Shown here: in pieces, positions 1-64,000 of the stretch
Position numbering within the stretch: the stretch's first letter is position 1
Layout of the letters: each line of letters starts with the position of its first letter
Source of the DNA: Syntrophomonadaceae bacterium
GTDB lineage: Bacteria > Bacillota > Syntrophomonadia > Syntrophomonadales > Syntrophothermaceae
NCBI GenBank assembly: GCA_012719535.1
Contig: JAAYAC010000146.1
Coordinates: 10,337 to 74,336 of the forward strand
DNA length: 64,000 nucleotides
Direction: 5' to 3'
Made by a program: the position numbers and the translations under genes
The notes under the pieces: model-generated
Seen by the model: the letters and a program-made list of their open reading frames with translations, nothing else
Database searches by the model: none
Told to the model about the DNA's origin: nothing

Positions 1-1005
1 CTCTTTTAACCAGGGCATCATAGCCCGTAGCTCCTTGCCCACCTTCTCTATGAGGTGTTCTTGTCCTTTCTTGCGTAGGGCATTGAATACCGGTCGCCCC
101 ACCTGGAATTCTAGCAATAGTTCGCGGGCAAAAGTACCGTCCTGAATAGCAGCCAGTACCCTCTTCATTTCCTGCCGGGTATCCTGGTTAATAATTCGCG
201 GCCCAACCGTCAGGTCACCGTACTCGGCGGTGTCGCTCACCGAGTAGCGCATCATGCCGATACCACCCTCGTAAATCAAGTCAACGATAAGCTTTAGCTC
301 GTGCAGGCATTCAAAATAAGCAATTTCCGGCTGGTAACCGGCCTCCACCAGCGTATCGAACCCGGCTTTGATCAATTCAGACACCCCGCCGCATAGCACA
401 CACTGCTCTCCGAACAGGTCGGTCTCGGTCTCTTCCTTGAAGCTGGTTTCAATGACCCCGGCCCGGGTACAGCCTATACCCTTGGCGTAAGCCAATCCCA
501 GGTCATGGGCGGTACCGGTGTAGTCGTTTGCCACGGCGATAAGGCCGGGAACCCCTACGCCCTTTTGGTACATGCGCCTGACCAGGTGGCCCGGGCTCTT
601 GGGGGCTACCATAAAGACATCGACCGTCGGGGGAGGTAGTATCTGCCCGAAATGTATGTTAAATCCATGTGAGAAGCCCAGGGCATCGCCTTCCTCCAGG
701 TATGGTTGAATCTTTTCCCGGTACAACCGGGCCTGGATATCGTCAGGCACCAGGATCTGAATCACCTGGGCCTTGGCGACTGCCTCATCCACCGGCATGG
801 GGGTTAGCCCGTCTTCTTTAACTTTATTCCACTCGCCAGTGGTAAATTCATCAACTGGCTCCCTTAGCCCGACCACTACATTTAGCCCGCTGTCCCGCAG
901 GTTTTGGGCCTGGGCGTGCCCCTGGCTTCCGTACCCAATTACGGCAATGGTTTTTCCTTTGAGTAGTTCCAGGTTAGCATCCGCATCGTAATACAGTTTG
1001 GCCAT
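1..1005 (-). CDS. ilvC: ketol-acid reductoisomerase (partial, C-terminus outside window)
   Basis: Minus-strand ORF running off the window edge. Translation from the ATG at 1003-1005 reads [40 protein letters not shown], which contains the KARI Rossmann motif GYGSQG. SD GAGGAGG lies upstream. It is not in the ORF track because it is open-ended. Confidence 0.93.
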
Positions 1006-1095
1006 AAAAGTAAACCTCCTCGTGTATGTTGTTTGGTTTATTGCCAGCCGGCAAAACCGGCGGGAATACTGTATGATACCGAATACTATATACTC

Positions 1096-1575
1096 CTACT
1101 TAGCCCCCCTTAACATGGCCACCTTTCCCGTTCTCACCAGTTCCAGGATACCAAAGGGACGCAGTGAGTCCTCTATGGCGTTAATCTTGTTTTCGTCTCC
1201 GGTGGCCTCGATTATCAGGCTGTTGCGACCGATATCCACGATGCGGGCCCGAAAGACTTCTACAATCTGCATGATCTCGCCCCGTATCTGGGAATCGGCC
1301 CTGACCTTGACCAGAGCCAGTTCGCGGTCCACCGTGGGCTCCTCGGTAATATCATAAATCTTGAGGATCTCCACCAGTTTGTGCAGCTGCTTGGTAACCT
1401 GTTCTATAATAACGTCATCGCCATCGACAACTATAGTCATTCGTGATATATTAGGATTTTCGGTCCTTCCCACTGTCAGGCTGTCAATATTGTAGCCCCT
1501 CCGGCGAAAAAGGGTGGCTACCCTGGTCAGGACCCCCGGTTGATTCTCTACTACCACTGACAAGGTGTGCTTCAT
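1096..1575 (-). CDS. ilvN: acetolactate synthase small (regulatory) subunit
   Basis: 159 aa with an ACT-domain N-terminus ([36 protein letters not shown]). Its start overlaps the ilvB stop. Confidence 0.93.
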
Positions 1576-3263
1576 TCCTCATCACCCCCCAGCATGTTGT
1601 ACAGGGACTCTCCGGGCGGCACCATGGGAAAGACGTTGGCCTCCCTTTCAACCCAGAAATCAAGCAATACCGGCCGGTCGGTCACGGTCAGAGCCTCCTG
1701 TAGCACGGGCATTACGTCCTGGTAATCCTTGACCCTGATGCCTATAGCTCCATAGCTTTCCGCCAGCTTGACAAAATCGGGCTGCACACTTATATCGGTA
1801 TATGAATAGCGGCCACCGTAGAAGAGTTCCTGCCACTGGCGAACCATACCCAGGAAGTGATTGTTCAGTATACATATGATGATGGGCAGGCGTTGTTCTA
1901 CTGCCGTGCACAATTCCTGGATGTTCATCTGTATACTGCCGTCACCCGCTATGTCTATGACGGTCATGTCGGGCCTGCCGATCTTAGCTCCGATCGCCGC
2001 CGGCAATCCGAATCCCATCGTTCCCAGTCCCCCGGAAGTTATAAAGGTTCGAGGTTGGGTAAACTTGTAGAACTGGGCAGCCCACATCTGGTTCTGCCCC
2101 ACTTCGGTAGTAATGATGGCATGTCCCTGGGTGGCATAGTAAATCTGTTCTACGACGTACTGGGGTTTGATCCTTCCTTCCTCGTGCGACTCGCTGTAGG
2201 TCAAAGGAAACTCTTCCTTCCAGCGGTCTATGGTGCGGTGCCACTCGGTAAACTGCTCGCACGGCTGCAAGCGAGGTACGATTTCTTCCAAAACTTGTTT
2301 GACGTTGCCCACTATGGGAATATCCACCCCGAAGTTCTTGCCTATTTCCGCCGCGTCTATATCAATATGAATAACCTTGGCATGGGGGGCAAAGCTGCTG
2401 ATTTTTCCGGTTACCCGGTCATCAAACCTGACCCCTACCGCAATAAGAAGGTCAGCTTCGCTAACGGCGTAGTTGGCATACCTGGTGCCGTGCATCCCGA
2501 GCATCCCCAGGGAAAGGTAGTGGGTCTCGGGAAAACAACCTATTCCCATCAAGGTTGTAGCTACCGGTATTTTCATCTTGATGGCCAGTTCTTGCAGGAG
2601 CTCAGAGGCATCCGAACCGATTACTCCACCCCCGGCGTAAATTACCGGTCGCTCTGCCTTCTGAATCGTCTCAACCGCCAGAAGAACCTGTCCCATATTG
2701 CAGTTGCGGACCACCCGGTAACCCTTGAGCCCTACCTCATTGGGATAACCGTTGAAGTCCATATCTCCCGCCATGATGTCGCGGGGTAAGTCAACCACCA
2801 CCGGACCGGGACGGTTGGTGCGGGCAATATGGAATGCCTCCTTTATGGTCCGTACTAGGTCCTGGCCTTTTTTCACCAGGAAGTTGTGCTTGGTGATAGG
2901 TAGGGTTATCCCGGTAATATCAGCCTCCTGGAAGGCATCTCTGCCAATAAGACCAGTAGGCACCTGCCCGGTAAAGGCCACCATGGGCACAGAATCCATA
3001 TAGGCATTTGCTATGCCGGTCACCAGATTGGTGGCTCCCGGCCCCGAAGTGGACAGACACACTCCCACCTTGCCGGTTACGCGGGCATAAGCATCGGCCG
3101 CATGAGCGGCTCCCTGCTCATGGCGGACCAGAACGTGTTTGATATCCGATGAGTACAGGGCATCGTAGATGGGGAGGACCACCCCTCCCGGGTAACCAAA
3201 GATGACATCGACCCCTTCCTCTTTGAGACAGCGGATCAGCACTTCTGCTCCTTTTAATTTCAT
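1572..3263 (-). CDS. ilvB: acetolactate synthase large subunit
   Basis: 563 aa ThDP enzyme with the ThDP-binding motif [14 protein letters not shown]...NN. SD AGGAGG lies before the ATG. Confidence 0.95.
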
Positions 3264-3364
3264 TTTTTCACCTCCTGATTGGGTTGCGGCGGAAGAGGCC
3301 GGAATTCCCTGTCATTCCTTTCTCTCCTCCTCCAAGATAGTTCTCTCTGTTGATAGTGCCGTCA

Positions 3365-3392
3365 TGTAAAAGGCGGGCCTCCAGCCCGCCTC
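3365..3392 (-). terminator. hairpin plus T-run after ilvD (terminator or attenuator inside the ilv cluster)
   Basis: Minus strand reads AGGCGGGC-TGGAG-GCCCGCCT followed by TTTTAC, about 20 nt after the ilvD stop. Confidence 0.5.
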
Positions 3393-3409
3393 TGGCATCA
3401 TATCAAAGG

Positions 3410-5071
3410 TTATTTTTTGAAAACGGCTCCGGTACTGGCGGATTGTACCATCTCAGCATACCGTTTCATATAACCTGATTTAATCTTGGGTTCGGGTACC
3501 TGCCATAGGTCCCTTCTCCTCTGTAGCTCTTCTTCGCTAACTCGTAGTATAAGGCTATGATTGGGTATATCTATGCTTATTATGTCTCCATCCTCTACCA
3601 GGGCAATAGTACCTCCTTGAGCAGCCTCGGGAGAAATGTGCCCAATAGAGGCACCACGTGTTGCACCGGAGAAGCGGCCATCGGTAATCAGAGCCACATC
3701 CTTATCCAACCCCATACCGGCAATCGCCGAAGTAGGGGTCAGCATTTCCCTCATACCCGGTCCTCCCCGGGGGCCTTCATAACGGATGACAACTACCTCG
3801 CCCTTGTTGATGCGGTTGGACAATATAGCAGCTACGGCTTCTTCCTCGGAATTAAAAACCCGGGCCCGGCCTTCATGGCATAGCATATCAGGTGCCACCG
3901 CGCCTTTCTTGACCACCGCGCCCTCCGGGGCCAGGTTACCGAAAAGCACGGCCAAGCCACCGGTGGGGCTGTACGGTTCCTCCACGCTACGAATAATGTT
4001 ATTATCCAAAACCGGACAATCCTGGATGTTTTCTCCTACGGTACGGGTCGTAACCGTGAGGCATTCCCGGTTGACCAGTCCGAGCTTGTCCAGTTCATTG
4101 AGAATGGCCTGAACCCCTCCCGCGGCATACAGATCTTGCATAAAAGCATCTCCGGCCGGCTCGATCTTGCACAGGTGGGGGGTAGTATCACTGAGCTGGT
4201 TGATGGCCTTCAGGTCAAGCCTAACCCCCGCCTCGTGGGCAATAGCCAGCAGGTGCAGGATGGTATTGGTCGAACAACCGATCGCCATGTCGAGCCGCAG
4301 CGCATTCATAAAAGCCGCCTCGGTCATGATATCCAGGGGCCGAATGCCTTTTTCCAGAAGTTCCATAACCTGCATGCCTGCCCGTTTGGCCAACCTGATT
4401 CTCTCAGCATAGACCGCCGGGATGGTTCCGTTACCGGGCAACCCCATGCCAATAGCCTCCGTAAGGCAATTCATGGAATTAGCGGTGAACATGCCGGAAC
4501 AACTTCCGCAACCAGGGCAGGCCACCTCTTCCAGGTGATACAGTTCCTCCACCGACATCCTGCCAGCAGCAACCGCTCCCACGCCCTCAAAAACGGTGTT
4601 CAGGCTTACGAGTTTGCCTCTGAAGTTGCCCGCCAGCATCGGTCCCCCGCTGACAAAAATACTAGGGATGTTCAGCCGCGCGGCTGCCATTAACATCCCG
4701 GGCACGATCTTGTCGCAGTTGGGGATGAAGACCAGGGCATCAAAGGGATGGGCCATGGCCATTACTTCTATGGAATCGGCGATTAACTCCCGGCTGGCCA
4801 GGGAGTACTTCATGCCGATATGGTTCATGGCGATACCATCACAGACCCCAATGGTGGAAAACTCCAGGGGAGTACCTCCTTTCATCCGCACGCCGGCTTT
4901 AACCGCTGCGGCGATCCGGTCCAGATGGATGTGCCCCGGAACAACCTCGTTGGCTGAATTTACTATACCCACCAGGGGTCTGGCCAATTCCTCATCGGTC
5001 AAACCCAAGGCTTTGAACAGTGAACGGTGAGGAGCCTTCTCCAGACCGCTCTTGGCTTGAGCACTCCTCAA
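3410..5071 (-). CDS. ilvD: dihydroxy-acid dehydratase
   Basis: 553 aa ILVD/EDD family protein with the motifs NCDKIVPGM and [11 protein letters not shown] start with SD GGGAGGG 8 nt upstream. Confidence 0.95.
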
Positions 5072-5432
5072 TGTAATAACCCTCCCTATGCAAATTCATT
5101 TAACCACAGGCAACGACTTGTTTTGTTTTTCTCTGAGCCGTGTTTTGAGCATCTATTTTCATGGCAGCAGATGTACGCAATCCTGGCACTCCGCCGACTA
5201 CTTACCCGTGACGATGGCAACGTTTAGTTGCCCGTATGCCGTCATTTTTCCATCGAAAAGAACCAGCTGAACGCCGCGCGTGGATCTTCAGCAAAACCAG
5301 AATTCTGAGTTCTCCATTCCCATTATGATGCAGGTCCCAGATTTTTGATGAACGGTCAGTGTTCATCTGAGTTAATCAGTATGTAATCTGTGGCCAGGTT
5401 TCTCACAGCAGGATTCCCCCCGGTTCCGTAGA

Positions 5433-6308
5433 TTAATAGATATCTACGCCGTCTACTTTAACCAGTTCGCGGAAGTCCTCCAGCAATTGATTGAAGATCG
5501 GTCCCGGCTCACCGTTGCCAATAACCCGGTCATCAATTTTGGTAACGGGAATGAGTTCCGCAGCGGTACCGGTCAGGAAACACTCGTCGGCGGTGAACAG
5601 GTCATAACGTGGCAAAACGGTTTCCTGCACCGGAATACCCCTTTTCTGCGCCAGTTCGATAACCGCATTGCGGGTAACGCCTTCCAGGATACCCAGGTAT
5701 GGCGCCGGGGTTTTGAGTACCCCGTTCTTGACAATAAAGATATTATCTCCGGTACACTCGGCTACGAACCCTTCCTGGTTCAGAAGGACCGCCTCGGGAA
5801 CACCAGCGATGTTCGCTTCAATCTTGGCCATGATATTGTTTAGGTAGTTGAGTGACTTGATGCGGGGGTTGACTCCTTCGGGAATGTTCCTCCGGGTCGG
5901 AACGGTTATTACTGACAAACCGATCCGGTACAGCTCCTCCGGGTACAGGGTAATTGATGAAGCGATATTCACTATAGTTGGTTGCGGGCACTTGTTCGGA
6001 TCCAGGCCGAGGTCGCCTTTCCCGCGGGAAATCACTAAGCGGATATAGGCATCGGTGAGGTTATTGCGACGGCAGGTCTCGCAAACAACCTCAATCATCT
6101 CCTCCTTGGTCAGGGGGACGGCGAGGTTGATAGCCTTGGCTGAATCATACAGGCGATCAATATGCTCTTGCAGGCGGAAGACCTTGCCATGGTAGGCTCT
6201 GATGCCTTCGAACACCCCATCCCCGTAAAGAAAACCATGGTCAAAAACGGATATCTTGGCCTCTTCTTCCGGCACAAATTCTCCGTTGAGATAAATCCAC
6301 AACCCCAT
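5433..6308 (-). CDS. ilvE: branched-chain amino acid aminotransferase (class IV)
   Basis: The ORF extends to 6317. The ATG at 6308 (MGLWIYLNGEFVPEEEAKISVFDHGFLYGDGVFEGIRAY) has SD GGAG 8 nt upstream. The translation has the class IV aminotransferase fold signature. Confidence 0.9.
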   Translation of the reverse strand: MGLWIYLNGEFVPEEEAKISVFDHGFLYGDGVFEGIRAYHGKVFRLQEHIDRLYDSAKAINLAVPLTKEEMIEVVCETCRRNNLTDAYIRLVISRGKGDLGLDPNKCPQPTIVNIASSITLYPEELYRIGLSVITVPTRRNIPEGVNPRIKSLNYLNNIMAKIEANIAGVPEAVLLNQEGFVAECTGDNIFIVKNGVLKTPAPYLGILEGVTRNAVIELAQKRGIPVQETVLPRYDLFTADECFLTGTAAELIPVTKIDDRVIGNGEPGPIFNQLLEDFRELVKVDGVDIY

Positions 6309-6348
6309 CCTAACCACTCCTTCAGATTGTATGATGCCAACAAAAACT

Positions 6349-6632
6349 AAAAACCCCCCGTCCCCACTTCAGGGACGAGAGGTTAATTCCCGCGGTACCA
6401 CCCTGTTTGCCGCCGCACAGCGGCCACTCCAAACGCATAATCGCGATAGTCCTTGGTAACGGACCAACCAGTCCGGCAGCACCTACTAAGCCTTACGGGC
6501 CGTTCAGATTTGCGACTCGAGGATGAGCTCCACACACTGTATTAGTACCGGTTTTCAGCTACCCCGGCTCTCTTTTAACTAAGGGACAGCGTGTGTCCTG
6601 TTCCCGTCATAGTCTTTCTGGAAAATTGATTT
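6349..6632 (-). promoter_or_regulatory. T-box leader (tRNA-sensing riboswitch), candidate Leu CUC specifier
   Basis: On the minus strand, stem I carries an AGAGAG box and a GGTAGCTGAAA distal loop. The specifier loop reads GGAGCUCA, with CUC at 6525-6527 followed by A. The T-box sequence AACAGGGTGGTACCGCGGGA lies at 6388-6407. A terminator (CCTCTCGTCCC-TGAAGT-GGGGACGGGGGG-TTTTT) lies at 6349-6382, directly upstream of ilvE. Confidence 0.85.
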
Positions 6633-6639
6633 GCTTTAT

Positions 6640-6668
6640 AGTATAGGGAAGATCTCAACAGGTGTCAA
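6640..6668 (-). promoter_or_regulatory. sigma-A type promoter of the ilv T-box leader
   Basis: TTGACA (6663-6668), a 17-nt spacer, then TATACT (6640-6645) on the minus strand. Confidence 0.65.
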
Positions 6669-6714
6669 CACGTTCCTTTCCGTACCCGGCAAAAATATTG
6701 GATAACCACCTGGA

Positions 6715-8706
6715 CTACAGGCCGACCTTCTTAATGTACTCCGAAAGGTGCAGGCCGGTATTCACCCCTGTGGCCCGCCGGGCCTTCCGCTGCAGGTTCA
6801 TCTGTTTAAACATCTTCCATAGGAGTTGCCGCCCCTCCATGCTCTGCCTGGCCTCTGCTGGAGAAAGTCCTTGCAGCGGTTTTAAGTTCGAACGGTACCA
6901 TTTTTCCAGGTAAGCCACCTTCAGCTCTCTTTCCAGCTGGGGATACTGTTCCCGGACTTCACGGGTCAGAATCCCAAATAAACCTCCCGGTTTGATTTCC
7001 ATCCCCTCGAATTCCAGGCATTCCTTGATACCCTTTTCAAACCTCTCCCTGACAATAGTAAGCTCCTTGTCGCCAAAGGCTGATACCGTAATCCAATTAT
7101 CCCCTACGACGTACTCAGCCACCAGTTCGCTATTCCCCGACTTTCCGCTGATACGGTATTCATACCATACCTGGCAACGCCCCGGGAGGTTATACTTGAC
7201 CCCCCGAATCTTCTCCAGCTTGGCCAGGATGCCATCCCAATCCCGGATAACATACCGGGCACTCAAGAATCGCATCCCATCTTCGCCGAACCTCTCCCCG
7301 CCGCTTCCCGCCAGGACATCTGCAAAGCTGAGGTACTGTCCGGAAAGGTAGCGGTAGGCCGTCAGGGCGCTGACTTCATGGCCGTTGACATAGACCGTGT
7401 TGCCGCCACGAGTGACGATTTCATGTAACATCTCCAACGAGTTCCGGTCTTTCGCCATAATGACCATTTCATCCCCGTTAATGATTAGATCCGCCAGCAC
7501 TCCGGTAAGGAAAAAGACTCCTTGTTCAAAATCGTCTTCATACCTGGTAATCCTTAGATGTACTCCGTAGGAAAGCTCACCCGCCTCCCTTATGTTGTCC
7601 ACCTCGTCGAGAGAACCGAGCAATTCTTCAACGTCCAGTATCTCGTACACGTTGCAGTAAACCTTGAAGGCAAGCGGATTAAGCTCGGAAAGCCCGCTGA
7701 CAATCTGGTGGGAGTCCTGGAATACCTCAACAATCAACCATCCGTCTTCACCTTTTTTCAGGCGAAAAGAGTACTCGCTGTGGTAAACCTCCTCCTCATC
7801 CATGCTTATGGTATAGGCTTTCACAACCGCGTTATTGCCGGCTACCCGGGTTTTGCTGACCCGACCCTCGATTAGCAGAGCACGATGGTTCATAAGCCTC
7901 TCCAACCGGCGGCCCAGGGAGTGGCGGGGAAATTTTTCGCCGCTGAGCAGGGAATAGATATAGGACATATCTTGCCGGCGCCGGGCGTAAAACAGGCTGT
8001 TGACCAGGCGGTGCGGAGACAACCGGGCGGAAATCCTGGCCAGCAGCTCTATCTGCTCCGCTTCACCCAAGTGGTGGGACATGTCCAAATACTTGCGAAA
8101 AAGAAACCGGCCCAGCCCCGGCCTTGTCATGTACTTGACATTAAAACCATACGCTTCCTGCACCAGGAATGATGCTTCGGCCAGGCTGATTTCTATCAGA
8201 TCGGGTAATGATTCTCTTTCTCTTTCATAGTCTTGCACGGTCATATCCGAAATGGCAAAAGAGCTGTGCAGCCCGTCCAGGCTGTATGAAAGGAAAAAAC
8301 AGTCAACATCCAGTGTTCCGGCCGGATTCCTCCACGCCACATCCACCGTAACCTGTCCAGTATGTCGGCTCCTGGTCGCGAAAGCCCGGTAAAACTCCCC
8401 CCGGCAAAACCGGGGCGGTTCCACACAGATACCGGCCATCTGGTATTTTTCCAGAGCCCTGTTGATGGGGCCTTCCAGTTCCTTGCCGTATTCTTCCTTA
8501 AGCAAATGAAGAAATACCACAAATTCCCTGTCGTAAAAGGCGGACAGGCTCTCAATAACGAAAGGGCGTAAATCGGGAGGTATATCTTCGATTATTTCCA
8601 GAGCAAACAACCTGCCCTCATTATTCTCCATGAGATTCTTTATATCTGCAAATAAACTCCTAATTAAGGATTTAGGAAAAAAATTCTTCCTTTTTCGCTC
8701 CTTCAT
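6715..8706 (-). CDS. large hypothetical protein (about 663 aa), no family recognised
   Basis: Long uninterrupted ORF, 695 aa in the track. The ATG at 8706 (MKERKRKNFF...) has GGAG 8 nt upstream. No motif I can assign. The C-terminal segment is WYRSNLKPLQGLSPAEARQSMEGRQLLWKMF. Confidence 0.7.
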   Translation of the reverse strand: MKERKRKNFFPKSLIRSLFADIKNLMENNEGRLFALEIIEDIPPDLRPFVIESLSAFYDREFVVFLHLLKEEYGKELEGPINRALEKYQMAGICVEPPRFCRGEFYRAFATRSRHTGQVTVDVAWRNPAGTLDVDCFFLSYSLDGLHSSFAISDMTVQDYERERESLPDLIEISLAEASFLVQEAYGFNVKYMTRPGLGRFLFRKYLDMSHHLGEAEQIELLARISARLSPHRLVNSLFYARRRQDMSYIYSLLSGEKFPRHSLGRRLERLMNHRALLIEGRVSKTRVAGNNAVVKAYTISMDEEEVYHSEYSFRLKKGEDGWLIVEVFQDSHQIVSGLSELNPLAFKVYCNVYEILDVEELLGSLDEVDNIREAGELSYGVHLRITRYEDDFEQGVFFLTGVLADLIINGDEMVIMAKDRNSLEMLHEIVTRGGNTVYVNGHEVSALTAYRYLSGQYLSFADVLAGSGGERFGEDGMRFLSARYVIRDWDGILAKLEKIRGVKYNLPGRCQVWYEYRISGKSGNSELVAEYVVGDNWITVSAFGDKELTIVRERFEKGIKECLEFEGMEIKPGGLFGILTREVREQYPQLERELKVAYLEKWYRSNLKPLQGLSPAEARQSMEGRQLLWKMFKQMNLQRKARRATGVNTGLHLSEYIKKVGL

Positions 8707-8961
8707 CCCGTACTCCATTCTCAAGTTATCTGGGCAAAATGCCGAAATTAACAATACCGGTGTGTCTATGACTAATTTATCATTTAGTATCACACCTGGC
8801 AAATACGTTTCCGACCTCTAGAACCAAACCTTTTATGTATCTTATGCAGTCCGGTGCTATAACGCCAGCGGCCAGTCTGAGAACAATTAACTGTAAAAGC
8901 AGGATTTGCACATCATGACGAAGAATTAGATCTCGGGCAAATTCAGCAGGTCGGGGGAATT

Positions 8962-10074
8962 ATGCTAAGGGTTAAAGTAGAATTCTTACAGGTAGGAATG
9001 GAAGTAGCCCGGAACATCTATGACAGTGATGGTAATGTTCTTTTGGCCACGGGCATGATACTGACTGATTACTACATTCGTCGCCTCAGCGAGCTGGGCA
9101 TAGCATCGGTATACATCAAGGACGATGTATTCGACTCCCTTGACGAAGTACAGGATATCATTTCAGAACAAACCCGCCTGGAAACCATTCAGGCGGTCAG
9201 GGAGAGCTTCAGGTCCCTGGAAGCCAACCGGCGCATCAATACCCGGAGTGTAAAAAAGGTGGTTGACGCGATCCTTGATGATCTGCTGTCCAACCCCCAA
9301 ATCCTGGTTAACCTGAGCGACATACGCAGTTACGATGACTACACCTTCGGGCATTCGGTCAACGTATGCGCACTGTCCCTGCTCACAGGTATTACTTTGG
9401 GTTATGATGAGCTCAGGCTTAAAGAGCTGGGGATCGGAGCATTGCTGCACGATATAGGTAAGATTCGCCTGGACAAGGATTTATTAAACAAGCCAGGCGG
9501 GTTTAACGAAGATGAATATAATCAAATAAAGCAACACACCATCCAGGGTTACAAAATACTGCGAACCTACGATGATATCCCGCTCCTGTCGGCCCACATC
9601 GCCCTGCAACATCATGAACGCTGGGACGGCAACGGCTACCCGCGCGCCCTGCGTAAAGAAGAGATCCACGAGTATGCTCGTATTGTTGCCGTGGCCGATG
9701 TATATGATGCCCTGTTGGCAGATCGTCCATACCGCTCCGGGTATTCGGTCAACCAGGCCGTGGCCATTCTGACCCGCATGTCCAACATGTATTTTGAACC
9801 TCGCTCTCTGGCCGCCCTGGTGGGCAACATCGCCATCTACCCGATCGGCAGTGTGGTGACCCTGAACACCGGCGAAATCGGAATGGTAATTGATGTAAAC
9901 CGTAACGCTCCTACCCGCCCGGTCGTCAGGGTGGTCTTTGACCGGAACCGGAAAAGGCTGACCCCCCCACGCGAGATAGATCTCACCAGGTTTACCACCG
10001 TATATATAGCGCGCGTTCTCAACGAGCAGGAAATCCTCAGGATAAAAGGTGGAGGCGAGTTCATAGACAGTTAA
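8962..10074 (+). CDS. HD-GYP domain protein (probable cyclic-di-GMP phosphodiesterase)
   Basis: 370 aa. Contains the HD motif LLHDIGK and the HHERWDGNGYP signature of the HD-GYP subfamily. Confidence 0.88.
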   Translation: MLRVKVEFLQVGMEVARNIYDSDGNVLLATGMILTDYYIRRLSELGIASVYIKDDVFDSLDEVQDIISEQTRLETIQAVRESFRSLEANRRINTRSVKKVVDAILDDLLSNPQILVNLSDIRSYDDYTFGHSVNVCALSLLTGITLGYDELRLKELGIGALLHDIGKIRLDKDLLNKPGGFNEDEYNQIKQHTIQGYKILRTYDDIPLLSAHIALQHHERWDGNGYPRALRKEEIHEYARIVAVADVYDALLADRPYRSGYSVNQAVAILTRMSNMYFEPRSLAALVGNIAIYPIGSVVTLNTGEIGMVIDVNRNAPTRPVVRVVFDRNRKRLTPPREIDLTRFTTVYIARVLNEQEILRIKGGGEFIDS

Positions 10075-10362
10075 CCATATCAAACGGTCAATTGTCATTT
10101 TGTGGCTGGCATAAAAATCGTTACTGTCAAAAAAATAATACCGGGGTGATTGATTTGACAGTAAAGATTTTGGCGGCCTTTCTACTTGTTTTCATCGCCG
10201 GTTCCATGCTATATGTATTGATTCACAAAGTGCTTCCCTCCGTAATGAGCAAAAGGTAAGCCATTACAGTACTGCTCGCCGGGCTGGGCTGGACTTAGCT
10301 GGCTTTACGAAATATTTGGGCCATGGATCGCAAAAACTAAACCAAAAGGAGGGATCTCCGGC

Positions 10363-10512
10363 ATGTTTAGACGCAACCTTGACGGCAGCCGCAAACCCGC
10401 ATGGAAGTATGAGTACCTGGCGGTTCCCATCGCCTTCATCAACGGGCTGTTCTTCGGCGGCTATATCCTGCGCAAGATGCGCCAGTACTGGGAAAGAGGC
10501 CCCATGGACTAG
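10363..10512 (+). CDS. small membrane protein (49 aa), hypothetical
   Basis: Not in the ORF track because it is under 60 aa. ATG preceded by AAAGGAGGG at about 10 nt. The product MFRRNLDGSRKPAWKYEYLAVPIAFINGLFFGGYILRKMRQYWERGPMD has one predicted TM helix. It is followed by the hairpin at 10564-10586. Confidence 0.5.
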   Translation: MFRRNLDGSRKPAWKYEYLAVPIAFINGLFFGGYILRKMRQYWERGPMD

Positions 10513-10563
10513 GCGTTTCAGTCTGGCCTTGTTGTAGTTGGCATAAGTTTTCGCAACCAATTA

Positions 10564-10586
10564 AAACCCCGGAACTCCCGGGGTTT
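10564..10586. terminator. symmetrical hairpin between convergent genes (possible bidirectional terminator)
   Basis: AAACCCCGG-AACTC-CCGGGGTTT, a 9-bp stem with A/T-rich flanks on both sides. It lies between the small plus-strand ORF and the minus-strand endonuclease III-like gene. Confidence 0.45.
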
Positions 10587-10696
10587 AGACTTTATATGTT
10601 GATATTTTTTCCTCCTTCATCCTGTTACGTTTAGACTTTATATGGGTAAATGCTTGACGCCCCCCCATATTGCTGCCGGGGCCGGTACAGTCAGCC

Positions 10697-11386
10697 TCAC
10701 TCGGTCCCGATCTCTTCAGTAGAGCGGAATACACACCTGCCGGCCAGGGGACAGGCAGCGCAACGGGGAGAACGGGACAGGCAGACACGGTTGCCCAGAG
10801 CGTCAATAAGGGCATGATATTCGTTGAAGATATAGTTATCCAGCGGTAAATGACGGGTAAAAAAGCCCTGCATCTCATCGTAGCCAACATTTTCCGCCAG
10901 GTAGCCCAGCCGCGAGAAGATACGGCGGGTGTAGGTATCAACTACAAAAACCGGGTGGTTGGCGGCGTAAAGCAGGATGCTGTCGGCCGTTTCTTTGCCA
11001 ATACCCTTCAGGCCCAATAGCTTGGCGCGCAGTATTGGGGTTTCCAGGCGGAAAAGCCGGTCCAGGCTCCCACCGAATTCGTGTTCAACCATTCCCACAA
11101 AATGCTTCAGCCGGGCCGCTTTCTGGTTGTAGTAGCGCGTAGCCCTGATCAGCGTGGCCAGTTCTTCGACCGGCACCTTGACCAAACCTTCGATTGACAG
11201 CAGGCCCCGAGCTTTGAGATTGTTAATGGCCTTCTCCACATTCCTCCAGGCAACATTCTGGGTGAGAATAGCCCCTACCGCCACCTCCAGCGGCGTTTCT
11301 CCGGGCCACCAGCGTCTGGGCCCGAAGTGATCCAGGAGTTCGTGAAAGATGTCCATCAATTCCTGGCGCAGGTTCTTGCGTACCAC
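10697..11386 (-). CDS. endonuclease III-related HhH-GPD protein with a 4Fe-4S cluster loop
   Basis: Translation contains ILTQNVAWRNVEKAINNLK, the HhH region LLGLKGIGKETADSILLYA and a C-terminal Cys cluster CLSRSPRCAACPLAGRC. The GTG at 11386 has GGGAGG 6 nt upstream. The ATG at 11356 is an alternative start. Confidence 0.8.
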   Translation of the reverse strand: MVRKNLRQELMDIFHELLDHFGPRRWWPGETPLEVAVGAILTQNVAWRNVEKAINNLKARGLLSIEGLVKVPVEELATLIRATRYYNQKAARLKHFVGMVEHEFGGSLDRLFRLETPILRAKLLGLKGIGKETADSILLYAANHPVFVVDTYTRRIFSRLGYLAENVGYDEMQGFFTRHLPLDNYIFNEYHALIDALGNRVCLSRSPRCAACPLAGRCVFRSTEEIGTE

Positions 11387-11443
11387 GGTAAACCTCCCGA
11401 AAAAAAGCAACCCCGGTCGTAATAACCGGGTATGCGTCTTCTC

Positions 11444-11518
11444 TGGAGCCGACGGTCAGATTCGAACTGACGACCTGTCGATTACGAATCGACTGCTCTA
11501 CCACTGAGCCACGCCGGC
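11444..11518 (-). tRNA. tRNA-Thr (anticodon CGT)
   Basis: Minus strand reads GCCGGCGTGGCTCAGTGGTAGAGCAGTCGATTCGTAATCGACAGGTCGTCAGTTCGAATCTGACCGTCGGCTCCA. It folds as a cloverleaf with a 7-bp acceptor stem, anticodon loop TTCGTAA, a GTTCGAATC T-loop and an encoded CCA. Confidence 0.93.
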
Positions 11519-11558
11519 GATTATTATTTATATACAGACAACTCTAGCTCCGTCCATC

Positions 11559-11588
11559 ATATTAGCAGGGAATATCGTCTTTTGTCAA
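11559..11588 (-). promoter_or_regulatory. candidate sigma-A promoter for tRNA-Thr
   Basis: TTGACA (11583-11588), an 18-nt spacer ending in TGC, then TAATAT (11559-11564), about 40 nt upstream of the tRNA 5' end. Confidence 0.45.
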
Positions 11589-11631
11589 CTCCGTACAGCC
11601 GGGGGCAGCGAAGTTCGGAGGCAAACACGGC

Positions 11632-11928
11632 CTATGTTCGACGGGGACCGTCCCCAAGCCTGCCCAGGCTCTGCACAACCATCCCTTCCCCACGTAACAC
11701 GTTGCGGCCTCCGCTGTACAGGCCCACTGCCGACAGGCCGATAATAACCCCTTTCAGGCCGGCCATGAACAGGTCCTCGTTGGGGCCCCTCACTCCCAGT
11801 CCCATCGCAATACCCAGAATAACTGCCAGAATGGGGCAGTAGCGTTTCTTGAGCCCCGCCAGCTTGGCAATCCCCACCAGGGCGTTAATAACCGGTATAG
11901 CCACAACATCATAGAAACTGCCGTTCAA
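11632..11928 (-). CDS. small two/three-TM membrane protein, possibly holin-like
   Basis: 98 aa. TTG start with SD GGAAGGTGA 6 nt upstream. The hydrophobic segments IPVINALVGIAKLAG and ILAVILGIAMGLGV and the charged C-terminus resemble phage holins. The family assignment is from memory only. Confidence 0.5.
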   Translation of the reverse strand: MNGSFYDVVAIPVINALVGIAKLAGLKKRYCPILAVILGIAMGLGVRGPNEDLFMAGLKGVIIGLSAVGLYSGGRNVLRGEGMVVQSLGRLGDGPRRT

Positions 11929-12146
11929 CCCGGGTCACCTTCCTTTGGTTCAGCTACCTAATAGATATGCAACCCTGGGTAGTTATATTGATCGAAGACC
12001 TGTTCCCCCTTTTCCCCCTTATCTGCCTCGAAAATGGTTTGAAACCTCAGAGCCGCGCTTATGAATTGAGAATTGAAGAATTACCAGTTGGCCCCAATAA
12101 CGCTCGCGGATTCATCCTTCTGCTCCTGGCGTGCCGGGCAAGCTTC

Positions 12147-13823
12147 CTATTCCACTCCGAGGTAAGCATGATAGCGCTCCAGCTCCTCGTCTTTCAACTG
12201 GTTCACCAGGGAAACCGCGTACTGGATAATATCCTCCGCTTCTCCCTGGAGCTGTTGGCGTACCAGTTCCGCAAAGGGAACCGCCTCAATACTCTTGATG
12301 ACCTCCGACAGTGGAGTACTGGCGAAGAAGTTGTTAAACATACCCATCAGGTTGTGAAAAAACTCATGGGTCCATTCCTCGACCGCTTCCCGGTCCCGCT
12401 CCAGGCTGGGGAATTTACGAGCACTGTCCGCCGGTTCGGGCTGCAGGGCCGCAATCAGCGATCGGGCCTCCCGGATGGCTCTTTCAACCGCCTGGGGGGC
12501 CGTTCCTCCTGGAAGTTGTCGTTTGTTGATACATCCTTCCAGGGAGATATGGTCATAGACATCCGTGTCCACAAGCTCGCAGAACCCTTTGAATTCTTGC
12601 ATGTCTAGCTCTTCCAGGGATTTCTGGTGTTCCAGGCAGTACAACACCGCCCTGCCGATCACCTCGTGGGCGGTTCGGAAGGGTAATCCTTTGGCTACCA
12701 GGTAATCAGCCAGGTCCGTGGCGTTGGTAAAACCTCCCCGGGCCGCCTCCTTCATTCGTTCCCGGTTAACCTTCATAGTTCGTAGCATCGGCGCGCAAAT
12801 CCTCAGACACTGCTTAAGGGTATCGACCCCGTCAAACAGCGCCTCTTTGTCCTCCTGAAGGTCCTTGTTATAGGCCAAGGGCAGGCCTTTCATCACGGTC
12901 AGTAGTGCCATCAGGTCACCATAGACCCGGCCTGTCTTCCCCCGTATCAATTCGGCAACATCAGGATTTTTTTTCTGCGGCATGATGCTGGATCCGGTAG
13001 CGAAAGCGTCATCCATTTCTACAAAGCTGAATTCCCCGGTCGACCACAGCACCAGTTCTTCGCACAACCGGGAAAGGTGCATCATGGTTATGCTGGCCAC
13101 GCTGAGGAACTCGAGCGCGAAGTCCCGATCGCTGACTGCGTCCAGGCTGTTTCGCGTCAGCTCGGCAAAACCCAACTGCTGGCGAACATAGTCCCGGTCC
13201 AGGTTGAACCCGGTTCCCGCGAGGGCCCCGGACCCCAGGGGCATGACATCCAGCCGGCGGCGGCAGTCGTTCAACCTGCCCAGATCGCGGTAGAACATCT
13301 CGAAGTAAGCCATGAGGTGATGAGCCAGGGTTACCGGTTGAGCTTTCTGTAAGTGGGTATAGCCGGGCATGATGCTGTCCAGGTGCTGGGCGGCCAAATC
13401 AAGCAGGGTCTCTTCCAGAGCGAGCAGTAACTGCTGGACCTCGTCGAGCTGTTCCCTGAGATACATCCTCATGTCCAGGGCCACCTGGTCGTTACGGCTC
13501 CGGCCGGTATGCAGCTTCTTACCGGTTTCGCCAATCCTTTCAATCAGCCAACTTTCTATCTGGCTATGGACATCTTCGGCCGGGGGGCCGAATTGTAGCA
13601 CTCCGGCCTCGATTTCGGCCAGGATATCCTGTAACGCTTCCAGAATGATATCCTTTTCTTCCTCGCTGATTATCCCCTGGCGGGCCAACATGGCGACATG
13701 GGCCATGCTCCCCTGAATATCCTGTCGGTACATCCGCTGGTCGAACGAGATTGAGGCATTGAACTCATCGGTCAGCTGGTCCGCCGGCCGGGTGAATCTT
13801 CCTCCCCACAGTTTCATAAGCAT
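12147..13823 (-). CDS. argH: argininosuccinate lyase with an approximately 95-aa C-terminal extension
   Basis: 558 aa. The fumarate-lyase signature [12 protein letters not shown] is present and the ArgH-like body runs to about residue 460 ([22 protein letters not shown]). The frame then stays open for about 95 more codons. Confidence 0.9.
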
Positions 13824-15025
13824 CCCTTCCCGGTTTGTCTTTGCATCATGGCCCTCACCTTGAGGGGCAGGCCGAATAAGGCTATGAACCCTTCGGCGTC
13901 TTTGTGGTTGTAAAAATCATCCTCGCCGAAGGTAGCCAGATCCTGGCGGTACAGCGAATAAGGAGATTCCACCCCCACCGGCGTACAGTTGCCCTTGTAC
14001 AGTTTGACCCGTACCCGCCCGGTAACTGTTTCCTGGGTTTTGTTGACAAAGGCATCCAGGGCCTCCCGTAAAGGAGAATACCACCAGCCGTCGTAAACTA
14101 GTTCGGCGTACAGCAGAGCTACCTGTTCCTTGAAATGCATGGTTTTCCGGTCCAGGGTCACGGACTCAAGCTCCCGGTGCGTCAGATACAGCACCGTCCC
14201 CCCGGGGCATTCGTAAACTCCCCGGGATTTCATACCCACCAAGCGGTTTTCAACCAGGCTGATGATACCAACTCCATTGGCACCGGCCACCCGGTTGAGT
14301 TCTTCGATAAGTTCGACCGGGCCGTACTTCCGGCCGTTAATGCCTACCGGTACACCCTCCTCATACTCGATTTCCAGGTAGGTTGGGTTGTCCGGTGCTT
14401 TTTCGGGCGGCACGGTCAACATGTATAAGTCGTCCGGGGGTTCCTGCATCGGGTCTTCCAGGTTGCCGCCCTCATGGGAAAGGTGCCACAAGTTGCGGTC
14501 CCGGCTGTATATTTTCTCTTTGGTAACCGAAACCGGCACATTATGTTTGCGGGCATATTCTATGGCATCCTCACGGGACTTTATGTTCCACTCCCGCCAG
14601 GGAGCCACTATTCTCAGCCCCGGGTTAAGGGCATGACCGCCGACCTCAAACCTCACCTGATCATTGCCCTTGCCGGTTGCCCCGGGAGCTACAGCAACAG
14701 CGCCTTCTTTCTCAGCAACCTCCACCAGTTTCTTGGCAATAAGCGGGCGGGCAAAAGAAGTTCCCAGTAGGTATTTTCCTTCATAAATCGCGCCGGCACG
14801 CAACACCGGGAAAATGAAGTCCCGGGCAAATTCCTCCCGTAAATCCTCAATGTAGATTTTGCTGGCCCCGGACTTGAGCGCCTTTTCCTCCAGGCCCGCC
14901 AGTTCTTCATTCTGGCCCAGGTCCGCGCACATAGCTATGACCTCATAACCGTAGTTTTCCTTTAACCACGGAATGATAATAGAGGTATCCAAACCACCGG
15001 AATACGCCAGAACCACTTTTTCCAC
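13814..15025 (-). CDS. argG: argininosuccinate synthase
   Basis: 403 aa with N-terminal [12 protein letters not shown]-binding motif. GTG start with SD GGAGGAG. Its 3' end overlaps the argH start by 10 nt. Confidence 0.95.
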
Positions 15026-15082
15026 TTCGTTTCTCCTCCAATCCCCGTCTCGTAAGCCTGCCTCACAGAAATTTCAAGAATC

Positions 15083-16402
15083 TCAAGCCTGACCCCCGGC
15101 CAAAACCAACCGTCCCAGTTGGGGAGTACCGATTTCCTCCAATCCGTACCTGACTCGTACCGCCGGTTTATTGAGAGACATTACCCGGCGCAGGTCAATA
15201 GGGGTCCCTATTACCACCAGCTCGGCCGGTACACGGTTGATGGTCTCCTCCAGTTCCCTTATTTGTTCTTCCCCGTATCCCATGGCCGGGAGCAGTCTGG
15301 AAAGGTGAGGGTACCTGGTGAAAGTGTCCCGGATAGACCCTATCGCGTAGGGGCGGGGGTCCACCAGTTCTCGGGCCCCCAGCTTCTCGGCCGCTATTAC
15401 TCCGGCCCCGTACCTCATTTCTCCATGAGTAAGGGTAGGGCCGTCCTCGATGACCAAAACCTGCTTGCCCCGAACCTCCTCCGGGCGATCCACGGTGATA
15501 GGCGAGTTGGCCATGATAATCGTCGCCCCCGGATTGAGTTTTTGTATTGAGGCTCGCACATGCTCCACTTCCACAGGGTCAGCCGAGTCGACCTTGTTTA
15601 TTATAGCGATGTGGGCCATACGCAAATTCGTTTCACCTGGATAGTAAGTAGTTTCATGTCCCGGCCGGTGTGGATCCACCACTACGATGTGAACATCGGG
15701 ACGATAGAATGGAATATCGTTGTTGCCCCCGTCCCACAGGATGGTATCTGCTTCCTCTTCCGCCTGGTGCAGGATGGCCTCGTAATCAATCCCGGCATAC
15801 ACCACTATTCCATTCTCAATATGCGGTTCGTATTCTTCCCTTTCCTCAATGGTGCACCGGTGCCGATCAAGATCCTGCAAACTGGCAAAACGCTGCACCA
15901 CCTGTTCATCAAGCTTACCGTAAGGCATGGGATGCCTGACGATGGCCACTTTTTTCCCAGCTTCGGTCAGTAGCCTGGCTATATAACGCGTAGTCTGGCT
16001 CTTCCCGGCCCCGGTGCGGACTGCCGTAACCGCCACCACCCGGCGGCGGGATTTTAGCATGGTTCTCGCCGGTCCCATCAGCCTAAAGTCGGCCCCGCAG
16101 GCCGTTACCAGTGAGGCCTGGTGCATTACATACTCGTGCGATACATCGCTGTACGCGAAGACCACCTGGTCGGCCCGGTATTCCTTGATGAGCCTGGGCA
16201 GCTCCTCTTCCGCGTAGATGGGAATACCTTCCGGATAGCCCTCTCCGGCCAGGCACGCCGGGTAAACCCTCCCCTCGATATCCGGTATCTGCGTCGCGGT
16301 GAACCCTACTACTTTGTAGGCCGGGTTGTTGCGAAAGTAGGTATTGAAATTGTGAAAGTCCCTCCCCGCAGCTCCCATAATTATGACTTGGTCGACTTTC
16401 AT
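15083..16402 (-). CDS. P-loop NTPase, COG2403 / cyclic-2,3-diphosphoglycerate-synthetase-like family (function unknown)
   Basis: 439 aa from the ATG at 16402, with SD AGGAGGAAG upstream. Walker A motif is VRTGAGKSQTT. The 537-aa ORF in the track is a spurious 5' extension that overlaps the GNAT gene. The family call is from memory of the COG2403 architecture. Confidence 0.75.
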   Translation of the reverse strand: MKVDQVIIMGAAGRDFHNFNTYFRNNPAYKVVGFTATQIPDIEGRVYPACLAGEGYPEGIPIYAEEELPRLIKEYRADQVVFAYSDVSHEYVMHQASLVTACGADFRLMGPARTMLKSRRRVVAVTAVRTGAGKSQTTRYIARLLTEAGKKVAIVRHPMPYGKLDEQVVQRFASLQDLDRHRCTIEEREEYEPHIENGIVVYAGIDYEAILHQAEEEADTILWDGGNNDIPFYRPDVHIVVVDPHRPGHETTYYPGETNLRMAHIAIINKVDSADPVEVEHVRASIQKLNPGATIIMANSPITVDRPEEVRGKQVLVIEDGPTLTHGEMRYGAGVIAAEKLGARELVDPRPYAIGSIRDTFTRYPHLSRLLPAMGYGEEQIRELEETINRVPAELVVIGTPIDLRRVMSLNKPAVRVRYGLEEIGTPQLGRLVLAGGQA

Positions 16403-16442
16403 CAATCTCTTCCTCCTTGTGGTAGGGATATTGGGATTACTC

Positions 16443-16898
16443 TTAACAGCCACATCCTTTCTCTGTCTCGTCAGTATCCCGGGTAAACACCTTAATATCC
16501 CCCCGCAACAACCACCCCGTACACTGATAAAACTTAATAGCGGCTTCGTTGGTGCCAAAAACAAAAAGATGGATCTTCTTAACTCCCAGTTTAGTGAACT
16601 CCTCGGTAACCTTCTTAACCAGAGCCGTACCGCAACCACGTCTCCGGTAGTCGGGGTGTACCGCCAGGTGGTATACATACCCGCGTCGCCCGTCATACCC
16701 CCCCAGAATCGTACCGATGACCCGTGCCCCGTCCTTCAACACCTGACAGGTAGACGGGTTCCTCGCCAGGAACACCTGCAAACGGTCTTCCTCATCCCCC
16801 CAGCCCAACCCCAGTCCCGGAATAGACCTCCACAGGTCAAGCATCGCTTTAATATCGTTGGACTGTGCCGGTTCGGGTACCCAGGAACATCTCCCCAT
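16443..16898 (-). CDS. GNAT family N-acetyltransferase
   Basis: About 151 aa. Acetyl-CoA binding motif is HPDYRRRGCGTALV. The ATG at 16898 has a GGGGGTG SD. The GTG at 16904 is an alternative start. Confidence 0.85.
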   Translation of the reverse strand: MGRCSWVPEPAQSNDIKAMLDLWRSIPGLGLGWGDEEDRLQVFLARNPSTCQVLKDGARVIGTILGGYDGRRGYVYHLAVHPDYRRRGCGTALVKKVTEEFTKLGVKKIHLFVFGTNEAAIKFYQCTGWLLRGDIKVFTRDTDETEKGCGC

Positions 16899-16916
16899 GT
16901 ACACACCCCCGCCGCA

Positions 16917-17864
16917 TCACTGCATTACCAGGGCCATAATTGCCTTCTGAGCATGGAGCCGGTTTTCAGCTTCATCGAATACCACCGAATGCGGCCCGTC
17001 CATGACCTCATCAGTCAGCTCCCGTCCTCGCTTGGCAGGCAGGCAGTGCATAATGATTACATCGTCTTTCGCTGCGGCTACCAGCCGGTTGTTAACCTGG
17101 TACCTGGCAAAGTGCTTCTCTTTTTCAGCAGCTTCCTTCTCCTGGCCCATGCTGGCCCAGACATCGGTATAGATTATATCCGCCCCTTCAACTGCCTCGA
17201 AAGGATCCTCCACCACCCACAGCCTGGCACCGGTGGCCTCGGCGTCCGCGCGAGCCAGGGCCAGTATCTCCGGCTGCGGTTCAAATCCCGGAGGCCCGGC
17301 GACCACCACGTCCATCCCTACCTTGGCTCCGCCAAAAAGCAGGGAATGGCACACATTGTTACCATCCCCAATAAAGGCGCATTTTAAACCCTTGAGGGTT
17401 CCTTTATACTCGAGGGCCGTCAGCAGGTCGCCCATCACCTGGCAAGGATGCAGGAGGTCGGTCAACCCGTTGATTACGGGTATGCTGGCATGATGAGCCA
17501 ACTCCAGAACCTCGTCGTGGTCAAAGGTACGGATCATGATGCCGTCCAGGTAACGGGAAAGCGTTAGGGCGGTATCCTTGATGGTTTCCCCGCGCCCCAT
17601 CTGCAAATCGTTGGGACTCAGAAAGAGGCCGTATCCACCCAGTTGATAGATGCCAACTTCGAATGAAACCCGGGTCCGGGTGGATGGTTTCTGGAAGATC
17701 ATTCCCAGAGTTTTACCGGCCAGTAACGGGTGGGGAATCCGGTCCTTCTGTAAAGCCTTCAGTTGCAGGGCCAGGTCAAGTACCTCGGCTACTTCCGCTG
17801 TACTGTAATCGTGGATGCTGATAAAGTCACGTCCCTTGAAGGCTGGATTAAGCTTAACAGTCAT
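16917..17864 (-). CDS. argF: ornithine carbamoyltransferase
   Basis: 315 aa with the motifs STRTRVSFE, the DxxxSMG-type region (DVWASMGQE) and HCLPA. Confidence 0.95.
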   Translation of the reverse strand: MTVKLNPAFKGRDFISIHDYSTAEVAEVLDLALQLKALQKDRIPHPLLAGKTLGMIFQKPSTRTRVSFEVGIYQLGGYGLFLSPNDLQMGRGETIKDTALTLSRYLDGIMIRTFDHDEVLELAHHASIPVINGLTDLLHPCQVMGDLLTALEYKGTLKGLKCAFIGDGNNVCHSLLFGGAKVGMDVVVAGPPGFEPQPEILALARADAEATGARLWVVEDPFEAVEGADIIYTDVWASMGQEKEAAEKEKHFARYQVNNRLVAAAKDDVIIMHCLPAKRGRELTDEVMDGPHSVVFDEAENRLHAQKAIMALVMQ

Positions 17865-17866
17865 TC

Positions 17867-18943
17867 TTAACTGCCCCCTTTCCGGCTCAAGCTGGTAAGA
17901 AATCCCTGGAATACCCGGATAAACTCCTCTTTATCCTGGGGATGATACTGAACCGAGTAGATGGGTAATCGCTTGTGACAAAGCCCTTCCACGGTATGGT
18001 CATTAAGGTGGCGCCGGGTTATTTCCACGTCTCCGGGCACGTTATCGTCCTTTACCACATAGTTGTGGTGCTGCGCAGTGATACTGACGCGGGTTCCACC
18101 TGTCTCTTTTACCGGATGGTTGGCACCGTGGTGCCCGAAGTGCATCTTTGTGACCTCGAGCCCCAGGGCCAGGGCCAGTATCTGATGCCCCAGGCCTACC
18201 CCGGCTATAGGCAGGTGACCCATAAAATGCTTGACTGCTTCAATTACCGGCATCGCCTGGCGCGGATCCCCTGGACCATTGGAGAAAAACAGCCCGGCGG
18301 CACCGAGTTCCTCCAGGGCCGCTATCGAGGTATCGGCCGGAACCACCACCAGGCGGCAACCGGTTTCCTGCAAGAGTTTCAGCAAAGAACGCTTAATTCC
18401 CAGGTCCACTACCGCCAGCAAGGGACCGCTTCCCTCTATCTTATAGACCCGGGGAGTGCTGGCCGCTTTTATTTCCGGCCAGCCCACCGGTTGCAGTTCC
18501 TTTATCCTGGCCAGTAAGCCATCCGGGTTATCCACGTCTTGCGGCCGGGAGGAGATTATACCCAGCATGCTTCCCTTCTCACGCAGCAGGCGGGTTAACT
18601 GCCGGGTATCCACCTGGCTGATGCCTACCACTTTTTCTTGTTGCAGGTACTCGTTCAGGGTCATTTCCATTTTCCAGTTGTTAGGTTCTTTGCTGACCTC
18701 CCGCACCACCAGCCCGGGGGTGAAGGCCCTGGCTCCTTCCGCCTCAGATGGACTGACACCGTAGTTGCCGATCATCGGGTAAGTGAAAACAACCAGTTGG
18801 CCACTGTAGCAGGGGTCGGTAACAACATGCTGATGCCCTACCATTCCGGTGTTGAAAATCACCTCTCCGCCGGCGACACCCTGGTAGCCGAAACCCTCCC
18901 CTATAAACCGGGACCCGTCTTCCAAAACCAGGATCGCTTTCAT
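17867..18943 (-). CDS. carA: carbamoyl-phosphate synthase small-subunit homologue lacking the glutaminase Cys and Glu
   Basis: 358 aa from the ATG at 18943, which forms an ATGA overlap with the argD stop. Full-length CarA-like sequence, but the nucleophile elbow reads AGVGLGHQ and the His/Glu region reads QYHPQD. Confidence 0.85.
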   Translation of the reverse strand: MKAILVLEDGSRFIGEGFGYQGVAGGEVIFNTGMVGHQHVVTDPCYSGQLVVFTYPMIGNYGVSPSEAEGARAFTPGLVVREVSKEPNNWKMEMTLNEYLQQEKVVGISQVDTRQLTRLLREKGSMLGIISSRPQDVDNPDGLLARIKELQPVGWPEIKAASTPRVYKIEGSGPLLAVVDLGIKRSLLKLLQETGCRLVVVPADTSIAALEELGAAGLFFSNGPGDPRQAMPVIEAVKHFMGHLPIAGVGLGHQILALALGLEVTKMHFGHHGANHPVKETGGTRVSITAQHHNYVVKDDNVPGDVEITRRHLNDHTVEGLCHKRLPIYSVQYHPQDKEEFIRVFQGFLTSLSRKGGS

Positions 18944-20145
18944 TCGTTCGCCCACTCCTTTAAAGCCGTCTTTAAGATATCCAGGGCCGCGTCAAGCTCT
19001 TCCCCGGTTATGGTATACGGGGGGAGAAACCTGAGTACACGGGGACCTGCCGAGATAAGGAGTAGCCCTTTTTGCAAGCATAGGTCCACCAGGGGCTTTA
19101 CCTCCCGGGTAAACTCCACCCCCAGCATCAAACCCAGGCCCCTCACCTGTACCACGTCGTCTCTTCCTGCAACCAGAGCCGTAACTTGCTGGTGCAGGTA
19201 GCCGCCCATCCGGGCTACATTCTCCAGAACTCCCGAGTTGACAATGATATCTATCACCCGGCCCGCCACAGCACAGGCCAGGGGATTCCCGCCGAAAGTG
19301 GAAGCGTGGTCTCCGGGGGCAAAGGCCCGGGCCACCTCCTCCCTCGCCAGCAGTGCCCCGATGGGGAAGCCCCCACCCAGTGATTTGGCCAGGGTAACCG
19401 CGTCCGGTTCAATCCCGTAGTGCTGGTAGGCGAACACCTGCCCGGTGCGGCCCATCCCGCATTGAACCTCGTCCAGTACTAGAAGAAGCCCATGCCTATC
19501 GCACAGCTCGCGAAGGCCCTTCATAAACCCGGGGTCGGCCGGGTTGACTCCCCCTTCCCCTTGAACCGGTTCAACTATAATCGCCCCCGTGTTATCCCCC
19601 AGTAGTGCCTTTACGGAATCCAGGTCATTAAAATCGGCGTACTTGAACCCCGGCACCAGCGGAGTAAAGCCCCGGTGGTATTTCTCCTGTCCGGTGGCGG
19701 TGAGGGCACCCAGAGTCCGACCGTGAAATGAATTGTTAAAGACGATGATCTCGCAGCCGGGTTTTCCCTGCCGGCTCCAGTACTTACGCACCAGCTTGAT
19801 AGCAGCTTCATTGGCCTCCGCGCCGCTATTGGCAAAAAAAGCCTTATCCAACCCGGAATACTGGCAGAGCTTGGCGGCCAATTCCACCTGGGGTTCTATC
19901 CAATAGAGGTTGGAGCAATGCCAGAGAGTCTCTGCCTGCTTGTGCAAGGCCTCAAGCAATTCGGCATGGGCGTGTCCCAGGCCGCATACCGCCAGCCCGC
20001 TGGTCAGGTCGAGGTACTCCTTGCCATCAGCATCCCATACCCGGGCGCCCTTTCCCTGTACCAGCGCTACAGGGAAACGCCCATAAGTGTTCATAACATA
20101 TTGCTGTCCTTTTTGTATTACGGCTTCGTTACTAATCAACCTCAC
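18940..20145 (-). CDS. argD: acetylornithine aminotransferase
   Basis: 401 aa class III PLP aminotransferase with the motifs LVLDEVQCGMGRTG and TLAKSLGGGFP. Confidence 0.93.
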   Translation of the reverse strand: MRLISNEAVIQKGQQYVMNTYGRFPVALVQGKGARVWDADGKEYLDLTSGLAVCGLGHAHAELLEALHKQAETLWHCSNLYWIEPQVELAAKLCQYSGLDKAFFANSGAEANEAAIKLVRKYWSRQGKPGCEIIVFNNSFHGRTLGALTATGQEKYHRGFTPLVPGFKYADFNDLDSVKALLGDNTGAIIVEPVQGEGGVNPADPGFMKGLRELCDRHGLLLVLDEVQCGMGRTGQVFAYQHYGIEPDAVTLAKSLGGGFPIGALLAREEVARAFAPGDHASTFGGNPLACAVAGRVIDIIVNSGVLENVARMGGYLHQQVTALVAGRDDVVQVRGLGLMLGVEFTREVKPLVDLCLQKGLLLISAGPRVLRFLPPYTITGEELDAALDILKTALKEWANE

Positions 20146-20148
20146 CCC

Positions 20149-21009
20149 CTATCCGTTTACCACCATGCTGCCGATGCCCTCGTCAGTAAATATCTCCAGT
20201 AAGATAGCATGCGGGATACGCCCATCTATGATATGAGTCCGGGCAACACCACCCCGTAAGGCTTGCACGCAACACTCGATCTTGGGGATCATGCCTCCAC
20301 TTACGATTCCGCAATCGACATAGGAATCAACCTCGGAGACCCTGATACGAGAGATACGACTGGCAGGATCGTTCCGGTCCGCCAGGATACCTGGAACATC
20401 GGTCAGCAGGACAAGTTTGTCGGCGCGCAACGCGCTGGCCACCGCCCCCGCCACGTGGTCGGCGTTAATATTGTAACTGTGCTGATCGTCTCCAATCCCC
20501 ACCGGGCTTATGACGGGAATGTAGCCCTTCTCGGTAATGGTCTCGATCAGCTCCGTGTTGATTTCCCTAACTTCCCCCACATAACCCAGCTGTTCCTTAC
20601 CCGGCATCCGCCGGGCCCGAATAAGCATACCGTCCTTGCCTGACAACCCAACCGCCCGGCCCCCGCTCTCGTTCAGCCCAGCCACGATCTCCTTGTTGAT
20701 TTTGCCCACCAGAACCATCTCCACGATCTCCATGGTAGCCTGGTCGGTGACCCGGAGACCATCGACGAAGCGGGTCTCGATACCTACTCGCTGCAGCATA
20801 GTGGTAATGTCAGGGCCTCCCCCGTGGACCACTATCGGGCGCATCCCCACATAATGCATCAGAACGATGTCCTCCATGACCGACTTTTTCAGCCGGCAGT
20901 CAGTCATGGCGCTACCTCCGTACTTCACGACTACGGTCTTTCCGTAAAACTCTTTTATGTAGGGCAGTGCTTCCACCAGTATGCCTGCCTTTTCACACGC
21001 GGTTATCAT
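20149..21009 (-). CDS. argB: acetylglutamate kinase
   Basis: Translation contains [22 protein letters not shown]. The ATG at 21009 has GGGGGG 6 nt upstream. The ORF extends to 21042 (TTG) as an alternative start. Confidence 0.9.
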
Positions 21010-21133
21010 TAAATCCCCCCAAGCTTGCCCAATCTCTTTCAATGCAACATGCCGGCTTGCCGTTTCAGCAGTGCTTATGCCCCCCCAGCCTTAAACGGCA
21101 CAACCTGCATTTCACAATTTCAAGCCTGACCCC

Positions 21134-22339
21134 CTAGGTTCTATAGCTGGCGTTGATGGTAACGTAATCGTGGGTGAGGTCACATCCCCAGGCCGTAGCC
21201 GCTGCGGAGCCGTCCTTGAGATTAAGACGGATGCGCACGGTTTCCTGCTGCAACTCCTGCCGCGCCCGGTCCTCGTCAAACACCAATCCCATTCCGTTTT
21301 CGGCTACCTGCACCTCACCCAGGTAGATGTCTACCTTGTCAGGGTCAAAGTCGCCTCCTGAATAACCGGCTGCGCAGATTACCCGCCCCCAGTTGGCATC
21401 CTCGCCAAAGACCGCCGCCTTGGTGAGATTGGATGTGGTTATCGCCCTGGCAATCCGGCGGGCTGCATCCTGGGAGCGGGCATTCACTACCTCCACCGCG
21501 ATGAGGCGGGTGGCCCCCTCCCCATCGCGGGCAATCTTCTTGGCCAATTCAATGTTCACATAGTCAAGAGCCTCCCGGAAAGACTGGTACCCTGCCGACG
21601 TCACATCCTTAATCTCCGGGTTGCCTGCCAGCCCGCTTGACAGAATAACTACCATATCGTTGGTGGAAGTGTCCCCATCCACACTCACCATGTTATAGGA
21701 AACGTCAACCGACTCGCGCAGGGCCTGGCGCAAACACTCCTGGCTAATGTTGACATCCGTAGTGATAAAACTTAGCATCGTTGCCATGTTGGGATGTATC
21801 ATCCCCGAACCCTTGGCTATAGCCCCAATACGAACCGGGTGGCCATCGACATCCACCTGAACCGCGATTTCTTTGGGAACCGTGTCGGTGGTCATGATGG
21901 CCTCGGCAGCGCAATGCGACCCGCCTACGCTCAGGGTACGACAGGCCTGTTTAATACCGGCGCACACCCTGTCCATAGGCATGGGAACGCCGATAACACC
22001 GGTTGATGCTACAATAACATCAGCATCATCAATGTGTAGCACCCGGGCAACCGTTTCCGCCATCAGCCGGGTATCCGCCTCTCCCTGCGGACCGGTACAG
22101 GCATTGGCATTCCCGCTGTTGGCCACAATGGCCCGGGCATACCCGTCGGCGAGTACGCTCTGGTTATAGGTGATACAGGAAGCCCGTACCTTGTTGGTGG
22201 TAAACATCCCGGCCGCACGGCATCGCTTAGCGGCGAAAATTACTGCTACATCTTTCTTATCCTTCTTCTTTATTTCCGCACATACCCCCTGGGCGAGAAA
22301 CCCCTGGGGTGCGCATAGTCCATTCTTAAGTAATTCCAT
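21134..22339 (-). CDS. argJ: bifunctional ornithine acetyltransferase / N-acetylglutamate synthase
   Basis: 401 aa. The autoproteolytic site context is PNMATMLSFITTD. Confidence 0.93.
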   Translation of the reverse strand: MELLKNGLCAPQGFLAQGVCAEIKKKDKKDVAVIFAAKRCRAAGMFTTNKVRASCITYNQSVLADGYARAIVANSGNANACTGPQGEADTRLMAETVARVLHIDDADVIVASTGVIGVPMPMDRVCAGIKQACRTLSVGGSHCAAEAIMTTDTVPKEIAVQVDVDGHPVRIGAIAKGSGMIHPNMATMLSFITTDVNISQECLRQALRESVDVSYNMVSVDGDTSTNDMVVILSSGLAGNPEIKDVTSAGYQSFREALDYVNIELAKKIARDGEGATRLIAVEVVNARSQDAARRIARAITTSNLTKAAVFGEDANWGRVICAAGYSGGDFDPDKVDIYLGEVQVAENGMGLVFDEDRARQELQQETVRIRLNLKDGSAAATAWGCDLTHDYVTINASYRT

Positions 22340-22356
22340 GTTCCTTATCCTCCCTT

Positions 22357-23415
22357 TTACGGAAAGATGCCGCCGAACTTCAGTCCCTCGGTTTCCTCCA
22401 CGCCAAACATGAGATTGAAATTCTGGATGGCCTGGCCTGAAGCCCCTTTAGTCAGGTTATCCAGAGCCGAGATAACAATCACCTTGCCCTTCACCTCATC
22501 AATAAACAGGCCTATATCCAGGAAGTTGCTGCCGTAAACCCATCTAGTATGCGGGGATACCCCCTCTGGCAACATCCTGATAAAATACTCCCCCGCATAT
22601 TGGTCATGAAAGGCATCCCTCACTTGCGACGCAGTCACTCCCGGCCGCAATCGTGCGTAGGCGGTAGTCAGTATGCCCCTGCTCATGGGGATGAGGTGGG
22701 GAGTAAATGTAACCTCCACATCCTGTCCGGCAACCAGGCTCAGTTCCTGGACTATCTCGGGTAGGTGCCGGTGGTTGCCTACCCCGTACGCTTTAACCCC
22801 TTCGTTCACCTCACAGAAGTGGCGGGTAAGCTTCAAACTCCTCCCAGCGCCCGATACCCCGCTTTTGGAATCGACAATTATTCCTTCAGTGGCAATGAGC
22901 CCGTTTCTTAACAAGGGAGCTAGGGCCAGAATAGCCCCGGTAGGGAAACATCCCGGATTAGCAACCACCCTGGCTTCACGCACGCGGGAACGGTATAACT
23001 CGGGCAAACCGTACACGGCCGATTTCAGCATGTCCGGCGCCTCATGCACTACTTCATAGTACTCCTCATACACCCGGGGATCCTGGAGCCGGAAATCGGC
23101 CCCCAGGTCAATACACCTCACGCCGGCTTCGACGAGCTCTTTGACCACCGGGACAGACAACCCGTGAGGCAGGGCCAGAAACACTGCCTGGCACTCCTGT
23201 TTCATTCGGTTAAGGTCGGTTTGTTCACACCTGGCTTCCGTAAAACGGAGCAGGTGCGGATAGACCTCGACAATATCTTTCCCAATGTTCTCGGTAGAAA
23301 AAACGATTACCGCCCGGGCATCCCTATGCCCTCCCAGTATCCGCAGCAAATCGGCGGCAGTGTAACCGTCCCCGATTATTCCTACCGGTATCACATTCAT
23401 TACCTCCCTGTTCAT
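22357..23415 (-). CDS. argC: N-acetyl-gamma-glutamyl-phosphate reductase
   Basis: About 350 aa with the active-site region VANPGCFPT. The start is ambiguous: ATG 23415, ATG 23400 or GTG 23394 around a GGGAGG SD. Confidence 0.92.
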   Translation of the reverse strand: MNREVMNVIPVGIIGDGYTAADLLRILGGHRDARAVIVFSTENIGKDIVEVYPHLLRFTEARCEQTDLNRMKQECQAVFLALPHGLSVPVVKELVEAGVRCIDLGADFRLQDPRVYEEYYEVVHEAPDMLKSAVYGLPELYRSRVREARVVANPGCFPTGAILALAPLLRNGLIATEGIIVDSKSGVSGAGRSLKLTRHFCEVNEGVKAYGVGNHRHLPEIVQELSLVAGQDVEVTFTPHLIPMSRGILTTAYARLRPGVTASQVRDAFHDQYAGEYFIRMLPEGVSPHTRWVYGSNFLDIGLFIDEVKGKVIVISALDNLTKGASGQAIQNFNLMFGVEETEGLKFGGIFP

Positions 23416-23447
23416 GCAAAAGTAGAACTCCGGGCGATTACCTAATA

Positions 23448-23476
23448 ATTATACATATCGCCGCATATCCTTGCAA
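23448..23476 (-). promoter_or_regulatory. sigma-A promoter of the arg operon with an overlapping ARG-box-like site
   Basis: TTGCAA (23471-23476), a 17-nt spacer, then TATAAT (23448-23453) on the minus strand. TGTATAATTATTAG (23442-23455) matches 11 of 14 positions of the TGAATWWWWATTCA ArgR/AhrC half-site consensus as I recall it. Confidence 0.6.
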
Positions 23477-23595
23477 TACTTTCTTGGCCGTTTACCAGCA
23501 CATAACTTTCCCCTCTAGCAAGAATTATTTACCCACAAACCTTTTGCCTGGCGGTATTAGGGCATTTCAGGCTACAATCTTCATGATGCGGGTAA

Positions 23596-24299
23596 CCGGT
23601 TATCCTCTATCTTAAAGACCACCGGGGCATCGGCATGGTTACCGGCGAGGCCGGTTCGGGTAAGACTTCTTCTTTACGGGCTCTGGCGGCTTCTTTGCAT
23701 CCTTCTTTGTACAGGGTGGTGTATTTCCCCCTGTCTACCATCACCGTGAATGATTTCTACCGGGGCCTGGCTTTTAATCTGGACCTGGAGGCCACTTTCC
23801 GCAAGGTGGATTTGTTCAAGCAGATTCAGGAGGCTATTCAAGGCCTGTACTTTGAGAGAAAGGTGGTTCCGGTTATTATCCTGGATGAGCTGCAGCTGGC
23901 CAGCACTTATTTTTTGAGCGATTTGTACCTTTTGTTTAATTTTTCGCTGGATTCTGTTAACCCGTTTGTGCTTATCCTGTGTGGGATGCCTCATCTGGCT
24001 ACCAAGCTGTCTATCAACCACCAGCAGCCTTTGCAGCAGAGGCTCATTATGCGCTACAAGATGCAGCCCCTGGCCCGCGAGGAGACCAGGGGTTACCTGG
24101 AGCATGAGATGAATCAGGCTGGAGCTAAATACCCGGTCTTGGCCGATACGGCCATAAAGGCTATGGCACGGTGAGCCGGGGCCGGCCGCGCTTAATCAAC
24201 AACCTGGCTACCACCAGCCTGATCTACGAATGCCAAAAGGGGCTTAAATACATCGATGAGGAGGCGGTCCGCCAGGCTGCCGCCGAACTGGGTTTGTGA
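23596..24299 (+). pseudogene. ExeA/TniB-like AAA+ transposition ATPase, 5'-truncated and frameshifted
   Basis: Walker A motif is GEAGSGKTS and Walker B is VIILDELQ. The reading frame ends at 24174. The expected C-terminus (GRPRLINNLATTSLIYECQKGLKYIDEEAVRQAAAELGL) continues in another frame from 24180 to 24299. Only about 13 in-frame codons precede the annotated Met before a stop at 23593. Confidence 0.75.
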
Positions 24300-24359
24300 T
24301 CCCCGGGGCTTGGGTGCCCCCTGGCCCCCCCCTTTTCTTTCTTCATGATGATGACCTGT

Positions 24360-24494
24360 TTAATTTGCAAGACATCAAATTCGCCAATGTGCCAATAGCC
24401 AGGACAAACAATGCGCAGTTCTTGCACATTCTATGAAAAAATCAAGCCCGTCTATCGTGCAAATGCAAGGGGATAAAGATCGTGCAAGGCTACA
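24360..24494 (+). mobile_element. probable right end of the decayed transposon (reiterated TGCAA-core sites, ends in CA)
   Basis: Reiterated motifs TTTGCAAGAC, TCTTGCACAT, ATCGTGCAAATGCAAGG and ATCGTGCAAGGCTACA lie downstream of the ATPase pseudogene. Homology to group II intron sequence starts immediately after about 24494. Confidence 0.4.
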
Positions 24495-24635
24495 TTTTGC
24501 CGCCGGCTTCCTTCAGCACCCAGCTGCGGCGGGTACCCGGCGTCGCCACGGACACCCTTGTCTTAAGCTAACGGCTACTGCTACCTTCACCGTTCGGGAC
24601 TTTCACCCGTAAGCCTTCGCCCGTGCCGGGCGCAC
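24495..24635 (-). mobile_element. group IIC intron 5' fragment (domain I start)
   Basis: Minus strand reads GTGCGCCCGGCACGGGCGAAGGCTTACGGGTGAAAGTCCCGAACGGTGAAGGTAGCAGTAGCCGTTAGCTTAAGACAAGGGTGTCCGTGGCGAC...GAAGGAAGCCGGCGGCAAA. This closely parallels the 5' end of the Oceanobacillus iheyensis group IIC intron as I remember it (GUGUGCCCGGCAUGGGUG...GGGUGAGAGUCCCGAACUGUGAAGGCAG...CAAGGGUGUCCGUGGCGAC...GAAGGAAGCGGACGGCAAA). No domain V or reverse-transcriptase ORF follows. Confidence 0.7.
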
Positions 24636-24640
24636 CACAA

Positions 24641-24668
24641 GAAAAAAGCAGGCTTCGGCCTGCTTTTA
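24641..24668 (-). terminator. rho-independent terminator of the SatP-like gene
   Basis: Minus strand reads AAAAGCAGGC-CGAA-GCCTGCTTTTTTC, about 50 nt after the stop codon. Confidence 0.85.
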
Positions 24669-24717
24669 TCTCTGCTTTTATTTATCTATATCAAACTGCA
24701 GTAGATGGCTGAACTTG

Positions 24718-25314
24718 CTACTTGATAACTGGGCCTCCCAGTGGGAGTATGGTCTTGCCAAAACTACCGTTAAGAATTATTCCGGCGGCCACATATATGC
24801 CAAAAATACCCGCCAACAGCAGCATGTTCCCGGCAATAGCACTGTAACTGGCACCCAGTATTCCCAGGTCCCTAAAGGCCACGATTGGGCAGGCCACGTC
24901 AAGAGCAATAACCACCATGTTCAAGGCTAGGGGCGCAGTCTTAAGATAGCCAAAAGTCCAGATAATCAAGGTAATCGACAATACCAGCCATGCCCAGCCA
25001 TCGATTCTGGCATCAATCGTCCACCCGTTCACAGCCCCGGCATACTTAACAAAGAACTCCAGACCTCCGGTAAGCATGAAGAACGCCGCAAAGAAAGTAA
25101 ATACGTTACCACCCAGTAGGTTGCCTTCAAGGATTTCAACGATCCCTACAATAAGCTGGACTATGAAACCACCGATTAGCCAACAGCCTAACAGAGGAAT
25201 ACAAGAATGGTCCACTTTACCTGTTAGAACAGCGTAAAACGTGAAGCACGCTATCGCTAGCGCGGTCAAACCTGCCGGGCCTGGATTTGCCCATCCACCA
25301 CCATGTCCTGACAT
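24718..25314 (-). CDS. acetate/succinate transporter, GPR1/FUN34/YaaH (SatP) family
   Basis: 198 aa, six predicted TM segments, N-terminal NPGPAGL motif (family consensus NPAPLGL). SD GGAGGGG upstream. Confidence 0.75.
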   Translation of the reverse strand: MSGHGGGWANPGPAGLTALAIACFTFYAVLTGKVDHSCIPLLGCWLIGGFIVQLIVGIVEILEGNLLGGNVFTFFAAFFMLTGGLEFFVKYAGAVNGWTIDARIDGWAWLVLSITLIIWTFGYLKTAPLALNMVVIALDVACPIVAFRDLGILGASYSAIAGNMLLLAGIFGIYVAAGIILNGSFGKTILPLGGPVIK

Positions 25315-25449
25315 TACAAACCCCTCCTTCTAAAATACTTACGTCTCTGTACACGATCCGCTCCAAGGTTCTGTTTGAAGATAGCCCTCCTTTCCTCAGG
25401 ATATTTTTTATGGTAAAGGATGTCTCCTTTTACCACCGTGAACCGTGTA

Positions 25450-26232
25450 CTACTTACCTTTGAACTCGGGCTTTCTCTTATCGATAAACGCCTTCATTCC
25501 CTCTTTCTGGTCTTCAGTAGCAAAACACAGGCCAAACAGGTCGGCCTCAAAGGTCATACCCCTGTCGATATCGGTTTGCATTCCCTCATTAATAGCTTTC
25601 TTACAGAAGCGTACAGCTATTTGCCCCTTGCTAGCAATCTTCTTGGCTACCTTCTTGGCGTAGTCCATCAATTCGTCAGCCGGTACCACATGGTTGACCA
25701 AGCCAATGCGCAGGGCCTCATTGGCGTCAATTATGTCCGCTGTATAACACAGTTCTTTGGCCATTCCTTCGCCTACCAGGCGCGGCAACCGCTGGGTTCC
25801 GCCATAGCCCGGAGTTATACCCAATCCTACCTCCGGTTGTCCGAACTTGGCTGCATCGGACGCTATCCGGAAGTCACAGCACATGGCCAATTCGCAGCCA
25901 CCCCCTAGGGCAAAACCATTAACTGCCGCTATAACCGGTTTATCCAGCGTCTCGATCTTGCGGAATACTCTCTGCCCCAGCATGCCAAAAGCTCTTCCCT
26001 CCATGGCATTGAGCGGCTGCATAAAGGTTATGTCGGCACCGGCGACAAAGGCTTTACCCGCCCCGGTAATGATGAGCACATCCACCTCCGCATCAGCGGC
26101 TACCATGTCGACAGCCTTGTCGATATCATTCAATGTGTCGGCGTTCAGGGCGTTTAAAGCTTTGGGACGGTTAACGGTAAGTACGGCGATATTGCCCTCT
26201 TTCTCCAACAATACGTTTGCAAGCTCCACCAC
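25450..26232 (-). CDS. enoyl-CoA hydratase (crotonase family)
   Basis: 260 aa. Oxyanion-hole motifs are ITGAGKAFVAGADI and AVNGFALGGGCELAMCCDFRIA. Confidence 0.88.
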   Translation of the reverse strand: MVELANVLLEKEGNIAVLTVNRPKALNALNADTLNDIDKAVDMVAADAEVDVLIITGAGKAFVAGADITFMQPLNAMEGRAFGMLGQRVFRKIETLDKPVIAAVNGFALGGGCELAMCCDFRIASDAAKFGQPEVGLGITPGYGGTQRLPRLVGEGMAKELCYTADIIDANEALRIGLVNHVVPADELMDYAKKVAKKIASKGQIAVRFCKKAINEGMQTDIDRGMTFEADLFGLCFATEDQKEGMKAFIDKRKPEFKGK

Positions 26233-26466
26233 AAATTACCTCCTTAATATCTATTGTTTCTGGTGTTAGGGTATGCAGCGGCGGTTGGCACTGGTAGGTA
26301 ATGATAGGTTTGATATTTATTATATGTAGCTTTCAAAACTAGCTGCTTACCCTAACGTCCTATTCGCCATTACTCCGCAAAATCCTTCTACTAATTAAAG
26401 AATTTTTCACCAGCTCCTGGCAACTGGGAATAATCAGGCTAGATACCAGTACCTCCCTCGAGAAAA

Positions 26467-27465
26467 TCAAGCTTTATACGCCACAACTGCTCCGCACGCG
26501 GAGCAATGCCCGTCTTTTTCCCCCGTGATGCTGGTAAGGTACCCGTCCCGGCGGATAAGGACATTGCCACAGCTGGGACATCGCGTGTTATTGTCAAAGC
26601 CACCTATGTTACCTACATAAACATAGTTCAAAAACCGACGGGCAATCTCCCGGGCCGCTGCTAGCGACTCAACCGGAGTGGGAGGCAGGCGAAATCGGTA
26701 GGCGGGATGATAGCGGGAGAGATGAAGTACCAGGTTCGGGTCCAGGGAGGCCAACCAGGTGGCCAGTTTTTCTATCTCTCCCGGGCTATCATTAAGACCT
26801 GGCACCAGCAAGGTAGTGACTTCGACGTGGGTTTGTTCCCGGCAAAGTTCGATCGTCCTCATGACCGGAGCCAGCCGACCCCGGCAGGTGTGCCGGTAGA
26901 AACTTTCGTTGAAGGCTTTAAGGTCGATGTTCATGGCATCTATGTATGGCAGCAGTTCGCGCAGTGGTTCCTCCTCAATATAACCGTTGGTAACCAGAAC
27001 ATTCTTGAGTCCCTGGCAATGAGCCAGCCGCGCGGTATCCAGCACGTATTCATACCACATACCCGGCTCCGAGTAGGTGTAGGCGAGCCCGAGCGAACCC
27101 TGTTCGCGAACCTCTACGGCCGTCGCTACCAGCTGCTTGGGGCTGGCATAAGACGTTGGAGGGGTACCGTGAGCCAGGGAATAGTTTTGACAGAAGCCAC
27201 AAGCCAGGTTGCAGCCTGTGGTACCCACAGACAGGATGTTACGGCCGGGGAAGAAATGATAAAGCGGCTTCTTTTCCACTGGATCAATCGCGATAGCCCC
27301 AATTTCGCCATAGTTCAGGGTATACAGTTCCCCGCCCTCGTTCTTGCGTACCCGGCACAGGCCCACTTCACCCTCCTTGATCCTGCAACCATGGGGGCAC
27401 AGGTCGCACTGAACCCGGTTGTCCCTGTTACGTTCATGCCAGAACAGTGCTTTTCTCCTAGCCAT
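26467..27465 (-). CDS. radical SAM enzyme of the AmmeMemoRadiSam type (PFL-activase-like)
   Basis: 332 aa. The CNLACGFCQN cluster motif is CxxxCxxC. There is an additional N-terminal CDLCPHGC and a C-terminal CPSCG...CSACG. It lies 2 nt downstream of the AMMECR1 fusion gene. Confidence 0.8.
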   Translation of the reverse strand: MARRKALFWHERNRDNRVQCDLCPHGCRIKEGEVGLCRVRKNEGGELYTLNYGEIGAIAIDPVEKKPLYHFFPGRNILSVGTTGCNLACGFCQNYSLAHGTPPTSYASPKQLVATAVEVREQGSLGLAYTYSEPGMWYEYVLDTARLAHCQGLKNVLVTNGYIEEEPLRELLPYIDAMNIDLKAFNESFYRHTCRGRLAPVMRTIELCREQTHVEVTTLLVPGLNDSPGEIEKLATWLASLDPNLVLHLSRYHPAYRFRLPPTPVESLAAAREIARRFLNYVYVGNIGGFDNNTRCPSCGNVLIRRDGYLTSITGEKDGHCSACGAVVAYKA

Positions 27466-27467
27466 GC

Positions 27468-28871
27468 TTATTTGTACCTCTTCACCTCGAACCGTTCTAT
27501 GGTGTATGGTTCCTCCGGGCTGATGCCGGCCTTTTGTAAGGCGATGCGCAATTGCTCGGCGACCGTGTCAACCCCTTCCAGGTCCGGCAGCAGGACACCC
27601 ACTCGCCCGTCACAGCGCACGATCACCCCGTACTTGCGCGCATCCAGCTCGTCGACACTCTTGGCCGGCTCGGGAGGTGTCAAGACATCCACGGAATAAA
27701 CCAGCTCGTCCAGTTCATCCACGGTGACCGGGGTGAAGCGGTAGTCCCTGGTCCCGGCGCTTATTGCGTTTTCCCTTATCTCCAGGGCCAGGTTATCCTG
27801 AGCCGGCCAAATGGTGCCGATGCATCCGCGCAGTTGCCCCCCTTTTTTCAAGGAAACAAAGACTCCGGCTGATTTCCTCAGCTCGTCCGGCAGGTCCGGA
27901 GGCAAGTGAACCTTCTTGTTTTCACGGATGAAGGTCTCCAGGCTCTGACGCGCCCACCTCACCAGAGGCGACTCCTGGTGCCTCGTTCGTTCTATTTCCT
28001 CGCGCCGCGCCTCTTCCAGCAGGGGCAGGAGTTCCCGGGCCTGGCTTGCACCTGCGGGAGTAAATCCAGCCGTGAGATAACCCACCCCGAACGGCCCCTC
28101 GTAAGAAAAAACCCGGCTGGATAAATCCCGGCCGTCCATGGCTCCCAGCAAAATCACCAGAGAACGGTAACCACACTCACCGGCATTCTCCGCGAGCGCG
28201 GGAGGAACCCGCAAAATTCCAATAACATCCCCTTGCTCGAGCAGCTCCTTTATCTTGTGGTCAAAGACCTTGCCGTCCGGGTGGTATGAATACGGGCCCC
28301 GGTCAAGCAAGCGATGGGACATATCCCCCGAGGCAATAACTGCTACGCGGCGTGGTACTGCAGCCGCCGCCCGGGCAATTGCCATCCCAAACGAGTAAAG
28401 TTCCTCCCTGGGGAGGAAGCCGATAGAGATAGCTACCACCCGTGTCTTCGTCAAACCCGCCTTGTCCAGGTAATACAATGGAACCAATACCCCGTGGTCC
28501 AGGCGATGATTCAGCCCGTGCCGGTCTGCCAGGTCCTCGTCCACCCCTAACAGGTCGAGTTCGGAACGGGCTGCTTCTTTAAACAATGCCTGCAGCAATT
28601 CCGGATCGGAGGGGTGAGAACTTTTCACCTCCGGGTGACCGAAATCAGCCAGGTCCCCCTCGCTGGCCGGTGTGGTCAGGACAGATAAAACGTCACGGAA
28701 AACATTGCCGTGGGGAGTAATAAAGACCAGGGTGTCCGGTTGACTGCGTTGTACCTCCCTCGCCAGCATCTTGACTCCTTCGACCGTAACCCGAGCTTCA
28801 TCCAATTGCTGCTGGCCCACCTCTGGAATAATGATAGGGGGGTGTGGCATCAAGGCTCCATATACGATCAT
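27468..28871 (-). CDS. fusion of a LigB/Memo-like class III dioxygenase-fold domain with an AMMECR1 domain
   Basis: 467 aa. The N-terminal part (MIVYGALMPHPPIIIPEVG...ITPHG...SGDMSH) resembles the extradiol dioxygenase class III fold. The C-terminal 190 aa carry the AMMECR1 signature GVFVSLKKGGQLRGCIGT. Its start overlaps the cwlD stop by 4 nt. Confidence 0.8.
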   Translation of the reverse strand: MIVYGALMPHPPIIIPEVGQQQLDEARVTVEGVKMLAREVQRSQPDTLVFITPHGNVFRDVLSVLTTPASEGDLADFGHPEVKSSHPSDPELLQALFKEAARSELDLLGVDEDLADRHGLNHRLDHGVLVPLYYLDKAGLTKTRVVAISIGFLPREELYSFGMAIARAAAAVPRRVAVIASGDMSHRLLDRGPYSYHPDGKVFDHKIKELLEQGDVIGILRVPPALAENAGECGYRSLVILLGAMDGRDLSSRVFSYEGPFGVGYLTAGFTPAGASQARELLPLLEEARREEIERTRHQESPLVRWARQSLETFIRENKKVHLPPDLPDELRKSAGVFVSLKKGGQLRGCIGTIWPAQDNLALEIRENAISAGTRDYRFTPVTVDELDELVYSVDVLTPPEPAKSVDELDARKYGVIVRCDGRVGVLLPDLEGVDTVAEQLRIALQKAGISPEEPYTIERFEVKRYK

Positions 28872-29608
28872 GGTCCCGCCTCCTCGACACTATACTTGAC
28901 AATTCCCGAAAATATAGCATAGGCCACGCGGGCCTGGTAAGCCTCATCGGACAACAGGGCTTCTTCGCGAGGGTTCGACAGAAAGCCCACTTCTACGATT
29001 ACTGCGGGCATCCTGCTTCGATCCGTTATGAAGTAGGTCGCTTGCTTGGCCTCCCGCTTAGTATTCCCTAAAACACGTTTCAACTCCACCTGAACACAGT
29101 GGGCTATCTGCTTGCCTGCTTCACTGTCCCCACAGTAGAATACCTGCGCGCCGCTCCAGCGAGGACACACATCGGCATTGCAATGTATGCTTATATAAAG
29201 GTCGGCCCGTGCTTGGTTGGCCTTCTCTATCCTTCTCGCCAGGTCCTGCCTCTTTCTTTCGAGAAGACTTCCTTGAAATCCTTCACTGGCCAGGTCAGAA
29301 TCATCTTCCCGCGTCATTACCACTACCGCTCCGGCCTGGCTCAGGTAAGCGGCCAGGCGTTTGGCTATTGCCAGGTTTACATGTTTCTCCAGGGTGCCGT
29401 TTTTTCCAATAGCTCCCGGGTCTATTCCCCCGTGCCCCGGGTCGATAACCACAACCTTGTTGGCCACCGCGTACGATAAGACGGTGTAGTCTTCATCGGC
29501 GGTAACCTGCAGCCCCCCCAAGAAAAGGAATATAGCCAGCACGGTAACTACCACTGTGCTCGCCTTCTTCCGGGGAACAACGATTACCCTGAACCCCCGC
29601 ACAACCAT
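28868..29608 (-). CDS. cwlD: N-acetylmuramoyl-L-alanine amidase, CwlD-like (germination-specific)
   Basis: 246 aa with an N-terminal TM segment and Amidase_3 motifs VVIDPGHGGIDPGA and ISIHCNA. It sits after rplM-rpsI, as cwlD does in Bacillus. Confidence 0.8.
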   Translation of the reverse strand: MVVRGFRVIVVPRKKASTVVVTVLAIFLFLGGLQVTADEDYTVLSYAVANKVVVIDPGHGGIDPGAIGKNGTLEKHVNLAIAKRLAAYLSQAGAVVVMTREDDSDLASEGFQGSLLERKRQDLARRIEKANQARADLYISIHCNADVCPRWSGAQVFYCGDSEAGKQIAHCVQVELKRVLGNTKREAKQATYFITDRSRMPAVIVEVGFLSNPREEALLSDEAYQARVAYAIFSGIVKYSVEEAGP

Positions 29609-29690
29609 CCCCTCCAGCTGCCGGTCAAAGGAACGGCCATTCTTTCACTATACTTGTATATGCTGAGTGAGGATGGTTTATAAGGATCAT

Positions 29691-29718
29691 AAAAATAAAG
29701 GAAGGTACGAGACCTTCC
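29691..29718 (-). terminator. rho-independent terminator after rpsI
   Basis: Minus strand reads GGAAGG-TCTCGTA-CCTTCC-TTTATTTTT, starting directly after the rpsI stop codon. Confidence 0.8.
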
Positions 29719-29719
29719 T

Positions 29720-30112
29720 CTAGCGTTTCGAGTATTGCGGGGCTTTACGAGCCTTATGCAGACCGTATTTTCTCCTTTCTTTCATGCGCGGGTCCCTGGT
29801 CAGGAAACCGGCTCTTCGCAACTGCTGCCTCAAATCAGGGTTGGCACGCACCAACGCCCGGGCTATACCCAACCGGATTGCCCCGGCCTGGCCCGTTATC
29901 CCGCCGCCGTTTACCCTGGCCACCACGTCAAATCTTCCCGCCAGCCCAGTAAGCTCAAGAGGCTGCATAACTATAAGCCTCCGGGTCCGGTTAGGGAAGA
30001 AGTCTTCAAACTTTCGCCCGTTGATGATGATGTTACCGTCACCCGGCAGCAATCTGACCCGGGCTACGGCAGTCTTTCTCCTGCCAGTTCCCCAGTACTG
30101 AACCTTCGCCAT
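29720..30112 (-). CDS. rpsI: 30S ribosomal protein S9
   Basis: 130 aa. N-terminus is [21 protein letters not shown] and the C-terminus is [11 protein letters not shown]. Confidence 0.97.
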
Positions 30113-30124
30113 GCTACCGCCTCC

Positions 30125-30565
30125 TTACCCTCTTATTTCCCAGGCCTCAGGCTTCTGGGCCTGGTGGGGATGCACAGGTCCCCGATATACTTTGAGTTTC
30201 TTGAACATCTGCCTGCCCAGCCGGTTGTGGGGTAGCATTCCTCTTACCGCGGCTTCCACCGCTCTCTCGGGATGTTTCTGCAACAGGGTAGCGTAATTGA
30301 TCTGCCGTAAACCTCCGGGATAGCGGGTATGGTAAATAAAGTTCTTTCGCTGCAGCTTGTTTCCGGTAAGCCTGACCTTTTCCGCATTCACGACAATAAC
30401 AAAGTCCCCGGTGTCAACATGGGGCGTATAGACGGGTTTATGTTTGCCTCGTAGCAGAATCGCTACCTGGCTCGCCAGCCTTCCCAGGGTCTTGCCGGCA
30501 GCGTCCACAACATACCACTTGCGTTCAACCTCTCCGGCGCTGGCCATATAGGTTTTCAAGGTCAT
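30125..30565 (-). CDS. rplM: 50S ribosomal protein L13
   Basis: The ORF extends to 30586. Starting at the ATG at 30565 ([22 protein letters not shown]) gives 146 aa, which matches the length and N-terminus of Bacillus L13. Confidence 0.93.
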
Positions 30566-30679
30566 TCCTCCCTGCTTCGCCGTCATTAGATTTATCTGGT
30601 TTACCTGGCCACGGGGCTCTGCAACCAGGTATTTCCCATTGTTACACTCCTTAATGTTACGAAAAACTACCTGCGCTTG

Positions 30680-31414
30680 TCAATAAAATACCTTCATCAG
30701 GTAAAGCCCCTGCGCCGGGGCGGTCTGTCCTGCCCGTGACCGGTCACAGGCAGCCAGTATCTCTCCAACCCCGGGGGGCGGGATTTTTCCCTTGCCCACC
30801 GCCAGCAGGGTCCCTACCATTATTCGGACCATGTTATATAAAAACCCGTTGGCCTGCACATCGAACACCAGGAAGGGAGGGGTTGCGGTGACGGTGAGGG
30901 AACGTACCTCCCTCACGAAGCTCCTGACCCCGCTCCCGCTGGCACAAAAAGAGCGAAAGTCGTGAGTTCCTACCAGATGTGCTGCCGCCTCCTGCATAGC
31001 CGGCAAGTCCAGGGAACCGCTAACCAGGCAGGCCAAATGGCGATAGAAAAGGTAGCCGGCTTCCTGCCTGTACACCAGGTATCGGTACCACTTGCCTCGC
31101 GCATCGTAACGAGGGTGAAACCTGGGAGCAGCCTCCCGGCTCTCTACCACCCTTATGTCCGGAGGCAGCACCGAATTCAGGGCAGGAGCAAACCTCTCCG
31201 GCGGTATACAAGAACCAGTATCGAAGGCAATTACCTGTCCCCGGGCGTGAACCCCGGCATCCGTTCGCCCGGCCGCCAGCAAGCGTACTTCCTCCCCGGT
31301 GATCTTCTTCACCGCCTCCAGCAAAGTTGATTCCACCGTAACCGTGCCCGGCTGTCTTTGAAAACCGTGATACCTGGTCCCTTCATATTCCAGTGTGGCC
31401 CGGATCCTGGTCAT
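30680..31414 (-). CDS. truA: tRNA pseudouridine(38-40) synthase
   Basis: 244 aa from the ATG at 31414 (MTRIRATLEYEGTRYHGFQRQ), which forms an ATGA overlap with the ecfT stop. The catalytic region is GRTDAGVHA. The longer track ORF is a 5' extension. Confidence 0.93.
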   Translation of the reverse strand: MTRIRATLEYEGTRYHGFQRQPGTVTVESTLLEAVKKITGEEVRLLAAGRTDAGVHARGQVIAFDTGSCIPPERFAPALNSVLPPDIRVVESREAAPRFHPRYDARGKWYRYLVYRQEAGYLFYRHLACLVSGSLDLPAMQEAAAHLVGTHDFRSFCASGSGVRSFVREVRSLTVTATPPFLVFDVQANGFLYNMVRIMVGTLLAVGKGKIPPPGVGEILAACDRSRAGQTAPAQGLYLMKVFY

Positions 31415-32235
31415 AAATGCATCCCGGCAAGCCTTACCCCTACCGCCGCCAGCAGCGCTCCCGCCAGAAACAAGTAATCCGCCTCCCGCATTCGCAACTC
31501 CCTTAGTCTGGTCCGGCCCCCGCCTCCCGCGTAACACCTAACCTCCATAGCCAACGCCAGGTCGTCCGCCCTCCGCAACGCCTTTATAAATAGGGGAACC
31601 AAAACGGAAGACAGGTTCCGGGCCCGGGTGATAAGGTTGCCGGATTCGAAGTCCGCACCCCGTGAAACCTGGGCTTTGACTATCTTCTCGGATTCTTCAT
31701 AAAAGACGGGAATGAAACGCAAGGCTATACTCATGACCATAGCCAGCTCGTGGGCTGGAACCCCCAGCCTCCGCAGCGGGGATAGCAACCTCTCTATCCC
31801 GTCGATCAGGCTTACCGGGGACGTAGTGAAGGTAAGTAGCTGGGCTATGATGAAGAGTAGCACCAACCTGGCCGTCATCACCAGGGCCAGGGTCAGTCCC
31901 TGTCGGGTTATGGTTACCAGACGCCATTGCAGGAGTGGCTCACCGGGGACCATAAACAACTGAATCAGGAAATTGAGGGCTACAAGTATGAATAGCGGTT
32001 TCATGCCCCGAAAATAAAGTAACCATGGGACACGGGTCAGGAAGACTAGAATGGCGATGCACCCGGTAACCAGAACCAATCCCCAACCGCTGCCTGCCGC
32101 CAGTACCGCTACCATGGCAATGAGCGTGAGCAATAGCTTGGTCCGCGGGTCCAGATTATGTATAACCGACTCCACCGGGACATATTGTCCAATCGTTACG
32201 CCGGTAAACACTCCAGGTCTTCCCCTCCACTTCAT
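31411..32235 (-). CDS. ecfT: ECF transporter transmembrane component
   Basis: 274 aa multi-TM protein. Contains the N-terminal GQYVPVESVIHNLDPRTK motif and the ARG/ALRRADDLALAME coupling helices. The exact start is uncertain. Confidence 0.88.
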   Translation of the reverse strand: MKWRGRPGVFTGVTIGQYVPVESVIHNLDPRTKLLLTLIAMVAVLAAGSGWGLVLVTGCIAILVFLTRVPWLLYFRGMKPLFILVALNFLIQLFMVPGEPLLQWRLVTITRQGLTLALVMTARLVLLFIIAQLLTFTTSPVSLIDGIERLLSPLRRLGVPAHELAMVMSIALRFIPVFYEESEKIVKAQVSRGADFESGNLITRARNLSSVLVPLFIKALRRADDLALAMEVRCYAGGGGRTRLRELRMREADYLFLAGALLAAVGVRLAGMHL

Positions 32236-32309
32236 ACGGGATTGATGCGTGACAGCGCCAGCCCATTATGTCCGGGCAAAACAACGACCAACTTAGGTTC
32301 ACCGAATTT

Positions 32310-32705
32310 CTACTGAATATCCGCACCTGGGCAACGTTGCCTGAGTACATTTAAGAATTCTCTAGTTTCGGCCGGTGCGATGAGGATGGCGTCCCCGCGG
32401 CCGTAGCTGATCTCCAACCGGTCGAACGAAAGGGCAGGACTGGCCGTCATGCTCCGGCTCCGCCGCACTCTTTGAATCGACTCCAGCGGAATCTTCCACT
32501 GGAGCGGTCCCGCTTTGACCTGCAATTCGGTTGGGCTGATGGTGTAGCCGGTCGTGGTCCATACCCAGCCCACAAACAAGGTAAAGGGGGCCGCAAGCAG
32601 CACATCAAACCAGCGGGAATGATACAACAATAGAGTCAAGGGTATTCCGACCCCAACCAGGAGAACGATACCCAGCCAGAGATCCCGTTTAGGAGAAAAA
32701 TACAC
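32310..32705 (-). CDS. small membrane protein with a bacterial PH-like domain (hypothetical)
   Basis: 131 aa. Two N-terminal TM helices are followed by a soluble domain (YTISPTELQVKAGPLQWKIPLESIQRV) reminiscent of bPH/YdbS-type domains. The assignment is tentative. Confidence 0.55.
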   Translation of the reverse strand: MYFSPKRDLWLGIVLLVGVGIPLTLLLYHSRWFDVLLAAPFTLFVGWVWTTTGYTISPTELQVKAGPLQWKIPLESIQRVRRSRSMTASPALSFDRLEISYGRGDAILIAPAETREFLNVLRQRCPGADIQ

Positions 32706-32768
32706 AAAAATTCACCCCTTTTATACACAATGGCGCCAATGGTTGGTTCTCCATCATCGCCGGTGCTT

Positions 32769-33638
32769 TCACCGGGTAAAGTATTTGGCACCAAACACCC
32801 GCTCGATCTCGTCCGCCACCTCTTCCAGGGTAATAAGGGCCGGGTCGAGCTCCGGCCGGCATTCTTTCAGCTTCCATACCAGCTCGTTCAGGAAGGGTAG
32901 TTCTAGCCCGGCTGCCAGTATCTCCTCCCGGCGGGCCATCATCTCCCGGGTGCGTCCCTCCATGAACAACCGGCCCCGGTTTAGTATCACCAACCGGTCG
33001 CAGGTAGCCGTTACGTCTTCCAAATGGTGCGAAACCAGAACGACCGTGGTATTGTAGTGCCGGACGAGATAACGAATGACTCCCAGCAGGCGGTGCCGAC
33101 TCTGTGGATCCAGTCCGGCACCAGGTTCATCCAACAGCAGGTACTTGGGCCGCATCGCCAGGGTTCCGGCCAGCGCTACGCGTCGTTTCTGCCCCCCGCT
33201 GAGTTCATGCGGTGAACGGTGTTTGAGCTCGTCGTAGGGAAGGCCGACCAGTTCCATGGCCCAACGAACACTCGCAGCGATTTCCTTTTCCGGCAGCCTC
33301 CGGTTACGCAACCCGAAGGCAATATCGTCATACACCGTATGCTCGAACAACTGTTCCTCCGGGGACTGAAATACCAGCCCCACCTTGTTCCGCAGGAGTA
33401 TGAGGTCTTTCCCTTTAAGCCGGCTGGTCGGTACCCCGTCGACCCATACCTGCCCCGAGGTTGGTTTCAGTAGACCATTGAGCAGCTGGAGAAAGGTCGT
33501 TTTACCTGAGCCGGTAGGACCGATAACCCCAGTAATTTCGCCTTCTGGAATGGTACAGGTGATGTTGTGCAAGGCCTCGGTCTTAAACGGGGTGTCTATT
33601 TGATATGTAAGGCAGACTTCCTCTAGGTGGATTGACAT
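32769..33638 (-). CDS. ecfA2: ECF transporter ATPase component A2
   Basis: 289 aa ABC ATPase with Walker A GPTGSGKTT, signature LSGGQKRRVA and Walker B LLLDEP. Confidence 0.9.
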   Translation of the reverse strand: MSIHLEEVCLTYQIDTPFKTEALHNITCTIPEGEITGVIGPTGSGKTTFLQLLNGLLKPTSGQVWVDGVPTSRLKGKDLILLRNKVGLVFQSPEEQLFEHTVYDDIAFGLRNRRLPEKEIAASVRWAMELVGLPYDELKHRSPHELSGGQKRRVALAGTLAMRPKYLLLDEPGAGLDPQSRHRLLGVIRYLVRHYNTTVVLVSHHLEDVTATCDRLVILNRGRLFMEGRTREMMARREEILAAGLELPFLNELVWKLKECRPELDPALITLEEVADEIERVFGAKYFTR

Positions 33639-34444
33639 AGTATCTCGGCCAGTTCATCCACTCGGTGGACCCGGGGATCGATGGCGAAACCCCGGCGGTT
33701 GAGTTCCGCAACCAGGCGGGTAGCAGGGAGCGGCTCCAGCCCGAGGGCGGTAAGCTCTTCCGCCCGGGCGAGGATGTCTTGCGGTGTACCGGCTAGGCGC
33801 ACCGAGCCTTTGTCCATAACCAAGACCCGCTTAGCCCAAACTGCCTCCTCCATGAAGTGTGTTATCAGGATAATTCCAACGCCTTCGCTTCGGTTCAGGT
33901 TAACCAGCGTGTCAATAACCTCTTTTCTGCCTCGAATATCCAGCATCGAGGTTGGCTCGTCCAGAACCATAAACCTGGGCTTCATGGCCAGTAGCCCGGC
34001 AATGGCCACGCGTTGTTTTTGTCCCCCAGACAAGAGGTGCAGGGGATGCTTTCTGTATTCCTGCATCCCTACCAGGGTTAGGGCATTATCAACCCTCCGC
34101 CTGGCCTCCGCGGGGGGAAGGCCAAGGTTTTCCGGCCCGAAAGCTACGTCTTCCTCAACAATACTCGATACCAGCTGGTTGTCCGGGTTAGAAAAAAGTA
34201 GGCCCACTTGCTGCCTGATGCTGGGCCCTAAACAAATGTCCCGGGTATCCATTCCCAGGACTTTGACGCTTCCCCTTACAGGGACAAGTATGCCGTTCAG
34301 CAATTTGGCCAGGGTTGACTTCCCTGAACCGTTCCTGCCCAGCACCGCTACAAAGTCCCCCGGCTCTATGGTAATCGTGACGCCATTGACGGCAGGTGCC
34401 CGGCCAGCCTTGTAGTGGTAACTGGCGTCATGTACTTCAATCAT
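33623..34444 (-). CDS. ecfA1: ECF transporter ATPase component A1
   Basis: 273 aa ABC ATPase with Walker A GRNGSGKST, signature LSGGQKQRVA and Walker B MVLDEP. It overlaps the ecfA2 start. Confidence 0.9.
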   Translation of the reverse strand: MIEVHDASYHYKAGRAPAVNGVTITIEPGDFVAVLGRNGSGKSTLAKLLNGILVPVRGSVKVLGMDTRDICLGPSIRQQVGLLFSNPDNQLVSSIVEEDVAFGPENLGLPPAEARRRVDNALTLVGMQEYRKHPLHLLSGGQKQRVAIAGLLAMKPRFMVLDEPTSMLDIRGRKEVIDTLVNLNRSEGVGIILITHFMEEAVWAKRVLVMDKGSVRLAGTPQDILARAEELTALGLEPLPATRLVAELNRRGFAIDPRVHRVDELAEILCQST

Positions 34445-34447
34445 GCT

Positions 34448-34789
34448 TTACTGAACCAGTTCCAGAACTACCAGCGGGGCACCGTCTCCCCTGCGAAAAC
34501 CGGCTTTAGTTATCCGGGTATAACCTCCCGGGCGGTCTCCGTATCGTTCAGCAAGCTGGCCAAACACCTTGTAAACTACCCCTTCGTCCGTCAGATAGGC
34601 AAGGGCTTGCCGCCTGGCGTGGAGGTCCCCTTTCTTACCCAGGGTGATCATCTTATCAGCGATGCGCTTTATTTCTTTGGCCCTGGTTTCGGTGGTGGTA
34701 ATCCTTTCCGTATTTAATAGCGAGGTCACCAGGTTCCTGAGCATGGCTCTCCGGTGACTGCTTCTCCTCCGCAGTTTGCGGTATCCCAT
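34448..34789 (-). CDS. rplQ: 50S ribosomal protein L17
   Basis: 113 aa with N-terminus [20 protein letters not shown]. Confidence 0.97.
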
Positions 34790-34806
34790 CTCCTGTTTCC
34801 TCCTCT

Positions 34807-35757
34807 CTACTCTTCCGGCTTTTTAAAGGATAGCCCCAGCTCTTTCAACTTCCGTTCAATCTCGTCCAGGGACTTCTGCCCCAGGTTCCTTATCTTGCCC
34901 ATCTCTTCGCGGGTCTTTTCCACCAGGTCCCCGACTGTATTGATATTGGCCCTCTTTAGTCCATTGGAAGCCCGTACCGAGAGTTCCAGTTCCTCAATGG
35001 ACATATCCAGGACCTTGTTTTTCTTTTCTTCCTCTTTTTCCACCAGAATTTCTACTTCGGCAAAGGTGTCATTAATTTCGGTGAATAGCTTGAGGTATTC
35101 AATCAGTATCTGTGCCGATAGGCTCACCGCCTCCTCGGGCGTGATACTACTGTTGGTCCAGATCTCCAGCATGAGGCGGTCGTAGTCGGTGTAACGGCCG
35201 ACACGGGCGTTCTCCACGGTAAAGTTGACTTTCTTTACCGGAGTGAATATGGAGTCAATCGGTATCAGCCCGATAACGTTCTCGTCCTTCTTTTTTTGAT
35301 CCGCGCTGACATATCCCCGGCCCCTCTTCACCGACATCTCCATAACGAGCCGTCCTTCGTCATTCAGGGTGGCGATATGTAGGTCGGGATTCAGGATCTC
35401 CACTTCCGCATCGCGGGCAATGTCGGCCGCAGTTACTTCCTTTGGCCCTTGCTGCTCCAACCGGAGAATTTTGGGCTGGTCCGATTCATACTTCAACACC
35501 AACTGCTTCAGGTTGAGAATTATTTCGGTCGTGTCCTCAATTACGCCCGGAATGGTGGAAAACTCGTGCAGAACCCCGTCGATCTTGATGGAGTCGATTG
35601 CCGCCCCGGGCAGAGAAGACAAAAGCACCCTGCGCAGGGAATTGCCCAAGGTCGTCCCGAATCCTCTTACCAGAGGCTCTACTACGAACTTCCCGTAGCT
35701 GTTGTCGGTAGATTTCTCTACGCATTCAATCCTAGGTTTCTCCATCTCAAGCATCAC
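34807..35757 (-). CDS. rpoA: DNA-directed RNA polymerase subunit alpha
   Basis: 316 aa. Contains [12 protein letters not shown]...[30 protein letters not shown] and a C-terminal domain with [13 protein letters not shown]. Confidence 0.97.
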
Positions 35758-35814
35758 AAGTATTACCCTCCTTTTACTGCCCCGCCCGGCCGTTATCGGT
35801 AACAGCTCAGTTTT

Positions 35815-36444
35815 CTAACGTGAGTATAGCTCGACGATGAGGTGTTCGTCGATGGGCACGTCTATATCTTCCCGTCTGGGATAGGCCAGTACCCTGCCGG
35901 AAAGATTATCGGCATTCATTTCTAGCCACTCTGGAGGGGTCTTGTAGGCTGCTTGAGCTTGTATTTCCTTGAACTTGGGAGACTCTTTACTGGCCGGGTT
36001 TACCTCTATGGTATCCCCCACTCGGACCAACATGGAGGGAATGGTGGCTTTCTTACCGTTAAGAAGAAAATGCCCGTGATTGACCAGCTGCCGCGCTTCT
36101 TTTCTAGAACCGGCAAATCCCAAGCGGTAGACTACATTGTCCAGCCTTCTTTCCAGAAGAATAAGAAGGTTGGCGCCGGTTACCCCTGCCTGGCGCTCAG
36201 CTTTTGCAAAGTAGTTGCGGAACTGTCTCTCGAGTACCCCGTAAATCCGCCTGGCTTTCTGTTTTTCCCTCAACTGTAATCCGTATTCGGTCGGCTTGCC
36301 CCGGCGGCTCTTACCGTGTTGTCCCGGACCGTAAGGTTTTCTTTCGACGCCACATTTCTCTGAATAGCATCTTTCACCCTTCAAGTACAGCTTCTCGCCT
36401 TCCCTGCGGCACAGCCGACAAACTGAACCGGTATATCTACCCAC
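35815..36444 (-). CDS. rpsD: 30S ribosomal protein S4 (zinc-finger form)
   Basis: 209 aa with N-terminus [31 protein letters not shown]. Confidence 0.97.
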
Positions 36445-36459
36445 TCGTTGAATACCTCC

Positions 36460-36852
36460 TTAAACTCTTCTTCTCTTGGGCGGCCTGCAACCATTGTGCG
36501 GGATGGGAGTAACATCCTTGATGACACTTACTTCCAGGCCGGCTGCCTGCAGTGAGCGAATGGCCGCTTCTCGGCCGGCTCCCGGTCCTTTGACATAACA
36601 TTCCACTTCCCGGAGTCCGTGCTCCATAGCCGCGCGGGCAGCGGTGTCAGCAGCTTGCTGGGCGGCAAATGGCGTACTCTTACGGGATCCCTTGAAACCT
36701 ACCGTGCCGGCACTAGCCCAGGAAATAACGTTCCCTTTCCGGTCGGTGATGGTAACGGTAGTGTTATTGAAAGTGGACTTAATATGAGCTATGCCATGAT
36801 CAATATTCTTTTTTTCTCTTTTCTTAACCCTGGTAGTAGTTCTACGAGCCAT
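36460..36852 (-). CDS. rpsK: 30S ribosomal protein S11
   Basis: 130 aa. Contains [18 protein letters not shown]. Confidence 0.97.
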
Positions 36853-36869
36853 TTAGCCTATCCCTCCTG

Positions 36870-37241
36870 CTACTTTTTCCGCTTGGCCCCCACCGTGCGG
36901 CGCGGTCCTTTCCGGGTACGGGCGTTGGTCTTGGTGCGCTGCCCACGAACCGGCAGTCCCCGGCGGTGACGGAGACCCCGGTAGCAACCAATATCCATCA
37001 ACCGCTTGATATTCATGGAGATCTCGCGGCGCAAGTCGCCTTCAACCCGGTAGTTCCGGTCAATAACCTCACGCAACTTGGCCACTTCTTCTTCGGTCAG
37101 ATCTTTAACTCGGGTATCCGGATTTATACCTGTTTGCTGGACAATCTTCTCGGCTGAGGACCTGCCTATGCCGAATATATAGGTTAACGCAATTACCACC
37201 CGTTTGTCCCGCGGTAAGTCTACTCCTGCCAGCCTCGCCAA
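36870..37241 (-). CDS. rpsM: 30S ribosomal protein S13
   Basis: 123 aa with N-terminus [26 protein letters not shown]. Confidence 0.97.
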
Positions 37242-37258
37242 ATCATTCCACCTCCCGG

Positions 37259-37372
37259 TTAACCTTGCTTTTGTTTATGTTTGGGATTTTCACAGATGAC
37301 CATGACCTTGCCTTTGCGCTTGATTATCTTGCACTTTTCGCAAATAGGCTTCACCGATGGCTTGACTTTCAA
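37259..37372 (-). CDS. rpmJ: 50S ribosomal protein L36 (Cys-containing form)
   Basis: Not in the ORF track (37 aa). TTG start with GGAGG 8 nt upstream. The product is [37 protein letters not shown]. Confidence 0.93.
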
Positions 37373-37411
37373 CGGATAAACCTCCTTCTCCATTGCAACA
37401 ATTCAGTGGAT

Positions 37412-37630
37412 TTACTTGTACCTGTATATGATCCGGCCGCGATTCAAATCGTAGGGAGAAAGCTCCACCATTACCCTGTCACCGGGTAAGATACGAATGA
37501 AGTTCATTCTCATTTTCCCTGAGATATGGGCAAGGACTTTATGGCCGTTTTCCAGTTCAACCCTGAACATGGCATTGGGTAACGGTTCAATTACCTTTCC
37601 CTCAACTTCAATTACATCTTCCTTAGTCAC
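37412..37630 (-). CDS. infA: translation initiation factor IF-1
   Basis: 72 aa from the GTG at 37630, with AAGGAGG 8 nt upstream. Translation reads (M)[40 protein letters not shown]. The track ORF carries an 11-codon 5' extension. Confidence 0.93.
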
Positions 37631-37928
37631 CCTCCGGCCCTCCTTCCCGCCAATAACCTTCACCGGCTAAAGCGTCGATCGCTCGCCTTATCAACGCGTT
37701 GTCCAAAGGATCCCCTCTGGCTACCTTTTCCCTGACATCACGGGCCACCCGATTGGTAACCTGCAGGTGCTTCAGATTCTTAGGCTTCGGATTTTCAAGG
37801 GTTCGCAAATCTCCATCCACCACCATAACGAGTCTATCGTTGAGCATCTTCAGGACCAACAGGGCCCTTCCCCGGTCCCGACCGGCCCTGGAGAATACTA
37901 GACGGCCAACCAGATCCTCATCCTGCAT
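37623..37928 (-). CDS. KOW-domain RNA-binding protein (map-infA spacer gene common in Firmicutes)
   Basis: 101 aa. Contains [34 protein letters not shown], a KOW-like motif. Confidence 0.7.
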
Positions 37929-37939
37929 ACCCGTCTCCT

Positions 37940-38686
37940 TTACCCCTTTGTCAATATCTCCGGCCCGCCCGCCGTAATAGCTACCGTATGCTCGAAATGG
38001 GCCGAATACTTGCCATCCCTGGTAACTACCGTCCAGTGGTCCGGCAGGGTATATACCTCGAAAGTACCCATGTTCACCATCGGCTCTATCGCCAGCGTCA
38101 TACCCGGCTGCAGAATCGGCCCCCGTGTGGGCTTCCCGTAGTTGGGCACCGGCGGTTCTTCATGCATGCTGGTACCTATGCCGTGCCCCACATACTGTCT
38201 TACCACGGAGAAGCCGTGCGATTCGGCATGAGCTTGGATAGCATGGGATATGTTTCCCAGGTGGCACCCGACCCGGGCTGCTTCTATCGCCCGGTCAAGA
38301 CATTCCCTGGTTATTCTAATCAATTCCTCCACTTCAGGTGCTACTTCTCCCACCGCCACGGTAATGGCTGCATCCCCAAAATATCCTTCAACAATGGACC
38401 CTATGTCGATACTTACGATATCCCCTTCCTTCAACCTTCTGGCTCCCGGGATGCCATGTACCACCTGTTCATTGATGGAAGCACATATGGTGGCCGGAAA
38501 CCCGTTATATCCCTTGAAGGCTGGCTGCGCTCCCAACTTGCGCAGGGTCCGCTCGGCAATATCGTCAAGTCTCGCGGTGGTAATTCCCGGTTTGATAGCT
38601 GTCTCGATTTCCTGGAGAGTAATCGCAACCACGCGGCCCGCCTTGCGCATAAGGTCAAGTTCACGCTCGGTCTTGATGGAGATCAT
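37940..38686 (-). CDS. map: type I methionine aminopeptidase
   Basis: 248 aa. Metal ligand contexts are DIVSIDIG, GHGIG and FEHTV. Confidence 0.95.
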   Translation of the reverse strand: MISIKTERELDLMRKAGRVVAITLQEIETAIKPGITTARLDDIAERTLRKLGAQPAFKGYNGFPATICASINEQVVHGIPGARRLKEGDIVSIDIGSIVEGYFGDAAITVAVGEVAPEVEELIRITRECLDRAIEAARVGCHLGNISHAIQAHAESHGFSVVRQYVGHGIGTSMHEEPPVPNYGKPTRGPILQPGMTLAIEPMVNMGTFEVYTLPDHWTVVTRDGKYSAHFEHTVAITAGGPEILTKG

Positions 38687-39336
38687 TACGCCCTCCCCAG
38701 GTGAGCCTTGATGCTGGCGAAGACCTGTTCCCGGGACTGCTGCCCGTCAATGTTCACCAGGAGGTTCCGTTTCTGGTAGTAATCCAGCAAGGGATTGGTC
38801 TCCTTTTCGTAAACTTCCAGCCTGTTTCTCACGGTCTCTACCGCGGTATCGTCACTGCGCTGCTGCAAGCTGGCACCACACTTGTCGCAAATCCCCTCCT
38901 GGCGCGGTGGTTGAAATGTCCGGTGATAGACAGTCTTGCATTCGGGACAGGTGAGCCTCCCCGTCATCCTGTCCACCAGAATTTCGTTGGGAACATAAAT
39001 ATTTATGACAAAGTCCAACTCTTTATGCAGGTCAGACAGGATGTTGTTCAGGGCTTCAGCCTGCTTTATATTGCGGGGAAAACCGTCCATCAGGAAGCCC
39101 CGCTCGCAGTCCGACCGGGTGAGTCTTTCGGCGATGAGTCCTATGGTAACCTCGTCGGGTACCAGCATCCCGGCATTCATGTATTCCTGAGCCTTCTTAC
39201 CCAGTTCCGTGCCTTTGGCTACCGCCTCCCGGAACATGTCCCCGGTAGATATGTGGGGAATACCATAGGCAGCGGCAATAAGTTCGGCCTGGGTACCCTT
39301 ACCAGCCCCCGGGGGGCCCATTATCAGTATATTCAT
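38686..39336 (-). CDS. adk: adenylate kinase (zinc-lid form)
   Basis: 216 aa with P-loop GPPGAGKGT and lid CPECKTVYH...CDKCG. Confidence 0.96.
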   Translation of the reverse strand: MNILIMGPPGAGKGTQAELIAAAYGIPHISTGDMFREAVAKGTELGKKAQEYMNAGMLVPDEVTIGLIAERLTRSDCERGFLMDGFPRNIKQAEALNNILSDLHKELDFVINIYVPNEILVDRMTGRLTCPECKTVYHRTFQPPRQEGICDKCGASLQQRSDDTAVETVRNRLEVYEKETNPLLDYYQKRNLLVNIDGQQSREQVFASIKAHLGRA

Positions 39337-39353
39337 TCGGTATCATCTCCCAA

Positions 39354-40622
39354 TTATTTCACAAAGCCTTCATAACTCCTGAGTAACAGGTGCGCCTCCA
39401 TCTGTTTCATGGTGTCCAATGCCACTCCCACTACAATCAGCAACGCGGTTCCACCAAACCAGGCGTTGGTTATGCCGGTAATGGCTATTACAAAGTTGGG
39501 TAGTATGGCGATGAAGGCCAGAAATATGCCGCCGGCGAATGTTAGCCGGGAAAGAACCCGGTCGATATAATCGGCCGTAGGACGTCCCGGTCGGATCCCG
39601 GGAATAAACCCTCCATACTTTTTGATATTTTCGGAAACATCAGTCGGATTGAATATTATTGCTACATAGAAATAGGTGAAGAAGAATATCAACAGCGCGT
39701 AAAGGACATTGTACAACGGGGTCTGAAAATTAAAATAGGTGTTGATAAAATTGGTTACCGGTCCCCGGGAGAACCAGGAGGCAACTGTAGCGGGGAACAT
39801 CATGAGCGACATTCCAAATATAATCGGAATAACCCCACCCATGTTGACCCTCAGGGGTAGAAAAGTGCTCTGTCCCCCATACACCCTTCTTCCTACAACC
39901 CGCTTGGCATACTGCACGGGAATCCGCCGCTGGCCTTCGTTCATAGCAACTACGGCCACTATAACAACCAGGGCTATAACTATGAAGCCAAACAGGTTGA
40001 AGAATCCTATCGTACCAGCCGCGGTTAACTGAACTATTCCACTCAGCGCGCTAGGAATTCGGGCCACTATACCGGCAAAAATTATCAGGGAAATACCGTT
40101 ACCGATTCCCTTATCGGTGATCATTTCTCCTATCCACATCAAAAGCGCGGTCCCGGCGGTCAGGCTGACCGCAATCAGGAGGTAGGAGCCAATGCCTGGG
40201 TGCTCAACCGCCCCGGGATAACGGCTCATGGCCAGCGCCATCCCGATGGCCTGGATAAACCCCAGCACCACTGTACCGTACCTGATGTACTGGGTAATCT
40301 TCTTGCGACCTTCTTCTCCTTCTTTCGCAAGCTGTTCCAGCCTAGGGACCACTACCTGCAACAGTTGCATGATAATGGAGGCATTGATATAGGGAGTAAT
40401 ACTCATGGCGAAGATACTGAAACGTTTAAATGCTCCACCGGAGATCAGGTCAAAGAAACCGAACAGCTGGTTGTTAGCCAGGAGCTTCTCAAACACCTGG
40501 GGGTTGATTCCGGGAACTGGAATATGGGCCCCCAGCCGGAAAACTAAAAACATTCCCAGGGTAAACAGAATCTTGGCACGAAGGTCTCCTACCTTTAACG
40601 CGCTCTGGAATGAACCCAACAA
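39354..40622 (-). CDS. secY: preprotein translocase subunit SecY
   Basis: 422 aa, 10 TM segments, located between rplO and adk. Confidence 0.96.
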   Translation of the reverse strand: MLGSFQSALKVGDLRAKILFTLGMFLVFRLGAHIPVPGINPQVFEKLLANNQLFGFFDLISGGAFKRFSIFAMSITPYINASIIMQLLQVVVPRLEQLAKEGEEGRKKITQYIRYGTVVLGFIQAIGMALAMSRYPGAVEHPGIGSYLLIAVSLTAGTALLMWIGEMITDKGIGNGISLIIFAGIVARIPSALSGIVQLTAAGTIGFFNLFGFIVIALVVIVAVVAMNEGQRRIPVQYAKRVVGRRVYGGQSTFLPLRVNMGGVIPIIFGMSLMMFPATVASWFSRGPVTNFINTYFNFQTPLYNVLYALLIFFFTYFYVAIIFNPTDVSENIKKYGGFIPGIRPGRPTADYIDRVLSRLTFAGGIFLAFIAILPNFVIAITGITNAWFGGTALLIVVGVALDTMKQMEAHLLLRSYEGFVK

Positions 40623-41063
40623 TTAGATCACCTCTACCCTGCCACCCTTTGCAGCGATTTTTTCCTCCGCCTGGCGACTAATCCTGTGTGCTTGCACTGT
40701 CAGGGTCTTTTCCAGTTCGCCGTCACCAAGTATCTTGACCCCGTCCTTGGAGGACTTTATCAGCCCGTTTTCCCTGAGCAACTGCGGTGTAACTACCGTC
40801 CCGTCGGCAAACCTGTTCAGGTCCTTCACGTTTACAATGGCAAATTCCTTCTTAAATATATTAGTAAATCCCCTTTTAGGCAAGCGTCTTTGCAGGGGCA
40901 TTTGACCGCCTTCAAACCCCGGCCGTACCCCACCGCCGGAGCGGGCTTTCTGCCCCTTGTGCCCGCGGGTTGAGGTTTTGCCGTGTCCCGAGCTCATGCC
41001 CCGGCCTACCCGTTTTACCCGCTTGGTGGCACCGGGCGGGGCCTTAAGTTCGTGCAACCTCAT
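40623..41063 (-). CDS. rplO: 50S ribosomal protein L15
   Basis: 146 aa with N-terminus [38 protein letters not shown]. Confidence 0.97.
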
Positions 41064-41102
41064 GCTTATCCTCCTTACTCGTCGATTTAGCCTCTTCCCC
41101 GG

Positions 41103-41621
41103 TTACCCGAGAATGTCCGCTACCGTCTTGCCGCGCAGGCGTGCTACCTCTTCAGCCCTTTTCAGGCTTCGCAGCGCTTCCATGGTCGCTCTCACCATAT
41201 TGTTGGCATTCGATGAACCGAGCGACTTGGTAAGGATATCCTTAATGCCGGCAAGTTCCAAAACCGCTCTTACCGGCCCACCCGCGATAACCCCGGTTCC
41301 TGGTGATGCCGGCTTCAAGAGAACCCTGCCCGCTCCAAACCGGCCGATGATGGGATGGGGGATAGTACGTTCCTCGATAAGGGGGACTTCAATCATGTTT
41401 TTCTTGGCGTCCTCGATGCCCTTGCGGATAGCCTCGGGGACTTCCGCGGCTTTACCCAGACCGGAGCCCACCCTGCCTTTTCCGTCTCCCACAACGACAA
41501 CCGCACTGAAGCTAAAGCGGCGGCCACCTTTCACTACTTTCGCCACTCTTCTTATAGTAACGACTCTCTCTGACAGTTCCGGGGTTTCCTGGTCCTTTTC
41601 CACTATGTTGTCCTTTCTCAC
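41103..41621 (-). CDS. rpsE: 30S ribosomal protein S5
   Basis: 172 aa. Contains [33 protein letters not shown]. Confidence 0.97.
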
Positions 41622-41986
41622 TAGAACTTCAACCCTCCTTCCCTGGCTGCATCGGCCAAAGCTGCTACTCGCCCATGGTACTTGTATCCACTCCGGTCGA
41701 ACAGCACCTGTGTAATACCCTTTTCTAGAGCCTTCCTGGCCAGTAGCTTACCAACTGCTCTGGCGCCTTCTACTGTGCTCTTGCCTTCCAGTTCACTCAA
41801 CTCCTTATCCAGTGTCGATGCAGTTGCCAGGGTACGGTGGGTGGTATCGTCGATCAACTGGGCATATATATGCCGCAGGCTCCGGTAGACACACAGGCGC
41901 GGTTTTTCCGAGGTTCCCGAGATCTTGTTCCGTACTCGCTTGTGTCTTCCCTGCCTGATGGTGTTGCGGCTTGGCTTGTTAATCAA
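41621..41986 (-). CDS. rplR: 50S ribosomal protein L18
   Basis: 121 aa. Contains [18 protein letters not shown] and the C-terminus [22 protein letters not shown]. Confidence 0.97.
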
Positions 41987-42011
41987 GGCTGATTCACTCC
42001 CTTCTGGCAGG

Positions 42012-42554
42012 TTACCTGGCGCCGGCCTTACCAGCTTTGCGCCTGATCACTTCGTTTTCATACTTGATTCCTTTACCCTTATATGGTTCGGGCTTTCGTA
42101 CCGCTCTAATGTTAGCGGCTACGTTGCCGACCAGTTGCTTGTCAATACCCTTAACTACCACCTTGGTGGCAGCAGGCACTTCCAACTCTATACCATCGGG
42201 CGGTTCAATTTCTACCGGGTGGGAGTAGCCTATGCTGAGCACGAGCTTTTTCCCCTGCATTTGCGCCCGGTACCCGACTCCCACCAGGTCCAGTCTTTTT
42301 TCAAAGCCCCGCGTTACCCCCTCAACCATGTTGGCCAGCAGAGCCCGGGTCATTCCGTGCAAGGCACGGTGTTGCTTTTCATCCGTTGCCCGGGTAACCA
42401 CCGCTTGATTCCCGTCGATAGCCACCTCGATACCGGAACATAGCCGCGTGGACAGTGTGCCCTTCGGTCCCTTGACGGTTACGTTGCCATCTTCTACTTT
42501 TATCTCCACTCCTGCCGGTATTTCGACCGGTTTCTTGCCTATCCTAGACATCAA
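42012..42554 (-). CDS. rplF: 50S ribosomal protein L6
   Basis: About 179 aa with N-terminus [31 protein letters not shown]. Confidence 0.97.
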
Positions 42555-42572
42555 GTTTACCTCCTTCGACGT

Positions 42573-42971
42573 TTACCAGATGTAGCAGATAACTTCTCCG
42601 CCAAGTTCCTGTTTCCGGGCCTTCTTGTCGGTCATTAACCCCTTCGAAGTGGAAATAACAGCAGTTCCTAGTCCCCCCAGGACTTTGGGTATTTCGCTCT
42701 TGCCCACGTATACCCGCAAACCGGGTTTGCTGATCCTCTTCAGGCCGGTGATGACCTTTTCCTTGTTCGGACCGTACTTGAGATAGATGCGGATAATACC
42801 CTGTTTGTCGTCGGCAATGAACTCGTAGTCCTTGATATAGCCTTCTTCTTTCATTATGTCAGCAATCGCCAGTTTCATCTTCGAGGCCGGAATCTCAACG
42901 GTCTTATGCATGACCATGTTGGCATTTCTTATCCTGGTGAGGAAATCGGCGATTGGATCGGATACGACCAT
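42573..42971 (-). CDS. rpsH: 30S ribosomal protein S8
   Basis: 132 aa with N-terminus [20 protein letters not shown]. Confidence 0.97.
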
Positions 42972-42998
42972 ACCTCAAACCTCCTTCTCAAATGACGC

Positions 42999-43184
42999 CT
43001 ACCAGCTCGCCTTGGTTACGCCGGGTATTTCTCCCCTGTGAGCCATTTGGCGAAAACATATCCGGCACATGCCAAACTTCCGCATGTAGGCTCTAGGTCT
43101 ACCGCAGATCTTGCAGCGGTTGTACTCTCGCGTGGAGAACTTTTGGGGGCGTTTTTGCTTGGCAATCATGGATTTCTTGGCCAC
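42999..43184 (-). CDS. rpsN: 30S ribosomal protein S14 type Z (zinc-binding)
   Basis: 61 aa. Contains [22 protein letters not shown]. Confidence 0.96.
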
Positions 43185-43196
43185 TCTTTTCCCTCC

Positions 43197-43739
43197 TTAT
43201 TGTTCTCTGAACGGCATGCCCATGTAGCGCAGTAATTCCCGGGCCTCCTCGTCCGTCTTGGCCGACGTCACGATTACCACTTCGAGGCCGCGTATCTTGT
43301 CAATCTTGTCATAGTCAATCTCCGGAAAGATAACCTGTTCTTTAATGCCCAGGGTGTAATTGCCCCGCCCGTCAAAAGCCGTGGGCGAGACTCCCCTGAA
43401 GTCACGCACGCGCGGTAGGGCTATGTTGATCAGCTTGTCCAGGAAATCGTACATCCTGTCACCCCGTAGCGTCACCTTGCAGCCGATGGACATACCCTCT
43501 CTGAGCTTGAACCCTGCTATCGACTTGCGGGCCTTGGTGACTACCGGCCTTTGCCCCGAGATCACCGTGAGGTCGTTGACCGCCCCGTCCAGGACTTTAG
43601 CGTTTTGGATTGCTTCACCGACTCCCATGTTGAGGACAACCTTTTCTATCCTGGGAACCTCCATGCGGTTGCGGTATTTAAACCTTTCCATCATCTTCTT
43701 AACTATTTCATTCTGGTATATCTCCTTTAATCTTGCCAT
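43197..43739 (-). CDS. rplE: 50S ribosomal protein L5
   Basis: 180 aa. Contains [22 protein letters not shown] and [10 protein letters not shown]. Confidence 0.97.
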
Positions 43740-43860
43740 GAACTAGCCTCCTTATTCGGAAGTCTACCCGATACCCGCCAATCACTCGATTATCGTTGCT
43801 GGAGCCGTCATCCGGCTGACAGCGGGAGTGGAAATGGTTTCGGCCCGCGGACCTAACCGG

Positions 43861-44187
43861 TTAGTCGATAACCTCGCCACATTTCCGGCAGACTCTTACC
43901 TTTTCGCCGTTCTCCAGAAACTTTCTTCCTACTCGGGTCGGTGACTGGCACTTGGTACATACCAGCATAACATTGGAAGCATGGACCGGTGCCTCAATGT
44001 TCAGTATCCCGCCCTGAGGAAGGGTACGGGTTGGTTTCTGGTGCTTCTTAACTTTGTTGATTCCTTCTACAACCACCCGGTTGCGCTCGGGATCTACTTT
44101 GAGCACCTTCCCCCGTTTGCCCAGGTCCCGGCCGGCGATGACTTCAATTGTATCGCCTTTTCTAATCTTCATGTTTGGCTTGCTCAT
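43861..44187 (-). CDS. rplX: 50S ribosomal protein L24 (with C-terminal CxxC...CxxC)
   Basis: 108 aa. KOW motif is IRKGDTIEVIAGRDLGKRGKV. The C-terminus is CTKCQSPTRVGRKFLENGEKVRVCRKCGEVID. Confidence 0.96.
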   Translation of the reverse strand: MSKPNMKIRKGDTIEVIAGRDLGKRGKVLKVDPERNRVVVEGINKVKKHQKPTRTLPQGGILNIEAPVHASNVMLVCTKCQSPTRVGRKFLENGEKVRVCRKCGEVID

Positions 44188-44204
44188 CTGTCACACCTCC
44201 ACGT

Positions 44205-44573
44205 CTACAGGACCTCGGGGGCCAATGACACGATCTTCATGAAGTTCCTGTCCCGTAATTCCCTGGCTACCGGTCCGAAGATGCGTGTCCCTTTCGGGTT
44301 ATTGTTATCGTCAATTATCACCGCGGCATTCTCGCCGAACCTGATATATGATCCGTCCGGTCGACGTATCTCTTTCGTGGTCCTTACCACCACCGCTTTG
44401 ACCACATCACCTTTCTTAACCACCCCGCCCGGGGATGCTTCTTTAACGCTTAGCACGATTATATCTCCAACGGTTGCATACTTACGGTGGGAGCCACCCA
44501 GAACCTTGATACACATTGCTTTCTTGGCGCCGGTATTGTCCCCCACCCTGAGCATGGTTTGGGGCTGGATCAT
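44205..44573 (-). CDS. rplN: 50S ribosomal protein L14
   Basis: 122 aa with N-terminus [18 protein letters not shown]. Confidence 0.97.
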
Positions 44574-44597
44574 TACGTTTGCCTCCCTTCGAATGGG

Positions 44598-44867
44598 TTA
44601 CTGTAGTGTCTTGGCCCTTTCCACAATTTCAATGACCCGCCATCTCTTGTTTTTGCTCAAAGGCCTGGTTTCCATAATCCTGACCACGTCGCCTTGCCGG
44701 CACTCGTTCTTCTCATCGTGCACCGCGTACTTTTTACTGGTCCGGATAACCTTCTTGTAAAGGGGGTGTTGGTTCACGGTTTCCACGCGGACCGTGACCG
44801 TTTTGTCCATTTTGTCGCTTACCACGGTACCAATTCTAACTTTTCGTTGCCCTCTAGTGTCTGACAC
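44598..44867 (-). CDS. rpsQ: 30S ribosomal protein S17
   Basis: 89 aa. Contains [17 protein letters not shown] and [23 protein letters not shown]. Confidence 0.97.
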
Positions 44868-44880
44868 CCCAAGCCCTCCT

Positions 44881-45087
44881 TTAGGTGACCTTCCGTCCCT
44901 TGATCTCGCGTTCGCGCTGTATGGTTTTGATCCTGGCTATATCTTTCTTAACTTCTCTGATACGCATAGGGTTGTCGAGTTGTCCGGTCGCTAGTTGAAA
45001 CCTAAGATTGAAAAGCTCCCCTTTGTAGTCGCCAACCTTCTTCTTCAGTTCATCGTCGGTAAGCTCTCTCAGTTTTCTAGCTTTCAC
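44881..45087 (-). CDS. rpmC: 50S ribosomal protein L29
   Basis: 68 aa from the GTG at 45087 ((M)[36 protein letters not shown]). This aligns with the Bacillus L29 N-terminus. The track ORF begins 4 codons earlier. It overlaps the rplP 3' end. Confidence 0.9.
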
Positions 45088-45514
45088 CAGACTCACCACC
45101 CATTTCCTCTCTTTTTATAAACTTGCACTTGACGGGCAGCTTGTGTGCGGCCAGCCGCATGGCTTCTTTCGCCACCTCTTCGTTTACTCCGGCCAGTTCA
45201 AACATTACCCGGCCAGGCTTGACCACGGCTACCCAGTACTCGGGAGCACCTTTGCCTTTACCCATCCGGGTTTCCGCCGGCTTCGCGGTTATTGGCCGGT
45301 CAGGGAAAATCTTTATCCAGACCTTCCCGCCCCGCTTCACATGCCTGGTAATTGCTACCCGCGCCGCCTCTATCTGGCGGTTGGTTATCCATCCTGCTTC
45401 TAAGGCTTGAAGGCCATATTCCCCATAGCTTACGGTGTTCCCTTTCGTAGCTTGGCCCTTCAGGTTTCTCGGCCGGTGGGGCCTTCTGTATTTTACACGC
45501 TTTGGCAAAAGCAT
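45077..45514 (-). CDS. rplP: 50S ribosomal protein L16
   Basis: 145 aa with N-terminus [26 protein letters not shown]. Confidence 0.97.
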
Positions 45515-46182
45515 TACTTATCTTCCTCCTCCGCCTTCTTGGCCGGTTCCCTCAGCTTAGGCAGTACTTCTCCCCGGTTAATCCAAATCTTGATCCCGAT
45601 TTTGCCATACGTGGTCATAGCTTCGGCAAAACCATAGTCAATATCTGCCCGCAAGGTGTGCAGGGGGACTCTGCCTTCGGCATACCACTCGGTCCGGGCA
45701 ATCTCGGCGCCGCCTAACCGTCCTGAAACTGCGATTTTAATTCCCTGGGCTCCGGAACGCATGGTACGGGTTACAGCCTGTTTCATGGCCCGGCGAAAGG
45801 CAACCCTTCTCTCTAGCTGAGCAGCTACGTTCTCCGCAACAATCTGTGCATCGAGTTCCGGCTTCTTGATCTCGACAATATTGATATTAACGTTCTTGCC
45901 CGTCATCGCCGCCAGGTTTTTCCGGAGTTGCTCAACCTCTGTACCGCCCCGGCCGATTACTATTCCCGGTTTGGCAGTATGGATGGAAATTCTTACCCGG
46001 TTTCCGGTTCTTTCGATCTCGACTTTGGAGATTCCCGCCGCAAAGAAGTTTTCCTTGATGTATTTCCGTATCCGGTGGTCTTCATGGAGAAGCTCCGTAT
46101 AGTCCCGGTCTGCATACCACTTGGAATCCCAATCTCTGATGATCCCTATCCTAAATCCTTTAGGATGAACTTTCTGTCCCAC
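45514..46182 (-). CDS. rpsC: 30S ribosomal protein S3
   Basis: 222 aa with N-terminus [24 protein letters not shown]. Confidence 0.97.
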
Positions 46183-46523
46183 TATCTAGCCTCCCTTTCC
46201 TTGACTACCACCGTTATATGACTGGTCCTTCGCTTCATCATATCGGCCCTACCATAGGCCCGGGGTTTCAATCTCTTCAGGCTCGGGCCTTCGTCAACGT
46301 ACGCCGCGGCGACATACAGTTCATCCGCGTTCATGTCGAAATTGTGTTCGGCGTTGGCTACCGCGGATTTTATGACTTTGGCGATCAGTGGCGCACCCTT
46401 TTTGTTGGTGTATCTCAATATCGCCAGGGCTTCCCGGGTACTCTTGCCCCGAATGAGATCCACCACCTGCCGGGCCTTGAAAGGAGATATGCGTAAATAC
46501 CGCGCTACTGCTGTTGCTTCCAC
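46182..46523 (-). CDS. rplV: 50S ribosomal protein L22
   Basis: 113 aa with N-terminus [27 protein letters not shown]. Confidence 0.97.
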
Positions 46524-46540
46524 CGTTATCCCCCTCTCTA

Positions 46541-46825
46541 CTACCTGCGCTTGCTGGTTTTCTCCGACTTGTCGGCATGGCCCCGGTAGGTCCGGGTCGG
46601 CGCAAATTCGCCCAGCTTGTGACCCACCATGTCCTCGCTTATATAGATAGGAATGTGCTTCCTGCCATCATGGACAGCCAGGGTGTGGCCAATCATTTCC
46701 GGCAGTATTGTCGAACGACGAGACCAAGTCTTGATGACTTTTTTCTCCCCGGTTTCATTCATCCTCTCGATCTTTTTTAGGATGCTTTCCTCGCAGTAGG
46801 GGCCTTTCTTTAGAGACCTGCCCAT
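46541..46825 (-). CDS. rpsS: 30S ribosomal protein S19
   Basis: 94 aa. Contains [10 protein letters not shown] and [29 protein letters not shown]. Confidence 0.97.
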
Positions 46826-46842
46826 ACCTTAACCTCCTTCTG

Positions 46843-47667
46843 CTATTTGCGTTTCTTGACAATCATCTTATCCGAAGGCTTCTTTTTCCGGGTCTTGCCT
46901 CCTATGGCGATCTTGCCCCAGGGGGATACCGGGTATTTTCTTCCGACCGGCGCTCGTCCCTCCCCGCCGCCGTGCGGGTGGTCCACCGGGTTCATGACCG
47001 AGCCTCTCACCGTGGGGCGGATACCCAGCCAACGAGAGCGACCGGCTTTCCCAATACTGATGTTTTCGTGGTCCAGGTTGCCCACCCCACCAATAGTAGC
47101 CCGGCAGTTGATGTGTACTAATCTCACCTCGCCGGAAGGCAGCCTGACATGGGCATAGTTGCCTTCCTTGGCCATGAGTTGTGCGGAAGCCCCGGCCGAG
47201 CGGACGATCTGTCCCCCCTTGCCCGGTTTTAACTCTATGTTATGGATGGTGGTGCCTACCGGGATATTCCGCAGTGGCAGAGTATTGCCTACTTTGATAT
47301 CGGCTCCTTCACCGGACATAACCTGTTCCCCCACCTTTAATCCGTTGGGGGCGATAATGTACCTCTTTTCGCCGTCAACATAGTGCAACAGGGCTATGTT
47401 GGCCGACCGGTTCGGATCATACTCGATGGCTGCTACTTTAGCGGGGACTCCATCCTTATTACGTTTGAAGTCTATTATTCGGTATAGCCGTTTGTGGCCG
47501 CCCCCGCGATGCCGTACCGTTAGCCTTCCTTTGGCGTTCCTTCCCCCGGTCTTCTTTAAGGGAACCGTCAGGGATTTTTCCGGCTCAACCTTGGTTATTT
47601 CATCAAAGGTTAAGACGGTCATCTGTCGCCTTCCCGGGGAAGTAGGCTTAAACTTCTTAATACCCAC
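46843..47667 (-). CDS. rplB: 50S ribosomal protein L2
   Basis: 274 aa. Contains [14 protein letters not shown] and [14 protein letters not shown]. Confidence 0.97.
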
Positions 47668-47699
47668 GAGAATTTCCCTCCTTAACGATAGGCCAGCCG

Positions 47700-47987
47700 C
47701 TACATACCTTCAAAAAGCGGTATCTTGTGCCCGGCCTTTAGGCTTACGATGGCCTTTTTACGGTTCGGTTTTCTCCCTACGAACCGGCCCGTTCTTTTCT
47801 TCTTACCCTTAATATTCATGGTGTAAACCTTATCAACTTTTACCTTGAAGAGTTCTTCGACAGCCTTTCTTATTTCCGTCTTGTTGGCATTTTTATCTAC
47901 TATAAAGGTGTACTTGTTGTCAGCCAGAAGGTTCATGGTTTTTTCAGTCACTAGCGGCCTTACGATAACATCCCTGGCATCCTTCAT
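47700..47987 (-). CDS. rplW: 50S ribosomal protein L23
   Basis: 95 aa. Contains [14 protein letters not shown] and [27 protein letters not shown]. Confidence 0.97.
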
Positions 47988-48610
47988 CAGGCAAAAACCT
48001 CCTCCACTTTAGCAACGGCGTCCCTGGTAATAATGAGTTTGTCGTAGTTGAGGATATCGTAGACATTTAGGAAATCCGCCCTTATTGGCTTGACTCCCGG
48101 AATATTTCGGGCTGATTTGACTACATTGGCATCCCCGTCAGCCGTGACGACGAGGGCCTTCTCAAAAACGTTGAGGGAATCCAGCACTTCCACCATTTTT
48201 TTCGTTTTGGGCTCGTCGAATACCAGTTGGTCCACCACGACAATTTCTTGATCTCTTACCTTGCTGGAAAGAGCTGATCTCAGGGCCAGCCGCCGCACCT
48301 TCCTGGGTAGCCGGTAGGAGAAATCACGGGGGTGGGGGCCGAACACCACGCCACCTTTTCGCCACAGGGGCGACCGGATACTACCCGCCCGGGCTCGCCC
48401 GGTACCTTTCTGACGGTAAGGCTTACGCCCGCCTCCCCTTACCTCACCTCTGGTCTTGGTATCCGCCGTGCCAACTCTCCGGTTGGCAAGCTGCATTTTC
48501 ACCACCTGGTGCATGGCTGCTTCACTGGGCTCTATGCCAAAGACTTTATCGTTCAGTTCTATCTCCCCGACCTGGGCTCCACTCATGTTGTACAGTGGCA
48601 CTTTTGGCAT
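47987..48610 (-). CDS. rplD: 50S ribosomal protein L4
   Basis: 207 aa from the ATG at 48610 ([19 protein letters not shown]), with AGGAGG 8 nt upstream. The track ORF starts 6 codons earlier. Confidence 0.95.
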
Positions 48611-48632
48611 CCTTGTAACCTCCTTCACACCG

Positions 48633-49271
48633 CTAAGCCTTGGCCGAATTCTTTATGGTAACTAAACCCCTCTTGGGTCCGGGAATCGCTCCCTTTATCA
48701 GGAGGACATTTCTTTCAGGGTACACCTTTACAACCTTCAAACGTTGGACGGTTACCCTCTCTCCACCCAGTCGACCGGGGAGTTTGCGCCCCTTGAATAC
48801 CCTTGCCGGTCCCTTGGCTCCCAGCGAACCGGGGCGACGGTGGTATTTCGAACCGTGTGCCATGGCTCCTCTCTGGAAGTTATGCCGCTTGATGCCCCCG
48901 GCAAAGCCCTTACCTTTGGAAATGCCGGTCACGTCAACAATGTCGCCTTCTTGGAACAGGTCTACCCCCAGTTCTTGCCCGATATCATAATCATCCACGT
49001 TTTCCACCCGGAACTCCCTGATGAATTTTAATGGCTTTACGTTAGCCCTGGCGAAATGGCCTTTTAGCGGCCTATTAACGTTCTTGTCCTTAGCTGCATA
49101 GAAGCCAACCTGAATGGCGTTGTAGCCATCAGTTTCAGCTTTCTTTTTTTGCAATACTACACAGGGACCCGCTTCCACAACCGTAACCGCCGTGGCCCGG
49201 TCGTTATCATCGAAAATCTGGGTCATGCCTAACTTGATACCTAAGATTCCTTTCTTAATCGGGTTACCCAT
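48633..49271 (-). CDS. rplC: 50S ribosomal protein L3
   Basis: 212 aa. Contains [14 protein letters not shown] and [19 protein letters not shown]. Confidence 0.97.
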
Positions 49272-49382
49272 TCGTTTTTTGCCTCCCTCTTCGGAAGTCG
49301 GATGTCAGAGGTCGCTGGTACTCGGCAGCCGGTCTACCGGCTTGATACCAGCTACATGAACATCTTTTCTTTCCTTGATCGA

Positions 49383-49458
49383 TCTAGCGTTTTCCTCCGT
49401 TCCGGGTCAGGCACGGCTCGCCTTCGCTGCGCTTGGCTCGTTGCCAGACCCGAGGTAG
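49383..49458. repeat. 76-bp direct repeat, copy 1 (rpsJ-rplC spacer)
   Basis: TCTAGCGTTTTCCTCCGTTCCGGGTCAGGCACGGCTCGCCTTCGCTGCGCTTGGCTCGTTGCCAGACCCGAGGTAG is identical to 49478-49553. It contains an imperfect inverted repeat, GGGTCAGGCA...TGCCAGACCC. Confidence 0.95.
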
Positions 49459-49477
49459 CTTCTTTTTTTCTTTCGTC

Positions 49478-49553
49478 TCTAGCGTTTTCCTCCGTTCCGG
49501 GTCAGGCACGGCTCGCCTTCGCTGCGCTTGGCTCGTTGCCAGACCCGAGGTAG
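49478..49553. repeat. 76-bp direct repeat, copy 2 (rpsJ-rplC spacer)
   Basis: Perfect copy of 49383-49458, offset by 95 bp. The two copies are separated by 19 nt (CTTCTTTTTTTCTTTCGTC). Confidence 0.95.
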
Positions 49554-49568
49554 GTTAGTGGTTGTAGG

Positions 49569-49880
49569 TTAGAGCTTAATTTCTATGTCAACTCCGGACG
49601 GCAGGTCCAGGTGCATAAGCGCGTCGATAGTCTTGGGATTCGGCTCGAGTATGTCAATCAGGCGCTTGTGAGTTCGCATTTCAAACTGTTCCCGGGAGTC
49701 CTTGTTAACGTGCGGGGACCGTAACACCGTGAAGATGTTCTTCTCCGTGGGCAGCGGTATCGGCCCCGAAACCCTGGAGCCATTCTTCTTTACAGTCTCC
49801 ACAATTTTTTGCGCCGATTGGTCCAGCAGCTTGTGGTCAAAGGCTTTTAACCGGATCCGGACCTTTTGTTGGCCTCTCAC
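49569..49880 (-). CDS. rpsJ: 30S ribosomal protein S10
   Basis: 103 aa from the GTG at 49880 ((M)[28 protein letters not shown]...GVDIEIKL), with AAGGAGGG upstream. The 127-aa track ORF is a 5' extension. Confidence 0.93.
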
Positions 49881-50074
49881 TTTCGTCTTTCCCTCCTTAA
49901 ATAAAGGATCCTGCTTCCACGCATCCGGGCGTATTGGCATCACAAACCACAACCAGCCCTCCGTGTGAAAAGGTTTGCGACCAGTTGGGTTAACTTCGCA
50001 GTCGGTCTACCTGTCTATGCATGAAGCAAGAGGCGGGAGGTGGATATCCCCTCCTCACCTCTCTCAGATGCGCG

Positions 50075-51277
50075 TTACTCCTCAATGCTGGTTACAACCC
50101 CGGCGCCTACAGTTCTTCCGCCTTCCCGGATAGCAAAACGCAATCCCTCTTCAATGGCAATGGGGGTAATAAGTTCAATACCCATTTGCACGTTGTCACC
50201 CGGCATTACCATTTCCACTCCCTCGGGAAGGGTGATTACTCCAGTAACGTCAGTGGTTCTGAAGTAGAATTGCGGCCGATACCCTTGGAAAAACGGGGTA
50301 TGCCGGCCTCCTTCTTCCTTGGTCAGGACGTAGACTTCGGCGTTGAACTTGGTGTGCGGTTTGATGGAACCGGGCTTGGCCAGAACCATACCCCGTTCGA
50401 CTTCCTTACGGTCTACCCCCCGCAAAAGGGTGCCGATATTGTCGCCGGCCTGGGCATAATCAAGCAATTTGCGGAACATTTCAACGCCGGTGACCACGGT
50501 TTTCCGGGGCTCATCCCTCAGACCAACGATCTGTACTTCGTCCCCAACCTTGACCGTGCCTCTTTCTACCCGCCCGGTCGTTACAGTACCTCTTCCGGTA
50601 ATGGTGAACACATCCTCAACCGGCATCAAGAAGGGCTTGTCGGTATCCCGTTCCGGCAGTGGAATGTAATCGTCTACAGCATCCATCAATTCCCATATGT
50701 GCGAGCACCACGGACACTCGCGGTTACCGCATCCACACTCCAGGGCTTTAAGGGCAGACCCTTTAATTACCGGAATATCATCGCCGGGAAATTCATATTC
50801 ATTTAGCAGGTCTCGAATTTCCATTTCTACCAGTTCCAGTAGTTCGTCGTCATCGACCATATCCACTTTGTTCATGAACACTACAATGTATGGAACGCCG
50901 ACCTGTCTGGCCAGAAGGATATGTTCTCTGGTCTGCGGCATAGGACCATCGGCTGCCGATACAACCAGAACGGCACCGTCCATCTGGGCGGCCCCGGTGA
51001 TCATGTTCTTTATATAGTCAGCATGCCCCGGGCAGTCTACGTGAGCATAGTGCCGGTTGCCAGTCTCGTATTCAACGTGGGCGGTGTTGATGGTGATACC
51101 TCTTTCTTTTTCTTCCGGTGCCTTGTCAATCTCATCGTAGCTGGTGGCTTTCGCCTGCCCGACTTTGGACAATACCAGGGTGATGGCCGCCGTCAAGGTA
51201 GTTTTACCGTGATCAACGTGCCCTATGGTACCAATATTGACGTGCGGTTTGGTCCTTTCAAACTTCGCTTTTGCCAT
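50075..51277 (-). CDS. tuf: elongation factor Tu
   Basis: 400 aa. Contains [18 protein letters not shown] and NKVD. Confidence 0.98.
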
Positions 51278-51324
51278 TAGTTTTCACCTTTCCTTTCCTT
51301 TTCTTGTTAAAGCCAAAGTAAAGA

Positions 51325-53409
51325 TTAAACAGGCAAGCCGTATCGCTTGGCAATTATCTCCTTGGATTTATACTCCGGGACTTCTTCGTAATGTGAGAAC
51401 TGCATCGTGAAAGTCCCCCGACCCTGGGTCAGGGATCTGAGAGCAGTTGCATATCCGAACATTTCGGCTAGAGGGACATACCCCCTTATAGTTCTTATTC
51501 CCCGATTTTCATCGAGGCCTGAAACTCTTCCTCTCCTGGCATTCAAATCGCCAATAGCTTCACCGGTAAACTCATCCGGAACTACTATCTCCAGGTCCAT
51601 AACCGGCTCCAGAAGGATGGGGCTCGCTTTGCCCAGTGCTTCCTTCAGGGCCATGGACGCCGCCACCTTGAAAGCTACCTCGGTGGAATCAACCTCATGG
51701 AACGAGCCTCCTGTCAGCTTCGCTTCCAGGTCCACCACCGGATACCCCGCCAGTATACCCGCTTCCATGGCTTCCCGAATCCCCGCCTCGATGGCCGGAA
51801 TGAACTCCTTGGGGATAACCCCTCCACTGGTAGCATCTACAAATCTGAATCCCTCACCCTGAGCCAGCGGGCTTACTTGCAGTATAACGTGCCCATACTG
51901 ACCACGGCCTCCGGATTGCCTGATAAAGCTGCCTTCTCCTTTACTCGTGCCCTTAACGGTTTCCTTGTAGGATACCTGGGTTCTTCCGACATTAGCATTT
52001 ACCTTAAATTCCCTTAACATGCGATCAACGATTATTTCCAGGTGTAGCTCTCCCATCCCAGAAATAACGGTCTGACCCGTTTCAGCATCGACAGTTGCCT
52101 TAAAGGTGGGGTCTTCCTCACTGAGACGCTGTAAGGCTTCACTTATCTTATCTTCGTCCGCCTTGGTCTTCGGTTCGATGGCTACTGAAATGACCGGCTC
52201 CGGAAAACTCATGGCCTCCAAAAGGATGGGAGCCTTTTCATCGGCCAATGTATCTCCCGTTACGGTTTCTTTCAGCCCCACCCCCGCTACAATGTCGCCG
52301 GCGAAGGCCTCATTAACCTCCTCCCGGTGGTTAGCGTGCATGCGTAGGATGCGGCCTAGCCTCTCTTTGCGCCCCTTTTTGACATTGTATACCAGGCTAC
52401 CAGTTTTAACTAGGCCAGAATAAACCCTGAAGTACGTCAACTTGCCCACATACGGATCCGCCGCAATCTTAAAACTAAGCGCGCTGAAAGGTGCCTGGAT
52501 GCTTGCCTCCCGGGTCATTTCCTCCCCGCTTTCCGGGTGTACCCCCTTAACCGGCGGAATGTCCAGCGGAGAAGGCAGGTAATCGATGATCGCATCCAGC
52601 AGGAACTGCACCCCCCGATTTCTGAAAGATGAACCGCACAAAACTGGAACCAGTTCATGGGCAAGGGTTTGCTCCCGTATGGCAGTTTTTATCAGCGCTT
52701 CAGGGATTTCCTCTCCTTCCAGGTATTTTTCCAGCAGTTCTTCATCGCGCTCGGCGAGGAATTCTATTAAATCATGCCTCCACCTCAGCGCCTCCTCGGT
52801 CTCCTGGGGCGTAAGCTCACGTTCCCGGATCTCCAGTCCTTTTTCATCCTGGTAGGTATATGCTTTCATGCGGAGCAGGTCAACGATCCCCTGGAAGCTG
52901 TCTTCGACGCCCACCGGAATTTGAACCGGCATGGCCTTTCCACTCAGGTTGCGGTTGATCATATCCACAACCCGGTAGAAATTCGCTCCCACCCTGTCCA
53001 TCTTGTTAACGTAGGCTATGCGGGGAATCTTATACCTGTCCGCCTGCCGCCAGACGGTCTCGGATTGTGGCTGAACTCCGGCAACCGCGCAAAATATAGC
53101 AATGGCCCCATCCAATACCCGCAATGAGCGCTCCACCTCAACTGTAAAGTCCACATGCCCGGGCGTGTCGATAATATTTATTCGACATCCTTTCCAGTAA
53201 CAGGTAGTAGCCGCCGAGGTTATGGTAATCCCTCTTTCCTGCTCCTGGGCCATCCAGTCCATGGTGGCTGTGCCCTTATCCACTTCCCCCATGCGGTGTA
53301 CCCGGCCGGTGTAAAAGAGAATCCTCTCGGTAGTGGTTGTCTTCCCGGCATCAATATGGGCCATTATCCCAATATTTCGCGTTTTTTGTAAGTCCAGCAA
53401 CTCGGTCAT
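51325..53409 (-). CDS. fusA: elongation factor G
   Basis: 694 aa from the ATG at 53409 ([28 protein letters not shown]), with GGGGG 8 nt upstream. Confidence 0.97.
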
Positions 53410-53439
53410 CACATTAACCCCCAGCGACAAGGGCCAGCT

Positions 53440-54305
<866 letters not shown>

Positions 54306-54326
54306 CAACACACCTCCTTCCTGGGG

Positions 54327-54575
54327 TTAATCGTTAAGCAAAGCAGCGGATGCCGACCCGACCTCTATTCCGCAAGCCCTACCGAGCTTTCGCATAGAAT
54401 CCACCATCTCCACCTCCACGCCCCGGCTCTCGCAAAGCTTGAGAAGTGGAACGGTAACCCGCTGGTCAGCATCCCCGGCTATATACACCTTTCTGGCCAT
54501 ACCTTTTGCCACCGCCTTGCTAACCTGCTTGGTGCCCATCACCTTCCTGGCTCCCTTCAGGTCTTCCAGGGACAT
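54327..54575 (-). CDS. L7Ae-family K-turn-binding protein (YbxF-like)
   Basis: 82 aa. It sits between rpoC and rpsL, as ybxF does in Bacillus. Contains GTKQVSKAVAKGMARKVYIAGDAD. Confidence 0.8.
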   Translation of the reverse strand: MSLEDLKGARKVMGTKQVSKAVAKGMARKVYIAGDADQRVTVPLLKLCESRGVEVEMVDSMRKLGRACGIEVGSASAALLND

Positions 54576-54669
54576 GCCGTCAACCCCCCCATCCTTGAAT
54601 AACCGAACGGCGGCAAAATCTGGTCATACTTCGCGCACTTAAATATTTTAGCACCTGTCAGGGTGGCAG

Positions 54670-57600
54670 TCAATCGTCAGCAAGGGTTTCCTCCCCTGGT
54701 TCAACAACAATGCTGCGGTATTTGGAATAACCGGTTCCAGCCGGAATCAGCTTTCCGATAATGACATTCTCCTTAAGGCCGATAAGGCCATCCACCTTGC
54801 CTTTGATGGCCGCTTCGGTCAGCACCTTGGTGGTTTCCTGGAAGGAAGCCGCCGACAGGAAGGAATCGGTGTTAAGGGAAGCTTTGGTTATCCCCAGCAG
54901 CATCGGCTTGGCAACCGCCGGCAGGCCGCGCTTGCTTTCAAATATCCGCCGGTTTTCCTCCTCAAAATCGGCCACGTCAACGTAGGAACCGGGTAGAAGC
55001 CTGGTGTCGCCCGCTTCGTCGACTCTCACCTTCTTCAGCATCTGGCGGATCATTATCTCAATATGCTTATCGCTTATATCTACGCCTTGCATGCGGTAAA
55101 CTTTTTGCACCTCATGCAGAAGGTACGACTGGACCGCCCGCACTCCCTTGGTTTTCAAGATATCGTGGGGATTCAGCGGCCCTTCGGTCAATTCATCCCC
55201 CGGCTCCACCACGTCACCCTCCTGCACTTTCAGGCGGGAACCATAGTGAGCCTGATAGGTGGCCACTACCTCGCCTTCCGCGTTGATTATCTGAACCTCC
55301 CTTCTGCCCTTATTATCTACCAGTCGGACGGTGCCTGATACTTCGGTAACCACAGCCTGTCCTTTAGGTTTCCTCGCTTCAAACAACTCCTCTACCCGGG
55401 GCAGACCTCTGGTGATGTCGTCGCCTGCCACGCCGCCGGTATGAAAGGTACGCATGGTAAGCTGGGTCCCCGGTTCACCAATGGATTGGGCCGCCAGGAT
55501 ACCTACCGCCTCACCGATATCAACCGCGTATCCGGTCGCCAGGTTACGCCCGTAACACTTCTGGCACACTCCATGCCGGGTCTTACACGTAAGGGCTGAC
55601 CTTATCCTCACCGCAGTAATACCGGCCTTAATGATGCTTTCCGCGGCATCCTCGTCTATTTCCTGGTTCTCCGCCACCAGGACTTCCCCGGTTTCAGGGT
55701 GAAGGATGGTATCCAGAGCTACACGGCCGGTGATCCTTTCGTCTAGCCTTTCTATAACCTCCGATCCTTCGGTGATCTCGCTCACCAGAATCCCTTCGTG
55801 GGTACCACAATCTGCCTCGCGGATAATTACATCCTGAGAGACATCTACCAGTCTCCGGGTCAGGTATCCGGAGTCCGCCGTGCGCAGGGCGGTGTCAGCC
55901 AGCCCCTTGCGGGCCCCGTGGGTGGAGGTGAAGTACTCCAGGACGGTCAGCCCCTCGCGGAAATTGGCCTTAATCGGCAGGTCGATGATCTTACCCGATG
56001 GGTCAGCCATTAAACCCCGCATCCCCGCCAGCTGCCTTATCTGCTGGAAGTTACCCCGCGCCCCGGAGGTGGCCATCATATAGACCGGGTTGTCTTCGGC
56101 CAGGTGCTGTCGCAGGGCCTCGGTCACTTTTTCGGTAGCCTCATTCCACACGTCAACCACCAGAGCATGCCGCTCCTCTTCCGTAATGAGCCCGGCCTGG
56201 TAGTTTTCTTCTATTTCATCGATACGCTTATCGGCTTCGCTGAGGATTTCCGCTTTGGCCTCGGGGGTCTGGAAGTCGGTTACCCCCACCGTTATACCGG
56301 CCCGAGTAGCAAACCTGTAGCCCAATCTTTTCAGCCCGTCCAGCATTCGGGCCGTAGCATCGTTACCCAGTTTACGGTAACAACGGTACACCAGTTCCCC
56401 GATTTCTTTCTTCCCCATCACCTGATTGAAATAGCCGAGCTCTTCGGGGATAACCTCGTTGAAGATGATACGGCCTACAGTGGTTTCCAGCTTTTCTCCG
56501 CGCCTGCGCACCCTGATATTGGCATGCAGGTGGATATCCCCCACCTCGTAGGCCATCCGTGCCTCCTCAGGCGAGCTAAACTGCCGACCCTCACCTTTTA
56601 CCCCCTTTTTGCTCAGGGTAAGATAGTAGCATCCTATCACCACGTCCTGAGTAGGTGTAACTACAGGCCTTCCGTCTTTCGGGTTCAAGATATTACCGCT
56701 TGATAGCATGAGCAACCTGGCTTCTGCCTGGGCTTCGGCAGACAACGGGACGTGAACCGCCATCTGGTCCCCGTCAAAGTCGGCGTTGTAAGCCGTACAC
56801 ACCAGAGGGTGGATCTGCAGAGCACGCCCTTCAACCAGGACCGGTTCGAAAGCCTGAATGCCCAGACGATGCAAGGTAGGTGCCCGGTTCAACAGTACCG
56901 GGTGCTCCTTGATAACATCGTCCAGGATATCCCATACTTCGTCCTTGCCTCTTTCCACCATTTTCTTGGCACTCTTGATATTCGAGGCTATGCCTTTATC
57001 TACCAGCTTCTTCATAACAAACGGCTTGAATAACTCCAGAGCCATCTCTTTGGGCAGGCCGCATTCATGCATCTTCAAGTTGGGCCCCACCACAATGACC
57101 GAACGCCCTGAATAGTCTACCCGCTTGCCCAGCAGGTTTTGCCGGAATCTACCCTGTTTTCCTTTCAGCATGTCACTGAGGGATTTCAGCGGGCGATTGC
57201 CCGGACCGGTAACCGCCCGGCCCCTTCGCCCGTTGTCAATCAAAGCATCGACTGCTTCCTGTAACATTCGCTTTTCATTGCGCACTATTATATCAGGTGC
57301 CCCCAGATCCAAAAGCCTTTTCAACCGGTTATTGCGGTTAATAACCCTCCGGTACAAGTCGTTAAGGTCGGAGGTGGCAAACCTTCCCCCATCCAGCTGC
57401 ACCATGGGACGCAGTTCTGGGGGAATGACCGGCAGTACCTCCATGATCATCCATTCGGGACGGTTTCCGGACAGCCGGAAGGCTTCAACCACCTCCAGGC
57501 GCTTGATCGCCCGGGTCCTTCTCTGCCCGGTGGTGGTGTTAATCTCCTCTTTCAGCTCTCGTGACAGCTGTTCGAGATCTATCCCCTGCAACAGTTCTTT

Positions 57601-58125
57601 GACCGCTTCCGCACCTATACCTACCCTGAACTTGTTCTCATATTTGTCTTTAAGCTCCCGGTACTCACGCTCGTTTAACAGTTGTTTACGCAACAGCGGG
57701 GTATCCCCGGGATCCAGAACAATATAATTGACAAAGTAGATAACCTTTTCCAGGACCTTGGGCGACATATCCAGCAAGAGCCCCATCCGGCTGGGAATAC
57801 CTTTGAGGTACCATATGTGTGAAACCGGGGCGGCCAGTTCGATATGCCCCAGCCTTTCCCGCCTGACCTTGGAAGTGGTAACCTCAACCCCGCACCGGTC
57901 ACAGACAATACCCTTATGCCTGACCCGCTTGTACTTGCCGCAGTGGCATTCCCAGTCTTTTACCGGGCCGAATATCTTCTCACAGAACAACCCCTCTTTT
58001 TCCGGTCTGAGGGTACGGTAGTTGATAGTCTCCGGTTTCTTTACCTCACCACTGCTCCAGGAGCGAATCTTTTCCGGGGAAGCCAACGATATCTTGATAC
58101 GTTCAAAATTGTTGACATCCAACAA
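54670..58125 (-). CDS. rpoC: DNA-directed RNA polymerase subunit beta'
   Basis: 1151 aa. TTG start ([24 protein letters not shown]). Zinc motif is [23 protein letters not shown] and the catalytic motif is NADFDGD. Confidence 0.98.
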
Positions 58126-58183
58126 GTCATGTCTCTCCCTTCTCCAGAAGATACAGGGGCATCAACCCTATTGCCCTGGCCCT

Positions 58184-61100
58184 TTAGTCAATATCCATAT
58201 CATCTTCGCCGTCCGTCAAATCGTCAAAGTATTCGCCGTCGTCATGGTAGGCCTTGTCATCTTCCTCATCGTCGTCAAAACCCGTTCTTGGCGGAGATAC
58301 CCTTTGCGTCCCCGGCAGCGCGGAGAGATCTATCCCCAACTCCCGGGCTTTTTCCTCATCGCTGAGGTTAGCGTCCGCCTCCTGGATCTCGATTTCCTGT
58401 TCGTCCTCGGAAAGTATCCTTACATCCAGGCACAAGCTTTGGAGTTCCTTGATAAGAACCTTGAAAGATTCAGGAACTCCCGGCTCAGGAATGTTTTCTC
58501 CCTTGACAATGGCTTCATAGGTCTTAAGCCTGCCCACCACATCGTCGGATTTTACCGTGAGTATCTCCTGCAGGGTATAGGATGCCCCGTAGGCCTCCAG
58601 TGCCCACACCTCCATCTCTCCAAAACGCTGTCCCCCGAACTGGGCCTTTCCTCCCAGCGGCTGTTGGGTAACCAGCGAGTACGGTCCTATGGAGCGGGCA
58701 TGTATCTTATCATCTACCAGGTGGGCAAGTTTCATCATATATACATAGCCCACTGCCACAGTATTGTCAAACGGCTCCCCGGTTCTACCATCATAAAGCT
58801 GAATCTTACCGTCGGGCGGGAACCCGGCTTTCACAAAATTCTTGAAGATAATCTCCTCGGTGGCACCGTCAAAAACCGGGCTCGCCACGTTGAAACCCAA
58901 GCTCTTGGCAACCAGTCCCAGGTGACATTCCATAACCTGGCCGATGTTCATCCGTGAGGGAACACCTAGCGGGTTCAGGACAATCTCTACCGGCGTGCCA
59001 TCCGGAAGATAAGGCATGTCTTCAACAGGAAGTATCCGGGAGATAACCCCTTTGTTGCCATGTCGGCCCGCCATCTTGTCTCCTTCAGAAATCTTACGTT
59101 TCTGGGCCACGTAAACCCTGACCAGCTGGTTAACCCCGGGCGGTAGTTCGTCCCCGTTTTCGCGGGAGAATACCTTCACATCCACTATTTTACCGGATTC
59201 CCCGTGAGGCACCCTGAGGGAGGAATCCCGAACCTCACGGGCCTTTTCCCCAAAAATGGCCCTTAGCAACCTTTCTTCCGGGGTGAGCTCCGTTTCCCCT
59301 TTGGGAGTTACCTTGCCGACCAGAATGTCATCGGCCCTTACCTCGGCACCAATACGGATAATACCCCGGTCGTCCAGGTTTCTTAACATATCCTCGGAAA
59401 CGTTGGGGATATCGCGGGTTATTTCTTCCGGCCCCAGCTTGGTATCACGCGCCTCGCATTCGTATTCTTCTATATGAATGGAGGTAAAGGTATCCTCCAT
59501 CACCAGCTTCTCGGAAATCAGTATAGCATCCTCGAAATTGTAGCCTTCCCAGGGCATGAAAGCTACCATCACATTGCGCCCCAGAGCCAGTTCTCCCTGG
59601 TCCACCGCCGGCCCATCAGCAATGATTTCGTCGGCCTCAACCTCCTGGCCGGCCTTGACGATAGGCTTCTGGTTAATACAGGTTCCGTGATTCGAGCGAA
59701 CGAATTTCAGCAACGGATACTTATCCACTTTACCGTCCTCGGTTCGTATCTCAATACTGGTAGCTGAGACTTTGGTAACCTTGCCCGCCCTTTTCGCCAC
59801 CACGACTGCGCCTGAATCCTTGGCCGCCTTGTATTCCAGGCCTGTGCCCACTATCGGAGCTTCGGACTTGATAAGCGGCACTGCCTGTCTCTGCATGTTG
59901 GCGCCCATCAAAGCCCGGTTGGCATCATCGTGCTCCAGGAAAGGTATCAGGGAAGTGGCCACGCTGAACACCTGTTTGGGGGATACGTCCATGTAGTCCA
60001 CTCGCTCAACCGGAACTTCAAGTATTTCCGAACCGAAACGTGCGATCACCTTGTCGGCCATGAAATTACCCTCATCATCAATGGGCGAGTTAGCCTGGGC
60101 TATAATGTACTCTTCCTCTTCGTCCGCCGACAGGTATTCGATTTCACTGGTGACCCGCCGGTTGACTTTGTCCACCTTGCGGTAGGGAGTCTCGACAAAA
60201 CCAAAGCGATTCACCCTAGCATAGGTAGAAAGAGAACCGATCAAACCTATATTGGGACCTTCTGGGGTTTCTATAGGACAGATCCGGCCATAGTGCGAGT
60301 GGTGAACATCGCGAACCTGAAAACCGGCCCGCTCCCGGGTAAGACCACCCGGTCCCAGGGCACTCAACCTGCGCTTATGAGTCAACTCGGCCAAAGGGTT
60401 GGTCTGGTCCATGAACTGGGATAGCTGCGAACTGCCAAAGAATTCCTTAACCACCGCGGTTATCGGCCTGATATTAATTAGCACCTGAGGTGTTAAAGAC
60501 TCCACATCGTGAATGGACATCCGCTCTTTAACCACCCGCTCCATGCGCACCAGGCCGGTTCTAAACTGATTCTGCAGGAGTTCTCCCACCGAGCGCAGGC
60601 GCCGGTTCCCCAGGTGGTCAATGATGTCGGTCTTGCCTTCTCCCCGCACCAGCCCCAGGAGGTAGCCTATAGTGGCAATAATGTCCCGGGGCTCCAAATG
60701 CCTGACATCATCTGGCGTATCCAGACCCAGTTTTTTGTTTAACTTGTACCTGCCAACAGCCGCCAGGTCGTAACGGCGCGGATCAAAGAAAAGGTTATTC
60801 AACAGTTGTTCGGCTCCATCCACCGTGGCCAGCTCACCCGGACGTAAGCGTCGGTAGAATTCGATAAGCGCTTCTTCCCGGTTGGTGGTGGTGTCCTTTT
60901 CCAGGGTTCTGGCTATAGTCTCATCACCATCGTATAGAGCCAGGATATCGTCATTGCTGGAGTATTTAAGGGCCCGCAAGAGTACCGTAACCGGGATCTT
61001 TCTGGTCTTGTCGATCCGCGTATAAACCGCCCCGGAGCTGTCCATCTCCAGCTCAAACCAGGCGCCGCGGTTGGGGATGATAGTGGCTCCGTATAAAACT

Positions 61101-61558
61101 TTCCCGGTCAGGTCAATCCGATCACTAAAATACACCCCGGGAGACTTGACAAGCTGGCTTACCACAACCCTCTCCGCCCCATTAATAATAAAGGTTCCCT
61201 TGTCGGTCATTATGGGCAGGTCCCCCATATATACTTCTGATTCCCGGATCTCCCCATTCTCCTTGTCCGTCAAACGTACCCGTAGTTTGAGCGGGGCCTG
61301 GTAGCTGACATCCCTTTCCTTGCACTCCTGCACCGAGTACTTAGGCTCTCCCAGCACATAATCGATGAAGTCAAGTTCCAGATTCCCGGTAAAATCCTCG
61401 ATCGGGAATACTTCATTCAAGGCTTCACGCAGTCCTGTTTCCAAGAACCACTGGTACGAGTTCTTTTGCACCTCGATCAGGTCAGGGAGTTCCATTACCT
61501 CCTGGATGCGCGAGTAACTGACCCTTTCACGCCGACCACACTTAATGACGCGTTCCAT
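58184..61558 (-). CDS. rpoB: DNA-directed RNA polymerase subunit beta
   Basis: 1124 aa. The Rif-region sequence is [34 protein letters not shown]. The C-terminus has an acidic tail. Confidence 0.98.
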
Positions 61559-61714
61559 TAATGGACTTCACCCCTTGTAACGTATTCCATAAAGAGTGAA
61601 AAGCAAGGCCTGTATAGTAACCTCGCTTCTTGCAATCGCTGGGATGTTTTAGCTACCATTATATGTACGTACATACGGCGTAACGCCCGTAACGTCTGCG
61701 AATGGCAATTATTA

Positions 61715-61743
61715 ATGTTAGCACAAGTTCCAGGGCAAGTCAA
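61715..61743 (-). promoter_or_regulatory. candidate sigma-A promoter upstream of rpoB
   Basis: TTGACT (61738-61743), a 17-nt spacer ending in TGC, then TAACAT (61715-61720) on the minus strand, about 155 nt upstream of the rpoB ATG. Confidence 0.4.
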
Positions 61744-61818
61744 CATGTTTTACATGTTTTATAGGTTCTTGGTAATTCGCTATCCCTGGTCTTCTCCGCA
61801 GTCAGGGTTCGGTCCACG

Positions 61819-62037
61819 CTAGTCCTGGTTTTCCCCGTCTTCATACGGCAGCTCCTCGATGAGAGCCTCGGCCCGCTTGACCTTCCTTTGCAGAAACAGG
61901 CCGGTAAACACCACCGCCCCGGCCAGGCAAACTGCTATGACCGTCAGGTAGTGCCGGGCCATGAAGTCGGAGAGCACCGGCAACCACTTCAACAGTGCTT
62001 TTTTCAGTGCCTGCAAGCAGCCCACCCCTTTGTTCAA
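61819..62037 (-). CDS. small single-TM hypothetical protein (72 aa)
   Basis: TTG start with GGAG 8 nt upstream. The product has a central TM helix (YLTVIAVCLAGAVVFTGLFL) and an acidic C-terminus (EELPYEDGENQD). No family recognised. Confidence 0.45.
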   Translation of the reverse strand: MNKGVGCLQALKKALLKWLPVLSDFMARHYLTVIAVCLAGAVVFTGLFLQRKVKRAEALIEELPYEDGENQD

Positions 62038-62085
62038 AACACAAGCTCCAAACCTAAAAAAAGAACACCCGGCATGCCATTATCA

Positions 62086-62115
62086 GTTGGCAGCCGTCGT
62101 AGTACGGCTGCCAAC
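62086..62115 (-). promoter_or_regulatory. 12-bp-stem hairpin between rplL and rpoB (possible attenuator or processing site)
   Basis: GTTGGCAGCCGT-loop(6 nt)-ACGGCTGCCAAC. On the minus strand it is followed 20 nt later by GTTCTTTTTTT. Confidence 0.45.
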
Positions 62116-62186
62116 TTTTCCTAGTATTTTCCTGGTGTTCTTCTGCTATACTATTGAGTTTAGATTTAGTTCGGCCAATATTCAAG

Positions 62187-62567
62187 CTATTTGATTTCGA
62201 CAGAACCCCCGGCTTCTTCGATCTTGGCCTTGATCGCTTCTGCTTCTTCCTTGGATACTTTTTCCTTAACCGGATTGGGGGCCTCGTCAACCAGGGCCTT
62301 GGATTCTTTCAGTCCCAGCCCGGTTATCTCCCGAATGACCTTGATAACGTTTACTTTCTTATCGCCAGCACCGGTAAGTATAACATCGAATTCAGTTTGC
62401 TCTTCTACCGCCTCAGCGGGAGCCGCCGCCGCCGCGGGACCAGCCATCATGGCTACCGGAGCAGCCGCACTGACACCGAATTCCTCTTCCAGAGCTTTTA
62501 CCAGTTCGGACAGTTCCAGAACCGTCATATTCTTAACCGCCTCAAGCACTTCCTGCACTTTACTCAT
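62187..62567 (-). CDS. rplL: 50S ribosomal protein L7/L12
   Basis: 126 aa from the ATG at 62567 ([37 protein letters not shown]), with AAGGAGG upstream. The 189-aa track ORF is a 5' extension. Confidence 0.96.
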
Positions 62568-62724
62568 CTCACTAATTCCTCCTTTAGTTTCCTTCTCTGG
62601 TTTATCACCTGGCTGAAACCACCTACCCCCATCGCCCCTGGTAGTATCACGACCGGGTAACCACACCGGGTGAAGGTAGTTTACAGAGTCCGCATCCATC
62701 CAACTTGTCTTTTCGCCCTGAATC

Positions 62725-63249
62725 CTAAGATGCTTCCTTCTTTTCCTTGATGGCATTGAGTACTCTGGCCAGCCCGCTCAGATTGGCATTTAAGACGTAC
62801 ACCAGCCCACGTATGGGAGCCTGCAAGCCCCCCAGTACCTGGGCAACCAGTACAGGCTTCGGTGGTAGGGCGGCCAGCGCCTCCACTTCCTTAGCGTTCA
62901 GTAATTTGTGCTCCAATACGCCGACCTTTATCTCGAGCTTCTTTTTCTCCTTGATAAAATCAGTGATAACTTTGGCCGGCTCGACCGGATCCTGGTGCCC
63001 GAAGACTACCGCGTTGGGACCTTCCAGGTACGGCAGTACCTCTTCCAGACCAGCATCCCTGAGAGCAAACCCGGTTAGGGTGTTTTTGACTACCTTGAAT
63101 TCAACCCCCGTTTCTCGAAGCCGGTTGCGCAATTCAGTCATTTCGGCCACGCTAAGACCCCTATAATCGGTAAATATCACCACTGAGGAATTAGCTAGCC
63201 TGGCCTTGATTTCTTCAACGGTTTTCTGTTTTTTCTCCAGGTTGGGCAT
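62725..63249 (-). CDS. rplJ: 50S ribosomal protein L10
   Basis: 174 aa from the ATG at 63249 ([41 protein letters not shown]), with GGGGGTGA upstream. Confidence 0.96.
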
Positions 63250-63425
63250 TAAGCTTTCACCCCCTTTACAGCAGGTTTTCCGGTGAGGGCCCAAAAAATT
63301 AGACCCCCGCAGACAATGGTGCAGAGGTCATAACTTACCTGTAAGTCTCTATAACCTCGGTGGGCTGAACCCTCAATTAAGGCTTACCGCCACCCACTGT
63401 CTACGGTCAATCAATATTAAGTTGG
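63250..63425 (-). promoter_or_regulatory. L10 (rplJ) leader with attenuator hairpin
   Basis: A 185-nt untranslated spacer between rplA and rplJ. The minus strand contains CCGTAGACAGTGGGTGGCGGTAAGCCTTAATTGAGGGTTCAGCCCACCGAGG, then the terminator-like hairpin GACCTCTGC-ACCATTGTCT-GCGGGGGTC with TAATTTTTT (63293-63329). The position and the attenuator are consistent with the Firmicute L10 leader. The match to that RNA family has not been verified. Confidence 0.5.
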
Positions 63426-63434
63426 AGCCAACTA

Positions 63435-64000
63435 TTACCGGGCTTTTTGCATTACCGCCATCGGATTGATCCTTATCCCCGGTCCCATGGTGGAAGATAC
63501 ACTGATAGACCTGAGGTATTGCCCCTTGGCCGCAGCCGGCTTCGCTTTGATGAGAGCCTCCACGAAAGCGCTGAAGTTGTCCAGCAACTGCTCAAGGGTA
63601 AACGACACCTTGCCTATAGGCGCGTGAACGATAGCTGTCTTGTCAACCCGGTACTCGATCCTTCCCGCTTTAAGTTCTTTGATGGTCCGGGCGATGTCAA
63701 AGGTAACAGTCCCCGACTTGGGATTGGGCATCAGGCCTCTCGGCCCCAGTATCTTACCTAATTTCCCTACCACACCCATCATATCCGGGGTGGCAACCGC
63801 CACATCAAAATCTAACCAGCCCTCACGGATTTTTTCAGCCAGCTCTTCCGCCCCGACCACATCGGCGCCCGCTTCCTCAGCCTCTTTGGCCTTATCGCCT
63901 TTGGCAAATACCAGCACTCTTCTGGTCTTGCCGGTACCGTGCGGAAGACTTACCGTTCCCCTTACTTGTTGGTCGGCGTGACGCGGGTCGACCCCAAGCT
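63435..64000 (-). CDS. rplA: 50S ribosomal protein L1 (partial, N-terminus outside window)
   Basis: The frame is open to the window edge. Translation reads [49 protein letters not shown]...[13 protein letters not shown]. The track ORF starting at 63917 is an internal GTG. Confidence 0.95.

Follow-up and report, generated by a model that had tools for sequence, protein, structure and literature searches.

The arginine biosynthesis operon in the window (the whole 64,000-nt stretch of Syntrophomonadaceae DNA analyzed here) contains, in addition to argG and argH, the gene arcE, whose 439-aa product is assigned by sequence to the arginine synthetases. We put the probability at roughly 70% that this enzyme works in the synthetic direction, in parallel to the classical ArgG/ArgH route and with a GNAT acetyltransferase as a companion. 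The enzyme itself is already known; the operon context is a new variant.

Based on Pfam and NCBIfam assignments, the order of the operon is argC-argJ-argB-argD-carA*-argF-GNAT-arcE-argG-argH, with two minus-strand genes, for the GNAT protein and for the P-loop protein here called ArcE, filling the interval between argF and argG. From the upstream end, the features are:

23448 to 23476, minus strand: promoter-like site TTGCAA-17-TATAAT just upstream of argC, the best minus-strand match in the region, by consensus only
18940 to 23415, minus strand: argC, argJ, argB and argD, upstream genes of the same operon, from their translations and syntenic argCJBDF blocks in relatives
17867 to 18955, minus strand: carA*, a carbamoyl-phosphate synthase small-subunit homologue (TIGR01368, 372.6 bits)
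16917 to 17864, minus strand: argF, ornithine carbamoyltransferase (TIGR00658, 429.8 bits; NF001986, 443 bits)
16443 to 16904, minus strand: GNAT acetyltransferase, YpeA/PA4534-like, 153 aa from a GTG or 151 aa from an in-frame ATG at 16898
15083 to 16402, minus strand: arcE, arginine synthetase (ATP-forming arginine deiminase family), 439 aa, with Walker A GAGKSQTT, WDGGNND and NKVD
13814 to 15025, minus strand: argG, argininosuccinate synthase of the classical route, parallel to ArcE (from its translation)
12147 to 13823, minus strand: argH, argininosuccinate lyase (TIGR00838, 659 bits, residues 5–456) with a fused C-terminal extension of ~95 aa

The genes are tightly spaced. Only 12 nt separate the argF stop codon from the GNAT start, 40 nt lie between the GNAT stop codon and the arcE ATG, and 57 nt between the arcE stop codon and the argG GTG, while the argG and argH reading frames overlap. 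Upstream of the arcE ATG, the sequence AAGGAGGA provides a strong ribosome binding site. The initial annotation had described two genes foreign to the textbook pathway inside a densely packed, same-strand arg operon, in agreement with these reading frames and gaps. It had also raised a separate terminator isolating the pair as a possible objection, which was not borne out: terminator-like sites in the region were no more common than in shuffled sequences (13 against an expected 12.3), the junction of arcE and argG has only a weak one, and no convincing terminator was found between the operon genes around GNAT and arcE. An ARG-box consensus search gave 16 matches against 17 expected from shuffles, without any excess, and Rfam revealed no riboswitch or leader in this operon or in those of the relatives. 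The sole T-box match from Rfam, L194, is located far from the arg genes. From this arrangement, arcE of this Syntrophomonas-related bacterium would be transcribed together with argCJBD-carA*-argF-GNAT and argGH.

The P-loop protein received no specific family name from Pfam or NCBIfam, where only weak matches to CobW (Pfam, 26.9 bits) and HypB (NCBIfam, 16 bits; cut-off 121) appeared. Its Walker A motif, as noted before, is present and reads AVRTGAGKSQTT. In genome G141, which we take to be Thermococcus kodakarensis (KOD1), BLASTP returned a single homologue, presumably ArcE/TK2200, with 66% identity and 83% positives over 432 aa without any gap. After locating Thermococcus genomes via their family-B DNA polymerase and searching these for ArcE homologues, we found one copy in 60 out of 62, at 66–68% identity. 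No Thermococcus appeared among the results of a scan with an alignment of archaeal ArcE proteins, which returned only MAGs from other phyla, or among the names of ten 50%-identity cluster representatives. More than 8000 homologues, 62–79% identical, are spread across Bacteria and Archaea. When ten members from archaea and bacteria were aligned, the window protein shared every invariant column, and the motifs GAGKSQTT, TIEEREEYEP, WDGGNND and NKxD are all present. It is a full-length, gapless orthologue of TK2200 with the same P-loop, WDGGNND motif and length class, and both share a wide distribution in anaerobes as well as a remote link to the folds of cyclic 2,3-diphosphoglycerate synthetase (cDPGS) and LpxK. 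Biochemical and genetic experiments established ArcE/TK2200 of T. kodakarensis as an arginine synthetase, catalyzing citrulline + NH3 + ATP <-> arginine + ADP + Pi (Michimori, Yokooji and Atomi 2024; PMC11032458).

The initial annotation had likened the protein to an uncharacterised family of predicted GTPases that includes cDPGS. The distant kinship to cDPGS holds, but the family itself is characterised, as ArcE. Many homologues carry the name cDPGS at NCBI, and cDPGS is the best match in the PDB both by sequence (phmmer, E = 2e-4, 23.7 bits, partial) and by fold. For the latter, we used the AF2 model (pLDDT 87) of a 69% identical orthologue from Aciduliprofundum, for which Foldseek ranked cDPGS first (8oru/8ork, 17–20% identity, E = 1e-17), followed by LpxK (4ehx/4ehy). 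LpxK is also the structural neighbor reported by the discoverers for TK2200p (PMC11032458), and this agreement supports the identity as ArcE. The cDPGS of Methanothermus fervidus (PDB 8ork, 8oru), the best structural match, has the fold class and P-loop in common with ArcE. It forms an intramolecular phosphoanhydride, a different reaction on a different substrate, and is not an orthologue of the window protein. A function as cDPGS, or as a generic GTPase chaperone of the CobW/HypB/UreG type in line with the weak Pfam match, therefore has next to no probability, considering a sequence match of just 24 bits, the low identity in the structural alignment, a HypB score far below its cut-off and the 66% identity to the presumed characterised ArcE. 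The gene neighborhoods point the same way, as they concern arginine, citrulline and carbamoyl phosphate rather than phosphoglycerate or metal centres. Among 142 unique arcE loci from many phyla, a carbamate kinase gene lies within 4 kb in 27 and an OTC gene in 22 (either of them in 38), which matches the published arcE-arcB-arcC clustering and further supports the assignment as ArcE. We regard the cDPGS and metallochaperone identities as effectively refuted.

As an ArcE, the P-loop protein is predicted to carry out one of the arginine pathway's own reactions. The earlier proposal of an arginine-related module proved correct. The substrate citrulline is made by the argF product and is shared with ArgG, which is 85% identical to ArgG of the sister genomes G003 and G004. 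Run toward synthesis, ArcE would provide a one-enzyme, aspartate-independent last step at the cost of one ATP (to ADP), next to the classical route via ArgG/ArgH, in which ATP is converted to AMP + PPi. At 80 °C, the measured equilibrium (Keq about 10) lies on the side of citrulline and ATP, and ArcE has a millimolar Ks for NH3 (PMC11032458), so net arginine synthesis requires that either ammonium or the ATP/ADP ratio be high. Plentiful free ammonia would favor ArcE and scarce ammonia ArgG/ArgH. Co-expression of both routes could also create a futile cycle unless regulated.

The position of the equilibrium is one reason to consider that ArcE is catabolic here too, turning surplus arginine into citrulline and ATP, after which, on the model of T. 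kodakarensis, the adjacent OTC would yield ornithine and carbamoyl phosphate, the latter to be used for pyrimidines and for the maturation of [NiFe]-hydrogenase. In Thermococcus, a 2026 follow-up study showed carbamoyl phosphate to be supplied by ArcE and ArcB; the window OTC gene is located two genes upstream of arcE, and ArcE loci in other phyla are mostly catabolic. Furthermore, the discoverers assumed that ArcE serves only arginine breakdown wherever ASS/ASL are also present (PMC11032458). However, in the window genome, which is 98% complete, just one of the partners in the ArcE-ArcB-ArcC pathway exists, ArcB/OTC in the form of argF. ArcC is absent: the carbamate kinase model TIGR00746 reached at best 30 bits (cut-off 358), with ArgB as the match, and tblastn with a carbamate kinase from other arcE loci found nothing in this genome. 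An arginine deiminase was not found in it either. A full carbamoyl-phosphate synthase (CPS) is encoded, with carB on contig C148 beside a pyrB-like gene, contrary to an earlier suggestion that carB is missing, and a canonical carA on C76; carbamoyl phosphate need therefore not derive from arginine. Thermococcus, an arginine auxotroph, uses ArcE catabolically together with ArcB and ArcC, whereas the window arcE is embedded in a biosynthetic and apparently co-transcribed operon without carbamate kinase, next to argG and argH and preceded by the GNAT gene.

The distribution within the order further weighs against a catabolic function. We surveyed 125 genomes of the same order (the window genome and 124 others) and detected arcE in 59 and argG in 79; 21 genomes carry the two genes together, 38 have arcE without argG, and 8 lack both. 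Of the high-quality genomes, 77 in number, 16 combine arcE and argG, 18 possess arcE alone, 42 argG alone and one neither. The distribution of argH tracks that of argG. Three operon states can be distinguished within the GTDB family of the window: argCJBDF-GNAT-argG-argH (G003), argF-GNAT-arcE-argG-argH with both routes (the window, G000), and argCJBDF-GNAT-arcE with argG and argH lost (G001). If ArcE were purely catabolic, it would be hard to see why 38 relatives keep arcE without argG/argH, with argCJBDF retained in operons, and we consider the catabolic function improbable. The three operon states and the lack of carbamate kinase and arginine deiminase argue for an anabolic ArcE in the lineage of the window, a flux direction that we infer from gene content.

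Genome G090, which we take to be Syntrophomonas wolfei, possesses arcE and lacks argG/argH, exactly the pattern described for this species. The discoverers of ArcE named S. wolfei as ArcE-positive and ASS/ASL-negative, suggested a biosynthetic use and proposed a pathway consisting of ArcE, CPS, ornithine synthesis and ArcB without ASS/ASL (PMC11032458). S. wolfei belongs to the same order as the window organism, its ArcE is 78% identical, and the GNAT-arcE pair is common to both. In S. wolfei, the pair lies apart from the other arg genes, whereas in the window a single operon encodes both routes, an arrangement that resembles an intermediate state.

Since the discovery of arginine synthetase in 2024, all studies of it have dealt with a catabolic archaeal enzyme that yields ATP, and its discoverers could only speculate on an arginine-making use in some bacteria. 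With arcE inside a biosynthetic operon, the catabolic partners absent, and sister genomes spanning the series from ArgG/ArgH only through both to ArcE only, the window locus and its relatives represent the clearest genomic case so far for a biosynthetic ArcE. If confirmed, the textbook claim of an argininosuccinate route in all life would need qualification, and the place to look for biosynthetic ArcE would be digesters rich in ammonia, with their ATP-limited syntrophs.

The second gene in the interval encodes a GNAT protein (PF00583, Acetyltransf_1, 70.5 bits) with the acetyl-CoA motif RRRGCGTAL conserved in 34 orthologues. Its best NCBIfam match, to the YpeA-like model NF002959 / PRK03624, reaches 98.5 bits and remains below the cut-off of 124. 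In the PDB, 4ubr, 5ib0 and YpeA match best, and the closest relatives are Escherichia coli YpeA and Pseudomonas PA4534 (PDB 4qus, 2pdo, 5ib0, 4ubr; E = 1e-16 to 4e-19), which have the same size and the same acetyl-CoA motif. Unlike the window GNAT, these proteins are not linked to arg genes, and they have no known substrate.

Within the order, and only there, the GNAT gene accompanies arcE and almost invariably precedes it. It adjoins arcE in 51 of the 59 arcE genomes (86%) and is present in 16 of the 58 genomes with argG only (28%). When about 137 arcE loci of other phyla were searched with an HMM of the 34 GNAT orthologues, no such GNAT turned up beside arcE, and the pairing is therefore specific to the order. 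A scan of contigs with the single GNAT sequence gave only four loci, of which those outside the order were not linked to arg genes. Part of the association could stem from common descent, such as a single joint deletion, rather than from function.

Regarding its role, the initial annotation had mentioned a short, single-domain N-acetylglutamate synthase (NAGS) of the Mycobacterium type, which would here prime the ArgJ acetyl cycle. Mycobacterium possesses NAGS of a single domain, and some marine gamma-proteobacteria have ArgH proteins with a fused GNAT domain, giving a precedent for a link between NAGS and late arg genes. Moreover, the GNAT is a stable member of the arg operon in the order: in 15 genomes that lack arcE, it still follows argF and adjoins argG. 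On the other hand, every NAGS model was missed by a wide margin: NF005921 (Rv2747-type) with 18.8 bits (cut-off 180), TIGR01890 with 17.7 (202.85), NF049894 (CG3035) with 18.4 (280) and NF003641 with 16.7 (344). The nearest relatives are YpeA and PA4534 instead, the gene is far more frequent in arcE genomes than in those with argG only, and in S. wolfei it stays with arcE, away from argCJBD. Because argJ is present, a NAGS is also not strictly needed. A short, single-domain NAGS is less likely than not, and the idea is unsupported. Our best guesses are an anaplerotic NAGS of a new subfamily or an acetyltransferase modulating ArcE. As a conserved partner of arcE, it represents a concrete and assayable, as yet unexplained gene.

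A further peculiarity of the operon is carA*. Its product lacks the glutaminase Cys (GVGLGHQ) and the Glu (YHPQ), compared to GICLGHQ and FHPE in the canonical CarA of the same genome (C76), so that the suspected dead CarA is real. The GNAT, P-loop and inactive-CarA genes had been considered as a potentially conserved trio. The GNAT-arcE pair is conserved; the dead CarA is unique to the window genome, as the 124 other genomes of the order contain no orthologue of carA*, and we rejected the trio.

Tentatively, these elements could be combined into a broader scenario. ArcE may be the native last arginine step in Syntrophomonadales, fixing free ammonia at the expense of ATP hydrolyzed to ADP and repeatedly displacing ArgG/ArgH, with the window as a two-route intermediate. 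The GNAT might then be a dedicated ArcE partner, for instance an acetyl-CoA-dependent switch blocking the arginine-wasting reverse reaction, or a new type of NAGS, and together with the glutaminase-dead CarA the operon might be tuned to free ammonia and ATP saving. If true, such an operon would be well matched to a syntrophic life close to the thermodynamic limit.

Two minor observations concern gene boundaries. The 537-aa ORF also listed for arcE is a mere upstream extension of the 439-aa reading frame. The ~95-aa C-terminal extension of ArgH matches a free-standing ORF that follows arcE in G001.

The arginine genes of the window lie in one row on the minus strand, argC to argB, argD, argF, argG and argH being assigned with Pfam and NCBIfam.

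Gene arrangement of the arginine locus
22357-23415, minus: argC
21134-22339, minus: argJ
20149-21042, minus: argB
18940-20145, minus: argD
17867-18955, minus: CarA-like gene
16917-17864, minus: argF
16443-16904, minus: GNAT acetyltransferase gene (PF00583)
15083-16402, minus: P-loop protein gene (arcE), 439 aa
13814-15025, minus: argG
12147-13823, minus: argH

The gaps flanking the GNAT and P-loop genes measure 12, 40 and 57 nt, and AAGGAGGA serves as the ribosome-binding site of the latter. The top promoter-like site of the region lies upstream of argC. Terminator-like sites were not more frequent than in shuffled sequence, with no convincing one from argF to argG, and the GC content is even throughout the operon. 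The initial annotation, which had described a GNAT and a P-loop gene within a tight same-strand arg row, was therefore correct in every detail, the Walker A motif of the 439-aa protein included; its interpretation, a non-canonical module related to arginine or carbamoyl phosphate, is supported in part. A stretch of ~30 nt (GGGGGTCAGGCTTGA.ATT..TGAAAT) is common to the argJ/argB junction (21104-21134) and the arcE/argG junction (15057-15097), where it takes in the last arcE codons and the stop. Recombination may have left it as a scar, or it may act as an intercistronic signal at both junctions.

Against Pfam and NCBIfam, the P-loop protein gave a weak CobW/HypB P-loop match, and against PDB a remote one to cyclic 2,3-diphosphoglycerate synthetase (cDPGS; E = 2e-4). 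The family is highly conserved, with >8000 homologues and 62-79% identity across Bacillota, Chloroflexota, Thermotogota, Bathyarchaeia, Thermoplasmatota and Heimdallarchaeota. We clustered the neighbouring genes of homologues first in 80 and then in 142 unique loci. Carbamate kinase recurred in 27 of the 142 and ornithine carbamoyltransferase in 22 (either in 38), and P5C dehydrogenase, class III aminotransferase and sucCD-ndk were less common. This pattern led us to suspect an arginine synthetase, which the literature then confirmed: TK2200 (ArcE) of Thermococcus kodakarensis, formerly labelled hypothetical protein or GTPase, has weak similarity to cDPGS and structural similarity to LpxK, and arcE often lies near arcB and arcC (Michimori et al., PMC11032458).

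Searching Thermococcus genomes, found via their family-B DNA polymerase, with the window protein yielded exactly one homologue of 66-68% identity in 60 of 62, including all five searched first. In the genome that we take to be T. kodakarensis KOD1, the match lies at 1.984 Mb, presumably the position of TK2200. BLASTP against this 451-aa ORF gave 66% identity and 83% positives over 432 residues without gaps. When an orthologue with 69% identity was modelled with AlphaFold (pLDDT 87), the top structural match was cDPGS, followed by Aquifex LpxK (4ehx, 4ehy), the neighbour also published for TK2200. From this orthology and fold match, we assign the P-loop gene to arcE. The proposed kinship to cDPGS thus holds as a remote match, but the family is characterised and the enzyme not new. 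The NCBI name of many homologues, cyclic 2,3-diphosphoglycerate synthase, was rejected as a family-level over-transfer.

A family-B DNA polymerase with 80-99% identity to the KOD enzyme of T. kodakarensis lies on three short contigs (L199, L212, L225) whose assemblies bear the labels Clostridiales, Clostridiaceae and Chryseobacterium; it most likely stems from contaminating PCR-reagent or expression-plasmid DNA. Among the arcE loci, a Symbiobacterium MAG (L017) has two copies (6001-7299 and 9223-10497) on either side of a large membrane glycosyltransferase-like gene; the same gene lies downstream of the single arcE in L047. In these and two further loci (L015, L034), all four from Bacillota lineages other than that of the window, AmmeMemoRadiSam genes (a LigB/AMMECR1 fusion and a radical SAM enzyme) directly adjoin arcE. 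The pair also occurs in the window at about 26467-29608, ~10 kb from arcE (40-46% identity).

The known ArcE-ArcB-ArcC pathway is catabolic, with two ATP per arginine. The gene content of the window genome, which is 98% complete, does not fit it: neither arginine deiminase nor carbamate kinase was found there, the top TIGR00746 match, ArgB, scoring 30 bits where the cut-off is 358. Together with a canonical carA (contig C76), the carB gene of contig C148, initially considered missing, provides a complete carbamoyl phosphate synthetase. In Thermococcus, arginine serves as carbamoyl-phosphate source (2026 follow-up study); in the window genome, carbamoyl phosphate need not come from arginine.

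The strongest argument on the direction of ArcE comes from gene content across the 125 genomes of the window's GTDB order, 59 with arcE and 79 with argG.

Distribution of arcE and argG (all 125 genomes; 77 high-quality genomes)
arcE and argG: 21; 16
arcE only: 38; 18
argG only: 58; 42
neither: 8; 1

The presence of argH tracks that of argG. In 14 genomes with both, including the window genome, arcE and argG are neighbours 35-187 nt apart. Within the window's GTDB family, one syntenic locus with the same flanking tRNA gene exists in three states: argCJBDF-GNAT-argG-argH (G003), argCJBDF-GNAT-arcE (G001) and, in the window genome, with both arcE and argG-argH. The genome G090, which we take to be S. 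wolfei, has arcE and lacks argG and argH. The discoverers had listed S. wolfei as having ArcE but not ASS/ASL, and had suggested that ArcE might serve biosynthesis (PMC11032458). Because arcE is kept in argCJBDF operons from which argG and argH vanish, ArcE appears to do their job. We therefore favour an anabolic direction in this lineage, with a probability of roughly 0.65-0.7, and consider a purely catabolic one, as in the published pathway, unlikely. An arcE in a biosynthetic operon with argG/argH and a conserved GNAT, lacking catabolic partners, is a context without prior experimental description; it would allow a direct test of whether bacteria use ArcE to make arginine, as the discoverers had asked.

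Single in-frame stops interrupt argH in four genomes (G079:C55:9946-11310, G068:C1:286847-288217, G091:C14:49699-51051 and G070:C68:357-1715), one of which, G079, has arcE and no argG. Gene decay or errors of assembly may explain these stops.

The ArgG/ArgH route converts ATP to AMP and PPi and takes its nitrogen from aspartate. ArcE would instead convert ATP to ADP and Pi and use free ammonia. Since its Keq is ~10 toward citrulline and ATP and its Ks for NH3 millimolar (PMC11032458), net arginine synthesis would need plenty of ammonium and a favourable ATP/ADP ratio. Such a setting would fit anaerobic digesters, the source of many of the closest relatives' assemblies. The two parallel routes would resemble the arrangement of GDH versus GS-GOGAT.

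The GNAT is a standard 150-aa member, whose nearest relatives, E. coli YpeA and Pseudomonas PA4534, have no assigned function. Orthologues occur in 68 of the 125 genomes, adjoining arcE in 51, argG in 15 lacking arcE, and alone in two; they are present in 86% of the arcE genomes versus 28% of the argG-only genomes, an association that phylogenetic non-independence may inflate. None of about 137 arcE loci from other phyla had such a GNAT beside arcE, and the nearest GNAT homologues outside the order showed no arg linkage. The GNAT thus genuinely goes with arcE and the late arg genes, as a companion specific to the order. The suggestion of a short single-domain N-acetylglutamate synthase fared poorly, as the protein fails all models of that enzyme by a wide margin; a new short type is doubtful, and an acetyltransferase acting on ArcE or elsewhere in the arginine pathway is about equally tentative. 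The pair of GNAT and arcE is separate from the remaining arg genes in S. wolfei, as in many relatives. In the S. wolfei-like G090, it is preceded, at 36 nt, by a gene for a 367-aa AIR-synthase-family protein of PurM/HypE/ThiL/SelD type (L193:9132-10235), which, if HypE-like, would be one more user of carbamoyl phosphate.

The CarA-like protein, earlier noted as inactive, has lost the glutaminase Cys and Glu (GVGLGHQ, YHPQ). Its gene has no orthologue in the other 124 genomes of the order, where the top match is a canonical carA (45% identity). Its insertion between argD and argF is confined to this lineage, and the gene therefore stands outside any conserved module, so that of the proposed trio the GNAT-arcE pair recurs and the CarA does not.

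A tail of ~95 aa is fused to ArgH (12147-12440). In the sister genome G001, where argG and the core of ArgH have been lost, its counterpart is a free-standing ORF directly downstream of arcE (L195:6217-6483; 49% identity to ArgH residues 470-558, E = 2e-23). The tail is absent from ArgH of G002 (470 aa), whereas G003 and G004 have it fused as well, in open frames of 583-596 aa. On this evidence, it seems to be a separate small protein that was joined to ArgH in the window's family.

Follow-up and report, generated by a model that had tools for sequence, protein, structure and literature searches.

In textbooks and recent papers, all bacterial carbamoyl-phosphate synthetases (CPSs) are treated as glutamine-dependent, and a 2018 review lists the bacterial enzymes as type II only (PMC6022934). 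Isolated CarB, the large subunit, is ammonia-dependent, and a CPS of this kind in bacteria is a recognised gap and a long-standing hypothesis (PMC8121099). In the small subunit CarA, glutaminase activity requires Cys269 and His353 (PMC6245113), and the literature, as it is cited in that paper, describes Cys269 replacements in which the use of glutamine is lost and ammonia-dependent synthesis is kept. A natural case of such a loss is the S2 domain of human CPS1 (PDB 5DOT/5DOU), which is derived from CarA, carries Ser294 in place of the catalytic Cys, and is retained without a catalytic role in an ammonia-dependent CPS whose ancestral ammonia tunnel is altered (PMC4655335). In Bacteroides thetaiotaomicron, the orphan CPS component CarB2 (BT3866) was proposed to carry out ammonium-dependent carbamoyl-phosphate synthesis at high ammonium (PMC8121099). 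Moreover, the argCJBD-carAB-argF operon of B. subtilis encodes a second, arginine-dedicated CPS beside that of the pyr operon, and its CarA is regarded as glutamine-dependent (PMC6245113).

The arginine operon described here lies in a 64-kb stretch of DNA, which was analysed as a whole and is called the window below. It follows the operon logic and gene order of B. subtilis, but its CarA homologue lacks the catalytic Cys and, unlike in B. subtilis and E. coli, there is no carB, either adjacent or anywhere in the 64 kb. The window protein shares the two-domain architecture and the fold of E. coli CarA (PDB 1JDB, 1A9X; C269S mutant 1C30/1C3O), and the engineered Cys269 mutants of E. coli are its laboratory equivalent. 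In contrast to these mutants, the loss in the window protein is natural and is joined with the changes of Glu355 to Gln, Ser47 to Cys and Asn311 to His and with the deletion of Pro358-Gly359-Pro360. The loss of Cys is also common to the CPS I-type pseudo-glutaminases. However, CPS I is one fused chain, requires N-acetylglutamate and has kept the His and the Glu, whereas the window protein is free-standing, with neither a fusion nor an adjacent carB, has Gly instead of Ser, and has lost the Glu. BT3866 is its mirror image, since the orphan there is a large subunit with no small subunit and the orphan here is a dead small subunit.

An arginine operon with a CarA homologue and without carB

The features of the operon are listed in Table 1. 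The product of the window carA had been described in the original prediction as full-length and CarA-like, which was borne out by the profile searches. PF00988 matched over its full length with 161 bits (cut-off 27) and PF00117 with 140 bits (cut-off 22.8), so the N-terminal CPSase_sm_chain domain and the C-terminal class I GATase domain of the CarA family were both found above their cut-offs. The curated CarA model TIGR01368 scored 372.7 bits (cut-off 307.35), and NF009475 scored 359.5 bits (cut-off 221). The AF2 model of the protein had a pLDDT of 94.8, and in Foldseek comparisons it matched E. coli CarA from the holoenzyme with a TM of 0.93 at 36% identity and the N-terminal part of human CPS1 with a TM of 0.86.

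Table 1. Features of the arginine operon and of the active site of the window CarA (all on the reverse strand).
Feature	Position	Strand	Remark
Promoter-like site TTGCAA-17-TATAAT	23448..23476	(-)	upstream of argC; consensus match only
argC	22357-23415	(-)	upstream gene of operon
argJ	21134-22339	(-)	upstream gene of operon
argB	20149-21042	(-)	upstream gene of operon
argD (acetylornithine aminotransferase)	18940..20145	(-)	stop overlaps start of window carA (ATGA)
Window carA (CarA homologue without glutaminase nucleophile; pseudo-glutaminase small subunit)	17867..18943	(-)	358 aa; profiles, alignment, AF2 model
Cys45, TGC codon	18809..18811	(-)	E. coli Ser47 column (Ser in 222/223 canonical CarAs); change common to P0002 and P0130
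Gly250, GGC codon	18194..18196	(-)	E. coli Cys269 column, nucleophile elbow GVGLGHQ; phmmer and MAFFT; same codon in L002 and L001
His292, CAC codon	18068..18070	(-)	E. coli Asn311 column (Asn in 222/223 canonical CarAs); column comparison
His334, CAT codon	17942..17944	(-)	E. coli His353, kept; alignment
Gln336, CAG codon	17936..17938	(-)	E. coli Glu355 column, then 3-residue deletion of Pro-Gly-Pro tunnel loop; CAA in L001
argF (ornithine carbamoyltransferase, OTC)	16917..17864	(-)	2 nt after stop of window carA; slot of carB in other lineages
GNAT acetyltransferase	16443..16898	(-)	151 aa from ATG at 16898; GNAT also follows argF in other lineages
P-loop protein of the cDPG-synthetase/ArcE (arginine synthetase) kind	15083..16402	(-)	439 aa; weak cobW P-loop match, phmmer, Foldseek; PMC11032458
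argG	13814-15025	(-)	–
argH	12147-13823	(-)	558 aa; C-terminal extension of about 100 aa without explanation

As first described, carA overlaps argD by ATGA and ends 2 nt before the ATG of argF. The gene next to carA is argF and not a CarB partner gene. A tblastn search of the 64-kb window with five CarB proteins found no carB (best E 0.6), as the original prediction had claimed for the whole window, and no second carA was found in the 64 kb beside the one carA-like gene. The promoter-like sites in the argC region were not clearly above chance. An ARG-box search upstream of argC gave 16 sites against 17.4 expected, which is not above chance, and no claim of ArgR control is made.

Loss of the glutaminase active site

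The active-site columns were set by phmmer against the PDB chains of E. coli CarA and by a MAFFT alignment. Gly250, His334 and Gln336 fell into the columns of Cys269, His353 and Glu355, which upheld the earlier reading of a Gly in PIAGVGLGHQ and a Gln in QYHPQD, and no shifted catalytic Cys or Glu was found by either method. At the codon level, GGC and CAG are each one nucleotide away from TGC and GAG, again as stated before. The elbow of the class I amidotransferases, G-x-C-x-G, reads GVGLGHQ in the window protein, and the catalytic triad is incomplete, with Cys269 being invariant in all 223 canonical CarAs used for comparison.

The changes extend beyond the triad. Ser47, Asn311 and Pro358-Gly359-Pro360, the last of which follows HPE and is conserved in CarA, are each at least 93% conserved in canonical CarAs and are altered or deleted in the window protein; furthermore, Gly313 is changed to Asn, and Tyr39 and Glu41 are changed to His. 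Of 75 columns with a conservation of 90% or more in the 223 canonical CarAs, 65 are kept, and 27 of the 30 conserved N-domain columns are kept as well. The ten changed columns (Y39, E41, S47, I268, C269, N311, E355 and P358-G359-P360) all lie in or beside the active-site motifs and the tunnel loop. In addition, a weak match to PF07722 (Peptidase_C26), listed for nearly every canonical homologue, is absent for P0001 and P0002. The window gene therefore encodes a full-length, confidently folding CarA homologue without the catalytic residues.

Replacement of Cys269, as Rubino and co-workers reportedly found in 1986, ends the use of glutamine and leaves ammonia-dependent synthesis. With Gly for the Cys, Gln for the triad Glu, and two residues of the glutamine site and the Pro-Gly-Pro loop changed or deleted, the window protein is predicted to be unable to hydrolyse glutamine. 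Any CarB bound to this dead glutaminase would therefore depend on free ammonia.

Conservation in orthologues and purifying selection

The substitutions are shared by orthologues, a point that the original prediction had proposed to check. An independent Logan contig from another sample (L002), with 99.13% nucleotide identity to the window over 10.8 kb, has the same GGC and CAG codons and the same junction of carA with argF. The orthologue from a third sample (L001) is 70% identical and has the same gene order; it carries GGC and, in place of CAG, the synonymous CAA, by which Gln is kept. Codons so close to the canonical ones may raise the suspicion of a sequencing or assembly artefact, either wrong bases at the two positions or a mis-join that removed carB. 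This explanation is already refuted by the recurrence of codons and junction in the second sample and of residues and gene order in the third. The carriers of the orphan carA that were found are short Logan contigs only. Their relatives had been named as Peptococcaceae, which does not hold, as the taxon is most likely Syntrophomonadaceae.

The pN/pS of the window carA relative to the 70% orthologue was 0.245, with synonymous sites being saturated. By domain, the N-domain had a pN/pS of 0.20 and the GATase domain one of 0.23 at a saturated pS of about 0.78, and both domains are under purifying selection. The neighbouring arg genes had values of 0.11-0.22, and carA, with the highest pN/pS, is under the weakest constraint in the operon. 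The two 99% strains show five differences, four of which are synonymous, and by our own arithmetic a random 358-codon frame would stay open with a probability of about 3e-8. The early view of a structurally retained pseudo-glutaminase is well supported by the loss of Cys and Glu together with the CarA-like fold and the selection on both domains.

The two domains differ in their distance from canonical CarAs. The N-domain is 51% identical to them, which is within the canonical range (mean 59%, 5th percentile 49%), while the GATase domain at 49% is outside of it (mean 61%, 5th percentile 54%). The Cys-less CarAs with an adjacent carB are alike in this, with an N-domain that is conserved and a GATase domain that has drifted. 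Co-evolution with CarB residues 335-550 has been mapped to the N-terminal domain of CarA (Hopf 2014 supplement).

Other Cys-less CarAs

The catalytic Cys was missing in 46 of the 268 CarA homologues retrieved, with Gly in its place in 38 of them. Cys-to-Gly CarAs are common in metagenomes, which had been overlooked at first. In all six other Cys-less lineages with readable context, which are uncultured Clostridia (P0269/NLO82146.1, P0127, P0125, P0204/MCL1853466.1, P0277 and L090), carB lies immediately downstream, in arg or pyr operons. These partnered CarAs are 38-43% identical to the window protein and resemble it in the change of the nucleophile Cys to Gly and, in three of them, in the slot after argD; unlike the window gene, they are followed by a full-length carB (1050-1099 aa). 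In these three lineages the order is argD, Cys-less carA and carB, with argF and GNAT directly next in two, and the initial comparison with the argCJBD-carAB-argF layout therefore stands. The source records name the partnered proteins 'glutamine-hydrolyzing' small subunits. The carB that accompanies NLO82146.1 is found in GCA_029781635.1. By character pattern, the closest partnered relative is P0130/P0269, which shares the rare S47C and N311H and the loop deletion.

The Cys-less CarAs are a heterogeneous set and too diverse to be recovered as one compact family by a profile. A profile of 23 of them ranked canonical CarAs at the top of a 5.8-billion-protein set, and a search of the GTDB species-representative genome contigs with the window protein returned only canonical CarAs at no more than 45% identity. 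In a neighbour-joining tree of 269 sequences, many Cys-less CarAs clustered, which may be due to long-branch attraction, and we make no claim of monophyly. The window protein was not the sister of P0130 in this tree, so that the Cys may have been lost before or after carB. A metagenome scan for the pattern PIAGVGLGHQI gave a single match (L090), which is a different, pyr-operon Cys-less CarA with carB and no orphan. Our literature searches returned no description of a bacterial CarA without the catalytic Cys.

Within the family, the orphan gene is absent from the Syntrophomonadaceae MAG L093 and probably from the type species S. wolfei, in which there are only three loci between OTC and argC. 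The carB and carA of S. wolfei (Swol_1281, Swol_1282) are expressed and belong to the pyr operon, where they stand with pyrB and pyrC (Swol_1281-1284). Since these equally close relatives do without the orphan carA, it is dispensable in the family.

Possible role of the window CarA

The best explanation, although in our judgement roughly an even call, is that the window protein is a non-catalytic small subunit whose CarB is encoded elsewhere, and that the two make carbamoyl phosphate from ammonia. It would be kept for docking onto the large subunit and supporting its activity, and CarB in this complex would use free ammonia, like mitochondrial CPS I. The original prediction had proposed two roles, one in an ammonia-dependent CPS and one as a scaffold or regulator of a CarB from another locus; for these, indirect support comes from the conservation of the N-domain, which contacts CarB, and from the pyr-operon location of carAB in S. 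wolfei. Ancestrally, a pair of Cys-less CarA and CarB may have stood within the arg operon (argD, carA, carB, argF, GNAT), which is still present in other Clostridia, and the adjacent carB would have been lost in the Syntrophomonadaceae lineage of the window with the layout otherwise unchanged. Following this loss, the partner would be encoded elsewhere in the genome, most likely as a pyr-operon CarB of the S. wolfei kind. Because the gene is translationally coupled within the arg operon, the onset of arginine synthesis would also bring about its expression. Some of the CarB in the cell would then be drawn by its product into an ammonia-dependent, ATP-cheaper synthesis of carbamoyl phosphate, which would suit an energy-limited, ammonia-rich habitat. 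Against this explanation, an orphan CarA would have to compete with the canonical CarA co-translated with CarB, and the gene is both the least constrained of its operon and dispensable in the family.

A bolder proposal, which is possible but rather doubtful at present, is that bacteria have CPS I-like ammonia-dependent CPSs built on dead-glutaminase CarAs in arg and pyr operons, and that the window protein is a free-standing 'swap-in' pseudoenzyme under arginine regulation, taking the place of the active CarA on the housekeeping CarB. During arginine synthesis, the only synthetase of the cell would then run on free ammonia rather than on glutamine. If this were true, the window protein and the ArcE-like enzyme encoded in the same operon would make up an ammonia-based, ATP-saving route to arginine.

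A new function independent of CarB, either in ligand binding or regulation by the remodelled glutamine pocket or as a scaffold for OTC, ArgD or the ArcE-like enzyme, seems unlikely to us. It would fit an operon that lacks carB across the whole divergence between the window and the 70% orthologue, the tight translational coupling to argD and argF, and the lineage-specific pocket residues Cys45, His292, Asn294 and His39, which are conserved between the window protein and P0002. The dead GATase domain is also as constrained as the N-domain (0.23 vs 0.20), which suggests that the pocket still does something. However, the conservation of the N-domain is indistinguishable from that of the Cys-less CarAs with carB, a constraint that a CarB-free protein should have lost, and the ArcE-like gene and the Cys-less carA do not co-occur (L093 has the former without the latter; L084 and L088 have the reverse). 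We know of no CarB-independent function for any CarA, which also counts against this reading. A remaining glutaminase activity, with Cys45 as a relocated nucleophile acting with His334, the new His292 or both, is highly improbable. Cys45 is conserved at 70% identity, and the window protein, P0002 and P0130 all combine S47C and N311H with a kept His353, while most other Cys-less CarAs have lost this His; on the other hand, the combination is found in only two independent lineages, and the triad Glu and the tunnel loop are gone. In CarA, Ser47 presumably contacts the substrate and is not placed as a nucleophile, and to our knowledge there is no precedent for a relocated nucleophile in class I amidotransferases, both of which speak against the idea.

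The gene could also be a functionless relic, left behind after the loss of carB and on its way out, and its complete loss from close relatives (L093 and, by inference, S. wolfei), its top rank in pN/pS within the operon and the decay of several active-site residues all point in this direction. This explanation is disfavoured and we regard it as improbable, as the frame is intact in two lineages despite saturated synonymous divergence with a pN/pS of only 0.25, most of the family-conserved columns are kept (65/75), the few differences between the 99% strains are nearly all synonymous (4/5), and the AF2 model is very confident.

Significance

The natural Cys-less CarAs are annotated everywhere as 'glutamine-hydrolyzing', which points to a systematic annotation error. 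They are concrete, clonable candidates for a bacterial ammonia-dependent CPS and may represent, within bacteria, a parallel to how mitochondrial CPS I arose. The window gene is a rarer twist, namely a pseudo-enzyme subunit that stayed under selection once its partner gene was gone from the operon. It could serve as a simple test case for the retention of non-catalytic subunits and possibly for regulation by subunit exchange, and it may bear on the nitrogen and energy economy of the syntrophic fatty-acid oxidisers in anaerobic digesters.

An ArcE-like gene in the same operon

The operon of the window carA also contains an ArcE-like (arginine synthetase-like) gene, which was overlooked in the original prediction. 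ArcE of T. kodakarensis (TK2200) is a protein of about 440 aa, called a 'putative GTPase', which is a distant relative of cDPG synthetase and is often encoded beside OTC; similarity to cDPGS and LpxK has been reported or cited for it (PMC11032458). A 537-aa ORF (15083-16696) had been considered as a half-CarB and was rejected, because it is the ArcE-like gene extended upstream, in the same frame, into the GNAT gene. Searches of the 439-aa protein against PHROGs and NCBIfam gave nothing useful. It was likened to TK2200 by description, and its gene is located two genes downstream of OTC. In phmmer it matched cDPGS 9sxb with an E of 2e-4, and its best Foldseek matches were cDPGS 8oru (E 1e-16) and then LpxK.

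Identity and Active Site of the CarA Homolog

The arginine operon of the window (argC-argJ-argB-argD-carA*-argF-GNAT-ArcE-like-argG-argH) contains carA*, whose product CarA* is a member of the CarA family by sequence and structure. CarA* matched PF00988 (CPSase_sm_chain, full length, 161 bits) and PF00117 (class I GATase, 140 bits) and passed both CarA equivalog models, TIGR01368 (372.7 bits, cut-off 307) and NF009475 (359.5 bits, cut-off 221). The AlphaFold2 model (pLDDT 94.8, pTM 0.92) was superposed on E. coli CarA with a TM of 0.93 and on the N-terminal part of human CPS1 with a TM of 0.86. In a phmmer search against the PDB, residues 2-337 aligned with residues 4-356 of E. coli CarA (E 1e-77), which placed PIAGVGLGHQ on PVFGICLGHQ and YHPQD on GHPEA. 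The catalytic columns were the same in a MAFFT alignment with nine homologs, and the catalytic positions of CarA* are therefore Gly250, His334, and Gln336. The losses of Cys269 and Glu355 (E. coli numbering) claimed in the original prediction were thus borne out by both alignments. Its list of substitutions was incomplete, as it missed the changes of Ser47 to Cys, of Asn311 to His, and of Tyr39 and Glu41 to His, and the absence of the Pro358-Gly359-Pro360 loop after HPE, all at positions that hardly vary among 223 canonical CarAs keeping the catalytic Cys. The junctions, an ATGA overlap with argD and a 2-nt spacer before the argF ATG, were as claimed.

The absence of carB, also part of that prediction, held for the whole window: tblastn with five CarB proteins found none in any frame of the 64 kb (best E 0.6), and only one carA-like gene was present. 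Judged by their size and position, two 1100-aa ORFs among translation genes are most probably rpoC and rpoB. Since CarA* fails the defining catalytic features of the glutamine-hydrolyzing small subunit and the adjacent partner is also missing, it should not be filed as an EC 6.3.5.5 CarA.

Coordinates of features in the window and of GNAT genes in compared loci
Feature	Position	Strand	Remark
carA*	17867-18943	-	ORF, 358 aa
Cys269 column, Gly250	18194-18196	-	GGC; phmmer and MAFFT
His353 column, His334	17942-17944	-	CAT, retained; phmmer and MAFFT
Glu355 column, Gln336	17936-17938	-	CAG; phmmer and MAFFT
GNAT	16443-16898	-	
GNAT, locus L084	15515-16027		
GNAT, locus L088	15468-15974		
GNAT, locus L093	9582-9968		
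GNAT, locus L091	9468-9899		
ArcE-like	15083-16402	-	439 aa, P-loop protein, third gene downstream of carA*
Mechanical ORF	15083-16696	-	537 aa, rejected
argH C-terminus	12147-12455	-	last ~100 residues
tRNA gene	11447-11518	-	just downstream of argH
695-aa ORF	6715-8802	-	
T-box leader	6368-6619	-	99.9 bits
Branched-chain aminotransferase	5433-6317		downstream of T-box leader
ilvD	3410-5071		downstream of T-box leader
Acetolactate synthase	1572-3263		downstream of T-box leader
AAA_22 ATPase fragment	23635-24174	+	179 aa, between YaaH and argC
Two 1100-aa ORFs	54670-61558		among translation genes
L10 leader	63287-63424	-	upstream of rplJ

Authenticity and Constraint

The Gly and Gln codons were identical in L002, a Logan contig from another sample (SRR18360461) with 99.13% identity to the window over 10.8 kb, and four of the five differences between the two carA* genes were synonymous. 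L001, from a third sample (SRR30978039), has the window's gene order (argC-argJ-argB-argD-carA*-argF) and encodes P0002, a CarA* ortholog at 70% identity. P0002 has the Gly as GGC and the Gln as CAA, a synonymous change relative to the window, and also Cys45, His292, and the loop deletion. An ortholog sharing the substitutions, which the original prediction had proposed to look for, was thus found, with Gly and Gln common to the window, L002, and P0002. In the window-L001 comparison, carA* was saturated at synonymous sites (pS 0.78) and had a pN of 0.19, giving a pN/pS of 0.245 compared with 0.11-0.22 for five neighboring arg genes. The N-terminal (pN/pS 0.20) and GATase (0.23) domains are constrained equally. 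By our arithmetic, the chance of a random frame of 358 codons staying open is ~3e-8. These results indicate that carA* is neither an error nor a pseudogene.

Of 75 columns with a conservation of 90% or more among canonical CarAs, CarA* keeps 65, and each of the 10 changed columns lies inside or beside an active-site motif or the tunnel loop. The identity of its N-terminal domain to canonical CarAs was 51%, within their range (mean 59%, 5th percentile 49%), and that of its GATase domain was 49%, out of range (mean 61%, 5th percentile 54%). The same pattern was repeated in Cys-less CarAs adjoining carB. The only close relatives among 5.8 billion clustered proteins were P0001, the L002 protein differing at one residue, and P0002; the next matches were canonical CarAs at 48% identity or less. 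Moreover, 1.84 billion 50%-identity representatives held one close cluster (571 bits), the next scoring 318 bits. The source species was not found among 185,579 GTDB representatives.

Cys-Less CarAs in Other Lineages

Unexpectedly, the catalytic Cys was missing in 46 of 268 retrieved CarA homologs, which is not a prevalence estimate, as the searches were seeded with a Cys-less query and returned 50%-identity cluster representatives. The replacing residue was Gly in 38, Ser in 3, and Phe, Ala, Val, Asp, or Glu in one each; we infer that the strained backbone of the nucleophile elbow may underlie the strong preference for Gly. Many of the 46 also lack His353 and/or Glu355. Gly-substituted CarAs occur commonly in metagenomes, often having lost His353 and Glu355 too. 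Where source names were given, these proteins were called 'glutamine-hydrolyzing carbamoyl-phosphate synthase small subunit', from uncultured Clostridiales, Peptococcaceae, and Gracilibacteraceae. Neither the literature searched nor a 2018 review of carbamoyl-phosphate sources (PMC6022934) described a bacterial CarA without the catalytic Cys. Among 80 GTDB CarA loci, the sole non-Cys residue at the nucleophile column was a Tyr in a Syntrophaceae MAG (L055, JAUXBI010000199.1), which may represent an error or a further inactive variant.

A full-length carB lay directly downstream of the Cys-less carA in all six independent lineages whose context was read. The order was argD-carA-carB-argF-GNAT in L083/L084/L085 (proteins P0130/P0269) and in L088/L089 (P0127), while L095 (P0125) had argJ-argD-carA-carB, two opposite-strand genes, and then argF-argG-argH. 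The pair stood alone in L086/L087 (P0204), and lay in pyrB-pyrC-carA-carB-pyrK-pyrD-pyrF-pyrE in L096 (P0277) and pyrC-carA-carB in L090. Such pairs, found in arg as well as pyr operons, are candidates for ammonia-dependent CPSs of bacteria. Compared with argD-carA-carB-argF-GNAT, the window therefore lacks only carB, which is cleanly absent from an otherwise matching layout. P0130/P0269 and CarA* have the rare S47C, N311H, and loop deletion in common, suggesting that loss of the Cys preceded that of carB; an NJ tree did not settle this order.

Distribution in Syntrophomonadaceae

The original prediction had pointed to related Peptococcaceae, which is not the best label, as homologs of the 439-aa ArcE-like protein with 75-79% identity occur throughout Syntrophomonadaceae (S. 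erecta, S. curvata, and many MAGs) and L093/L094, from the Syntrophomonadaceae MAG GCA_050949765.1, are collinear with the window throughout this region. Their order is radical SAM, enoyl-CoA hydratase, YaaH, argCJBD, argF, GNAT, ArcE-like, HhH-GPD, HD, ilvE, ilvD, and ilvB, with no carA* at the locus, 204 nt between argD and argF, and no argG-argH at the corresponding place. The Arg proteins of L093/L094 were 73-83% identical to those of the window, and those of L001 only slightly closer (74-84%). In S. wolfei, proteome tables give OTC as Swol_2287 and argC as Swol_2291, beside ribosomal genes (PMC4324140), a numbering that leaves room only for argD, argB, and argJ. Its carB (Swol_1281) and carA (Swol_1282) lie between pyrK and pyrC-pyrB (PMC4324140), and the family therefore has a pyr-operon CPS. 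According to these gene orders, two family lineages (the window and L001) have carA*, and at least two others lack it.

Proposed Function of CarA*

Loss of Cys269 abolishes glutamine hydrolysis, and Cys269 and His353 are essential (PMC6245113 and references therein). The CarA N-terminal domain co-evolves with CarB residues 335-550, with 17 inter-protein couplings of which 88% are true contacts (Hopf et al., 2014, supplement). Judging from sequence, we give about even credence to the simplest reading, namely that the orphan CarA* is under the same constraints as the carB-adjoining Cys-less CarAs and would still dock on the CarB large subunit, the partner necessarily being encoded outside the window and the complex being forced to take free ammonia. 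The same logic is seen in CPS I, in which Ser replaces the Cys and the ancestral tunnel has been altered (PMC4655335). The closest functional counterpart of CarA* would be the S2 domain of CPS I, or the crystallized E. coli C269S mutant (1C30 and 1C3O); it is the converse of CarB2 of Bacteroides thetaiotaomicron, an orphan proposed to be ammonium-dependent. Being translationally coupled within the arg operon, carA* would be expressed whenever the arginine pathway is active. A syntroph living close to the thermodynamic limit in ammonia-rich digesters could save ATP by circumventing glutamine synthetase, and subunits might exchange on CarB.

A new, CarB-independent role of CarA* is rather unlikely in our judgment. 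That carA* is a functionless relic would fit its loss in relatives, but selection on the gene disfavors this, and we hold it to be improbable. A nucleophile relocated to Cys45 is still harder to credit. The chance that the Cys-less gene is an artefact is negligible, given the identical codons in L002 and the Gly and Gln kept in L001, from separate samples.

The ArcE-Like Gene and Other Features

Only a weak cobW P-loop match was obtained for the 439-aa protein, and its sequence weakly matched cyclic 2,3-diphosphoglycerate (cDPG) synthetase. Structurally, its AF2 model (pLDDT 85) was closest to cDPG synthetase (E 1e-16), followed by LpxK; these are the two resemblances that have been reported or cited for ArcE, an arginine synthetase (citrulline + NH3 + ATP <-> arginine + ADP + Pi; PMC11032458, PMC13260591). 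ArcE homologs are described as 'putative GTPases', often adjoin OTC, and occur in Bacillota (PMC11032458, PMC13260591); the Syntrophomonadaceae homologs carry the names 'GTPase' or 'cDPG synthase'. Likened to ArcE by this published description, the protein is probably an ArcE-type arginine synthetase. The L093 operon ends in argF-GNAT-ArcE-like without argG-argH, which suggests a biosynthetic use. Sharing one operon, the ArcE-like enzyme and the CPS subunit with its dead glutaminase would each hint at arginine being made from free ammonia, although this is suggestive only. The true start is the ATG at 16402, preceded by GGAGG; a 537-aa mechanical ORF was rejected as misleading, its first 98 codons being an in-frame upstream extension overlapping the GNAT gene.

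In several distant lineages, a small GNAT acetyltransferase is encoded after argF or ahead of the ArcE-like gene. Its matches were only generic GNAT ones, along with very weak ones to N-acetylglutamate synthase models, and it could be a short NAGS. In the argH ORF (558 aa), the ArgH model stops at residue 456; the acidic, helical-looking C-terminus had no Pfam match and may be an extension, derive from a fused small gene, or result from a lost stop codon. The tRNA gene and the L10 leader are ordinary. The AAA_22 fragment is absent from the same place in L093 and may be a mobile-element remnant. The 695-aa ORF had no Pfam match, nor did a 661-aa gene at the syntenic place in L093. In addition, the branched-chain aminotransferase, ilvD, and acetolactate synthase genes are preceded by a T-box leader.

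Follow-up and report, generated by a model that had tools for sequence, protein, structure and literature searches.

A two-gene AmmeMemoRadiSam system behind cwlD in Syntrophomonadaceae: a conserved position and, probably, a general role

AMMECR1 and Memo, two proteins with links to disease, are conserved all the way from archaea to humans. To our knowledge, human AMMECR1 and MEMO1 have no agreed biochemical function; in the AmmeMemoRadiSam system, their relatives are joined by a radical SAM (rSAM) enzyme. Burroughs et al. (2019, J Biol Chem 294:10211; cited in PMC7159879) reported genomic contexts that combine Memo, AMMECR1 and rSAM. A search of the literature turned up no report of a link between AMMECR1 and cwlD, the gene for a germination-type N-acetylmuramoyl-L-alanine amidase, and no determined function for the AmmeMemoRadiSam system.

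In both Bacillus subtilis and Clostridioides difficile, cwlD presumably lies downstream of rplM-rpsI, and in B. subtilis it is, as we take it, followed by other genes. The C. difficile gene (CD0106) is under the control of sigmaE, whose promoters in that organism carry ATA at -35 (PMC3789822). Here, we describe a locus in which cwlD is followed by an AmmeMemoRadiSam gene pair, an arrangement found in the window (the whole stretch of 64,000 nucleotides that was analysed) and in its relatives, and compare it with about 250 genomes, including an even sample of the phylum. The features are as follows, in window coordinates:

26407..26423, minus strand: weak terminator-like hairpin 3′ of the rSAM gene (7 pairs, poor T tail; a weak call)
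26467..27465, minus strand: AmmeMemoRadiSam radical SAM enzyme gene (TIGR04337 match, cysteine conservation)
27468..27974, minus strand: C-terminal AMMECR1 domain of the fusion, the 'A' component, residues 300-467 plus stop codon (HMM, PDB, conservation)
28017..28871, minus strand: N-terminal LigB/TK2203-like metal domain of the fusion, the 'B' component, residues 1 to about 285 (HMM, conservation, AlphaFold)
28868..29608, minus strand: cwlD, germination-type N-acetylmuramoyl-L-alanine amidase with an N-terminal membrane anchor (TIGR02883 and PF01520 matches)
29655..29683, minus strand: sigmaE-type promoter-like element of cwlD (conserved motif, PWM, resemblance to C. difficile)
29696..29722, minus strand: intrinsic-terminator-like hairpin directly 3′ of the rpsI stop codon (11 pairs, T-rich tail)
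29720..30112, minus strand: rpsI (ribosomal protein S9), the upstream neighbour and last of a truA-rplM-rpsI string (ORF, PF00380, relatives)

Genes and domains of the locus

The CwlD protein comprises 246 aa when read from 29608; an alternative GTG start at 29602 has better ribosome-binding-site spacing and would give 244 aa. It scores 232.3 bits with the CwlD equivalog model TIGR02883 (cut-off 221.55) and 178 bits (1.8e-52) with the Amidase_3 domain PF01520, which places its likeness to cwlD of C. difficile and B. subtilis at the equivalog level. The stop codon of cwlD and the start codon of the next gene overlap by 4 nt, sharing ATGA.

This next gene (28871..27468, minus strand) encodes a fusion protein of 467 aa, in which a LigB domain (PF02900, 150 bits, residues 6-265, above the cut-off) precedes an AMMECR1 domain (PF01871, 153 bits, residues 304-465). 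The protein-A model TIGR04335 gives 132.5 bits over residues 303-466 (cut-off 99) and the protein-B model TIGR04336 gives 29.4 bits, barely above its cut-off of 26, while the Pfam Memo model PF01875 reaches 21.8 bits, below its gathering score of 27. In contrast to a system with a separate Memo-type gene, the B component here is fused to A and is LigB/TK2203-like by Pfam and by fold. The AlphaFold model of the N-terminal domain (pLDDT 94) best matches the structure of TK2203 from Thermococcus kodakarensis (PDB 5HEE, TMt 0.85), an uncharacterised class III extradiol-dioxygenase-like protein that is also the best sequence match (E 4e-13) but stands alone rather than as part of a fusion; 2-aminophenol and HPCA dioxygenases follow with TMt 0.70-0.80, and MEMO1 structures with merely 0.54-0.59. 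The AMMECR1 domain has PDB matches in 1ZQ7 and 1VAJ.

Among 97 homologues, H10, H54, D125, D183, S185 and H186 of the fusion are identical throughout, H126 and C233 are kept in 96, G234 in 95, and the motif SYEGPFGVGY (256-265) in at least 95. At position 232, 81 homologues have E, 15 have Q and one has M; we take E232 to occupy the usual third-ligand Glu position of a LigB-type 2-His-1-carboxylate iron site, in which the invariant H10 and H54 would be the histidines, and the near-invariant Cys233 presumably resembles the Cys ligand of Memo. In the LRGCIGT motif (347-353) of the AMMECR1 domain, L347, R348, G349, C350 and G352 are invariant, I351 is present in 94 homologues and T353 in 96. Although PF02900 and the LigB fold are common to the N-terminal domain and the class III (LigB-type) extradiol dioxygenases, O2-dependent cleavage of aromatic rings is unlikely, because the hosts, judged from the titles of related records, are strict anaerobes. 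The architecture itself is not special to this locus: it is common, with more than 7,600 database proteins, and already named, these being annotated 'AmmeMemoRadiSam system protein A(/B)'.

The rSAM gene follows the fusion after a spacer of 2 nt (TAA-GC-ATG). Its product of 332 aa scores 330.8 bits with TIGR04337 (cut-off 220) and contains CNLACGFCQN, of which the CX3CX2C cluster (C85/C89/C92) is identical in 70 of 70 homologues. Four cysteines near the N-terminus (C20, C23, C27, C37) form a motif that is also invariant in these homologues, and the C-terminus carries a zinc ribbon (CxxC...CxxC at 296/299/321/324); both are additions relative to the pyruvate formate-lyase (PFL) activating enzyme (PDB 3C8F, 8FO0), the closest solved relative, which has a radical SAM core of the same type. 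PFL-activating enzymes are the sole relatives in the PDB (E 3e-6), RlmN being a weak match. The glycyl-radical activase models are not reached (TIGR02493, 54.1 bits against a cut-off of 231.75; TIGR02494, 43 bits against 174.35) and, unlike for PFL activase, no glycyl-radical enzyme partner is encoded at the locus.

With its genes adjacent and co-directional and with LRGCIG, CX3CX2C and the metal-site histidines present, the pair is an ordinary AmmeMemoRadiSam system in its two-gene version. The first-pass annotation had named the germination-type amidase cwlD, a LigB/Memo-like domain fused to an AMMECR1 domain with LRGCIGT, and a radical SAM enzyme with CNLACGFCQN, and had assigned the latter two to the AmmeMemoRadiSam triad with A and B apparently fused. 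Its coordinates, overlap, spacer and motifs are all as it described, each domain call passes a curated HMM cut-off (TIGR02883 and TIGR04335 to TIGR04337 among them), and a genome-wide profile search finds A, B and rSAM once each, all at this locus, with no separate Memo gene.

A conserved sigmaE-type promoter of cwlD

Upstream of cwlD, rpsI (PF00380 match at G000:C145:40059-40421; relatives at the same position are 75-92% identical) is followed by a hairpin, AGGAAGGT-CTCGT-ACCTTCCT and then TTATTTTTAT, which has a similar counterpart in the same place after rpsI in the L005 locus. Given this terminator-like hairpin after rpsI, cwlD probably does not just belong to the rplM-rpsI transcript. Between the two lies a promoter-like element, with a -35 of TTATAAA (29683-29677), a 14-nt spacer and a -10 of CATATACA (29662-29655), located 54 nt before the ATG. 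The first-pass annotation had proposed looking for a sigmaE or sigmaG promoter in 29609-29690, and the element found there is kept as ATAww-N14-GCATATAWA in 37 of 41 related loci, 21-92 nt upstream of cwlD. A weight matrix built from the related loci, with the window's own site left out, gives that site 22.7 bits, and in a version restricted to core columns it ranks first across the 2.49-Mb genome.

This arrangement agrees with the sigmaE logic reported for C. difficile, with ATA at -35 (PMC3789822) and a CATA-type -10. Both sigmaE (402 bits) and SpoIVA, the latter intact, occur in the window's genome, where spoIVA is preceded by TTATATT-14-AATATATT. By this resemblance to the consensus, the promoter would be of the sigmaE type; its strong conservation in Syntrophomonadaceae is new here. 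The matrix was also tried on the genome as a means of listing the sigmaE regulon, but 18 matches of at least 15 bits against 10-11 in shuffled sequences indicated that it recognises cwlD promoters too narrowly for a regulon to be defined with it.

How far does the transcript extend? In the window's clade, cwlD, the fusion and rSAM are probably one transcript, because of the ATGA overlap and because neither a conserved promoter nor a conserved terminator separates cwlD from the fusion. No sigmaE-like motif was found between these two genes in the related loci searched. A sigmaA-like candidate inside cwlD (28940-28911) was set aside, being absent in the nearest relatives and probably a chance match in coding sequence. 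The transcript would begin at the sigmaE-type promoter, by read-through past the rpsI terminator, or both; on its far side, rSAM is followed by the weak hairpin and a gap of 234 nt, after which comes a crotonase gene. Since the sole recognisable upstream promoter is of the sigmaE type, with translational coupling to cwlD in addition, expression of the fusion in this clade could be confined to the mother cell. The first-pass picture of a sporulation-expressed operon behind rplM-rpsI therefore survives in part: cwlD has a sigmaE-type promoter-like element of its own, but a terminator-like hairpin divides it from rpsI.

Linkage and presence across the phylum

The first-pass annotation had also suggested surveying whether the linkage to cwlD recurs in relatives. 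It does, in about 40 of 42 informative loci of the family, and in the phylum sample the order cwlD, fusion, rSAM is found in 55 of 93 genomes, from 35 families. Recurrence of this order throughout the phylum, beyond close relatives, is new here; the pair is habitually found downstream of cwlD in this phylum. An earlier view from 80 loci, whose distant matches came mostly from other phyla, had confined the linkage to Syntrophomonadaceae and was dropped after the even sampling. Fusion and rSAM are adjacent in most of about 100 loci examined.

How does this linkage compare with that of its neighbours? When both genes are on one contig, cwlD lies within 7 kb of rSAM in 55 of 70 cases (79%) and rpsI within 7 kb of cwlD in 64 of 77 (83%), with no significant difference between the two (Fisher p = 0.53). 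In many families, unrelated genes are inserted between cwlD and the fusion (transporter-, methyltransferase-, racemase- and regulator-like ORFs, assigned by reading rather than by HMM), and in one family cwlD is inverted. Outside the phylum the neighbourhoods of the pair are heterogeneous (ilv genes, transporters, metK), and no constant third partner was found in them.

Within the family, the junction of cwlD and the fusion measures -4 to 52 nt in most loci, and the distance from rpsI to cwlD 108-6301 nt. The former junction is tighter and more constant, which counts against reading the link as positional.

The phyletic pattern is as follows. At least five genomes (L006, L011, G074, G098, G117), taking the assemblies as they stand, have neither sigmaE nor CwlD and have kept the rSAM gene; in three of them (L006, G098, G117) it still follows rpsI at short range. 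L006 and L011, the two tested, are also without SpoIVA, and their fusion gene is visibly retained. Acetobacterium and Megasphaera, non-sporulating and both without SpoIVA, carry the fusion, which occurs in non-sporulating phyla too, and in a control panel the rSAM family has matches in archaea and Thermotoga. Conversely, of the 120 genomes that carry a CwlD-like gene, 27 have no rSAM gene, and in the control-panel profile search the B. subtilis genome gave no TIGR04337 match. Overall, rSAM and CwlD are found together in the phylum sample with an odds ratio of 4.2 (p = 0.0008), a figure that ignores kinship.

Why the pair stays behind cwlD

We think it fairly probable that the link to cwlD is positional and that the system has a general role, together with a probable co-transcription with cwlD in this clade. 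The association would reflect an ancient synteny block (truA-rplM-rpsI-cwlD-fusion-rSAM-arg operon) that dates from early in the ancestry of the phylum and has since been breaking up slowly, so that cwlD and the pair would be old chromosomal neighbours with no shared pathway. The link is read as positional because it is as conserved as that of rpsI and cwlD, which has no functional meaning, and the role as general because the system has outlasted the loss of sporulation and cwlD in some lineages. The pair would perform a general, oxygen-independent, radical-SAM-dependent modification, its substrate being acted on jointly by the rSAM enzyme, the metal domain and the cysteine C350 of AMMECR1.

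It had been suggested in the first-pass annotation that the set has a role in the spore or its cortex. In such a scheme the pair would belong to the sigmaE regulon, be made in the mother cell with CwlD and modify a spore component (cortex peptidoglycan, lipid or coat precursor), and non-sporulating lineages would have retained it for a second, general use. The ATGA overlap, the conserved sigmaE-type element as the sole upstream promoter, the gene order shared by 35 of 64 rSAM-bearing families and the co-occurrence of rSAM with CwlD all speak for this, as does one family (f14; G072, G154) in which cwlD and rSAM are 2-6 kb apart though 137-167 kb from rpsI. We nevertheless consider it unlikely, and slightly more so in the stricter form of a true mother-cell regulon member, co-transcribed with cwlD and acting on a component of the spore envelope: the linkage is not stronger than that of rpsI and cwlD, insertions and an inversion part cwlD from the pair, and a good sigmaA-like promoter stands ahead of the fusion in lineages whose gap is larger (L090, 11/12; L100, 10/12). 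Moreover, the system persists in the genomes lacking sigmaE and CwlD and beyond spore formers, and is missing from the 27 CwlD genomes; even the model spore former B. subtilis has no rSAM-family match in the control panel. On balance, the suggested role in spore or cortex is thus unsupported.

Could the pair instead serve the translation apparatus, lying after truA-rplM-rpsI since it modifies RNA, for example a base of tRNA or rRNA? Burroughs et al. 2019 reportedly propose nucleotide-base or isoprenoid modification for Memo-AMMECR1-rSAM systems, the former of which would fit. Where cwlD is absent, rSAM follows closely after rpsI (L006, G044, G098, G117; within 5 kb in L006, G098 and G117), and elsewhere (G139, G054, f17 family) rSAM is 2.5-3.8 kb downstream of rpsI, and no cwlD of the same orientation intervenes. 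By reading, ribosomal protein L25/Ctc precedes the fusion in two Tissierellaceae loci and mnmA precedes rSAM in Natronincola; the zinc ribbon and the weak match to RlmN point the same way. However, cwlD, which is no translation gene, sits there too, so that position says little on function; the neighbourhoods outside the phylum are heterogeneous, and no RNA-binding domain was found by HMM in the proteins of the locus, making this account improbable. A functional tie to the downstream arg operon, that is, to arginine or ornithine metabolism, draws on argC, which lies downstream of rSAM on the same strand in many loci of the family and the phylum. In the window, however, a crotonase gene, a SatP-like gene and a mobile-element remnant part the pair from argC, and the argument from old synteny applies equally, so we regard such a tie as very improbable.

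Had a firm tie to cortex synthesis emerged, it would have helped greatly in understanding AmmeMemoRadiSam chemistry, and membership in the sigmaE regulon, if true, would be the first phenotype of and regulatory handle on the system. The block behind rplM-rpsI in this phylum is a caution for genome-context inference, as it probably conserves adjacency without shared function. The natural 'deletion experiments', in which sporulation and cwlD have been lost and the system kept, argue for a general role of AmmeMemoRadiSam in anaerobes.

Gene identities and junctions at the cwlD locus

The spore-cortex amidase gene cwlD is followed on the same strand by a gene for a 467-aa protein that joins a LigB-like (B) domain to an AMMECR1 (A) domain, and then by the gene for the AmmeMemoRadiSam radical SAM enzyme (rSAM); the latter two genes form a two-gene AmmeMemoRadiSam system (the pair).

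Features of the cwlD locus
30586-30125, minus strand: rplM, open reading frame
30112-29720, minus strand: rpsI, open reading frame
29722-29696, minus strand: terminator-like hairpin, directly 3′ of rpsI
29683-29655, minus strand: candidate sigmaE-type promoter of cwlD (TTATAAA 29683-29677, 14 nt, CATATACA 29662-29655)
29608-28868, minus strand: cwlD, 246 aa
28871-27468, minus strand: LigB-AMMECR1 fusion gene, 467 aa
28106-28077, minus strand: SYEGPFGVGY motif (fusion residues 256-265)
27465-26467, minus strand: rSAM gene, 332 aa
27405-27357, minus strand: N-terminal four-cysteine motif (rSAM residues 20-37)

The first-pass annotation of these genes is sound, and its domain assignments were all borne out by HMM searches: CwlD matches TIGR02883 (232.3 bits; cut-off 221.55), rSAM matches TIGR04337 (330.8 bits; cut-off 220), and the fusion matches PF02900 (LigB; 150 bits, residues 6-265), PF01871 (AMMECR1; 153 bits, residues 304-465), TIGR04335 (132.5 bits; cut-off 99) and TIGR04336 (29.4 bits; cut-off 26). 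The junctions that it described are seen directly in the sequence, as ATGA is common to the cwlD stop and the fusion start, and TAA-GC-ATG leaves a 2-nt spacer between the fusion and rSAM genes; each of these two starts is preceded by a good Shine-Dalgarno sequence. The placement of these genes behind rplM-rpsI also holds, but given the terminator-like hairpin after rpsI, cwlD is probably more than a mere extension of the ribosomal-protein operon. In the genome to which the window belongs (2.49 Mb in 203 contigs, 98% complete), the A, B and rSAM components are each present in a single copy, all at the cwlD locus, and no separate Memo gene was found.

In the window, the rSAM gene and argC are kept apart by two genes at 24718-26232, one for a crotonase (NF004475, 428 bits) and one for a SatP-like acetate transporter. 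Many relatives have argC closer behind the rSAM gene, or with just the crotonase gene between, and the two genes look like lineage-specific insertions into a conserved block. Just upstream of the arg operon, a 179-aa open reading frame (23635-24174) reads as part of a transposition-helper P-loop ATPase (GEAGSGKTS).

Conserved residues of the fusion protein and rSAM

The fusion architecture is ordinary and already annotated: databases contain more than 7,600 relatives, and the 120 best are all about 464 aa long, contain PF02900 and PF01871, and are named 'AmmeMemoRadiSam system protein A' or 'A/B' in their sources. Among 97 homologues, down to 41% identity, residues H10, H54, D125, D183, S185 and H186 are invariant, as are L347, R348, G349, C350 and G352 of the AMMECR1 motif LRGCIGT; H126 and C233 are kept in 96 and G234 in 95. 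The LigB-like domain has, close to its end, the motif SYEGPFGVGY, each position of which is kept in at least 95 of the 97, from several phyla; the motif may belong to an interdomain or active-site element. Position 232, where a LigB-type iron site would be expected to have its carboxylate ligand, is Glu in 81 homologues, Gln in 15 and Met in one; in the B domain, a Glu-Cys dyad stands at the place where Memo uses Cys. A high-confidence AlphaFold model of the fusion (pLDDT 94, pTM 0.83) is matched best by TK2203 (5HEE; TMt 0.85), followed by class III extradiol dioxygenases (TMt 0.70-0.80) and more weakly by MEMO1 (TMt 0.54-0.59), so that the B domain as modelled is LigB/TK2203-like in fold.

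Besides CX3CX2C, rSAM has an N-terminal motif of four cysteines (C20, C23, C27 and C37; CX2CX3C-X9-C) that is invariant in all 70 homologues and may be an auxiliary cluster or zinc site, while a C-terminal CxxC...CxxC zinc ribbon is present in 60 and missing in 10. Its solved relatives are PFL-activating enzymes only (E 3e-6). At four homologous loci (L053, L054, L059 and L060), a small Cys-rich open reading frame of about 95-108 aa (...NCEYFPCHKGL...) lies on the opposite strand directly after the rSAM gene; it recurs in several Clostridia genomes.

A candidate sigmaE-type promoter before cwlD

The first-pass annotation had pointed to 29609-29690 as the place to look for sigmaE or sigmaG promoters, and the candidate element lies within it. 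In 37 of 41 related loci, G-CATATA-W-A occurs 21-92 nt (mostly 33-55 nt) upstream of the cwlD start, with ATA exactly 14 nt 5′ of it (T in 35 and A in 34 of the 37). Because the CATAYA core served as the search anchor, its invariance is in part built in, which is not so for the flanking G, the ATA or the constant spacing. The window's copy scores 22.7 bits with a matrix built without it, and with the core-column version of the matrix it ranks best in its whole genome. In Clostridioides difficile, cwlD is under sigmaE control, and sigmaE and sigmaK promoters are alike at −10 and differ at −35, where sigmaE promoters have ATA and sigmaK promoters AC (PMC3789822). With ATA at −35, the predicted cwlD promoter has the sigmaE architecture.

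Genes for sigmaE (402 bits) and an intact SpoIVA are present in the same genome. Its spoIVA (contig C39, 240-290) has TTATATT-14-AATATATT about 100 nt before the start, sigmaE-like in architecture, with A, not C, at the first −10 position. In Syntrophomonas palmitatica (genome G004, locus L034), spoIVA is split into three consecutive frames of 299, 122 and 119 aa (C21:28513-29983), a split due either to decay of this sporulation gene or to errors in the draft sequence; the fusion gene still has cwlD next to it there.

Across the related loci, the sigmaE-type motif was never found between cwlD and the fusion gene and occurs only before cwlD. A sigmaA-like site inside cwlD was considered as a promoter of the pair; it is unconserved in the nearest relatives. 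The pair thus lacks a recognisable promoter of its own in the window's clade, where it is probably co-transcribed with cwlD, from the sigmaE-type promoter, by read-through of the rpsI terminator, or both.

Reach of the gene order and the question of a sporulation role

The adjacency to cwlD recurs widely in relatives. Among 44 family-level loci, cwlD stands directly before the fusion gene in all informative cases but two, with a gap of −4 nt in six (the window, L005, L016, L024, L026 and L032) and of 14-52 nt in most others; the rpsI-cwlD gap spans 108-6301 nt. The phylum was also sampled evenly, with 151 genomes: 107 have the rSAM marker, 120 have a CwlD-like gene and 93 have both. In 55 of these 93, cwlD precedes the rSAM gene in the same orientation by no more than 7 kb (chance expectation about 0.1%), and these 55 cover 35 of the 64 families having the rSAM gene. 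All 20 representative phylum regions show the order cwlD, fusion, rSAM, many of them with truA-rplM-rpsI before and argC after. Both the sigmaE-type promoter of cwlD and this gene order across the phylum are real, and the searches made turned up no report of either.

Does this order reflect a shared function? The linkage is NEVERTHELESS probably not functional. Counting same-contig cases in the 151 genomes, rpsI has cwlD downstream of it within 7 kb in 64 of 77 (83%), and cwlD has the rSAM gene downstream of it at this distance in 55 of 70 (79%), with no significant difference (p = 0.53). To our knowledge, nobody supposes that CwlD partners with ribosomal protein S9 in function, so conservation of this degree counts as background for the chromosomal block. 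In 10 of the 20 regions, cwlD and the fusion gene are separated by 0.5-2.8 kb, and the intervening frames read as unrelated (methyltransferase-, chromate-transporter-, oligopeptide-transporter-, racemase- and MntR-like). In one family (locus L104 of G026, and genomes G116 and G156), cwlD lies on the opposite strand between rpsI and the fusion gene, an in-place inversion uncoupling it from the pair. Two lineages with a large gap have good sigmaA-like promoters before the fusion gene (L090, 11/12; L100, 10/12), near-consensus TTAACA-17-TATAAT and TTGATA-17-TAGAAT about 100 nt before its start, which suggests independent vegetative expression of the pair there.

The phyletic pattern points the same way. 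Two Syntrophomonadaceae genomes (loci L006 and L011) were found to have no cwlD or sigmaE-type motif at the site and no true CwlD, SpoIVA or sigmaE anywhere, and both keep the fusion gene; in L006 it starts 256 nt after rpsI and the rSAM gene is also kept, while the L011 contig stops short of any possible rSAM gene. In the phylum sample, G074, G098 and G117 are without CwlD and sigmaE and keep the rSAM gene, which follows rpsI by 1.5 kb in G098 and 4.7 kb in G117, and the rSAM gene is missing from 27 of the 120 genomes that have a CwlD-like gene. The fusion is present and SpoIVA absent in Acetobacterium and Megasphaera; the rSAM family has matches in archaea, Thermus and Thermotoga and none in B. 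subtilis. Beyond the phylum, the genes around the pair read as heterogeneous (L25/Ctc with tmk-holB, ilvN-ilvC-leuA, mnmA with nnr, metK). The spore- or cortex-related role that had been proposed for the pair is thus unsupported. A real sporulation role is unlikely, and it keeps a small share of the probability because the fusion is translationally coupled to cwlD in the window's clade, no other promoter is recognisable for the pair, the cwlD-fusion junction is tighter than rpsI-cwlD within the family, and the rSAM gene co-occurs with CwlD (odds ratio 4.2, p = 0.0008, phylogenetically uncorrected).

The association of cwlD with the pair is best read as an old synteny block. In the literature searched, no paper gives a determined function for the AmmeMemoRadiSam system or a link between cwlD and the pair. 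Memo-AMMECR1-rSAM contexts were the subject of a 2019 study by Burroughs and colleagues, which PMC7159879 cites. That study reportedly ties such systems to nucleotide-base and isoprenoid modification. In the window's clade, cwlD, the fusion and the rSAM gene would form one transcript, which sigmaE would drive in the mother cell, and the pair may perform a modification by oxygen-independent, radical-SAM-dependent chemistry that involves both the metal domain and the invariant cysteine of AMMECR1.
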